Assembly (NCBI GenBank): GCA_002269645.1
Contig: NIVC01000110.1
Span: forward strand, 682,001 to 746,000
Length of the DNA: 64,000 bases
Source: Macrostomum lignano
Taxonomy: Eukaryota
Reading direction: 5' to 3'
This document shows, piece by piece, positions 1 through 64,000 of this stretch (positions within the stretch are counted from its first letter, which is position 1; the number at the start of each line of letters is the position of its first letter). The notes under the pieces were generated by a model. That model ran no database searches and was not told the DNA's origin. It was given only the letters and a program-made list of their open reading frames with translations. The position numbers and the translations under genes are program-made.

Positions 1-1046
1 GAAGAGGAAGGGGCAGAGGGAGAGGAAGAGGAAGGGGCAGAGGGAGAGGAAGGGGGAGAAGGAGAGGAAGGGGGAGAAGGAGAGGAAGGGGAGAAGAAGA
101 GGAAGGGGGAGAAGGAGAGGAAGGGGCAGAGGGAGAGGAAGGGGGAGAAGGAGAGGAAGGGGCAGAGGGAGAGGAAGGGGGAGAAGGAGAGGAAGGGGGA
201 GAAGGAGAGGAAGGGGAGAGGGAGAGGAAGGGGGAGAAGGAGAGGAAGGGGCAGAGGGAGAGGAAGGGGGAGAAGGAGAGGAAGGGGGAGAAGGAGAGGA
301 AGGGGGAGAAGAAGAGGAAGGGGAGAAGGAGAGGAAGGGGAGAAGGAGAGGAAGGGGGAGAAGGAGAGGAAGGGGGAGAAGGAGAGGAAGGGGGAGAAGG
401 AGAGGAAGGGGAGACGGAGGGGAAGGGGCAGACGGAGAGGAAGGGGGAGAAGGAGAGGAAGGGGGAGAAGGAGAGGAAGGGGGAGAAGGAGAGGAAGGGG
501 GAGAAGGAGAGGAAGGGGCAGAGGGAGAGGAAGGGGGAGAAGGAGAGGAAGGGGAGAAGGAGAGGAAGGGGAGAAGGAGAGGAAGGGGGAGAAGGAGAGG
601 AAGGGGGAGAAGGAGAGGAAGGGGGAGAAGGAGAGGAAGGGTAGAAGGAGAGGAAGGGGCAGAGGAGAGGAAGGGGGAGAAGGAGAGGAAGGGGAGAAGG
701 AGAGGAAGGGGGAGAAGGAGAGGAAGGGGGAGAAGGAGAGGAAGGGGCAGAGGGAGAGGAAGGGGGAGAAGGAGAGGAAGGGGGAGAAGGAGAGGAAGGG
801 GCAGAGGGAGAGGAAGGGGCAGAGGGAGAGGAAGGGGGAGAAGGAGAGGAAGGGGGAGAAGGAGAGGAAGGGGGAGAAGGAGAGGAAGGGGCAGAGGGAG
901 AGGAAGGGGGAGAAGGAGAGGAAGGGGGAGAAGGAGAGGAAGGGGGAGAAGGAGAGGAAGGGGGAGAAGGAGAGGAAGGGGGAGAAGGAGAGGAAGGGGG
1001 AGAAGGAGAGGAAGGGGGAGAAGGAGAGGAAGGGGGAGAAGGAGAG
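1..1046. repeat. 17-18-bp polypurine minisatellite (AGGAAGGGGGAGAAGGAG)
   Basis: Direct tandem repeat, almost entirely A/G. Confidence 0.95.
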
Positions 1047-1583
1047 GAAGGGGCAGAGGGAGAGGCAGCGGGGGGAGAGGCATAGTGAGAGGGAGGAGAG
1101 GGAGAGGAGATAGGAAGATATTGATACAGCAGCTAAAACTGGCAATGCCAAGAATACATGGGATAGTGAGATCTGCTGTGTGGGAGGGATGGCACAGTAG
1201 GGTAGAAACACTCGAGGAAGAGTCCAAGATTATGGAAAAGAAAGGCTATTAGAAGAGTTGCAAAGCGAAGAGAGCAGTCACCCCCAACTTTTCATTGTTT
1301 CGAAATCTTGAAGAAATTACTAACGCTCACACACACACACACACACACACACATCATAACATATTGTTGTTTTCAGCTGCATGAAATGTCAGTTGAGTTT
1401 TACGCTTGACCAAACTGTCTTCAAAAGACAGAAGTTGCTGTGCTGCAACAGATAAAACAATGCATTTCTCAGCCAGAGATGCGTGGGTGGCTGTTTCGTT
1501 CTAATATCTTAATAAACCGTTGACCTCACTCCAAGTATGGCAGTCCCAGCTGGTTCAAGCTGGTGCACCGCATGCGAACTCAC

Positions 1584-4500
1584 ATCTCGGTTAGCCAGCT
1601 CCTCATGAAGTCGCTGGATCTCCATTCTGAGTGTGCTGATGAGCTTTGCTGTGGGGTCCTGGAATGTTTTGGCAGGGGTTTGTGTGCAGGTTTATGTCAT
1701 TGTTAGTCCCGTGGGGTCATGAGTGGGTCATTGTTAGTCCCGTGGGGTCATGAGTGGGTCATTGTTAGTCATGTGGGGTCATGAGTGGGTCATTGTTAGT
1801 CATGTGGGGTCATGAGTGGGTCATTGCTAGTCCCGTGGGGTCATGAGTGGGTCATTGTTAGTCTCGTGGGGTCATGAGTGGGTCATTGTTAGTCTCGTGG
1901 GGTCATGAGTGGGTCATTGTTAGTCATGTGGGGTCATGAGTGGGTCATTGCTAGTCCCGTGGGGTCATGAGTGGGTCATTGCTAGTCCCGTGGGGTCATG
2001 AGTGGGTCATTGTTAGTCATGTGGGGTCATGAGTGGGTCATTGCTAGTCCCGTGGAGTCATGAGTGGGTCATTGTTAGTCCCGTGGGGTCATGAGTGGGT
2101 CATTGCTAGTCCCGTGGGGTCATGAGTGGGTCATTGCTAGTCCCGTGGGGTTATGAGTGGGTCGTTGTTAGTCCCGTGGGGTCATGAGTGGGTCATTGTT
2201 AGTCTCGTGGGGTCATGAGTGGGTCATTGTTAGTCTTGTGAGGTCATAAGTTGGTCATTGTTAGTCTCGTGAGGTCATGAGTGGGTGATTGTCAGTCCCG
2301 TCAGGTTATTCAGTGGGTGATTGTCAGTCCCGTCAGGTTATTCAGTGGGTCATTGTCAGTCCCGTCAGGTCATCCAATGGGGTCATTGTTAGTCCCCATC
2401 AGGTCATTCAATGGGTCATTGTCAGTCCCATCAGGTCATTCAGTGGGTCATTATTAGTCCCCTCAGGTCATCCAATGGGTCATTGTTAGTCCCGTCAGGT
2501 CATTCAGTGGGTCATTTTTAGTCCCGTCAGGTCATCCAATGGGTCATTTTTAGTCCCCATCAGATCATTCAGTGGGTCATTGTCAGTCCCGTCAGGTCAT
2601 CCAATGGGGTCATTTTCAGTCCCGTCAGGTCATTCAGTGGGTCATTGTTAGTCCCGTCAGGTCATCCAATGGGGTCATTGTCAGCCCCGTCAGGTCATTC
2701 AGTGGGTCATTGTCAGTCCTGTCAGGTCATTCAGTGGGTCATTGTCAGTCCCGTCAGGTCATTCAGTGGGTCATTATCAGTCCCGTCAGGTCATTCAGTG
2801 GGTCATTGCCAGTCCTGTCAGGTCATTCAGTGGGTCATTGTCAGTCCCGTCAGGTCATTCAGTGGGTCATTATCAGTCCCGTCAGGTCATTCAGTGGGTC
2901 ATTGCCAGTCCTGTCAGGTCATTCAGTGGGTCATTGTCAGTCCCGTCAGGTCATTCAGTGGGTCATTGTCAGTCCCGTCAGGTCATTCAGTGGGTCATTG
3001 TCAGTCCCGTCAGGTCATCCAATGGGGTCATTGTTAGTCCCCATCAGGTCATTCAGTGGGCCACTTTGAGTCGTTCTCCGCAAGTTAAAGTTTCAAGCTA
3101 CACCAGTGTAACTTCAACAAGCGCACTCAACGGTAATATTTGATCAACTTAATACAATGCAACAAGTGACAGCCAACAGCCAACCTCATTCACTGACGGC
3201 CGATTGACAATATTCTTGGCCTGCTGGGCGTATCGCAAAGTGTTGATTGTCTCATTGTAGTAAATATCGGCCGGAGTGACGGCTGTGGGTTGAAAAAAAA
3301 ACAGTTGTCAAATAATTGGCATAAAATATTTTTCAGTAACATGTTTGTTTGCGTTCTCGCATTTTAGAGTAACATCAAACATATTGTCAGCCCCTTAGCG
3401 AGAGACACGGAGATGATTCGAAAACGTATTTCAGCATCTTCACAGAAGCAGCAGTTGACATAAAACTTCTGCAAGCGGCATTTTCTCTCTCTGCTTTCTA
3501 CTCGCAATTTACACTTTTTTTACTGTTTGCCTTCTCTCCCACCTCCAGAGAAGATTCGCACAGAAGTGATGGCTAGCGTTGCATGAGACACAAACTTTAC
3601 TGAGGCAGATTGACACAGGCGGCAACAGATATGAAGGCGAAAGGCTTTGAGTATGCTAGAAAGTAAGGTCTCTGTTGAGTATAGTTTTATTTCATTGAGT
3701 TTTTTTGCGTGTGCATATCGTAAAGCTATAGCATGGAATCTTCTATGCTTTGAGCATTGTGGCATCAGGCTCTGACCTCAGATTATTAAAAGGTCACTTA
3801 TGCAGTTGGATTGAAGTGCAACTAAACAGGATGTTAAACTTAAATGAAAAACTTGAGTTGGGAGAAGCCAGTGTTGTTAGAAAAAGCTTCTGACAAAAAG
3901 CAGAGGTCAATGACCCCAATCCAAGTTCCAGGTGCAAAAAGGTCTGAAACAACTTCAAATTTCACACCGATAATTGAAAAAAACTGCTAAAAACTGCCCA
4001 TAAGCACAAGTGATTGACAGAATGTCAAAACACACTCAAACCTTCCCATACATGATCTACAGAATGTCAAAACACACTCAAACCTTCCCACACATGATCT
4101 ACAGAATGTCAAAACACACTCAAACGTTCCCATACATGATCTACAGAATGTCAAAAGACACTCCAAACTTCCCAAAGATGATCGACAGAAGGCCAAATGC
4201 AATCCCAACGGCATAGTTAATTAACATAAATCGCATTAAAGGCGACTCACTAGCAATCATGGTTGTATTTGAGTTGCCACCAAGCGAGTCCTTGATTAGC
4301 CAGGTGAGCACGGAGTCCCGGTACGGAATGTGGATGTGCCGCCTGCGGCTCCGTCTCTGCTCATCAGCTGATGCTGCATCAGTCTGTTGAGCAACGCGTT
4401 GCTCATTCCAAGAAATGAGTGACTGATTCGCTGTATGATGATTGAATAACGAGTTTTTCTTTGAGTTGATTTTCAGTCAAACTGGAGATAAACCTACCTA

Positions 4501-7500
4501 AAATTCTCCCATTTCTGCTCACCAAGATTCTGAATGACTTTTGCCAGGGTCACCAGAGACCTATTAATGTTGGCGCTCTCCTTCAAGCGGCTCCTGCTGG
4601 TGGCATCTGAGTCGATTCGCTCGCTGAGTTCATTAGGGAGAGGTCGAGAGTAGCGAGGTGAATTTAATTCAGACAGGTTGTGCTGTACCGAGTGTCTGTA
4701 CCGAGTGTCTGTACCGAGTGTCTGTACCGAGTGTCTGTACCGAGTGTCTGTACGAGTGTCTGTACCGAGTGTCTGTACTGAGTGTCTGTACCGAGTGTCT
4801 GTACCGAGTGTCTGTACTGAGTGTCTGTACCGAGTGTCTGTACCGAGTGTCTGTACCGAGTGTCTGTACCGAGTGTCTGTACCGAGTGTCTGTACCGAGT
4901 GTCTGTACCGAGTGTCTGTACCGAGTGTCTGTACCGAGTATCTGTACCGTGTCTGTACCGAGTGTCTGTACCGAGTGTCTGTACCGAGTGTCTGTACCGA
5001 GTGTCTGTACCGAGTGTCTGTACCGAGTATCTGTACCGTGTCTGTACCGAGTGTCTGTACCGAGTGTCTGTACCGAGTGTCTGTACCGAGTGTCTGTACC
5101 GAGTGTCTGGTGCCTTGAGAAACCCCTCATTAGTTTCCAAACCCACCTGCCAGCCAAGTCAACCAGGTGAATCTTGCTGCTAATCTCCCTTGGGCATTCC
5201 TCAGAAATTGTAGCCTGAAAAACGATGAAGTTATTAGTGATAAATACTCCATCCAGCTTCAAAGGGAGCAGGGTAGCAATGAATGCCTCAAACCTGAGTA
5301 AAGATGATGGTGAATATGGAATGACTCCGGCTGCTAAAGTCGTGCATGGTGGTCGCTGCAGTCACTCTGGAAATCAGCAATTATGAATTCATTTTTAAAC
5401 TCAACTGGATAATGAGATTTAACTTGACTGACTCAGACTACTCAAGTACCTTCGACTGTTGCCCTGAGCAATGAGCTCCTGGATTTGGCCATTGTCTGTG
5501 ACTCTGTGCTGGGACAGGTCTGAAACAAATCATTGTTGGGAATCAATAGATGAATTATGTGCAAGCGTTTCCATTTGGCTCCGGACATTTCATCAGAAAC
5601 CTGGGGGGTGGGGTTGGCGCGGCGGGTACCAAAAACCATGAAGCAAATGAGTGCCTGCGGCGCCAAAATGAGTGTCTGCGGCGCCAAAATGAGTGTCTGC
5701 GGCGCCAAAATGAGTGTCTGCGGCGCCAAAATGAGTGCCTGCGACGCCAAAATGAGTGCCTGCGGCGCCAAAATGAGTGTCTGCGGCGCCAAAATGAGTG
5801 CCTGCGGCGCCAAAATGAGTGCCTGCGGCGCCAAAATGAGTGCCTGCGGCGCCAAAATGAGTGCCTGCGGCGCCAAAATAAGTGCCTGCGGCGCCAAAAT
5901 GAGTGCCTGCGGCGCCAAAATGAGTGCCTGCGGCGCCAAAATGAGTGCCTGCGGCGCTAAAATGAGTGCCTGCGGCGCCAAAATGAATGCATGCGGCGCC
6001 AAAATAAGTGCTTGCGGCGCCAAAATGAGTGCCTGCGGCGCCAAAATGAGTGCCTGCGGCGCCAAAATGAGTGCCTGCGGCGCCAAAAGTGGCAATGGCA
6101 TAAGGCATGGCCAGCCAGGCCAACCCGCCCCCCTCCAATTGAAATTCCTGGCTACGCCACTGGAAGTGTTTCTGAGAAAACAATACTAAGGAGGAAAGCC
6201 AAGGACTACTCAAGGTCAACATTCGGTCTGCCTCCCATCAACAAAAGCAATAACAATTTTTGTGCTGAAAAAATGAAAATATCCTATCTTCTAATGTATT
6301 TTTTCGGTAAAAACCGGCCTTCTAAACTTTTCCAAGAAACGAGGTTTCCTGTCCTTCTATTTGAGTGGTCGTTGGGGGGACCGTGTTGCACTATTTTGAT
6401 CATCTGATTGCACATAATGTTCAACAAAACTTAATTATGAATTTTTTCTTGTAATTTTCTACACTTCTTTGTTCTTATAGTTAGTGTTTGACGAAATAAG
6501 CAAGCAATATCTGAAGTTTTAAGTAATGCGTGTTATTTCTTAGAAAAACTTCGCTTAAACAAAAATTTACGAGCGTAAGTCCCTAGCTTTCCGATGCGTG
6601 TTCTGAAACCTCGGTGGGTTTCCAAGTTTTACCAACGGTTTCCATGAGCTTCATCGGTTTGATAAAATAAAAGTTCTTCCAAAAGTCCAAATGAAAATAC
6701 GATTCGAAAAATATTTTGCCCCTAGTTTGTTTTGCTGAACTTTGCCGAGCACTGCACGGTGCGTTCAGGCTGAGGTTCCAGTCTTTTTAGCAAGAGTGCT
6801 CAGCTCACTAGAGTCATTTTTTACCTCTGGCCGGGCCACACTGCAGCAGAGCTGTCTCTTTTCTGTGTCCCAACACCCCCTCCTAACCATACTCTTCCTT
6901 TTTTCTAAGCGAAGCCAGCAGAAGAAAAAGCAGACCGCTGTGACAATAAATTGGATAGAAGAAACTGCTCAACCAACCCCCCCCCCAGTTTGCACACTCC
7001 TGTGTCTCCAGGTAGTGCTTCTCACAAAAGCGCGCTGCAATGAGTAGAGCAGAGCAAAAACGCTGAGAAGGGAATAGGCGATGAGCGCTTGGAGAAGTTG
7101 GCCTTTCTAAGAAACTGGTGCACTCAAACTACACAGAGAGCGTTCAGCTGGCCACCACCTATTGGGGACTGGGGAATCCACCTTTGACGCCACAATAAAC
7201 CGCACATGATGCGTGGCCCTCGTCCATTGAGCCGGAGAATGGTGAGGTTAGAAAAAAATCGCTTCTGTAGAAAGGCCTGCCATTGTGCCTGGCATTCTAA
7301 AAAAACTGGTTACCCAGCCACGCCCCCTGTGGCTAGTGCTGCTGCTCTGACAGTGATGAGGGCAGGCAGAAAGCTTATTTTGTTAGTAGATAATAGCCAG
7401 CACAATGTCACGCAGGTAAAACTGTATCGCGACTTTCAGATGGATAGGTACAGGTACGTAGGTAGTTAGGTAGATCTAGGAAGGTAGGTAGGTAGGTAGG

Positions 7501-10500
7501 TAGGTAGGTAGGTAGGTAGGTAGGTAGGTAGGTAGGTAGGTAGGTAGGTAGGTAGGTAGGTAGGTAATTAGGTAATTAGGTAGGTAGGTAACTAGGTAGG
7601 TATGTAAATAGGTAGGTAGGTAATTAGGTAGGTAGGTACTGTAATCAGGCAGGTAGATATTGCTTCTATACACCCTGTATTAGGGTGTGCCTGTGTGCGA
7701 GTACATGTTCTCAGGTGAGTAGGCATAACTGCTTGACTAAAAAGGTAGAAAATATGAAAACAGGATAAGCAAGTTAAGGTTGGGACAACCAATTGGATAG
7801 GCAGGCAGTTCAATCGATGGCTGAAAGCATCGCCGAGCATCTCACCCTGTACGTAGGGCCCCTCCTTGGGGTGCTCTCGCACTTTAAGCGTGTACCGCTC
7901 GTTGGCCTGCCGTCTTCCCAGCAGGTCGCGGACGCGCTCGTTGTAGATTTCCAAGAAACTGGCGTGCACTCTGGTGGTCACCTTGCTCTCGCTGGCTGCG
8001 TCGCTCAGGCGTGAGAACAGGCCCTGCGATTTGAAGGTTTCTCTGGTCTAGACAATTTTTACTTTGTTTGGATTTTCGCGATACTTCCCGGATAATCCCA
8101 AGGACAACTTAAGTAGAAGGACGCAACACTCGAAATCTATGGTAAATGTCTTGAAGGCAACTTTTCGCCGAAAAATACACTACAGAGATAGGAGGTCTTA
8201 ATTTTTTCAGCACAGGAATTGTTATTGATTTTGATAGGAGGCAGATTCAGTCTTCATCTTTTGATATGTTGTGCCTTTCTTATTGCTCTATCGATATTCA
8301 TAAAGCTTTTCGTTCAGAAATAGTTTTTAAGGCAGGTTTTACCGGAAAAATACACTACAGAGAGGAAATTTCACGGTTTTCAACACTAAAACAGTGATTG
8401 GGTCTCTTAACAGTGTCAGAGAAAGTCCTAAGAGCAGCATGTGAGGCACAAAATAGTGTGATTAGGACTTTCTCTGACACTGTTAAAAGACCCAATCATT
8501 GTTTTAGTGTTGAAAATCGTGAAATTTCCTATCTCCGTAGTGTATTTTTCTGCGAAAAGTTGCCTTCAAAACATTTACCATCGATTTCGAGTGTAGCGTC
8601 CTATATATATGTTACTTGAGCAGTCCTTGGATAATCCATGCTCGACTGGCTCACCTCAGCAATCCTGGGTATGAGTCCACGCTGCTCCTGAAACAGTATT
8701 AGGGTGATAATTGCTAATTAACATCTAATAGGTTTGCGCACGACCCAGACCGTCTGAAAACCTCAAAGCAAAGGCTGATAAGCTGACTAATAATGGCTTT
8801 GAAAACAGATTTCCCCGGATCAACGCATCGAATTTCAGCAGCAATCAGTCTGCCACTCCTGTTCCCCCCCCCCTAGGGAAACTTTCTGCAGCCATCAAAC
8901 TTTAGGCCGGTTCGCACTGGATGGCTGTACAAATGCATCAAGTTTGTGGTTTTGCCTGTACACCACCGCGTGAGAGGCGCACTTGTGAGTCACCACCGGC
9001 CGCTAATGCAGTCTGTATGGATATATCGGTGTTTGTGCATCGGATCCACCCGTATACAGTAGGGACCTGGATGGTAAATATAGTATACCTACTGCTGGAC
9101 TGCATAGACACTCGAAATATAATAGTATAGTGCCTCCGCATGACGTGTATCCTAAAACGCGGCTACCTCGTTGTTCCGAGCTACCATCGCCAAGGGTTGA
9201 AAGAAACCAAACAGGCAAGAGACACCGAATGGCGAGGCTTGTCTTTGACAGCATTTTGGAAATTGAACCAAAAATCACCAAAATTTCAAACTTCCAGGAA
9301 GTAATGCAAGAGTTTGTCTTGGAATTTTTCCATGATAAAAAAATTCATATGGAGATGAGAGATGAGAGAAGAGATGGGATGAGACAAGATAAGAGGATCG
9401 AGAGAAGAGATAGCTGAGAAGAGACACAAACCGCGTGCGGGCCCGGATTTCTATTGTAAAGTTTCAAAGAACTGCCGACCCCTGCGTGACCCTCCCAAAC
9501 CCCTAAAACCATGCACCCGTCGACATCCATGGCAGGTCCAGACCTCAAAGCCCATCATGGTGTAGGACTTCCCGGTGCCGGTCATGCCGTAGGCGAACAC
9601 ACAGCTGTTGTAGCCGTCGAAAGCATTCTCAAGCAGGTCGGTGCCGAGGTCTTGGAAGATCTGCAGTGGTAAATGTGGTAAATGACGGAGAAAAATAGGT
9701 GTACAGTAGTTGGAGTACACCGCTCCATAAAAAAATGAGTTGCTCTCCATCCTAAGACAAGACAGATGTAAGCAGAATTACACAGCACTATACTCGGCCC
9801 AGCAGGTAAACTAATTATTACAAGACAAATTCATAGAAAAAATGTGCACATAAAACTTAATCGCATCAAACGAAGCGCGTTGAAACTCCATCTTGAGCAA
9901 GTTTGAAATTAAAAAAAATTTACGCAGATAATGAATTTTTGTTTGAAATTTCTTGAATTTTTGTTTATCGCTTCCATTATCTACATGTAGAACCGAGGGT
10001 TACATCGAGGGTTTTGGTAAAAATAACTGCGGTAAGAAAGATGTACGCAAAACTGCGCAAGCATTAATGCGAAATTAGCGGTTGAAAAACAGTGCAACTT
10101 TTCTTGCAAGCTTCTGGTGGGGGAGCAAGCTAAAAAATCAGCCTGCCTTCTTTGCCTGTACACTTGAAGAAGTCCGTTTTCCCCGGCAGTTGCTATGGAC
10201 GCTATGCACGCAACTCTCTCTCTCCACACTTATTGACTTGAGTCACGCCCAGCGACTCCGCGCGGTCGTGTATGAATAAATTTATAAATTCCTGTAACGC
10301 ATCCAACAGGACCGCAAAGCATTAAGCCAATATTATTTTGTTGGGTAAGCATAATTAGCTTCCATTATTCGTTTCTCTTTCCAAGTCAACGCGGTTCCTT
10401 TCGATGGAAGCGAATTACACTGTAAGCGATCGAGACGGACAAGGACTGGGTGGGGGTAGAGAGGAGGTCTGAGGAACAAGTGCGCGACAGAAACCTCTTT

Positions 10501-11366
10501 CCAGCGCCGCTGCAAGCAGACCTGCCTACAGAAGCGAACCTCTCCAACTTGTTACATGCCGCATCAGCCCCAACCCCCTAATCTACACCCACACAGTGCA
10601 GAAATGTTGATTCATCACTCTCCATCAAATTCTAACTGAAGGTTAAAGGAAGCTTGAAATTTTATGACTGCAAACACTGCATCTACTGCTATGAATATTA
10701 TGCAGTTGAAGCTCACCTGCTCCTGGGAGCCTACCAGCTCGCTGTCTGTATCTCCTGACTGCGGATAGACGTAGTCGAATGTGAAAGTCTTGAGTCTTTC
10801 CCGACTGTCGCCGATCTCCGCATCGCCCTCAATCTGAAGAAAAAATATGGAAATTACATAATTGAATATGATCTTAGATCGGCTTAATTCCTTTGCAAAG
10901 CTCAACTAGCTTAGATATTAATTTACCTTAACATTTCGAATGTGTAAAGAGTTGCCGACAACAGTGATAATTTCTTTGGCGCTGCTGTCTTCCTCTCTAA
11001 AATAGACGTATTAGGAATTTCGGATAGTATATTAAAGCGAATGACATTCGCTTCGTTTGCAAGCTTCCATCGACAATCCTCACTAGCAGCAGAGGCAAAT
11101 TAATTTAATTATTTTATGATGCAATGATTTACTGTTTAAAAACAGTACATCCTTAATTCAATGGTAAATATTACTAGATTCACAAATGGTGCGTATTAGG
11201 GATTGAAATACTAATTAGTTATTAAAACTTATTACTTAATTACTTAATTAAATTATACATTATTCTAGCACGAACTCGAATAACGAACTCACTTTTTACT
11301 TATTGGGCGAATGCGCACAGCAACGCGGACATTGCTCTCGAAACTATCCTGAGTGATGTAATTCAT
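1584..11366 (-). CDS. Kinesin-3 motor, KIF16B/STARD9 (KIF16) subfamily; 5' part of gene, continues beyond window start
   Basis: 13 GT-AG exons with consistent phases: 11293-11366, 10927-10996, 10717-10833, 9544-9660, 8655-8687, 7846-8023, 5450-5519, 5294-5366, 5147-5214, 4523-4623, 4251-4430, 3185-3282, 1584-1658. Motifs: [16 protein letters not shown]-loop [20 protein letters not shown], switch I SSRSH, switch [81 protein letters not shown] resembles KIF16B/STARD9. Confidence 0.93.
1696..3062. repeat. 31-bp then 32-bp minisatellite (GGGTCATTGTTAGTCCCGTGGGGTCATGAGT / GGGTCATTGTCAGTCCCGTCAGGTCATTCAGT)
   Basis: Tandem; subtype switch near 2290. Confidence 0.95.
4010..4185. repeat. 42-bp minisatellite, ~4 copies
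   Basis: AGAATGTCAAAACACACTCAAACCTTCCCATACATGATCTAC. Confidence 0.9.
4683..5107. repeat. 13-bp minisatellite (GTACCGAGTGTCT)
   Basis: Fills the kinesin intron 4624-5146. Confidence 0.95.
5643..6087. repeat. 21-bp minisatellite (AAAATGAGTGCCTGCGGCGCC)
   Basis: Tandem, ~21 copies. Confidence 0.95.
7446..7657. repeat. (TAGG)n microsatellite
   Basis: Direct observation. Confidence 0.95.
8099..8629. mobile_element. hAT-type MITE (531 bp) in a kinesin intron
   Basis: Termini CAAGGAC / GTCCTTG; exact 8-bp TSD GATAATCC (8091-8098, 8630-8637); long inverted arms. Confidence 0.85.
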
Positions 11367-11706
11367 CACTCAAGTTAGATAAAATATTATTCCAGTGTTT
11401 GTCTGTTTAACTCATAGTAGTCTTGCAATAGTAACGAAAGATTTACCACGTGAAGGGGTTCTGAATTAACTTAATCGGGCGATCAAACTTAAAATCTTCA
11501 TACGACTCAAAGTAGCACAGTAAAACAAACTAATATATATTGGAAAGAAGATGACGGGGTACGCAAATTTTTTTTAGTAAATAAGGCTATTTTACACTTC
11601 GGGATAAGATATTAAACTTATTAATAACTGTTTTTAACAGAGGTTTTCCAGAAAACATCAACAACGTTTAAAGAGAGGTTTAGTGATCGTTCAATAATAC
11701 TACTAC

Positions 11707-11729
11707 CAAGGACGACTTCTACGTCCTTG
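11707..11729. mobile_element. 23-bp micro-element with the same CAAGGAC/GTCCTTG termini
   Basis: ACTACTAC-CAAGGACGACTTCTACGTCCTTG-ACTACTAC: 8-bp TIRs and an 8-bp direct duplication. Confidence 0.7.
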
Positions 11730-13496
11730 ACTACTACGTGAGAAATCTTTAACAACAAAATGATGTGTCCATAAACATTGTCTATGTTACTATCAACTTT
11801 CAGTAATAAATTGAATCAGTAATGAAACAGCTAGAATAAAATACTTTTTTTACGATTAAAGTCGATCGTGTTTAGTTGGACTCTAAGATTGCTTAGCCTT
11901 AGGCCATAGCTAAAAGTCAAAGATTTTTAACTAGGCCTAGTTAAATTTAAAAGGATTGATTGACTGATTAACTTGTTTAATGACTCTAATGAGTTGTCTA
12001 GCAGTACTAGTTATTAAGTTAAAGTCTAACTAAATATATATTACAATACATATTTGCAGCTATAGCTATATAGATAGGCTTAGGTTAGGCCTATAGACCA
12101 ATGGGTATAAGACCAAGATGGCCACATACCATGATAGCCACAACATTAAATCTTTATTATGAGCTAGGGCCTATGTCTAACTTTCTCTTTCTACCATCGA
12201 CATTGTTTTGCAACTTGATAACCAATGTTATAATAATTATTATGTTTAATTAATCATATTCATAGTCAAAGATACTAATCCAATAATAGGGGGGGCTATT
12301 AGATTTGAAACTAATTATCTATAATACAACTGAAATCTTTTTTGACTTTAGGCCTAGTTTTTGTTTAGCCTCCCTAGTCTAGTTTTATTTATATATATAA
12401 TAAATTTATTATATATTAAATATTATATATATAAATATATTATATTATCTCTTAGAGACTTGAAGATCTATAACTATTCCTAAGACTAATTATCACTGCA
12501 ATTAGTAATAAAGAAATATATAAACATTATTTAGGTCTATCTATTTAGACATTTAAACTATAGAGTGTGGCCATCTTGGTATGTAACCTATAATCTAGGG
12601 CCTATACGGCTATAGGCCTAATATTAATAAAGATAGATTTGATTTAAGACTTCTTTAATAAAAATCTAGGCAAAGACTGTATTATTATAATTAGGTAGGC
12701 CTATCTAAAATAATAGCAGATCATGCTCATGCAAAACAATGCTATAAAAATGAATTCAAATTTTATAGGCCTACCAATAGTAATGACAATATATAAAGAG
12801 CTTATAGGCCTATAGATAGTAGCCATATATATAATATATTGGAATTGCATGAATGGCCACTGTGTATGCAAGTAGAACATTATATACATAGTAGCTATTC
12901 ATGTAAATCTTAGCATTTTTATGCTAAAGCAAGATATTGCAAGTTAGCTTGCTATGCCACTAGGTCTTAATAGCCTCATGCAACTAGGCCTTTTGTAGCA
13001 CTTTGTTAATATTTGACAGTGACAATGGCACTATATAGAATAGAAGCCATTTAATAAAATAATGCCTTTTTATCCTTGAATACTAGCTATATGTGTAGTC
13101 AGGGTTATCAGTCAGATCAGATTGTCATATTTCATTTTATCATAGGCCTATTAGATAATAGAGTAACCAAAAACAAAGTAGGCCTAGCTTTGAAAAGTAA
13201 TGTGATGAAATGACAAAATATTTGCTAGTTATGCTAGATATTTTATTATCAACTAATCAATCTATGAGATACAAGATTCAAGTTAGTATAAACTATTTTT
13301 TTTTATTAACTATAAGCTATAGTCAGTAGAACCAATCAATCAAAAGGTTTTATTATCAAGATGACAAAATAATTGGGATCATTAGGATTCTAAGTAAATA
13401 TGTTTAATTGCCATATATTAATTCAATTGGAAGTTGGAACTAATATGATTAGTGGATGACAAAATGGCTCTTTTCAGGTAGTGCATGCTAATTAAG

Positions 13497-16400
13497 ATGA
13501 CGAATGACCTTAGTCAAGGACAAGGTGAGCATCCCAAACATCCCAAATGATGAAATGGCAGATAACAAAATGACTAAGCCCTTAGGAACCTTTGACAGGT
13601 AGGCTCATGGCTAGCTTTCCATACATTGCTTTGAATTTTGGACTTTGGCTTTTTATAATAAAGTAACCAAGCCATAATTTGTTCCTAGTTATACTTTTAC
13701 ATTTACTTGCTATTTTTGGTCTGTCAGAAGTTTTTGGACCCATCAAGCAAACAATCTCTGACATTCTAAATTCAGCTATCAGATTAGTATAAATGGCTAT
13801 TAATGATATATCAACAGTAATAGCTAGCTTATGCATAATGTCTTAGCAGTCAATATTAAAAGCATAATATACCAGCTCCTGCCAAGCTATATTATATTTA
13901 TTCAGTTATAACTCTGTATAAAAGTATTTACCAGGGGTGTTCAATAAGTACTTATACTTTTGCATGCTGCTTATAAATAATGCAATCAATCATTAAAAAT
14001 TAGGTGTCACTAAAAAGCAGCTTTTCCCTGCTACAATTTGCTACTAGAATCATTTGGTTCTCTCTGTTTTATCAAGTTACAACTACATATGTAGCAAAAA
14101 GTCACCTAGACTTGCAGTAAGTCAACAAGTTAACAAAATTTCAAAGTGGTAGCTCACAAATGGGTAACTGGCTGCAGTGAATGCTACAAAATGACTACAG
14201 TAAATGATTGTGATAGACCCATGAGCCAATGAAAATTGAGCATGAATCTTGGCTCAACTGTGCCCCATCCCTAAAGGGTGTATATCACACTCTTCTGAGC
14301 AACACTCAAATAAATTTCCAGGACTTTTAGCGCAGCAAAAGAAGGGAACAAAAGCAAAAAAGCTAAAGCCCAGTTTGAAATATTCTGTTGCTTTAAAAGC
14401 TATATGCTTCTCTAAGTTTTTCAAAAGATATCTCTTTGTCACGGCAGCCTAACAAAGAAGTCTGAATGCATTCAATCCAATGTAGTTTTGCCACTTTCCA
14501 CTAGCTTGTTGAATTACTGTTAGTCTATGGTTGAGTGTCTGCTACATTTTTGTTCATAACTTTTGTTTCCATTGTCTGTTTTTAATGATGTTAAAGTCAA
14601 TATAAAAAAGAGAGTTGCTGCTATAAATCTGTGCAAAATGATGTTATTTGGATCAGCAGAATGAGAGATATAATGAAAAGTAACACTACTTTTGTTGTTT
14701 TGAGACAGCCCTCATATAGCTCGTATGTTATACTTTGTAAACATTTAATAATTTTTAACTTTCTATAAATAGGTAAACTTTATACAAATTTATTTATTTA
14801 ATTAAAAAATATACATTAATAGTAGTATAGTCATTAGTAATTTAAGACCATTGAAAAGTTGGTATTTAATGTCATGTTTTTTAAATGTTTTTTCAGACAA
14901 ACTATCTGACAAATGGTGGATCCTTGCTCTAATCAGCTATGGTAAGTTGTTCATCATTGTTATAGTATAGTAATAATAAGTATGCATTATGCATACTTAT
15001 TTACTTATAATTATAAATTTGAAATTGTTTGATCCTATGCTTTGTGTCATTTATATAAGAATTGGACTTCATATTTCAGTTTCGTATTGTCTGAATATTA
15101 TATATATATATTCTATTTATAATAACAACACATTTAGTTAGATGTTTCAGGAGATGGGTTATTGTTGTTTTTAAACCAGATGGTAATGAGTAAAAAACAA
15201 TAACATTGCAACTTAATTTTAATCCATTTTATTAGCTCTAACTCAACGCAGTCACTTAGGAAGTTTATCCGCTTTGTTGGTAATTGATTTAAACTATTTT
15301 CAGTGTTGTCTATCAGTTTTGAGTCTCTGCTTCACTTTCTTTGTTATAAATTAGGACATTGCACATTTTTGTTTCTTATCATTCATATATAAATTTGATG
15401 CTTCCAATTTTTTCACTTTACTGTCTAAGTAAATCTAAAACTATTATCAAAGTAGTTCAAAATAAATATTTAATACCATTTTTATAACAGATTATAGTAC
15501 TTTTTATAAGTTATAATATTGTTTAAATAGTTATTGTACTGGTCATTTTTTGTCATACAATGTCATGCATTTATAATAATATTTGAGACTAATAGACCTG
15601 CAACTATTTTATAGAATCAACAATGTGTCACTATTATAAGGCAACATTTGCAAAACAAAAATGAAAATAAATGACTATGCAAGTATTGATTAAATTAATC
15701 AATTAAATATTGGCTTTAAGCCACTTTGTTTCAATGCTAAGCTTTGAAGTACTCATTTTTTTCTACTACATTTCTTTTGAAGCTTTGTAAGAAGAATTGT
15801 TTATTTGTCTTTTTCATAATTTTCATTAAGTTTTTTGTTGTCTTCACTACACTAGCTTTTTATTGGCTAGTATTTGTAGTAAGAGTTTTATGTATTTTTT
15901 ATGTTGTTTTCAAGTTTTAAGCTTTTCTCCTTTTGTTTAACCAAATCACTATATTACAGTATCCCCAATTGTTTCAAATCGGCAGTTACACTTGTTGTGT
16001 TCACCTTAAAATTTTGTTTGTGTCAACTGAATCAAATTAGTTGAAGATAATAATCAGAAAGTGGAAATGAAATCCTTATAATACACTTAGCTGCTTAGAT
16101 TTTGGTGCTTTTTAAGCTGTTGCTATACATTTAGTTAACCGTTTTTTAAACTGTTGTAAATGGTATGATAGAAAATAGAAATCTTATAGACTCGGTGGGG
16201 GTATTCTTGGTAGATTGGGGATGGTTTACATTTAAACATTTTCATTACCACCTATGGGGATTATGAAGATCCTTATCATCTATTGGTACTCTAAAGATCC
16301 CATTATCACATTTGGGTATTCTAAAGATCCCATTCCCAACTATGGGGGTTCTAAAGATCCCATTCCCAACTGTGGGGATTCTAAATATCCCATTCCCAAC

Positions 16401-19400
16401 TGTGGGGATTCTAAATATCCCATTCCCAACTATGGGGATTCTAAATATCCCATTCCCAACTATGGGGATTCTAAATATCCCATTCTCAACTATGGGGATT
16501 CTAAATATCCCATTCCCAACTATGGGGATTCTAAATATCCCATTCCCAACTGTGGGGATTCTAAATATCCCATTCCCAACTGTGGGGATTCTAAATATCC
16601 CATTCCCAACTGTGGGGATTCTAAATATCCCATTCCCAACTGTGGGGATTCTAAATATCCCATTCCCAACTGTGGGGATTCTAAATATCCCATTCCCAAC
16701 TGTGGAGATTCTAAATATCCCATTCCCAACTGTGGGGATTCTAAATATCCCATTCCCAACTGTGGGGATTCTAAATATCCCATTCCCAACTGTGGAGATT
16801 CTAAATATCCCATTCCCAACTGTGGGGATTCTAAATATCCCATTCCCAACTGTGGGGATTCTAAATATCCCATTCCCAACTGTGGGGATTCTAAATATCC
16901 CATTCCCAATTGTGGGGATTCTAAATATCCCATTCCCAACTGTGGGGATTCTAAATATCCCATTCCCAACTGTGGGGATTCTAAAGATCCCATTCCCAAC
17001 TGTGGGGATTCTAAAGATCCCATTCCCAACTGTGGGGATTCTAAATATCCCATTCCCAACTGTGGGGATTCTAAATATCCCATTCCCAACTGTGAGGATT
17101 CTAAATATCCCATTCCCAACTGTGGGGATTCTAAATATCCCATTCCCAACTGTGGGGATTCTAAATATCCCATTCCCAACTGTGGGGATTCTAAAGATCC
17201 CATTCCCAACTGTGGGGATTCTAAATATCCCATTCCCAACTGTGGGGATTCTAAATATCCCATTCCCAACTGTGGGGATTCTTAAGATCCCATTCCCAAC
17301 TGTGGGGATTCTAAATATCCCATTCCCAACTGTGGGGATTCTAAAGATCCCATTCCCAACTGTGGGGATTCTAAATATCCCATTCCTAACTGTGGGGATT
17401 CTAAATATCCCATTCCCAACTATGGGGATTAAGAATGAGTTTTCGAATTTATACTTTTGAATTTATCTTCTACTCTATTAACAGAATAAAAAACACTTTC
17501 CATCAAATATCCATAGTGATAACGGAATAATTCTTAAGCAAAATTTTCCTCAAACTCGGTCAGTGCCCCAGGAGGCCCTGGTCTACCTGGGCGTAGTCCT
17601 CGGCCTGGTGCTCGCACTGATCGTGTTCGGGCTCTACCTGTACCGTCTGCTGTGCTTCGCTCACAGCCCGGGTTTGCGCTGCCTTGAGACAAAACCGGCG
17701 GCAACCGCTTCTGTGGCGGTCAGAGGCAGAGCCTTTGATGTTGCCGTCAGCTCGTCGGCTGCTCCTTCAGCAGCTTCTCGCATAGTCGGTGTCGGATGCG
17801 GCGGAGAGTCTCTGCGACTGCTCAGATTGAATGGTAGGTTCATAGGGCCTGGAAGGAGGGGTAGTGGCGGCACATCAAAGGACTTGTAGGAGGGGTAGTG
17901 GCGGCACATCAAAGAACTTGTAGGACAGGTAGTGGCGGCACATCAAGTGACTTGTAGGAGGGTTAGTGGCAGCACATCAAAGGACCTGGAAGAGGGGTAG
18001 CGGCGGCACATCAAAGAACTTGTAGGACAGGTAGTGGCGGCACATCAAAGGACTTGTAGGAGGGGTAGCGGCGGCGCATCAAGGACTTGTAGGAGGGGTA
18101 GTGGCAGCACATCAAAGGACTTTTATGAGGGGTAGTGGCGGCACATCAAAGGACTTGTAGGAGGGGTAGTGGCGGCACATCAAAGGACTTGTAGGAGGGG
18201 TAGTGGCGGCACATCAAAGGACTTGTAGGAGGGGTAGTGGCGGCACATCAAAGGACCTGGAAGAGGGGCTAGTAGCGGCACATCAAAGGAGAGCAATTTG
18301 ATAAGCAAGAAGGCGCTTATAGATGAGAAAATATGGTAAGTTTTATTTTGTCATAACACTGGTTTAGTAAATAAATTTTCAGACGATGGCGATCAAGACG
18401 ATAGTGACTCAATAGGAGATTCTGAGCAAAATCAGATTCATCATCAACACCAGGAGCATCGGCTTCAGAGGCAACATCCACAGAGGAACAATTCGTCAGT
18501 AGAGAATCGACAGGAGTCTGAAAATTTGATCATGGCTGACCGTGTTGCTGTCTCTGCATCCAATCCATCCCAGCAGCCGGAGCCTCATCGGTTGGCTAGT
18601 GAAGAACGGAGCTATTCGAATGTAGAAGCTTTCGATGTAATTGTAAATTGTAGGATTGAAAGTTAGCTTACATCTAAATTAGTCATTGGGTAGAACTTGT
18701 GGGTCAGGGTGTTAATGGGTCATGGTGTTATTGGGTCAAGACGTTACTTAGTCAGGATATTAATGGGTCAAGATGTTATTAAATCAGGATGGTAATGGGT
18801 CAAGGTGTTGATAGGACAAGGCGTTAATGGGTCACGGTGTAAATAGATCAGGTGATAATTGGTCATTGTGTTAATGGGTCTGGGTCAGGGTGATAATTGG
18901 TCAAGGTGTTAATGGATCAAGATGTTAATGGGTCAAGATGTTATCAGGTCAAAGCGCTAGTGAGTCGAGTAGCAATGTGTCAAATAACTAGTTGGTCAAG
19001 GTGTCAGTGTGAGTCAAGAACTAGTGGGTCGAACAGCTAATAGGCCATCTGTAGATTAATTTTAAGCATTGCTCATGGCTATGTGAGATTACTAATGAGA
19101 GTAGCTGAAGAACAATGAATAGTAAATATTATTAATAATAACTCAGAGCCTGCTGCTCTCGACCCTCCCCAGGCGCAACCTCTGCCGGCGCCCACTCAAG
19201 CACCTACAGCTTGGCTAGAAGTGTCCATCAACCATCACTGTCAAACATTCTCTGGCCAAGGCTGCCTAGAGATTTTAGTTGCCAGGGCAGCTGGCATTCA
19301 AACTATACCTGTTGGGGAATCGATTGAGGTTGGCGGCCCCGTGTCCGCCCAGGTGGTGGCGCTGCTGTCTACGGATGCTGGCGAAGTCAGGCGGCTGCGC

Positions 19401-22203
19401 ACTCGCACGGCTGGCATCGGGGCGAGCGCTGGCGGCGTGTCCGTGTTCGGCGATGCCCTCAGCTTCGAGGCTGTGCAGTGCGGTGAGGCTGGCTTGTCCT
19501 GCACCTGTCCTTGCTCCAGATCCTTCATCTCACTGCACCTGTCCTGCTCCAGATCCTTCATCTCACTGCACCTGTCCTGCTCATCCAGATCCTTCATCTC
19601 ACTGCACCTGTCCTTGCTCCAGATCCTTCATCTCACTGCACCTGTCCTGCTCCAGATCCTTCATCTCACTGCACCTGTCCTGCTCCAGATCCTTCATCTC
19701 ACTGCACCTGTCCTGCTCCAGATCCTTCATCTCACTGCACCTGTCCTGCTCCAGATCCTTCATCTCACTGCACCTGTCCTGCTCATCCAGATCCTTCATC
19801 TCACTGCACCTGTCCTGCTCCAGATCCTTCATCTCACTGCACTTGTCCTGCTCATCCAGATCCTTCATCTCACTGCACCTGTCCTGCTCATCCAGATCCT
19901 TCATCTCACTGCACCTGTCCTGCTCCAGATCCTTCATCTCACTGCACCTGTCCTGCTCATCCAGATCCTTCATCTCACTGCACCTGTCCTGCTCCAGATC
20001 CTTCATCTCACTGCACTTGTCCTGCTCATCCAGATCCTTCATCTCACTGCACCTGTCCTGCTCATCCAGATCCTTCATCTCACTGCACCTGTCCTGCTTC
20101 CCGTAGTGGATGCAAAATCAAGTCAAAGGCAATTAGAAATGAATGATTCATATTTTAATTTACCACAGCCGACCTGCCGCTGCTCACTCTCCGACTCCGG
20201 CTGTACGCCTGCCCGTACGTTGAGTCCAGGCGGTGCCTGCTAGCATCGAGTTGCTTAGCCGCAGCCGAGCTCAAGAGTGCAGCCGCTTGTCACACAAACG
20301 CGCCATCGCGATCTTGGGCAGCATCTGGGCAAAATTCAGGAATTATTCGACTGCCTTTGATCCCATCCGCCGATCAGTCCGCTTGGGTATGATGAGCCAA
20401 GCGTAATCTAATAAAGTATAACAATGCGCGGTTTATCTACTCTAAGTAGAAATATAAACATTTTGTCATTATTTTTCCACTATTGTGCTTGAAAGTGATA
20501 AGGAGCGCTATTTTATTGCAGGACTCGGATACGGGCTTCTCGGAGACTTCGAGTATCGCAGGCCAGGGTGGTGATAACGATGGCGACTTGGGCGCTGGGA
20601 GCATCGCCGATGCCTCTGAGGCTGGCAAGATTGTGTCGGGTGCCACTAATGCTGCCGCTGCAACGGCTGCTGCTCAATCGCTAAGCAGTCTAATAGGACA
20701 ATCAGAACTTTTTATTGGATTGACGTACAATCAATTGACTGGTCAATTGGGAATCGAGGTGCTCAAGGGCAGCGGATTAAGGCGGCAGAGCAGCATAGGC
20801 AAGCCACCAGGTAAGATGTGTTTGAGGTGATGTGCTTGCCTGAAATGCCTTATCTGTAGTGCTGTGCTGTGATTGGCTGCTGTAGCTTATCTCCTGTGCT
20901 GTGATTGGCTGCTGTATCTAATCTCCTGTGTTGTGATTGGCTGCTCTCACTGCTCCAAGCACAAAAACCACGTGGGAATCCTTGCAGACACCATGGTGAA
21001 GCTGTGCCTGGAGTTCGCATCAACTGGCCAGGCTCTGTTCCGCTGCAAGACCAGCTGCGCCAGTGGAACGCCGCATCCAATGTGGAAGGAGAATTTTGTG
21101 TTTCCACTGAACAAATTCCAACTGGTTGACGCGTCAGTCTTTGTATGCGTCTTTGTTAGGAAGCCGATTTTGAACCGACAGGAAATGCTCGGCTGGGTTG
21201 CTCTGGGTGAGGCTCTTTCTTTTGCCATATGTTTTATTAGCTGCCGATATGTATCGATTTTTTATTTGGAGCTATCGATTCGTATTAAATTGTGAAATTG
21301 TAAACTACCGAGCTGTATCGATTATGCAAATCTGAAGCTACCGATATGTATCGATTATGCAAATCTGAAGCTACCGATATGTATCGATTATGCAAATCTG
21401 AAGCTACCGATATGTATCGATTATGTTAATTTATAGGCAGAGATATGTATCATTATATGACTTTAAAGTTACGGATATGTATCAATTTTGTAAATTAAAA
21501 GCCACGATATGTATCGATTTTCTAAATTAAAAGCCACCGATATGTATCGATTTTCTAAATTAAAAGCCATCGATATGTATTGCTTCTGTAAATTAAAACT
21601 ACCGATATGTACCGAATCTGCGCATTTGAAGCTACCCGGGGGGGGGGCATCACAAACCCGAAAAATCACAACTCCGAAAAAAACAAAATAGCATTGCCCA
21701 TCATAAACCCGAAATATCATAAACCCGAAATATCATAACTCCGAAAGTTCTAGCAATGTCCAACACTAGTTTGGTTTTCGGAGTTATGATATTTCGGGTT
21801 TATGATGGGCAATGCTATTTTGTTTTTCGGAGTTATGATATTTCTGGTTTGTAATATTTCGGGTTTACGATATTTCGGGTTTATGATGGGAAGTGCTTTC
21901 GGAGTTGTGATTTTTCGGGTTTATGATGGCGACCCCAGCTACCAATATGTATCTAAAAATAGTTTTTTGGGGAAATAGTGTTTTAAGTGGCTTAAAAGGC
22001 ACTTTATTATGTGTAGGTCATTTTATTAAAGAATTTTTTATGCTTTTCATATTATTCTCGTAACATTTTTGTTGCCAGGTCGCAAAAGCAGCGGCGAGGA
22101 GGAACAGGCTCACTGGCAGGACATGCTGGACTTTGGCGGCACCCAAATCTGCCGTTGGCACCGATTGCTGCCCGCCACCGACTATGCGGGACCCAAGCCG
22201 TGA
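13497..22203 (+). CDS. SYT14: Synaptotagmin-14/16-like protein (N-terminal TM, two Ca2+-independent C2 domains)
   Basis: Exons 13497-13524, 14897-14941, 17564-17833, 18383-~18598/18661 (donor unresolved), 19147-19482, 20169-20386, 20522-20810, 20988-21206, 22079-22203. TM segment VPQEALVYLGVVLGLVLALIVFGLYLYRLLCF. C2B LFIGLTYNQLTGQLGIEVLKGS..CKTS..G.PHPMWKENFVF..MLGWVALG and terminal SSGEEEQAHWQDM..QICRWHRLL match SYT14/16 as remembered. Confidence 0.85.
16318..17430. repeat. 30-bp minisatellite (CTAAATATCCCATTCCCAACTGTGGGGATT), ~37 copies
   Basis: Direct observation; SYT14 intron. Confidence 0.97.
17846..18290. repeat. 34-bp minisatellite (GGACTTGTAGGAGGGGTAGTGGCGGCACATCAAA)
   Basis: Starts ~12 bp after the donor at 17833. 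Confidence 0.93.
18700..19020. repeat. Degenerate ~16-18-bp repeat (GGGTCAAGGTGTTAAT-like)
   Basis: Recurring GGTCA..GTGTT..AT units. Confidence 0.7.
19495..20097. repeat. 33/36-bp minisatellite (CAGATCCTTCATCTCACTGCACCTGTCCTGCTC)
   Basis: Fills the intron that splits the C2A domain. Confidence 0.95.
21245..21630. repeat. Degenerate ~33-bp minisatellite (GCTACCGATATGTATCGATT...)
   Basis: Tandem; interrupted at its end by the foldback element. Confidence 0.85.
21638..21936. mobile_element. Foldback/MITE-like element with ~40-bp TIRs and subterminal CATAA(A)CCCGAAA/CATAACTCCGAAA repeats
   Basis: Left GGGG..CATCACAAACCCGAAAAATCACAACTCCGAAA; right end is the reverse complement. AGCTACC is duplicated on both sides (21630-21636, 21937-21943). 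Confidence 0.75.
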
Positions 22204-22697
22204 CCTCAGGCATGACAACCGGGCCTAATAGTTCTTATTTTATTATATTGATTATATCTTTTGATTCAATTTGTAAATTATAACGCACATGCGCCGTATA
22301 CTCTACTGTTTGCCTACTAAGTGTTTTTTGTGTTGCAATCGAAATCGTGTAGTATTTTTCTCAGCGATCAGTCTGAATTAGCAAAAGCGGCATAATGTTT
22401 TGTACAGCAATATTACATATTTATTATTAATTAATAATTGCCACTAATAGTCTAATATCAGTCTATGCCACAAGATACTTGCTGAATAGTTTTTATCGAT
22501 TGTTGTAATATTGAGATTTTATACACTTGGCTATATTATAGCTCATATCTTTTGTTCCATTGCACATTTGCGCACTTTTTTAACTCTAATAAAAATACAA
22601 TCTAAATCTGGTTCTAAGCTTAATCTTGAATAGTTATGTCTCTTTTATTTTAGCTCGTACTAAGAAAAGGACTTTTCATCGTGTTGAAGATAACGAA

Positions 22698-23057
22698 GGT
22701 CCGGGATACAGCCCAGAGGTCCAGCGCGGCGCTTTGATATGCCAGCGACCCAGGCTCGATTCCAAGTGCAGTCGCATTAATTTGGGGCTTAATTGGAATC
22801 TCGGCTTGGCTCTGCTCGTGCAATTAACGCCCATATTGAGGGCCAACCCCCAAGGCCCAGTGAAGTGTACATGCCTAACGATAAATAAAGTTAGGGCTGC
22901 TGTACACTCCTGTGTGAGTGTGTGCCTGTGCGTATGACTGCTTACGTATCCGCGCGCTTGTGTGCCTGCTCAGGGGAGTCGGTGGAATTGGCAGACAATG
23001 TCACCTAAAGTGCGCTAGGGTGCACACAGCCCCCTGCCTCTAAATAACTGAAAAAAA
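22698..23057 (+). mobile_element. tRNA-derived SINE candidate (tRNA-Gln-like head, A-rich tail)
   Basis: Head CAGCCCAGAGG (A-box-like), CTTTGA..CCAGCGACCC, GGCTCGATTCC (B-box-like); ~290-bp body; ends AAATAACTGAAAAAAA. Confidence 0.45.
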
Positions 23058-23210
23058 CTAAGGTATTGTGTAGGGATTAGTGCGACCCCAATATGTCACT
23101 TCCTAAGTATGTATTACCCATCCACCCATCATCAGCTTTGCTTGCTGTCTTCCTTCAGCGCCATTAACATACAGACATTGGCCGAAACTCAGTAACAGTT
23201 TTTCTTTCCA

Positions 23211-25425
23211 ATGCGTTGGCTTCCGTCTGCCGCCGCCGTTGCCACAGCGGCAGCCTCTGGGGTGTACCTCTCGTCGCCTTCGGATCCGAAGTCACCTCAG
23301 ATGAAGCTGTTGCCAAGGTCAGAGCGGGCCGACAACTCGGAGGCGCTCACTGCGCTTCGTCGCCGGTGTCTCACCTCGCTGACAATACGTCGCGAAGAGG
23401 CCGCAGCTCCCGGCATGTCGCTGTGCGTGTCGCTTGGAGGTCGGAGACTCATGAGTGGTGGCGTCGGTTTTGCTGACGTTGAGAACCTGATACCGTGTAA
23501 TGAGCGCAGCGTTCTGCGAGTGGCCAGCATTAGTAAGTGCTTCACCGCTGTGCTGGCCGCTCAGATGATGGAGGCTGGGCAGATGGATTTTGACAAACCC
23601 GTTGGCGAGTACCTGACGAAGCCGGAGATGAAGGTTAGCAGCCAATCAGATCTCTAGTTGGGGTTCAGAATGATAGCGGATGGTGGGTGCTGTTTATTAG
23701 CTAATCAGATCTCTAGCTAGAGTTCAGAATGATAGCGGAGGGTGGGTGTTGTTTATTAGCCAATCAGATCTCTAGCTAGAGTTCAGAATGATAGCGGAGG
23801 GTGGGTATTGTTTATTAGCCAATCAGATCTCTAGCTAGAGTTCAGAATGATAGCGGAGGGTGGGTGTTGTTTATTAGCCAATCAGATCTCTAGCTAGAGT
23901 TCAGAATGATAGCGGAGGGTGGGTATTGTTTATTAGCCAATCAGATCTCTAGCTAGAGTTCAGAATGATAGCGGAGGGTGGGTGTTGTTTATTAGCCAAT
24001 CAGATCTCTAGCTAGAGTTCAGAATGATAGCGAAGTGTGTGCTGTTTATCAGCCAATCAGAGAGCTCTAGTAAGGTTCAGGAATGACAACGCAGTAATTC
24101 GCTCTCAATCAAGCAATAATTCTGGGTGAACTTGCAGAAATTCAGCCGCATGACAGTGCGCCAGCTCCTCAGTCACACGGCCGGAGTTCGTTCTTATCAC
24201 CGCACGGATTCTGACGAACTGGAGAATCCCGAGTACTACATAACTAAGTACTATGCTAGTGCAACTGAAGCCACTAAGGAGTTGCTGTGCAACGATAAGG
24301 AAGCAATCGCCTCTGAGCCGCCGGGAAGCCAGTTTCTGTACAGCACGCACGGTTACACGCTTTTAGGAGCAGTTTTGGAACGGCTTAGCGGAGACCAGCC
24401 GATTGATAGTCTGCTCAAGAAGCTGTTTGTTCAAATGGGCCTCTCCTCTGGCACTGTGCCGGAGCAGCACGCGCCTATTATACGCAATAGAGCTCGGCAA
24501 TATCAGCGGAGTAAAAACTCTCCCAGTACACTAAATAATGCGGCCTATATTGACAATAGCTATAAGTACTCTGGTGGTGGCGTGCTGTCCTGCGCTGAGG
24601 ATCTGGTGGCTTTCGGTGAATTAATGATGCGCTGCGCCAATGGCGAGGACTGTAACGGTGAGGTGGAATTATAGTTAAGATTAGACTGCAAAGAGCTAAT
24701 ACTGGCGTGATTATTCTGACCAATCATGATTCTTGACTAGCGAAGAGTGGGGTGGGTGGGTGTTATTATTCTGACCAATCATGATTCTTGACTAGCGAAG
24801 AGTGGGGTGGGTGGGTGTTATTATTCTGACCAATCATGATTCTTGACTAGCGAAGAGTGGGGTGGGTGGGTGTTATTATTCTGACCAATCATGATTCTTG
24901 ACTAGCGAAGAGTGGGGTGGGTGGGTGTTATTATTCTGACCAATCATGGTTCTTGACTAGCGAAGAGTGGGGTGGGTGGGTGTTTTTATTCTGACCATTT
25001 AGGAGTCTTGACTAGCAAGTAGTGGTGTGCATGTGGTTATATCCGCTTATCAGGATGCTATTTTATATCTCTTCTATTTCTTAGGCATTCTAAAGCCGAA
25101 CACAATTAAAATGTTGTGGAGCGCGGTGCCAGGCACAAAAGTAAACTGGGGCGTCGCATTCACGGGTCCCTACTGCCTAGGATTCGGCACAGCCAACTAC
25201 AGAGGCGAGCAGATTGTACTGCACACCGGGGCAAGCATTGGCGGTACTAGCATCCTGCTGATGGTACCGCGTATCGGCGCCGTGATTGCCGTGATCTGCA
25301 ATCTGCAGCGCGTGAGTCTTACGGGCTTGGCAGTGTCAATCCTGGACGCTGTTTTTGACTATGTTCAGGAGACTGCCGCGTGTGCCGAACCGTCTACGGA
25401 GGTATCGGCTTGTGCGAGATTTTAA
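23211..25425 (+). CDS. LACTB: LACTB-like serine beta-lactamase/PBP-fold protein (likely mitochondrial)
   Basis: Exons 23211-23633, 24138-24657, 25085-25425. Catalytic SISK (SxxK), YST (YxN-equivalent) and HTG motifs; GFADVEN.PC, LLSHTAG, PGSQFLYSTHGYTLL, YKYSGGG as in LACTB. Confidence 0.9.
23637..24065. repeat. 59-bp CCAAT-containing minisatellite (LACTB intron 1)
   Basis: GCCAATCAGATCTCTAGCTAGAGTTCAGAATGATAGCGGAGGGTGGGTGTTGTTTATTA. Confidence 0.95.
24711..25020. repeat. 55-bp CCAAT-containing minisatellite (LACTB intron 2)
   Basis: CCAATCATGATTCTTGACTAGCGAAGAGTGGGGTGGGTGGGTGTTATTATTCTGA. Confidence 0.95.
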
Positions 25426-25546
25426 CCGAGCTTGGCTTTGTGATACGTCACTCGTGCGCTATTTTAATAATGTCGCGTAGTTTAAAACTGCATTTTCATT
25501 TTGAAAAGTCCTGTCCTATTTAGAAATATAACTAATATAGAAATAT

Positions 25547-25762
25547 AGCCAATCAGAGCTGAGAGAGGGGAAAGAGAGTCTAAGTGGAGTGAGGTTGGTG
25601 GCGAGTTTATCAACCAATCAGAGCTGAGCCATGGGAAAGAGAGTCTAAGCGGAGTGAGGTTGGTGGCGAGCTTATCAGCCCACTAGAACTAACTGAGAGA
25701 GGGAAAGCAAGTCTGAATGGAGTGAGATTGGGGTGAGGCCGAGCTTATCAGCCAATCAGCAG
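25547..25762. repeat. Degenerate ~65-bp CCAATCAG-containing repeat
   Basis: 3-4 diverged units downstream of LACTB. Confidence 0.75.
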
Positions 25763-26257
25763 AGTGTAGTAAAAATACTCTAATCTCCTTTTTATTACTC
25801 AGCCTTTCTCGTTTGATCGAAGATCTTTTTGCATGTTCCATTCAAATGTTTAAACAATATGTTTAATCAATGCGTTTTTAATAGTGACTAATAAGGATAT
25901 TGTTTACCTCGTATCTTGATTTGATTCATTTTCTAACAATATACCGTTATAATTACGAGTATTAGCCAGCATTCACCACTTGATTGGCATTATTATTAAT
26001 AAACTGTCTGTTGCTTTTCTAGCCTCTAAATTTGTCATTTGTATTTGTCTTAGTAGGCAATAAGTAGTATAATAATCGTGATTAAAACGAAAATTTCAAC
26101 TTTCAATTTCAACATTTCAAGTTTTTTAAAAAAAACTTTAAAACAACCGCCATGTGCATCCTGGATACTCCAATCTGACTGAATCTTTCCTTTAAGCAGG
26201 CAAACTCGTTTTTTTAAGATGGAACTGTGAGGAAGAAAAGAGGATAAATGTAGATAG

Positions 26258-26267
26258 ATAGAGACAG

Positions 26268-26301
<34 letters not shown>

Positions 26302-26718
26302 CACACTAAGACAGACAGACAGACAGACAGACAAGACACTAAGGCAGAGCGACAGACAGACACACTAAGACAGACAGACAGACAGACACACTAAGACAGA
26401 CAGACAGACAGACACACTAAGACAGACAGACAGACACTAAGGCAGACAGACAGACACACTAAGACAGACAGACAGACACTAAGACAAACAGACAGACTAA
26501 GGCAGACAGACAGACACTAAGGCAGAAAGACACGAAGGCAGATAGACACTAAGACAGACAGACAAACAGACAAGACTAAGGCAGACAGACAGACACTAAG
26601 GCAGATAGACAATAAGACAGACGGACACTAAGTCAGATAGACACTAAGACAGACAGACATTAAGGCAGATAGACACTAAGACAGACAGACACTAAGGCAG
26701 ATAGACACTAAGACAGAC
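26258..26718. repeat. (GACA)n with CACTAAG interruptions
   Basis: Direct observation. Confidence 0.93.
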
Positions 26719-27020
26719 AAATAACATTCATTGATATTGAAAACTATTTACACATCAGCCAAAAACAATATCGGGTGTAGCTGCATTCTCTGTTGCGTCT
26801 GCAAAGCTGCCAGAGCATCGAAGAAGGCCTTCATGTGCTGGTGTTTGAGTGTAAAAATTCAGTACATTCTCAGAGGAGTTCTACCGTTAAGCACTCAGTC
26901 AGCTGAGACAGTTTTTGCATTTATGTGCCGCATAAGGGTTTAAAGAGTTGCTCTAATGGAATTTTTTCTACATTTTCGGCATCAATTCCTGTCTCTTGTA
27001 CTTGACGTGAACTCTCAAAG

Positions 27021-27780
27021 ATTTAGGTTTAGGTTTTTGTTATGTATTTAGGTTTAGGGTTTAGATTAAGTTTAGGGATTATGGTTACGGCTGGGTTTAC
27101 AGGTTAGGTTTAGAGCTAGGCTTGGTTACTTTAGGTTAGGTTTACGGCTAGGGTTTACGTTAGGTTAGGGTTATGCGTTTAGATTAAGTCTAGGGGTTAC
27201 AGTTACTGCTTGGTTTAGGTTAGGTTAGGCCTTAGGATTATGCTTTTAGATTAAGTCTAGGGGTTACGGTTACGGCTTGGTTTAGGTTAGGTTAGGGTTA
27301 TGCTTTTAGATTAAGTCTAGGGGTTACAGTTACTGCTTGGTTTAGGTTAGGTTAGGCCTTAGGATTATGCTTTTAGATTAAGTCTAGGGGTTACGGTTAC
27401 GGCTTGGTTTAGGTTAGGTTAGGGTTATGCTTTTAGATTAAGTCTATAGGGGTTACAGTTACGGCTTGGTTTAGGTTAGGTTAGGGTTATGCTTTTAGAT
27501 TAAGTCTAGGGGTTACGGTTACGGCTTGGTTAAGGTTACTTTAGGTTAGGTTTAGGGTTACGGCTAGGGTTTAGGTTACTTTAGGTTAGGTTTAGGGTTA
27601 CGGCTTGGTTTAGGTTACTTTAGGTTAGGTTTAGGGTTACGGCTAGGGTTTAGGTTAGGTTGAGGTTTACGCTAGGTTAGGATTAAGTTTTAGGTTATGG
27701 CTCTAGGATTCGAGGTTTTAGGGTTTATATTACGATTATTAGGTTAATTTTTTTAAAGTTTAGGTTAGGGTTTAGGTTCG
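27021..27780 (+). repeat. Degenerate TTAGG/TTAGGG telomere-like array with ~60-65-bp higher-order unit
   Basis: Dense TTAGG, TTAGGG, GGTTAC motifs. Confidence 0.85.
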
Positions 27781-28332
27781 TCAGTCATTTATAGTAGTGA
27801 GTTTAAATTGTCGTATAGACCTCTCTATTACTGCTTACGAACCGATACTCAAATGCATACAGTTGTATGCGAGGCTGCAGCCCAGAGCGGTTTTCTCTGC
27901 TTCTAATAGTTGCTCTTTATTGTCCCTGCAAGCCAGCCATACCGCCTCATGGCTTGCTGCACCTGTTTGCTTGCCTCAGCTGTTCTGGCGGGGTGGGGCC
28001 CGCACCTTATAGCGGTCATAAATATCAAATTTAAGAGTGTAAATTTCCGTTCCCGTGCATCTGCCCAACTGCTCAACTATTTTGAGTCTATTGAGTACAG
28101 GTACATTTAGTTTACATTGCACGCAGTGTGCTCGTGCTATACAGCAGCTGCAGTATCCATCTGGACTGAGAATTTTCCATCTTAATAGAAAAGTAGAATA
28201 AATTTTATACATTTTCCGGCAGGGGTTGCGAGGGGGTCAGCTGACCCTCCGCTCCCAGGGGGGGGGGGAAATCCTAGATTCGGTCTTTTAGATAATTGTA
28301 GATAATTGCGAGCGGCATCTTTAAAGCGCCGA

Positions 28333-28985
28333 ATGTTAGATTTTAGCGTCATATACTAGATTTTAGCGTCATATACTAGATTTTAGCGTCATAGACTAGA
28401 TTTTAGCGTCATAGACTAGATTTTAGCGCCACAGGCTAGATTATAGCGCCACAGGCTAGATTTTAGCGCCACAGGCTAGAGTTTAGCGCCACAGGCTAGA
28501 GTTTAGCGCCACAGGCTAGAGTTTAGCGCCACAGGCTAGATTTTAGCGCCACAGGGTAGAGTTTAGCGCCACAGGCTAGATTTTAGCGCCGCAAGCTAGA
28601 TTTTAGCGCCACAGGCTAGAGTTTAGCGCCACAGGCTACATTTTAGTGCCACATGTTAAATTATAGCGCCACAGGCTAGAGTTTAGCGCCACAGGCTAGA
28701 TTTTAGCGCCACATGCTAGAGTTTAGCGCCACAGGCTAGATTTTAGCGCCACATGCTATAGTTTAGCGCCACAGGCTACATTTTAGTGCCACATGTTAAA
28801 TTATAGCGCCACAGGCTAGATTTTAGCGCGACAGGCTAGAGTTTAGCGCTACAGGCTAGAGTTTAGCGCCACGGGCTAGATTTTAGCGCCGCAAGCTAGA
28901 TTTTAGCGCCACATGTTAGCTTTTAGCGCCACAGACTAGATTTTAGTACCACAGGCTAGATTTTAGCGCCACATGTTAGATTTTG
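28333..28985. repeat. 20-bp minisatellite (TTTTAGCGCCACAGGCTAGA)
   Basis: Direct observation. Confidence 0.95.
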
Positions 28986-29594
28986 TCAGAGATCATCATG
29001 CCCCTCCGATTTAAATTGGGGAGGTAAACGAACCCCTCCCCCTCCCCATGGATGGCTAGCCCATTTCAGTGAATGAATAGGCTCCACAACGAAGTCAAGT
29101 ACATGTAACTGTGCAATGCAGTATTTTTCAAGTGTCGAGTATAGATTTACAGTTTAGCAATAACCGTACTGAACTCGAGATGCGGAATCGAGATAAGCGG
29201 TCCAATTAAATCTTCGATTCCTGCAGCGCCCGAGGGTGGATTCCGATGTAGTGCATGGCATTTTCGCTGCTGGGAAATCAATGTGGGGACAAATCGAGGC
29301 CATGCGAAGTCAACTCCATCTGAGACGTGCTAACCCATATATACACTGCAAAAGTGCACGCATATCAGTGGGGCTATACTATACTGTAGCCACACAGTCA
29401 GTGTCGCGTTTCGAGCGGATATCGAAAAACAATTTTTTTCAAGTAAAAAAGTACACACAACAACTGCAGTCCCTATTTCGATACAAATATAGCATCCTAG
29501 AACCAGTCTATGACTGCTTTGAGCAACGAAAATTCGGTCAAACTTTATGCGGGATACAGGATAATAATATTATGTAATTTGCCTGAGCAGAGGG

Positions 29595-29910
29595 ATCGTG
29601 AGCAGTGGAGGGTGAACATGACAGAGTAAGAAGTGGAGAGTCGAATGAGATGGGAAAGTGAGTACGGAGAGTGAGTTGAGAAAGGGAGAGTGAGTAGAGG
29701 AGACAGTAGGGGAGAGTGAGAAGGGGAGGGTGAGTAGGGAGAATGAGATGGAGAGAGTGAGTAGGGTGAGTAGGGAGAGTGAGTAGGGAGAGTGAGATGG
29801 AGAGAGTGAGTGGGGATAGTGAGATGGAGAGAGTGAGTAGGGAGAGTGAGATGGAGAGAGTGAGTATGTGAGAGTGAGAAGGGGAGGGTGAGTAGGGAAG
29901 AGTGAGTAGT
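29595..29910. repeat. GA-rich degenerate repeat (GGAGAGTGAGTAG-like)
   Basis: Direct observation. Confidence 0.8.
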
Positions 29911-32516
29911 GTGATTTCGAAGACGCAATTTTTAGTTAGAAAAGAGATTAAGAGATTGCAAGTATGAAGCCGAGAACAGAAGATCAAAGTCATAAATTAT
30001 TGACTACCACTTTTGCTAGGTGTTATAAATAGCTGCCGGAAATCATTACGAGTCACTGAAAGAACAAGCAATGCTGCGAGTACTTTGAAGTGAGCGTATT
30101 GAAGCATTGTAATATTTCGCTCCTCAATAACAAAGACAAGGGATTATGGAAAGACCTGCGGAATGCTGACCTATTATAGACTATATATACTGTCTCTTAC
30201 TTATACGAGCGTACACATAGGTCGATGATAAGCTCTCTTCACTTTCTGCCTTCCCATTTCAATCAGTTATATTATATACCGGTACAAGCTAGTGATTGAC
30301 CGAATTTACGAAGGAGACGTACATGTATTAAGGCCGCCGGAAAAGAATTAGTGGGAGACGGAGAAGGTCGAGCATCAGTCTTCACTCTTCAGCTCCGGCA
30401 AGGATTCGCCAACAGTCATTCTTCGCTACCGAGTCCCGCCAAGGGGAGCTCGCGAAAAGTTCTGAACTCGTAAAGTTCGTCTCGTCCGTCTTTACCATTC
30501 CTTTCTCTGTCTCGCTCTCTCTCTTTTCCGTTCTAACCACCCAACCGCTCACTCTCCCCGACTCATGCTGGACATCATTGGGCGAGGCCGAGGCTTGACT
30601 GAGTATTTGGGAACGCGAGAAGGTCGACTGCATCGACCCCACCAGCCACCATGCACCGACCACTGCACCCTATTCTCTCTCATCCCATATTGCCGCCGTA
30701 ATTGAGCTCAGCAATGTGAGTAGTGTCCCCTTGAGATTTTGTACACAGTCTGGTCTGTGTGATTTAAATGACTTTATCCCGATAATTTATACAACCGGCT
30801 TTATTATGCAGACTTATGGTAACCAATTTATCTCTGAATTATTTTTCGTATTGGCTGAAGCCAATAAAAATGCCGCTTCAGTTGCACTATTCCGCGTTAT
30901 TATGCGTCTGTCTGACCAAGAGGCAGTCTGCGTGGGTTCGCTTTCCATCAGCTGTGATTTCGTTTTTTGATTCCTATTTTATGGTGACCTGCTTTATTTT
31001 TAACGACTCCCACTTTTGTTTTAACAGAGATTAAACATCTGGTTGAGGGGTTCTGTAGCTAAATAAGTACACAATCACCCTTAAATTAAGCTAAAATCAC
31101 TGTTGTCTGAATCAGTTCAGCCGCTCCGCAAGCCCTCCCTCACTTATTTTAATTGCAGTCACCACTTCTACCCCGCCACTGAATTCTCATTGGCTGACGC
31201 TGGGCGTCTGATTTCTTATTACTGTTTACAACCCGGCCCGCCAGACACTCACAACCCCATCCCCAGTAAATGTTAAATCGATAAAAACTTAGAGCCACGC
31301 GAATGAATGACCGTTGCAATCCTTAAGTCTGACTTTAAAATTCTGTCTGAATATCAAGCTCGGGCTTTTATAAAAAACAAACAGATCGAAGTCTTATTTC
31401 GCTTGACAATTTTTTCTTATCAACTCAACAAACAATCAAACCACCATCACCGTTTGTGACAATAGTGAGGTAACTAACAGAAACTTTCTTTGGACTCGGT
31501 TTATTTTCACAACAACAAAAAATAAACAGCACGTCTGAAGACTCTGAACACCAAAACAAATCAACAACTTTCCTTACACAGTAAAACAAAACCTTGAACT
31601 ACTAAAACCAAATAAGATAAACTTTTGTAAATTACTAACACTGAAGTACTACAACCCCAGACTCCCAGAGGTTAACTGATTTAATATCGGAAGATATTGC
31701 TATAGCCCAAAAAAGCTATAGCAATAGAAACAAGCAAATAATAAATAACAATAATAATGATAATAATAATAAAAACTTGAAGCCAAACAAACGTAAGTTG
31801 AGCACAATAATAAACACACAAAGCGACCATATTATAAACGTTTAGCTATTGTTGAACACTGATTGGAACCATATTTTAAAACAACATAATATTATTAATA
31901 TTTATAAGTTAGGCAAGATAAACTGGGAGAGCTTGGGTTTGCAGTCTTGATGTATAAAAATGAGATGTCGACCTGAAATAAGCAGATCTCCAAACTAAAT
32001 TATTTACAGTGACAACAAAATGGGCAGTTATAGTTTTCGAGTTTCTGTTTCAGCAGGCAAGAATTTCCAATACATTTTCCTATCTATCGAGCGCATAATA
32101 AGTAATCTACTATTATTGTATAACAGCTTGAAAATATTAATTTATGATGAATCGACCAGAAATGCACTGTTAAATTCGTCACACAATTATTCTCAATTAA
32201 CAAGTAAATAAATATTGCTTGAGTAGTGGAGGGGAGGGCCAGGAGGATAAAGATTGGATTATTTTGTATTAGTAAACTATCTGGCAAAAATTATTAATAT
32301 CCCTCGAAAATCGCTTTTGTTTAAATTGGAGAAACTTTTAATTGGCGCCAATTTGATTTTACTGATTAATGCAAAGCTATACAAAAACGATTTTCAAGTA
32401 ATTTATTCAGTAGATTTTGTTAAAATTCGTTGATTATCTGACTTCAACAAGGCATGGCACGGGTAGTATTTAAGTTATTTAATTAAAATAGCTAATAATG
32501 CGTTGCTATGCGGAAC

Positions 32517-33756
32517 TTATGCGTGACAACCGCCATAGCCGGAGTCTTTGTTGCACAGCCGGTTCTGGCAGCCGCGGTAGTCGGAGAAAGACGAGGCCGC
32601 CGAGGCGATTCGAGACGTTGACGCGATCGACTCCAGCTCTTCGAGTGAGGCGCAAGAAGACGGCGGTGGAGGCGGTGGCATCGGCTGAGTCTGAGTCGCC
32701 ACCTCTTGAGTGACAGCAGCCTCCTCCCGCTGAAGGAAGGGATGATGCAGCATCTGCTGGAGGCTGGGCCGCTTGGCCGGATCGGCCTGCAGGCAGGCAT
32801 TGATCAGGTCCCGGCACTCTGGGCTGAGCTTCCGCTTGAACAAAGGCGTACAGTCGCAGATCTGGTCGTCCCGTTCGAATGGTACATCGCCGCAGACCAT
32901 ATCGAATAGCAGGATGCCCAGCGACCAGACCTCGGCCTGCTTGCCGTTGTATCGCCGGTGCCGGATCCACTCGGGCGGGCTGTACACCCTCGTGCCATTG
33001 AAGTCCACGTAGTCAGCTTCTCGAAGCAGAGCGCCGGAGCCGAAGTCGATCAGGCGGAGAGTGCCGTCGGCCAGGTTGACGAGCAAATTCTCGTCCTTGA
33101 TGTCACGGTGCAGCACGCCAACTTCGTGGCATTCGGTCAGAGTGTGCAGCAACTGCCGCATCAGGTCCTTGGCCTCGGTTTCATCCAGGTATCGCTTAGT
33201 TGAAATATAGTCGAATAGGTCTTTGCACTTTTGAATCGCTGCATCACTACTAGCCATTCGCGATCGCCTTCGTAATATTCGACCGGCTGAACTATACCGG
33301 ACACGTTGCGACACATGTGCAGCAGGACGATCTCTATTGGGACGAGTTTGTCGCATGGCAACTTGTGCCAGGTCAGCTTGCTCTTCTCCATCACTTTCAC
33401 CACAAATTCGGCGCCATCGCAGCGTCTCGTCGTGTTGTAAACTCGGCCAAAACCGCCCCGGCCGATCTCCATGCCAACCATGTAGCAGCGTCGGAATTCG
33501 TCAATATGGCGCCATTCGGGCGGCTGGTCTGTCAGCAGACACTCCTCTTGCACTTCGCTTTGTTGCTGCTGGCGCTTGGGCACTTCAACTGTTTTTAAAG
33601 TTTGATTTTAAAACAAATGATCAGTGCCACTGAAAGCCAGTCTACTCACTAATATTACGATTTATTACAGTACAGCAAATTGTAAATTGCAAAGCAAAAT
33701 CGAGACTTACAGGAGATCGGCGCGGAGTCCTCGTCCTCGGCAAATAGGCTCGCCAT
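32517..33756 (-). CDS. PIM: PIM-family Ser/Thr kinase, interrupted by a 1-nt frameshift at ~33229-33232
   Basis: Exon 1 33711-33756 (MASLFAEDEDSAPIS), exon 2 32517-33588. IGRGGFGRVY, VVK, VPIEIVLL in one frame. KDLFDYI, HRDIKDEN, LIDFGSG, GTRVYSPPEWI, VWSLGILLFDMVCGDVPF in the -1 frame. Confidence 0.9.
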
Positions 33757-36179
33757 GGCGCTTTGCATTAGCAAGACGTTACGATTCCAATTGCTCATTT
33801 TTGCGTCTAGAAAGGAAGGAACTAGCTACTAGTCGGGAGGAGACTCGCGCAATTGATTTATCGAGACTACAATCGCGGATGGTCTCCTACTCAAAACAGC
33901 GGCGTCAAACGCTCAGTAAGCTAAGGCTGGCTTAGTGTGGCGAGACAAGCAAACTTGTCGTGTGCGAGCTTAGTTAGAGTGTGCTTTTTATTAGAATGGG
34001 GGACCCACCTCCTCCCCCAAGCTGCTTTCACAGCCAACCCAAATTCAGTTGTGTTGAAGGCCAAATGGTAGTCTTGCACCAAAACAAATAATAGAAAAAG
34101 CGAACTAATTTTAATAAATAATCGGAAGACAAAACTCTTGCTATCAAAAAGAAGATATTTTTTAACACAAAGGTTGCTGTATTGATGAAAAACTGTTCAA
34201 TAGAGATTTAGGATCTACTTGATCAAAACGAGAATTCCCGCCATTCCCAAAATCGTGTGGAGAAAAGCCGTCTAAAAATAGGAAAGCTAGACGACCTTAG
34301 TATAATGAAAGTAATGGAATAGGATTCCCCAGCACGCGTATAGTTGATGACTTTCTTATTGAACCAGTTAGAAATTCTGGACACTTCTGGAACGGATTTA
34401 CTTGTTTACCGCCCCCCCCCCCGCAGACGGCAGACAATAATAATTAATTTTTCTTTGTCACTGCATTTATTTGTAAATAAGATCAAATAGGACCGTCAAT
34501 GCTGAGGTCTGTTAATTAAGTTTGACTTGAGGTTAGTTTTGAGCTTCTGTGATTGTTATCTGATTATTAATTTACACTATTGTCTCGCTACGACTTCGCG
34601 TGTATAGCAAAAATAAATATCGTTGCAATTCAAAAAGTGCATTCGCACTCATAAGTTATAGTGTTGATAGCGTCCACCGTTCACCCCACTTTCGCTAGCC
34701 CAAGGCGGGCAAATTGCCGTTCCCATTCAGAGTGGCGCGTGAGCGTCCGGTCTATCTGAGGGCGCCTTGGCCGCTGGGGCTGGGGCCGGCTGGGTCTATG
34801 CGAACTGGTTAGAGGGGGCGTGCTGAATTGGACGGAACGGATGAAGGAGGGTAAGAGCGCAAGAAAAGGAACAGGAACGTTAAACGGAGAAAATGAATTA
34901 ACCAAAATCGATTTTCTCGCCCAAGCCTGGTTTTACTTGCACTCGTGGTAGCCACCAGACAGACAGAACGACCTTCTTCAGTCCCTCCGTCTAATTGAAT
35001 CTAGTACCAGTAACCAGCTAGATTGCCTCGTTCCAGCAGCTTCGTACTGCGGCCTACAAAAAAGTACACAGTGTCCTTTCCCAAATAGCCCCACGCGTTG
35101 TTTTTCCTCTCTTCAACCGACAACGAATGACCCCCCTATTTTCCTTATTCGACAAAAATATACGTTTTTTGCCTGGTGAAATTAAGTTTTGCACGGAAAT
35201 TTTAGTTAATATGGCGCCAGTAAAACAAAACTTCGTTTGATTCGTTTTTTACAAGTAAACAAGTTCAACCAAATTTGCTAAGAACACTTGACCCGTAAAG
35301 TAATAAATTAAAAAAGTATTATAAAGTTATCAATATATTTGATTGTAAAGAAACACTTCAAGAACGATTCTTTTAAGCTACACAAAGCTATTCTTTATCA
35401 GAAGAGCATTTACAAAAGCATTTTAAAATTCACAAAAAGGAGTCAGAAAAGCTCCATTTTATGTTTTATCGGCATGTTTTGAGTCTTTGACGTATCTATG
35501 ACGTTTCCATATCTAACAAACTCGGTTAGCATAAAATGAAATCTTTGTCGAAATTCTCGAGCCGAACTGACCCCCAGACGCTAAACTACAGTAATTATTG
35601 TACTTTTTATAACTGCCACAGGTCCAGTCCAGTAGAAGTGGTGTGGCTTCAAACTTTTGGCACTTTTTATCGCTTCATAATTTTATAATCTTCATGCCTG
35701 TCATGCGTGATGCATTTTATGGCCCCCGCGCCTCCAAAGAAGTTTTCATTAGCCCGTACGTACATTGTAAAATGAGACAGACCGTTAGCCCAATAAAAAT
35801 CGCGCTAAGATAATAGATAGAGCCGCTGTGCGCACTGAGCTGGGCAAACCCCCACCCAGTCAATCACACCTATTGCGCGTGGTCAGTGAAGAGCCGCGAC
35901 TATTAAAAGCTTAATAATTAGTTATAGTTAGCTAGCCTTATTAGCTGGTAAAGAAATTTTGTTAAAGGTCCAAGTGACTGACTTCTCGGAGCCCCCCCCC
36001 CCTGCGGCGCTGGCTCATTGCTCCGTGGCGATTTTCCTAGCCTCTCGGATGAGTGAATATTGAGCCCTATATGGACAGGCCACCTTCTGTACTTATGCAA
36101 TTCGAATTACATTACATGTAGCCGCTAATGGCGATGCTAGAGCTACTTATTTGGCTTCCATCCTGTGCGAAAAGAAATC

Positions 36180-39100
36180 ATGCTAGCTGGCCTGGGCAAG
36201 GTTTCAAGGTTTCAGATTTCACATAATAAGCCAATGATCCGTGATTCCTAATTAAAGTTTACTTTTGTCCGATTGGGCTTTGCGCTTAGAAAAGGTGAGC
36301 TGAGCACCATCTCACGATGACGATATTTGGGGCATTACTGCATCGGGTTCCTTTCAAGAGAGAATAATTAGCGGAAAAATTGTAATAACAGTAATTTCCC
36401 CAGACCTCTGAAATAAACCCTGGAACTTTTTTTCTCTATGTTGAAATATCTGCGGACTGCGGACTGCGGCTGTGTTATAGAACTAAGAAAATTAATGCTC
36501 GCTTGAATGATGATTAGCAGTAACACATGAAAGTCGCGAAGTTTTTTATTCGAGTTCTTTGATGCCAAGCCAACCTTTATTCGAGCAAATTTCACCAACT
36601 GAATTTCACCTCAGGTTGTGAGGAAGCTCTTCAACATTGCGTGCAGACAAGGTATCATCACCTGTTAGACAGGAGTGTCACCTGTTAGACAGGAGTGTCA
36701 CCTGTTAGAAAGGAGTGTCACCTGTTTGAGAGGAGTGTCACCTGTTAGACAGGAGTGTCACCTGTTGTTAGACAGAAGTGTCACCTGTTAGACAGGGGTG
36801 TCACCTGTTGTTAGACAGGAGTGTCACCTGTTAGACGGGGGTGTCACTTGTTAGACAGGAGTGTCACCTGTTAGACAGGAGTGTCACCTGTTTGAGAGGA
36901 GTGTCACATGTTAGACAGGAGTGTCACCTGTTAGACAGGAGTGTCACCTGTTTGACAGGAGTGTCACCTGTTAGAAAGGAGTGTCACCTGTTTGAGAGGA
37001 GTGTCACCTGTTAGACAGGAGTGTCACCTGTTGTTAGACAGAAGTGTCACCTGTTAGACAGGGGTGTCACCTGTTGTTAGACAGGAGTGTCACCTGTTAG
37101 ACAGGAGTGTCACCTGTTAGACAGGAGTGTCACCTGTTAGACAGGAGTGTCACCTGTTAGACAGAAGTGTCACCTGTTAGACAGGAGTGTCACCTGTTAG
37201 ACAGGAGTGTCACCTGTTAGACAGGGGTGTCACCTGTTAGACAGGGGTGTCACCAGTTGTATCTTGAATTTTAATGAACTAACGAATTAGTGCAACAACT
37301 ACAATGAAACATGGTTGCCGAACTAATGGTCTTCCTGTGACCTGCCAAATGGAGTTGCAGACAGCGGCGCATCGGTATCACAATGACTCTCACTGACCTT
37401 GAATTCACCATGCAGAATAAAATGCCACCGTTCCGGCATGGTAAATTAGCATAACTTCATAAATTTGCACCTTGACATGCGAACGCGCACAGTTTGCGAT
37501 CGGCTAATGAGAGGTCCGGAATAATGCAGTTCATTCTGCTTGCGAAGTCAGTTTAGTGCACTGCGCCTTGCTGATCTTAGGTGTAACTTTATTGGGCATG
37601 TACTAGGTACTATACGAGTATATGCAGACTATTACTGCAGAATCTTATAGGGCCGAACTTCACAAACGCGAAATTCCATAAGATCGAGCCTAAAATTGAT
37701 CACGAAATTGTGGAACGAAAGTTTAAGTCAAAAAGTAGACGGCGAGAGTAACTCTTCTTCTTAACAGACGTAAATGCGTCGTCATCTAATCTAGACCTAC
37801 TGTACTGTAGGTAAATATTGAATTTGGACAACTTTTTTTATTTTTTTGAAAACAAGTATGATGAAGTTTGACAGGCGTTCTGGACGCTGATTGCCTCCAA
37901 TAGGGCCTCCCCTAAGTGAAAAAATGGCTTCTTTTTCTGGTCATCGTTTATTTCAAAGTTCTTAAGGTACTTTACAAAATTTGTCAAACTATTGGTTTCG
38001 GAAAAGCTCATTTTACTACTCATGTAAGTAGGTTAAAAATTAATGCTATTTTGAAGGCTCATAAAATGCAGTAAATCTGAGGAGGTTCTGTCGACAGGAT
38101 TCTCTGATCATATCTGTGATGTGTTGTGTTATGGAAATGTTCGATTACTGTTTAGACATTGATTTAGACATTTTAGCGTAACGCGATGGATTGTATCACA
38201 ATTTCCTAGATATCTTACACCGTCATACATTCATGCCTACCGTTAGATATTTATGCCTACGTATAAAGCTGGTACTTTATGATGAACCTGATAGGTGTTG
38301 GTGTTACATGTTAGATATCGCTGGTACCTGTTAAATATCCACTTATGAAATATAAACCTTGGACCACAATTGCAGGCCTGCATGTTTTTTGGTCCTTCAG
38401 TAGTATTACAAGCGCAAATATACTTATTTTTTAATTTCAGTTGTCGAATACAGTTTACTAACAAGGGGAGGTAAGAGGTACTTATTATTATTAAATAATT
38501 ATTAAATTATTATTAATTAAATAAATTATTAATAAGAGGTCTTTATTCCTCACAACGTCACCATCTCACTCTATTCCTCACAGAGTCACCATCACTCTCT
38601 ATTCCTCACGAAATCATCATCTCCCTCTCTCTATTCCTCACGAAATCATCATCTCCCTCTCTCTATTCCTCACGAAATCATCATCCCCCTCTCTCTATTC
38701 CTCACGAAATCATCATCTCCCTCTCTCTATTCCTCACGAAATCATCATCTCCCTCTCTCTATTCCTCACGAAATCATCATCTCCCTCTCTCTATTCCTCA
38801 TGAAATCATCATCTCCCTCTCTCTATTCCTCACGAAATCATCATCTCCCTCTCTCTATTCCTCATGAAATCATCATCTCCCTCTCTCTATTCCTCACGAA
38901 ATCATCATCTCCCTCTCTCTATTCCTCACGAAATCATCATCCCCCTCTCTCTATTCCTCACGAAATCATCATCTCCCTCTCTCTATTCCTCACGTCACCA
39001 TCTCACTCTATTCCTCACAAAGTCAGCATCTCCCTCTCTCTATTCCTCACAAAGTCAGCATCTCCCTCTCTCTATTCCTCACGAAATCATCATCTCCCTC

Positions 39101-39530
39101 TCTCTATTCCTCACGAAATCATCATCTCCCTCTCTCTATTCCTCACGAAATCATCATCTCCCTCTCTCTATTCCTCACGAAATTATCATCTCCCTCTCTC
39201 TATTCCTCACGAAATCATTATCTCACACACACTCTCTACTCCTCACGAAATCATCATCTCCCTCTCTCTATTCCTCACGAAATCATCATCTCCCTCTCTC
39301 TATTCCTCACGAAATCATCATCTCCCTCTTTCTATTCCTCACGAAATCATCATCTCCCTCTCTCTATTCCTCACGAAATCATCATCTCCCTCTCTCTATT
39401 CCTCACGAAATCATCATCTCACACACACTCTCGATCCCTTGCTGTCACTTTCCCGCTCACAGGGTCGCAACGTCCTGGGCCCGAATACCTGCTCCACAAC
39501 AGGCTCACAGACCGCACTTCACTGCACTGA
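36180..39530 (+). CDS. Candidate 80-aa five-exon orphan ORF (or 5' exons/uORF of the RhoGEF transcript)
   Basis: Exons 36180-36200, 36258-36294, 36615-36651, 37361-37440, 39463-39530 all have GT-AG boundaries and join in frame: MLAGLGKFTFVRLGFALRKGCEEALQHCVQTRQRRIGITMTLTDLEFTMQNKMPPFRHGSQRPGPEYLLHNRLTDRTSLH*. No family recognised. Confidence 0.35.
36657..37255. repeat. 20-bp minisatellite (ACAGGAGTGTCACCTGTTAG)
   Basis: Starts 5 bp after a putative donor at 36651. Confidence 0.95.
38545..39425. repeat. 32-bp minisatellite (ATTCCTCACGAAATCATCATCTCCCTCTCTCT)
   Basis: Direct observation. Confidence 0.95.
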
Positions 39531-40107
39531 TATTTCGTTGACCAAAGCCAAATAATCTGTTGATAATAAATAAATCTTGAGAAAAAGCACTTGACAGGTT
39601 GCATGGCAGGTATAGATACATGCAGATTACGCCTCCGTAAGCCACAACCTGTAAAAGAGAGATCTGCCAATAAGTAAAAGTTGGCTTGGCCAAACAGGAA
39701 ACTTCAGTGTTTAGAGCAACAGCTATTTAGCATAATTTATTCAGCGCAATGCTAGGACAGCACTCTGCATACACATGCAGCAGCGGGCAGGAATGGGTCA
39801 GAAGCCTTCGCTGACTCATTGCTATAGTTTGCCTTTCTTGCTGACTGCATGTGGCCCGGCATGAAGGCTGTTTCTCTCTGCCAGTTACACAGTTCTTCGG
39901 CAGAATGGAAAAAAGAAGAGAGGCGGAGAGACGAACAAGAAGAAATTTATAAAAAGAAAAAAAAGTTGTTCACCACCGGCTGCCCTCTACGGTCATTTTA
40001 CAGTTGTTTTCTTACAGAGTCCTATTGAATTATCGAAAAAAGAAACATTTACTCAGCTTTCCTAATACTTCAGCACAACACGTGTCATGTAGGTATAGAA
40101 GTAGAAG

Positions 40108-43095
40108 ATGCCATCAGATCAGCGCCACCAGCTGCAGCCGGTTCAGGATGAGTCAGTAGAACTCAACTCCGAGCTGGACAGTGTTATGCAAGAGATTCTG
40201 TTTACAGAACGGTCCTACGTTGCCGATCTGAGTAGTCTAGTGATGGTGAGTCGGCTTGACCTTGAACTGACTAGATTGAACAACCGCTCAGAATGCTTTT
40301 TACTCTATGAATGCCGTACTCTTTGTTTTTCTGCATGTCATTTATGATTCATATATGATAAATAGATCATCAGACCTGCCAGAGTGGGTCAAGATGCCAT
40401 GCCACTGACACAGCATAGTGCGGTAAGATGCCATGCCACTGACACAGCATAGTGCGGTAAGATGCCATGCCACTGACACAGCATAGTGCGGTAAGATGCC
40501 ATGCCACTGACAGCAGCATAGTGCGGTAAGATGCCATGCCACTGACACAGCATAGTGCGGTAAGATGCCATGCCACTGACACAACATAGTGCGATAAGAT
40601 GCCATGCCACTGACACAGCATAGTGCGGTAAGATGCCATGCCACTGACACAGCATAGTGCGGTAAGATGCCATGCCACTGACACAGCATAGTGCGGTAAG
40701 ATGCCATGCCACTGACACAGCATAGTGCGGTAAGATGCCATGCCACTGACACAGCATAGTGCGGTAAGATGCCATGCCACTGACACAGCATAGTGCGGTA
40801 AGATGCCATGCCACTGACACAGCATAGTGCGGTAAGATGCCATGCCACTGACACAACATAGTGTGATAAGATGCCATGCCACTGACACAGCATAGTGCGG
40901 TAAGATGCCATGCCACTGACACAGCATAGTGCGGTAAGATGCCATGCCACTGACACAGCATAGTGCGGTAAGATGCCATGCCACTGACACAGCATAGTGC
41001 GGTAAGATGCCATGCCACTGACACAGCATAGTGTGATAAGATGCCATGCCACTGACACAGCATAGTGCGGTAAGATGCCATGCCACTGACACAGCATAGT
41101 GCGGTAAGATGCCATGCCCACTGGCTGCTAATGACAACTACCCTTCCCCCCGAAACTCAAACCCACAGGCGGATCTCGGACGCGACTGCCCTCTTCGAAA
41201 TCCTTTGCTACGCTTGCAGAAACTGCACACCGGACTTCTGGCTGCGCTGGAGGCGGCTGATGGTCAGTTGGACCCGCTCTGTCAGGCCTTTCTGGACTGC
41301 GACTTTCGAGTTTATGCCGAGTATTGTGCCAGCTTTCCCGGGTAGGTGTATCGAGTATTCGGGTTCTTGATATCCTGAGTCCCCGCAGACGCCCTCAATG
41401 TTAGTCCGGAAGTCCTCATTATTGGTCCCTGACGTCCTGATCATTACTGATGCTTGAAGTCTTTATTTTGGGTCCTTGCTTGCCATCCCTATTTTATGTT
41501 CCTGACATTCCTCTGGAAGCTTCCGACAACTTATTTAGTCTTCCTGAAATTGCTGTCGAATGTCCCTGACATACCTGGACTAACAGCTGTTTAAAAATTG
41601 CAGCGCACTCGAATGGCTCAGGCAAGTTCGGGTCGCATCGGAATCGCCTCGACTGCAACGACGTCAAAACCAGCAGCAGCTGCAGCACCAGGCCTTGTTG
41701 ATGCTGCACCTGCGACTGCCGCTGGAGGCGCACCTGCTGCAGCCTGTGCAGCGCATCGCCCGCTACCCGCTGCTCCTTCGACGTCTGGCGGCCGCAGCCG
41801 ACGGCAATCCGGCTCGTCCGGCAGCCGCTCGAGCAGCAGCCCGCATGACTGAAGCTGCCGCCGAGACTGACCAAAGGCAGCGTCGACAGCAGCAGGCTGA
41901 GCGACTGCTTCGAGCAGCTGTGGCCTCCTCCGACAGCACTGTTGGCTCCTCGTCCCGCTGGCCAGGTCCGCTGCTGCTGGAGAGCGGCTTCTCCGTTCAA
42001 GGACATCGAAACCCTCGCCGAGCACTACTATTCGGCAGAGCCCTTTTGCTGACAAAGTGTAAAAATAATACCGCATCAACTGACCCCGAAAGCGAACTGT
42101 CACTTCGGGCTGTTTTCTGGTTCGACCGACTGGCATTGATGGACTCGCTGCCTAGGGAGCCGCTGGCGTTCCGCCTACTGGCACTCGACAGGCCACCGCC
42201 CGAGGCTGCAGAGGCCACACTGCGGGCTGACACACCGGCTCAGAAGCGGCTCTGGTGTGGCGAGTTGCGGCGACTCATCCTGGAGGCGATCGGGGGAGGC
42301 TGCGCGAGCTTTGACCAGGACGACGAGGCACCAGCAGTAGCCTCAGCAACAACCGACGGAACATGCTCTCGTCGACGCTCCGTCATGCCACGACGCAGCC
42401 GCTCTGATGCCGGCAATCGAAGGCGGCCGGGCCGGCCTTTCGAGCCCTGCCTGGCAGCGTACGCCCAGCGGCTACGAGTTCAGGACGTCGTCACTGAGGC
42501 GGATGTACAGCCTCTGCTGACGGCACTCTGGGGCGTTGGAGTTTGCCTTAACAGTAATGGCAGCGGAAACAGCGGCCGCGGCGGCAGCTTCAAGCGTAGA
42601 GACTCCCTGACGGCTGCGTCCAACTTGGTCGGCTCGCTGCTCCGACGCCGAGGCAGCGGCTGCTCGTCTTTGACTTCGTCGCCAAGGATTCTGCGTCGAC
42701 GAGGGATGGCGGACGACAAAACGGAAAAGAAATCGGCGCCAACAGTAGTTCTGACACCGGCTGCTGAAGATGGCGCTGAAGCAGCATCAGAGACCGTCAA
42801 GCTTCGATCTTCATCACGTCAGACTCCGACGGTGCCAGAAGATCTGGCCGGGCTGATCGACTCGCTGCCCTACGCTGATGCCGACGAACGAGCTCGACTG
42901 TCGACGGCGGCTGCTGCCGCTGCGGCTGCGGCTTCCGCGGACATCAAAGAATGGCGTTCCACGAAGGACTGGTCAGGAGAGAACATTTTCTGGAAGAGGG
43001 CACTGCTTGACCCGCCAGAAATGTCCTCTGCCGCTGCTGCTGGAGCTGCGGCAGCCGCTGAAAGGCAGCCAAGAACCATTCAGACGCAGCTGTGA
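40108..43095 (+). CDS. DH-PH Rho guanine nucleotide exchange factor, PLEKHG1/2/3-like
   Basis: Exons 40108-40245, 41169-41341, 41604-43095. DH motifs VMQEILFTERSYVADL, FRVYAEYC, LPLEAHLLQPVQRIARYPLLLRRL. PH region LLLESGFSVQGHRNPRRALLFGRALLLTK..TLRADTPAQKRLWCGELRRLILE. Confidence 0.85.
40391..41118. repeat. 34-bp minisatellite (AAGATGCCATGCCACTGACACAGCATAGTGCGGT)
   Basis: RhoGEF intron 1. Confidence 0.95.
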
Positions 43096-43519
43096 TTGAG
43101 ATACTAATTATGTAGTGATAAATAGATCTGGCAGTTTTATATTTTACCGATACTCATAATCATATATGCTTATCTCAAATTTACAACTTTTATATTTTAA
43201 AATCCCTTTCTGAGCTGATAATCTTGCCAATTCAGAGGGATTACAACAAGTTATTATTGTCAAATATCAGCACAGCTCGATTCAAAGAGGGCTTCGTATT
43301 ATATTTTCGACCTTTCTTTGAATGCGATTGCAGATTTTAATCCACTTCGTTTTATTGCCGCCGTTTAAAAAATCCGACAAATTATAACGAATACTGTAAC
43401 GACACAAAGCCGGAAAAACGATATTGTTTGCAGCTTATTAATAGAGCTGATAAATGGAAATACTGGAGCAGTACTAAATTAGAATTATAATGGAATTTAA
43501 CTTTCAGTTAAAAATTCAA

Positions 43520-44874
43520 TTAACTCTTCTGTATATTCTGGTTCCGCCGAACAACCTTTACTTCAGGATCTTTTAGCTGCTCAGGTTGCAGTGACTGCTG
43601 GAGCTGCCGCTGCTGCTGTTGTTGTTGTTGATGTTGTTGCTGCTGACTGAGCTCCTGTCTAAACTGCAGCAGGCCCACCGCCAGCTGTTGAAGTCTTCTT
43701 GCTAATTGACAATTTTTCTCGTTTTACTGAAGCTGAAAGTGCCAGAGAATGTTACAAAGGCTGCCTATTCGTGAAACATTGATCGGTGCTTCTTGGACAT
43801 ATCGATGATCGCAGATACACACAGTGGACACATCGATATCACAGATGCACAAAGTGGACACATCGATTATTGCAGATACACACAGAGGACACATGGATTA
43901 TCGCAGATACACACAGTGGACACATGAATTATCGCAGATACACACAGTGGACACATGGATTATCGTAGATACACACAGTGGACACATGAATTATCGCAGA
44001 TACACACAGTGGACACATGGATTATCGTAGATACACACAGTGGACACATGGATTATCACAGATACACACAGTGGACACATGGATTATCGCAGATACACAC
44101 AGTGGACACATCGATTATCGCAGATACACACAGTGGACACATCGATGATCGCAGATACACACAGTGGACACATGGATTATCGCAGATACACACAGTGGAC
44201 ACATGGATTATCACAGATACACACAGTGGACACATCGATTATCGCAGATACACACAGAGGACACATCGATTATCACAGATACACACAGAGGACACATCGA
44301 TTATCGCAGATACACACAGTGGACACATCGATTATCGCAGATACACACAGTGGACACATCGATCATCGCAGATACACACAGTGGACACATCGATCATCGC
44401 AGATACACACAGTGGACACATCGATCATCGCAGATACACACAGTGGACACATCGATTATCGCAGATACACACAGAGGACACATGGATTATCGCAGATACA
44501 CACAGTGGACACATGGATTATCGCAGATACACACAGTGGACACATCGATTATCGCTATCTTAGATGCACACAGAGAGGACACCCTGAAGATTAGAGTGCA
44601 TTACCATGTCAGCCTGAACTTCTCCCAGCTTGTCCATCTTTCTCTCGGCTTTTGTTCCGACCTCCTGTCCAGCTGACTCGTTCGATGTCGGCGTCGGCTG
44701 CTTGCCGGGATTTTTAAGGCCTGTCTGCGCTTGTCGCTTCCGCCGCTGCTGCAGCTGCTTGTCCAGCGACACAACCAGCTGGCCCCATTCCAGCACGTCC
44801 GTTGACGAAGCCTTCTGACCTGGTGCGGAAGCCGCGTTGGGCGTCAGGCTTCGATGCAATTGAGAGGCCGACAT
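43520..44874 (-). CDS. Small Q-rich coiled-coil protein of unknown function (~157 aa)
   Basis: Exons 44583-44874 and 43520-43701 join in phase 1 (..HSNLQ-A-RRLQQLAVGLLQFRQELSQQQ..). GC-rich codon-like sequence; acceptor ttgtttag 6 nt before the ATG; the intron is filled by a 31-bp minisatellite. Confidence 0.55.
43800..44560. repeat. 31-bp minisatellite (ATCGCAGATACACACAGTGGACACATSGATT)
   Basis: Intron of the coiled-coil orphan. Confidence 0.95.
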
Positions 44875-45475
44875 TTCCAACTAAACAAATTCGTTTTAAA
44901 ACGCTACGAACTAGCGCTACACTTAAAACGAGGAAAAATTAAAGAGAGTTTCTGCGCCTGTGCTGCCACGCTGAGGGCCTTTTTAGGTTTCTGAAGAGAG
45001 CCATAAGGGTAGAGAGTAGTATTATTACTGCACTGCAGATATAGAAGAGGGCTATTTGGGTGACACTTTAGCCATGGAGTACTGGAGAGGCAGGCTCTGG
45101 AACGGAATGTTCATGTAAATACAGCTTTTTGTGATTTTCCGCTACAGCAAGAGATGGTCAGAGTAAAGCCGGCCCTACCAGATACAACTGGACCCCGTGG
45201 TCACGACTCCCACCTCCTCAGGATATCGAGATCTTATGATACGAGCGTATTAAGTATTTGAAGGAGTGTGGGCAGCCGGGCGCACCCTCCTTCGACAACA
45301 TCGTCCCACAACCATCGCTGAGGCAATGCTGACCATTCCGCATGACCCCTGAGCACACAAACGCTCACACAGGGTGCACAGCGGCGCCGACTTTCTAAGC
45401 ATCTGGAATGTACGCTCGTGTACACTCTATGCGCCTCGGTGTTGGCCCTCGTGACTGTGAATCTTCAATCGGGGT

Positions 45476-45747
45476 CCGCTCCAGATCCGCTCCAGATCCG
45501 CTCCAGATCCGCTCCAGATCCGCTCCAGATCCGCTCCAGATCCGCTCCAGATCCGCTCCAGATCCGCTCCAGATCCGCTCCATGAGATTCGCTCCAGATC
45601 CGCTCCAGATCCGCTCCAGATCCGCTCCAGATCCGCTCCAGATCCGCTCCATGAGATCCGCTCCAGATCCGCTCCAGATCCGCTCCAGATCCGCTCCATG
45701 AGATCCGCTCCAGATCCGCTCCAGATCCGCTCCAGATCCGCTCCAGA
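45476..45747. repeat. 11-bp minisatellite (CCAGATCCGCT)
   Basis: Direct observation. Confidence 0.95.
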
Positions 45748-46193
45748 CTTCTAGCCTGAGGCGTCCGTGCATCTGTCAGTGCAGGGTGGCGGAGGGGCGG
45801 GGGCGGGGGGCAGATAAGACAGACAGAGTTGCTGCTGCATTGTACAAGTGCGCACGTTGTAAATTCAACATTCCACTCTACACATCAGTGTTCTCGAGAG
45901 CGCGCGCTTTGTGCGTGATAGATCTACATTTATCAGGTTATGCCATCCCGCAAAATAAGCAAGTATTAAATTTCAGTTATTACTGTGCCTTCAGCATTGT
46001 ATAATTGTCGGTATTGTGGGGTGCAGTGAAACAGGTGACCGAACACCTGACCATATTTGGTTTGGACTGTGTCTCAGTGTTTCAATGCAATTGAACTCGT
46101 GTGAAACAGTTATAACAAATATTAATAATGAAACAATTTTTTTCCAACGGGAAACTTTTATAGTCCGTAGGCCCACCAGGCGGTGAGGCGAAA

Positions 46194-49100
46194 TCAGTGG
46201 CTGTCACGGTTTCCAACGGTCATCAGCTGCATCAGTCGGGTGTTAATCAGCATGGAAACCAGCGACGCTGCCGCCATCTTGCCAGTCATAGCCGCTGTGA
46301 CTCGACTACCAGTGAGACAATGAAAGAAGAAAATATTGATGAAGATGGCGTGCTCAATCAGCGAGCCAGACTCCCCAACCATGTAGGCTGAGAAGAACGG
46401 ACCGGCGGCGTCTTCAAAGGTTTCTGACATGGACTCTGGCTCGTACAGGTGCCGAGCCACCAGGAGATTGGTTCGCCAGTTGTCTTGCAGCGCGGCGCCG
46501 GTCAGGTTGTTGTACACCAGCTGCACTTGGTGACTGTCCATCGCTTCGGAGAGGCGAATTCGAAAATTCTCAGTCTTGAAGGTGAGGATCTCCGCAACGA
46601 GGAGGCTGTGCCAATCCAGCGACTCCTTGGTCTCGCAGAATAGAAATAAAAATGGTTTTAGTAGAAATCCCATCGCCTGACGAATGGTGACAATGCTGTT
46701 GGTGATGCAGGACAGGTAGTGGAACAGAGCGTCTATCATTAGGCAGAGTATGATGGTGCTGAGCTTGGCAATCAGCGTCACCTTGCTGACCAGGGTCGCC
46801 AGCCTGAGACCGTCTAAGGCGCCCGAACACACACGGTAGAATATGGAACCGGCTGCCGCCTTACCTGGAGTTGTGAGATTAGGGGAATTGTATGTTGTTT
46901 GCACGGGTCTTTGTAGGTAGCCAGGTAGGTAGATTTGTAAAGCTCGGTTATGTCTTTGTGTCCGTTTTAGTCTTTATTGAAAAACGATGCCATTAATCCA
47001 GCATTCGTGTTTTTGTACAGGCACAAGTCTTTGTGTACGTACGACACTTGTACAGCTATGGAAGTCTTTGTACAGGTAACATGAGTCTTTTTACAGGCTG
47101 CATGAGTCTTTTTACAGGTTGCATGAGTCATTTTACAGGTACACTTCATCTAAACGACAATCAGACTCACCCGGCTGCTGGAACCCGGCGCAGCTGACGT
47201 AAAGCTTCGTCCTGAGCGGGTACAACACCTTGCAGATTGGCACAGTGCTCAGGATGGACATCTGCCGCAGCACAACCGCTTGCAGCAGGAATTTCTCCCT
47301 ATTGACACCGAAATACGCAAACCGCCTGTCAGTGGACGCTGTGGCGCTGTGCAGCATCACCGTGCAGACGAACGCAGCTTCCGACTCCGACAGTCGACGC
47401 AAATACGGAAACAGCAGCAGTATCACGCACGGCGCGGCCATGAACTCGGTGCCCAGCATCGCTAGAACTTCGACGCCTGTCAGACCGATGAAGTTGCCGC
47501 CGCACACGCTGAAAAGTCGGACCAAGGAGGAGATGGCGTTGATGTCGTGCAGCACCCCGATGCACACACCGTCTAGCAGGACGGTGATGAGCAACGAGAT
47601 GAAGTCCGGTCCGCAGCCCGTGTTCCCCGACTGCCAGCCGAGCCGGTCGAGATCCAGCCGCGGCACAAAGTCCAAGGCGTCGCGGAAGGCGAGCAAGCTG
47701 GGAAAAGCCTGCTCAAATCGGTGAGCGGAGTTCTGCAGCTTGTAGAATGCCAGCTGCAGCAGGTAGTAGAGCAGGCAGCTCGCTCTGGAAAGATTCGAGT
47801 TTGGAAGTATCAAAATACACAGTCAGTGGCTTACTCCGGGGGCGTTTTGACCGAGTGGTCAATAGACAGGAGGTCAATGGACAGGTTAAAGGACAAGCGC
47901 TCAATGGACAGATCAATGGACAGGAGGTCAATGGACAGGAGGTCAATGGACAGGAGGTCAATGGACATGTTAAAGGACAGGAGCTCAATGGACAGATCAA
48001 TGGACAGGAGGTCAATGGACAGGAGGTCAATGGACAGGAGGTCAGTGGACAAGAAGTGAAAATTAGAACTTCACGCGGGGCTGGCGGAGCGCAGGGCCCA
48101 GTGCCTCACATGACGCAGCCCCACTGCACAGCCAGCAGGTCAGTTGAGAAGAGGCACAGGGACAGAAGCAGAAACGCCACGCTGAAGATGCAGTGCAGAA
48201 CGTCTGGGCGCATCTGCTGAGTATCGATGATGATTGTGCAATGGTGCGCCACGCACAGCATGGTCACCATAGCGATGACGAACTTTTTCATTCTCATAGT
48301 TGCAGTGGCCCATTTGGCTCCGATGAAGTATGACAGCTTCTTTGGGTGCAGACTCCGGCTGATGCTCGACAGCGAGTGGCCCTGTTCTAGCTGGGGAATA
48401 TAAGTATGGGGATTTAATTGGGATTGCGAATCACCACACGATGTAGCAGGTGAAGATAGCTAATGTGAGGTGTAAGTGGCCAATCACCAGGTTTAAAGAT
48501 AGCTAATGACCAGATCTAAAGGTAGCCAATGACCAGATCTAAATGTAACTAATAATCATATTTATAGGTAGCTAATGACCAGATTTATAGGTAGCTAATG
48601 ACCAGATTTAACTTTAGATTTAAGGTGAAAAGAGTTAACAGAGTCTGGAAAGGCGAACCCCACCTCCAGCCGCATATGCCAGACCGCCGTGTCGAAGTCC
48701 GCCTCGCTCAGGGCTCTGGCAGCGGCTGCCTGCCGAGCAAACCCAGTTGCCAGCCTGGCGAAGCAGAGCAGCAGGATGGTGGCGCACAGGCCGGCCTTGA
48801 AACCCGTGCTGGTCAGTCCGATAACAGCTGCCCAGTGAGAGGCGATGTCGGACAGGTGAATTGCTCGGAACAGGTAGAAGTGCAGCAGTCCAAGGCCCAC
48901 CACGGTGCCAACTAGGGGCCAAATTCGTTGAGCTATCAGGAACAGAAGACGGAAGAGCTCCCTGGTCAGGCTCGTGAGCTGATCGACACCCCGAATGATG
49001 CCTGTCATCTGTTTGGACTGAGCAGCCGAGGACAAGTCAGTGCCCGCAGCGATAAGCATTGAGTTGGTCACACTGCCCGTGTTATCGTACAGCACCCGGT

Positions 49101-49254
49101 TCAGGCCCTCCTGCTCTTCGCGATCCATCAGCTCCAAGAAGTCGTCTTCAATCAGGTCGGCCTGGTCGTGATGGTCGATGCATTCATCGGTGTCGCTCGA
49201 GCTGCTGCTGTTGCTGAGGTCAGACTCAGAGTCCCAGTAGTGCCTGGGTCTCAT
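46194..49254 (-). CDS. Multipass membrane protein, probably divergent TRC8_N (RNF145/RNF139)-like; RING absent from the contiguous ORF
   Basis: Exons 48664-49254, 48110-48390, 47171-47784, 46194-46864 in consistent phases (~720 aa, many hydrophobic segments). FLL-x8-SIL-x10-P-x4-L-x2-S, ITNSIVTIRQAMGFLLKPFLF and LVA..SET..GE..GS.I..IFI align by eye to RNF145 (ISSSILTSLQVLGTLFIYVLF etc.). Gene existence is well supported; identity is moderate. Confidence 0.6.
47862..48052. repeat. 15-bp minisatellite (GGACAGGAGGTCAAT)
   Basis: Intron 2 of the TRC8_N-like gene. Confidence 0.9.
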
Positions 49255-49489
49255 GGTTTATTGGATATTTGCAGATTGTTGTTCTCGGGGCTAGGCTTAG
49301 GCGTAGGAGCAGATTGCTTATTATCCTGCCATGAGTGTATTCATTTATTTTAGCACAAGCACGCCAGTGTCTATGGTTGTGATTGGAAGCTGAACTTGGT
49401 CAGTAATAGCGAGTATGCATACTGTTTGGATATGTCACTGAACTACTGCAAGCAGGTGCTAGAGGAAGGGAAACGAATGGAGAGAGGTC

Positions 49490-50368
49490 GTGCTAAAGGA
49501 GGAAGGGAGTGAAGTGAGGTGGGTGCTGGAGGAGGAAGGGAGTGGAGCGAGGTGGGTGCTGGAGGAGTAAAGAAGTGGAGTGAGGTGGGTGCTGGAGGAG
49601 GAAGGGAGTGGAGTGAGGTGGGTGCTGGAGGAGGAAGGGAGTGGAGCGAGGTGGGTGCTGGAGGAGGAAGGGAGTGGAGCGAGGTGGGTGCTGGAGAAGG
49701 AAGGGAGTGGAGTGAGGTGGGTGCTGGAGGAGGAAGGGAGTGGAGCGAGGTGGGTGCTGGAGGAGGAAGGGAGTGGAGCGAGGTGGGTGCTGGAGGAGGA
49801 AGGGAGTGGAGCGAGGTGGGTGCTGGAGGAGGAAGGGAGTGGAGTGAGGTGGGTGCTGGAGGAGGAAGGGAGTGGAGTAAGGTGGGTGCTGGAGGAGGAA
49901 GGGAGTGGAGTGAGGTGGGTGCTGGAGGAGGAAGGGAGTGGAGCGAGGTGGGTGCTGGAGGAGGAAGGGAGTGGAGCGAGGTGGGTGCTGGAGGAGGAAG
50001 GGAGTGGAGCGAGGTGGGTGCTGGAGGAGGAAGGGAGTGGAGCGAGGTGGGTGCTGGAGGAGGAAGGGAGTGGAGCGAGGTGGGTGCTGGAGGAGGAAGG
50101 GAGTGGAGCGAGGTGGGTGCTGGAGAAGGAAGGGAGTGGAGTGAGGTGGGTGCTGGAGGAGGAAGGGAGTGGAGCGAGGTGGGTGCTGGAGGAGGAAGGG
50201 AGTGGAGCGAGGTGGGTGCTGGAGGAGGAAGGGAGTGGAGCGAGGTGGGTGCTGGAGGAGGAAGGGAGTGGAGCGAGGTGGGTGCTGGAGGAGGAAGGGA
50301 GTGGAGTGAGGTGGGTGCTGGAAGAGGAAGGGAGTGGAGCGAGGTGGGTGCTGGAGGAGGAAGGAGTG
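49490..50368. repeat. 33-bp G-rich minisatellite (GAGGTGGGTGCTGGAGGAGGAAGGGAGTGGAGC)
   Basis: Spacer between amt and the TRC8_N-like gene. Confidence 0.96.
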
Positions 50369-50789
50369 AATCATGAGGTGGGTGCAGGGGGTTAGAAAAT
50401 TGATTGATTGCAACATTTTAATCCAGTTTTGGTGACCAGCTCTACTGGAACAGTTGCACAGACATCCATGGAATTGGTTGAAAATAAGCTAAAAAAATAA
50501 TTGAAAAATTTTTTTTTCGCTTTCCCTCTCTAAGGTCTGCTAATCCTTGAGAAGATTATTTAACTCAACAAATCTATTTCTTATGACTATTGGAAATAAA
50601 TCGCAGTTAGATGTGGGGAAACAAATCTAAGCTTCCTTTGAGATGGATATGGATACGCCGACAATAAAAGTCACTTTTTCACACGAATTTCGCTACTATT
50701 ATTTAATACGTAAATAAAGATTGAAGTCTGCACCATACTACTGATTCAGTAGAGAAAGCAGCTAATATCAATTCTCATTAGCAACATCG

Positions 50790-57772
<6,983 letters not shown>

Positions 57773-57829
57773 CTGCTGTCGAAGAGGAGGATGGGTTGGC
57801 TGGTTCGGGTGCTAGAGCGAAGGACTAAA

Positions 57830-58070
57830 TGAGCGAGGTGGTCGCCTAGATTTGGTCAGGCATTCAGAGTGCAGGGAAAGGAAAAAATCGGAGTGAGGTG
57901 GTCGCCTAGATTTGGTCAGCCAATCAGAGTGCATGGCAGGGAAGAAATCAGAGTGAGGTGGTTGCCTAGATTAAGTCAGCCAATTAGAGTGTAGGGAAGG
58001 GAAGAAGTCGGAGTGAGGTTGCTTAGATAAGATCAGCCAACCAGAGTGCAGGGAAGGGAAGAAAGTGGAG
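57830..58070. repeat. 60-bp CCAATCAG-containing repeat upstream of amt
   Basis: 4 diverged units, period 60. Confidence 0.85.
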
Positions 58071-58661
58071 TGGAGACGAATAAAATTTTATTGTCTATAA
58101 ATAACTCATTAACTACGAGCATAAAATCCAAGAAGAGAGGGTTTATTGAGGTGCGTTCTGAAGGTTATATTTCTGTTTGGGCTTTTGTCGAAAACTCGAA
58201 AGATTGGTTGCTAATTAGACAAAAGCACTGATAAACCTTTGTGAACTCACGTGTGTAACTTTTTCAAGCTGTACGTACTTTAACTGAAAATATTGTGAGC
58301 TATTGCCACTCGAGTTGATTTTTTTTAGATTTCTCAAATTTGCTTCCTATCCAATTGCTAATCAGTAAGAAGATACTTTTATAAATGTTCATATGTGAAT
58401 ACCTGCATGATAAACTCAGTGCTCTGGGCAATTCAAACTTAGTGCATACGGTTCGGCTCAAAGTAATTATCAGAGACAACGAACCAGTCGCATACTCCAG
58501 TTCATCTCATTGGTTGCTTGAACTGCGTGTGCAATACGAACTGCTTTTAGCCGCCTCGGGGCTGAACTAAACAAATTATCATCAGAGTTGCAAGCTACTT
58601 GTCGTTGTATAATATGGACATTGCAGGTCCTGCAACAATCACAGTTTGACTTTTCAGTCGA

Positions 58662-58857
58662 TGTGTCTGTCTGTCTGTCTGTCTGTCTGCTTTGGTGTTT
58701 GTTTGTCTGTCTTTCTGTCTGCCTGCCTTAGTGCTTGTTTGTCTGTCAGTCTGTCTGTTTGTCTGTCTGTCTGTCTTTCTGTCTGCCTGTCTGTCTGTCT
58801 GTCTGTCTGTCTGTCTTTCTGTCTGTCTGTCTGTCTTAGTGTCTGTCTGTCTGTCTT

Positions 58858-58946
<89 letters not shown>

Positions 58947-59098
58947 TTATCTGTCTGTCTGTCTGACTGTCTGTCTGTCTGTCTTTCTGTCTTTCTGTCT
59001 GTCTGTATGTCTGTCTTCTGTCTGTCTGTCTGTCTTAGTGTCTGTCTGTCTGTCTTAGTGTCTGTCCGTCTGTCTGTCTGTCTGCCCGTCTGTCTGTG
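58662..59098. repeat. (TCTG)n microsatellite
   Basis: Direct observation. Confidence 0.95.
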
Positions 59099-59603
59099 TT
59101 TACAGCTTCGCATCCTCCAGATTTTGTATTCCCCAGATTATGTTCCCAGTCTTAACAAACCCTTAACCAAAACATAATGACACTCGTCGTCACCAGGTTC
59201 CTAAAGTAACTTTATGGGGTTTGAGTGGTTATGAATCAAAGCACCAATTAAAATTGCAGAATCTATGTACTCAGATGAATATCTATCTTTGTACAAGTGA
59301 TAGCCTACTAATAAGTAGCGGAAAAGGATATTTAGCGATTTTTTAATGTCTATAAAAGGCATTAATGTATACAAGCTAAGTCTCACAGAAATTTGAACTG
59401 AGCGCGTATTATGCATCATTATACTGTACATTGAGTACCAGCTGGAGAACCGGACGGATATGTGAAATATCCTGTGCTCGCACTGATTCCCTAATAAATG
59501 CCAGCAAGCGGACCTACCATCAGGAACTGTTCTGGTTGGATATTCTGTGCTCAGCGTTGCCGGCTCTGCAGGAAAAGTCCTGCAGAACTCCGGCTTGTCG
59601 TGG

Positions 59604-60422
59604 ACAGGGAGAGGACAGGGAGTGAAGGACAGGGAGAGAAGGACAGGGAGAGAAGGACAGGGAGAGAAGGACAGGGAGAAAAGGACAGGGAGAGAAGGAC
59701 AGGGAGAGAAGGACAGGGAGAGAGGGACAGGGAGAGAAGGACAGGGAGAGAAGGACAGGGAGAGAAGGACAGGGAGAAAAGGACAGGGAGAGAAGGACAG
59801 GGAGAGAAGGACAGGGAGAGAAAGACAGGGAGAGAAGGACAGGGAGAGAAGGACAGGGAGAGAAGGACAGGGAGAGAAGGACAGGGAGAGAAGGACAGGG
59901 AGAGAAGGACAGGGAGAGAAGGACAGGGAGAGAAGGACACAGATGGAAGGACAGGGAGAGAAGGACAGGGAGAGAAGGACAGGGAGAGAAGGACAGGGAG
60001 AGAAGGACAGGGAGAGAAGGACAGGGAGAGAAGGACAGGGAGAGAAGGACAGGGAGAGAAGGACAGGGAGAGAAGGACAGGGAGAGAAGGACAGGGAGAA
60101 AAGGACAGGGAGAAAAGGACAGGGAGAGAAGGACAGGGAGAGAAGGACAGGGAGAGAAGGACAGGGAGAGAAGGACAGGGAGAGAAGGACAGGGAGAAAA
60201 GGACAGGGAGAGAAGGACAGGGAGAGAAGGACAGGGAGAGAAGGACAGGGAGAGAAGGACAGGGAGAGAAGGACAGGGAGAGAAGGACAGGGAGAGAAGG
60301 ACAGGGTGTGAAGGACAGGGAGAGAAGGACAGGGTATGAAGGACAGGGAGAGAAGGACAGGGTGTGAAGAACAAGGAGAGAAGGACAGGGAGAGAAGGAC
60401 AGGGTGTGAAGAACAAGGAGAG
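59604..60422. repeat. 14-bp purine-rich minisatellite (GGACAGGGAGAGAA)
   Basis: Direct observation. Confidence 0.96.
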
Positions 60423-60751
60423 AAAGACCATAGGTCTGTACAACCAGAGCTGTAGGCGATGAGAATGTAGATGTGGAGGCAAAAGAACTCAAGCGAGTCT
60501 CCAACTGTGCGGGATGGCAGGTTGCTAAATTTAGACACAATATACAATATGCCTCGTACAATAGATGGCAAGGCGGCCGTCAGCTCTCTCCTTACCTCCA
60601 TCCGCTCCACAATAAATCTCGTCCCCATTCCCCTTGCCCCCAATCAGTTGTTATAGCAACCAGCCAGTACAGGTAGCTATAGAAGCCCCAACCGCTGCAA
60701 ATTGTATAAATAATTCTCAGAGGCAATAATTGCCTGTGTTTGACCCATCAG

Positions 60752-61003
60752 ACAGAGACAGAGATGCACCACAGCCAGCAGCAGGATGCTCAGCAGCAGC
60801 CTCCGGCTCGCTCTGCCTACCAGGGCGACTTTGGCGCCTCTACGCACAGCCCGGCCGAGCGAGTTCGAGCCGTGAGGCCAGTCGATCAGCTGATCAGCCT
60901 GGGCGGCGAAGAGGCGACTGGAAAGTTCTTCGCCAAGGCTGGCGGCGGTGGCGGCGAGGCGGCGACGAGGAGGCAGCCGATTCGACCTGCTGGGGAGATC
61001 CAG
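60752..61003 (+). CDS. Probable coding exon of a gene continuing past the window; weak resemblance to the segment preceding the RIM/UNC-10 C2B domain
   Basis: GC-rich open exon between acceptor cccatcag and donor CAG|GTGTGC: MHHSQQQDAQQQPP..KFFAKAGGGGG..RRQPIRPAGEIQ (cf. F..F..G..RQ..P..G(D/E)IQ). A second frame is also open. Confidence 0.35.
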
Positions 61004-61156
61004 GTGTGCGGCTCAGGCTGGGGCAGAGGCATTTTGAGGAATCGGGAAGGCAGTATGATGGATGGGGAGCGGTGGAGAGAGGGGGAGAGGGTGTGAGGGT
61101 GTGAGATGGAGAGGGTGTGAGCAGGAGAGGGTATGAGGGAGAGAGGGTGTTAGGGG

Positions 61157-61476
61157 TGTAGAGAAAACTAACGATTGAATTATGAGATATTTAATTGGAG
61201 TTAAATTGAATCTAAGATAAGCCAGTAAGTGGGCGCAGGGCCCAAACAAGTATATTTATACCAGACATTAACTTAGGGGGTTTAAATTGCAGATAATAAA
61301 GAGAGGGGGTGGAGTGCGCGACTGAGGAAAGAGGCGAGAACGGAGAGCCAATCAGAACGCAGCAAGGGAGAGAGAGAGATAAGAATAACAAGATTGAGCT
61401 GGACAGAGAAGAGAGAAAACAGAGTAAACAGAGACAAGTGAAGGTGAACTAAGAAATGACTAGGAAAGTCGCGACA
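61157..61476 (-). repeat. LTR copy 1 (3' terminal LTR of the array)
   Basis: Ends ..CTCTACA against unrelated GA-rich host sequence; no PBS follows. Confidence 0.85.
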
Positions 61477-62357
61477 CTCCCCCCAAAAAATGAAACATTT
61501 TTTGAATTTTCGAGTACCAATAGAATTATGAATTAGAGTTCAAGAAACAAATTTAAAACAAATTTAACAATGGTGTACGAGCTACAAATACGACTAAGAA
61601 TTTCAATACAAAAACTGTGGAGACTAGAGTGAATGCAAATATTTAGACCGAATTTTAAACTTAGATTTTTATTGAGTAGTTTTTGAACCATAGCAATGAG
61701 AAGACTGAAAAGACTGAATATATCCGCCCTCCCCCCTAAAAATTAATTTAATTTTTTACATTGTGACTACATGGTGAAAGAAAAAATTGAATGACGAATT
61801 AACGAGGCGATCTGGCAGGCGATGAGCGAAGAGACGATCCGGCAGGCGATGAGCGAAGAGACGATCCGGCAGGCGATGAGCAAAGAGACGATCCGGCAGG
61901 CGATGAGCAAAGAGACGATCCGGCAGGCGAGCGAAGAGATGATCCGGCAGGCGAGCGAAGAGACGATCCGGCAGGCGAGCCCCGCGGCGCCCCGGCAGAG
62001 AATTTGAACCGAGAGAGACCGAGGACACCGCAGGACGCACCCCCGGCAGACGATGAGCGAAGAGACGATCCGGCAGGCGAGCCCTGAGGTGCCCCGGCCG
62101 AGAATTTGAGACCGAGAGAGACCGAGGACACCGCAGGACGCACCCCCGGCAGACGAAGCGATGAGGCCGACAGACGAAGCGATGAGGCCGACAGACGAAG
62201 CGATGAGGCCGACAGACGAAGCGATGAGGCCGACAAACGAAGCGATGAGGCCGACAGACGGGATGACGAGATGACTGGTGGAGGGTTACGACTATGACGA
62301 TGGCATGGCCTTTGCCAGCCTTACTGAATTGACTTAATTATTTTTCATTGGGCGCCA

Positions 62358-62677
62358 TGTAGAAAAAATACTAAACTAAAGACTAGAGAGTTACTTGGAG
62401 TTAAATTGAATCTAAGATAAGCCAGTAAGTGGGCGCAGGGCCCAAACAAGTATATTTATACCAGACATTAACTTAGGGGGTTTAAATTGCAGATAATAAA
62501 GAGAGGGGGTGGAGTGCGCGACTGAGGAAAGAGGCGAGAACGGAGAGCCAATCAGAACGCAGCAAGGGAGAGAGAGAGATAAGAATAACAAGATTGAGCT
62601 GGACAGAGAAGAGAGAAAACAGAGTAAACAGAGACAAGTGAAGGTGAACTAAAGAAATGACTAGGAAAGTCGCGACA
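62358..62677 (-). repeat. LTR copy 2 (variant U5 end)
   Basis: Near-identical to copies 1 and 3 except the terminal ~35 bp. Confidence 0.85.
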
Positions 62678-63642
62678 CTCCCCCAAAAAAATGGAACATT
62701 TTTTGAATTTTCGAGTACCATTACCAATTGAAATTAATGAGTTAGAATTAGGTCGAATTAAATTGAAAAACACATTCACAATAAATGGTGTATAAAACGA
62801 TTTGAAAAATACATAATGACTAAGAATTTGAATACAAAAACAGTAGAGCGAATGCAAAATATTTAGACCGAATTTTAAACTTAGATTTTTATTGAGTAGT
62901 TTTTGAACCAATGAGAAGACTGAAAAGACTGAATATATCCGCCCTCCCCCTAAAAATTAATTTAATTTTTTAAATTGTGACTACATGGTGAAAGAAAAAA
63001 TTGAATGACGAATTAACGAGGCGATCTGGCAGGCGATGAGCGAAGAGACGATCCGGCAGGCGATGAGCGAAGAGACGATCCGGCAGGCGATGAGCAAAGA
63101 GACGATCCGGCAGGCGATGAGCAAAGAGACGATCCGGCAGGCGAGCCCCGAGGCGCCCCGGCCGAGAATTTGAACCGAGAGAGACCGAGGACACCGCAGG
63201 ACGCACCCCCGGCAGACGACGAGCGAAGAGACGATCCGGAAGGCGAGCGAAGAGATGATCCGGCAGGCGAGCGAAGAGACGATCCGGCAGGCGAGCCCCG
63301 CGGCGCCCCGGCAGAGAATCTGAACCGAGAGAGACCGAGGACACCGCAGGACGCACCCCCGGCAGACGATGAGCGAAGAGACGATCCGGCAGGCGAGCCC
63401 TGAGGTGCCCCGGCCGAGAATTTGAGACCGAGAGAGACCGAGGACACCGCAGGACGCACCCCCGGCAGACGAAGCGATGAGGCCGACAGACGAAGCGATG
63501 AGGCCGACAGACGAAGCGATGAGGCCGACAAACGAAGCGATGAGGCCGACAGACGAAGCGATGAGAAGACTGGTGGAGGGCTACGACTATGACGATGGCA
63601 TGGCCTTTGCCAGCCTTACTGAATTGACTTAATTATTTTACA

Positions 63643-63652
63643 TTGGGCGCCA
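63643..63652 (-). promoter_or_regulatory. Primer-binding site, tRNA-Lys(CTT) type (second copy 62348-62357)
   Basis: TGGCGCCCAA directly after LTR ..ACA; matches the first 10 nt of the Lys1,2 PBS TGGCGCCCAACG.. Confidence 0.8.
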
Positions 63653-63973
63653 TGTAGAGAAAACTAACGATTGAATTATGAGATATTTAATTGGAGTTAA
63701 ATTGAATCTAAGATAAGCCAGTAAGTGGGCGCAGGGCCCAAACAAGTATATTTATACCAGACATTAACTTAGGGGGTTTAAATTGCAGATAATAAAGAGA
63801 GGGGGTGGAGTGCGCGACTGAGGAAAGAGGCGAGAACGGAGAGCCAATCAGAACGCAGCAAGGGAGAGAGAGAGATAAGAATAACAAGATTGAGCTGGAC
63901 AGAGAAGAGAGAAAACAGAGTAAACAGAGACAAGTGAAGGTGAACTAAAGAAATGACTAGGAAAGTCGCGACA
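63653..63973 (-). repeat. LTR copy 3 (U3 CCAAT/TATA, ATTAAA poly(A) signal)
   Basis: Minus strand TGTCGCGAC...CTGATTGG...GGTATAAATA...ATTAAA...CTCTACA. Confidence 0.85.
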
Positions 63974-64000
63974 CTCCCCCCAAAAAAATGGAACATTTTT

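Follow-up and report, generated by a model that had tools for sequence, protein, structure and literature searches.

By the classical definition (Witte et al. 2001, quoted in PMC6934838 and 10.1101/010850), a TRIM is <1,000 bp in total and has terminal repeats of 100-250 bp; in a survey of plants, however, 22% of TRIM subfamilies were found to be >1 kb and 32% to have LTRs >250 bp (10.1101/010850). Plant TA-TRIMs, among them Cassandra and the maize elements Wukong and SMART, are non-coding units of LTR, PBS, internal region and PPT that lie in arrays such as L3I2 and L5I4, with each LTR inside the array shared by adjacent copies (Gao et al., 10.1101/010850, PMC4528315). Most are <1 kb with LTRs of ~200 bp, their PBS usually corresponds to tRNA-Met, and their proposed origin is inter-element recombination. 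In animals, biv-TRIM of bivalves forms TDRx_I(x-1) arrays of up to 58 repeats, and also occurs as monomers and solo repeats, but has no recognisable canonical PBS (PMC6934838). The other flatworm TRIM family, ta-TRIM, is restricted to Taeniidae; it is non-coding and LTR-promoted, carries an 8-nt tRNA-Leu PBS, and has a few tandem copies that were ascribed to unequal crossing-over (PMC4558846). Both its expression and its dispersal are documented, and a candidate partner was recognised by common LTR ends, PBS and TSD length (PMC4558846). Highly polymorphic tandems of alternating shared LTRs and internal regions, mostly of full-length coding gypsy/copia elements, have been described in rice and other plants, Drosophila and kangaroo centromeres; the candidate origins are illegitimate recombination between LTRs and insertion of tandem transcripts that run past a weak terminator (PMC11899658).

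We analysed a window of 64 kb from Macrostomum lignano, by which we mean the whole stretch of DNA under study (64,000 nt). Two NCBI M. lignano contigs match this window, with 99.76% and about 97% identity. On contig NIVC01000561.1, the homeologous or allelic counterpart of the array would be expected near 428-432 kb, provided that the two sequences are collinear.

The minus strand of the window contains an array in the order LTR3-INT2-LTR2-INT1-LTR1, preceded by the end of another internal region, as determined from the sequence, a repeat finder, blastn and alignment. It has at least three LTRs, and both INT2 and INT1 are complete. This is the L(n)I(n-1) layout; taken singly, the two monomers would be 1,521 and 1,616 bp long with 320-bp LTRs (blastn). 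We conclude, with a probability of roughly 0.8, that the array is a non-autonomous, protein-less, TRIM-like LTR retrotransposon whose copies stand head to tail, neighbours sharing an LTR. The anatomy thus bears out the original prediction of a non-coding LTR retroelement arranged as a shared-LTR tandem. Selfish DNA of this kind is ordinary, with precedents in plants, bivalves and tapeworms; we found no published description of a shared-LTR non-coding element in M. lignano.

The three LTRs are direct repeats of 320-321 bp bounded by TGT...ACA, in agreement with the ~320-bp minus-strand LTRs that had been proposed: LTR3 at 63973-63653 (321 bp), the shared middle LTR2 at 62677-62358 (320 bp), both delimited by sequence, blastn and alignment, and the terminal 3' LTR1 at 61476-61157 (320 bp; blastn, alignment). 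An autonomous partner would be expected to have LTRs that begin with TGTCGCGAC and end with TCTACA, after which TGGCGCCCAA follows. Outside the U5 end of LTR2, the LTRs are 99.7-100% identical (blastn, alignment). A single 1-nt indel is the whole difference between LTR1 and LTR3, and LTR2 equals LTR3 across its first 283 nt (alignment). The final ~35 nt of LTR2 (62394-62358) are strongly diverged, with 14 substitutions over 31 aligned nucleotides. A TATA box, TATAAATA, begins at LTR position 218 (63756-63749 in LTR3, 62460-62453 in LTR2 and 61260-61253 in LTR1). The LTRs had further been expected to contain CCAAT and ATTAAA, with all cis-signals intact. ATTAAA is present in LTR3 (63691-63686) and LTR1 (61195-61190), but LTR2 has lost it and carries AAGTAAC instead, so that "intact" is wrong for LTR2. 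The CCAAT box at promoter position is inverted: it reads CTGATTGG at LTR positions 123-130, ~90 bp upstream of TATAAATA (in LTR3, CCAATCAG on the plus strand at 63844-63851). The sole sense-strand CCAAT (LTR position 280) is found downstream of the TATA box, where it overlaps ATTAAA. We also compared the LTR with the many minisatellites of the window that bear CCAATCAG, and reject a kinship between them: they have the motif in common and show no blastn similarity.

Small-RNA modules and stress-response elements have been described in other LTRs. Unlike Cassandra, whose LTR has a 5S module, the M. lignano LTR has no 5S rRNA-, tRNA- or snRNA-like module, of the kind that marks Cassandra, Helenus or Ajax, detectable by Rfam at gathering score over the whole window or at E<=1 over 61000-64000; a tRNA scan of the window was also empty. 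Likewise, the canonical three-unit heat-shock element (nGAAnnTTCnnGAAn or its inverse) is absent from the whole array, in contrast to the heat-responsive LTR-retrotransposon families of M. lignano (PMC12801592).

A putative PBS, TGGCGCCCAATG, lies directly 3' of LTR3 (63652-63641) and of LTR2 (62357-62346), with zero spacer in both cases, as had been anticipated. The 10-mer TGGCGCCCAA has no other occurrence on either strand of the 64 kb (exact motif scan), and its chance of occurring at one fixed site is ~6e-7. In line with the proposal of a tRNA-Lys-type primer site, the array PBS agrees at 10 of 11 nt with the PBS TGGCGCCCAAC of Drosophila Gypsy (mdg4), which lies immediately 3' of the 5' LTR, is primed by tRNA-Lys,2, and has been defined experimentally as functional (PMC1635307). 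The M. lignano element has TGGCGCCCAAT at the corresponding place. Gypsy itself is autonomous, 7.5 kb long, and carries gag, pol and env; the priming signal alone is comparable, with no homology implied. Complementarity of the array PBS to the tRNA-Lys,2 consensus ends after 10 nt. From the PBS, the tRNA primer is predicted to end in ...TTGGGCGCCA, and ideally in ...CATTGGGCGCCA. Neither the window nor five further M. lignano loci (~96 kb) yielded a tRNA gene. This tRNA-Lys-like site sets the array apart from plant TA-TRIMs and ta-TRIM, with their tRNA-Met and tRNA-Leu sites, respectively, and a textbook PBS and PPT distinguish it from biv-TRIM, with which it is compared by structure.

Each LTR is adjoined at its 5' end by the sequence T(6-7)GGGGG(G)AG, so that the T-run and polypurine tract claimed for each LTR are present at 3 of 3, although the tract is short, at just 7-8 nt. 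The sequence takes the form T7-GGGGGAG before LTR2 (62691-62678) and T6-GGGGGGAG before LTR1 (61490-61477), and within the window GGGGGAGTGT is confined to the three LTR-adjacent sites. We reject a conserved fold for the leader or for packaging: the segment that begins in the 3' part of the LTR, spans the PBS and reaches into the leader is no more stably folded than shuffled sequences (z = -0.8).

The internal regions are non-coding and consist largely of minisatellites (tandem-repeat search). INT2 (63652-62678, 975 bp) starts with the PBS and a leader of ~75 nt. Its minisatellites follow, with units of 21 bp (63565-63462), 102/150 bp (63472-63053) and 27 bp (63144-63018), and then an AT-rich 3' part with a PPT-like motif near 62960. 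INT1 (62357-61477, 881 bp) has the same layout; its 21-bp units outnumber those of INT2 by one, and its 102-bp units are fewer by one. Strong divergence marks a block at 61630-61520 in INT1 and 62849-62721 in INT2. No internal ORF of INT1 or INT2 has a Pfam match, no protein homologue was found for either region, and a protein search with a 172-aa internal ORF returned no matches. Exact look-ups of the ORFs within the LTR and the internal region likewise gave no recorded protein. The expectation of internal regions of 0.9-1.0 kb without gag or pol is therefore upheld, and the array shares with TRIMs the lack of Gag and Pol coding capacity; in this it differs from the mostly coding tandems of PMC11899658. 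In size, however, the monomers (1,521 and 1,616 bp) and their 320-bp LTRs exceed those of the classical TRIM, and the element is also larger than ta-TRIM and most plant TA-TRIMs. Hence the element is TRIM-like at most: of the proposed label, the non-coding part stands, the classical limits of size are surpassed, and the looser definition fits.

The array has one precise boundary inside the window. The similarity between LTR1 and the other units breaks off exactly at ACA, the end that is defined independently by the PBS junctions, as would be expected at an integration boundary and not with an arbitrary tandem duplication. The adjoining host sequence, CCCCTA (TAGGGG on the plus strand; 61156-61151), is a candidate half of a TSD, and opens a CT-rich 8/16-bp minisatellite (61155-61074). 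At the other end, the 27 nt before LTR3 (64000-63974) are the 3' terminus of one more internal region and include a T-run and GGGGGGAG (63981-63974). Compared with the corresponding ends of INT1 and INT2, they differ in homopolymer lengths and at one SNP, the one informative position, where they agree with INT2. The array therefore runs on beyond the window, as the original prediction had it.

The same prediction placed the array in an intron of a plus-strand gene, for which we found no support: the plus-strand ORF adjoining the array has neither a protein homologue nor a Pfam match, and the sole gene model that touches the flank, UniProt A0A1I8I9W1 (AMT), is on the minus strand. An exon-like stretch at 60985-60809, outside the element, 170 bp downstream of LTR1 and in the element's orientation, is used by this model (100% identity over 59 aa; tblastn) and is preceded by a pyrimidine tract and CAG. 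LTR1 lies 3.4 kb upstream of the ammonium-transporter gene, is co-oriented with it, and could conceivably feed transcripts into that gene.

We infer a life cycle for the element from the canonical cycle of LTR retrotransposons. RNA would start ~25-30 nt past TATAAATA in a 5' LTR and would be polyadenylated after ATTAAA in a 3' LTR. The Gag and Pol for its packaging would be supplied in trans by an autonomous element, most likely of Ty3/mdg4 type. A tRNA-Lys annealed to TGGCGCCCAA would prime the minus strand, the GGGGG(G)AG tract would prime the plus strand, and the TGT...ACA ends would be joined to the target by integrase. LTR retrotransposons make up 21% of the M. lignano genome, so trans-acting machinery is available.

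The two units of the array are 99% identical except in two sharply bounded blocks that are roughly 30-45% diverged. Substitutions affect 29 of 103 aligned positions in the first block and 14 of 31 in the second, as against 9 of 1025 elsewhere. Such a mosaic means that the array has taken in sequence from one or more diverged relatives in the family, and it argues for exchange with other members of the family, as far as can be judged from the units themselves; the route may have been inter-element recombination, gene conversion or template switching during reverse transcription. As for the array as a whole, unequal homologous recombination between LTRs is its most likely origin, in line with what has been proposed for plant TA-TRIMs and ta-TRIM. 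A simple crossover between two elements predicts that the U5 variant of LTR2 is also present in LTR1. LTR1 does not carry it, and the history therefore needs at least one further event.

We considered an origin by retrotransposition, in which the multimer itself transposes as one unit: a transcript begun in one LTR would read through LTR2, which has lost its poly(A) signal, and end in the next LTR, and the dimeric RNA would be reverse-transcribed and inserted as LTR-INT-LTR*-INT-LTR. We regard this as unlikely, despite several features that fit it. LTR2 alone lacks ATTAAA and has its divergence restricted to the R/U5 end, as an internal LTR would be free to differ, and the outer LTRs are nearly identical, with one indel, as reverse transcription of one RNA predicts. 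For plant tandems, both tandem insertion and weak terminators have already been put forward, and TA-TRIMs that were mobilised and have differing TSDs have been reported from maize. However, the internal-region end that precedes LTR3 indicates that LTR3 is not the 5' end, so that a simple dimer insertion misfits unless there are further units or later events; moreover, an internal R and PBS would promote deletion at strand transfer. If this reading were true, the array would be direct animal evidence that shared-LTR tandems can be born and spread by reverse transcription instead of chromosomal recombination.

It is also improbable that the array is the tail of a larger recombinant, such that the sequence past 64000 is the 3' end of a full-length autonomous parent sharing the PPT-proximal region and the LTR. 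Just 27 nt are visible upstream of LTR3, and these belong to the PPT-proximal part that derivatives usually share with their parent; inter-element recombination is, in addition, the commonly proposed source of such arrays. Nevertheless, the match to INT2 at the informative SNP fits another miniature unit equally well.

No further copies of the family were found elsewhere in the window (blastn), and there were no matches to the LTR, the internal regions or the PBS in the five other M. lignano loci (L001-L005, ~96 kb), which are PIM-kinase paralogue loci and a sample far too small to indicate absence. Exact-pattern scans of JGI metagenome contigs gave no match either, as expected for a flatworm repeat. 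The dearth of copies in the window and these loci, the extraordinary proneness of the surrounding genome to tandem repeats (15% of the genome) and the expanding minisatellites within the internal regions themselves would suit a locus-bound macrosatellite, that is, an old insertion amplified in place by slippage or unequal exchange, with relic cis-signals and no living dispersed family; but this is very improbable, since amplification in place plus drift cannot yield 99% identity over ~1,000 nt beside two blocks diverged by 30-45%, a pattern for which a diverged donor copy is needed, and since LTRs that are almost free of mutations point to a structure that is young or under homogenisation.

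The TRIM-like retrotransposon described here, which in contrast to ta-TRIM is known from the sequence of one locus, bears on how such elements are catalogued. Mining of LTR retrotransposons in M. lignano began from reverse transcriptase (PMC12801592), and unclassified LTRharvest hits were discarded (PMC5730564); consequently, protein-less families are invisible in the current catalogues of this species, a transgenesis-ready model of regeneration. Beyond this gap, a handle on the partner and a test of origin, the array is a matter of routine repeat annotation. Its textbook PBS, PPT and promoter motifs would make such a well-preserved TRIM-like element convenient for identifying the autonomous partner. 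The plant literature is explicitly undecided on the origin of shared-LTR tandems (PMC11899658), and the array would allow this to be tested in an animal.

Read on the minus strand, the final 2.8 kb of the window is a head-to-tail array in which neighbouring units share a long terminal repeat (LTR). It opens with the last 27 nt of a further internal region (64000-63974), closing with T7-GGGGGGAG, and continues with LTR3 (63973-63653, 321 bp), the internal region INT2 (62678-63652, 975 bp), LTR2 (62677-62358, 320 bp), the internal region INT1 (62357-61477, 881 bp) and LTR1 (61476-61157, 320 bp). After LTR1 comes a CT-rich flank (CCCCTAACACCC..., minus strand) unrelated to the array. A repeat finder, blastn and MAFFT agree on the three LTRs, each running from TGT to ACA. 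A single 1-nt indel separates LTR1 from LTR3, and LTR2 is identical to LTR3 over 283 nt and divergent beyond. We found TGGCGCCCAATG directly 3' of LTR3 and LTR2, with a spacer of zero; the 10-mer TGGCGCCCAA, for which the chance of occurrence at one fixed site is ~6e-7, has no further occurrence on either strand of the 64 kb. A T-run and GGGGG(G)AG adjoin the first base of all three LTRs, and GGGGGAGTGT is restricted to these three sites in the window. The LTRs, the abutting primer-binding site (PBS) motif and the polypurine tracts (PPTs), including that ahead of LTR3, are thus as described in the original prediction. Homology of LTR1 to the other copies ends exactly after ACA, the same ACA that is set independently by the two PBS junctions; hence, the boundary is as predicted for integrase. 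Together, the LTR copies, the placement of PBS and PPT, and this coincidence confirm the array well beyond chance. We conclude that it is a real, well-preserved feature.

Each internal region consists of the PBS and a unique leader of ~75 nt, minisatellite blocks of 21-bp, 102/150-bp and 27-bp, and an AT-rich 3' part, within which lies a PPT-like motif, followed by the PPT. The PPT-like motif, AATTTTTAGGGGG(G)AGGGCGG (~62950-62970 and ~61735-61755, minus strand), sits ~270 nt 5' of the PPT proper and could be a central-PPT analogue or a relic of an older LTR boundary. As anticipated, gag and pol are absent: the internal ORFs (119-172 aa) are translated repeats without any Pfam family, and the 172-aa ORF has no homologue among 5.8 billion proteins. 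We detected no Rfam match at gathering score across the window, none at E<=1 in 61000-64000, and no tRNA with ARAGORN, indicating that the LTR lacks a 5S, tRNA or snRNA module, in contrast to those of Cassandra, Helenus and Ajax. The stretch from the LTR 3' part through the PBS to the leader folds no better than shuffled controls.

The element is TRIM-like in its working and resembles the tandemly arrayed TRIMs of plants (TA-TRIMs) in its arrangement, L(n)I(n-1). It has the terminal repeats, TG/CA ends and PPT of an LTR retrotransposon, and a putative PBS motif in the correct place. Its description as a miniature, non-coding TRIM holds for coding capacity and layout, but not for size in the strict sense: at 1.52-1.62 kb with 320-bp LTRs it lies outside strict TRIM limits, and fits the upper size tail still called TRIMs in a plant survey (10.1101/010850). 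Shared-LTR TRIM arrays are known in bivalves (PMC6934838) and taeniid flatworms (PMC4558846), and tandem LTR retrotransposons in Drosophila and kangaroos (PMC11899658). In the searchable literature, we came across no TRIM-like family described for Macrostomum; mining of M. lignano LTR retrotransposons has been centred on reverse transcriptase (PMC12801592) or has discarded unclassified elements (PMC5730564), with a passing mention of a '2-kb long LTR retrotransposon' (PMC5730564).

CCAAT, TATA-type and ATTAAA motifs do exist in the LTRs, but details differ from the first description. The single sense-strand CCAAT (LTR position 280) is 3' of the TATA box and overlaps ATTAAA; the box that occupies the promoter position reads in the inverted orientation (CTGATTGG, LTR positions 123-130), ~90 nt 5' of TATAAATA at LTR position 218. 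LTR3 and LTR1 carry ATTAAA (LTR position 283), in place of which LTR2 has AAGTAAC. A motif scan of the array detected no canonical heat-shock element, distinguishing it from heat-induced M. lignano families (PMC12801592). The window has 15 plus-strand and two minus-strand occurrences of the NF-Y-type motif CCAATCAG (23640-24061, 25549-25752, 57831-58072 and 60640; in the LTRs at 61348, 62548 and 63844), mostly one in each unit of minisatellites that have a 59-65-bp period and also bear GGGTGGG runs; these minisatellites and the LTRs have the motif in common and nothing else alignable.

By reference to the established LTR-retrotransposon cycle, the LTR promoter would drive an RNA ending at the LTR poly(A) signal, with a likely R of ~50-65 nt and a very short U5. 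Proteins of an autonomous partner would package this RNA, tRNA-Lys would prime at the PBS, the PPT would prime the plus strand, and the TGT/ACA ends would mediate integration. In Drosophila Gypsy, an 11-nt PBS, TGGCGCCCAAC, immediately 3' of the LTR is experimentally required for cDNA synthesis (PMC1635307), making its 10-nt version at the equivalent place in M. lignano plausible as a primer site. The abundant Ty3/mdg4 (Mag, Gmr1/Osvaldo, CsRN1), Bel/Pao and Copia families of M. lignano (PMC12801592) could be the trans-acting partners.

Genes in the window encode a kinesin, a C2-domain protein, a beta-lactamase-like protein, a PIM kinase (one exon matching a Macrostomum lignano protein at 100% identity), a RhoGEF and an ammonium transporter (AMT). 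The AMT start codon is at 57772, and the array lies 3.4 kb upstream, co-oriented. Placement of the array within an intron of a plus-strand gene was not supported: the plus-strand ORF beside it has no homologue or domain, and only one gene model reaches the flank, UniProt A0A1I8I9W1, which includes 60985-60809 of the minus strand. This model, a 928-aa 'Ammonium_transp domain-containing protein', is visibly chimeric. Its pieces (60809-60985, 57302-57619, 45285-45751 and 41575-43104, all minus strand) correspond to an exon-like stretch by the array, a portion of AMT exon 1, an 11-bp minisatellite in translation and a RhoGEF exon in antisense; its first 101 residues match nothing in the window. 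Over 50 minisatellite arrays crowd the spaces between the genes. Long, well conserved and of extraordinary density, with periods of 11-69 bp and up to about 90 copies, they occupy both introns and the DNA between genes in a region that is otherwise ordinary and gene-dense (for example, 18-1108, 1696-3060, 16290-17430, 38595-39420, 40383-41123, 49455-50385, 55000-57193 and 59612-60428), and many generate spurious ORFs, several hundred codons long, in multiple frames. Interstitial, degenerate telomere-like repeats (GGTTAGG / TTAGGG variants; units of 39, 60, 79 and 127 bp) lie at 27134-27676, and 12000-16000 is 4 kb of AT-rich sequence (GC 0.29 vs 0.40-0.55 elsewhere in the window) without long ORFs. 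Positions 24759-33501 match NIVC01000560.1:1-8746 at 99.76% identity, and 38540-44373 match NIVC01000561.1, at the start of the comparison locus L001, at ~97%. The window is identical to neither of these Mlig_3_7 contigs, one of which terminates inside the PIM-kinase gene, and was therefore assigned to a different assembly or haplotype of this region. This pattern fits the redundancy and hidden polyploidy already known for the assembly, the M. lignano genome being partly duplicated (PMC5730564), and would offer a homeologous counterpart of the insertion site.

We aligned INT2+LTR2 to INT1+LTR1. Apart from two blocks, the units differ by 9 substitutions over 1025 aligned positions and by minisatellite copy number. 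The first block (62849-62721 vs 61630-61520), about 50-190 nt 5' of the PPT, shows 29 substitutions over 103 aligned positions and 34 gap columns; the second, the final 32 nt of the LTR (62394-62364 vs 61194-61163), has 14 in 31. Such a mosaic calls for import from a diverged relative, whether through recombination between elements, through gene conversion or through a template switch at the reverse-transcription stage, and is indirect evidence suggesting that further family members exist. The array as a whole would be explained most simply by unequal homologous recombination between LTRs, as invoked for plant TA-TRIMs (10.1101/010850), the bivalve biv-TRIM (PMC6934838) and the taeniid ta-TRIM tandems (PMC4558846). 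Since the U5 of LTR1 is of the LTR3 type, not the LTR2 type, a plain two-element crossover is insufficient and at least one extra event is needed. A route through a reverse-transcribed read-through dimer RNA, which we rank below recombination and consider improbable, predicts identical outer LTRs and a terminator-less middle LTR differing in R/U5, as we observed, but is at odds with the internal-region end that lies 5' of LTR3; both routes are kept open in the plant literature (PMC11899658). In-place duplication followed by drift is incompatible with two diverged blocks amid near-identity, and a homology stop exactly at the ACA of LTR1 is not what tandem duplication of an arbitrary segment would lead one to expect. 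The terminator-less LTR2 could raise the value of this array as a test case for the birth of shared-LTR tandems.
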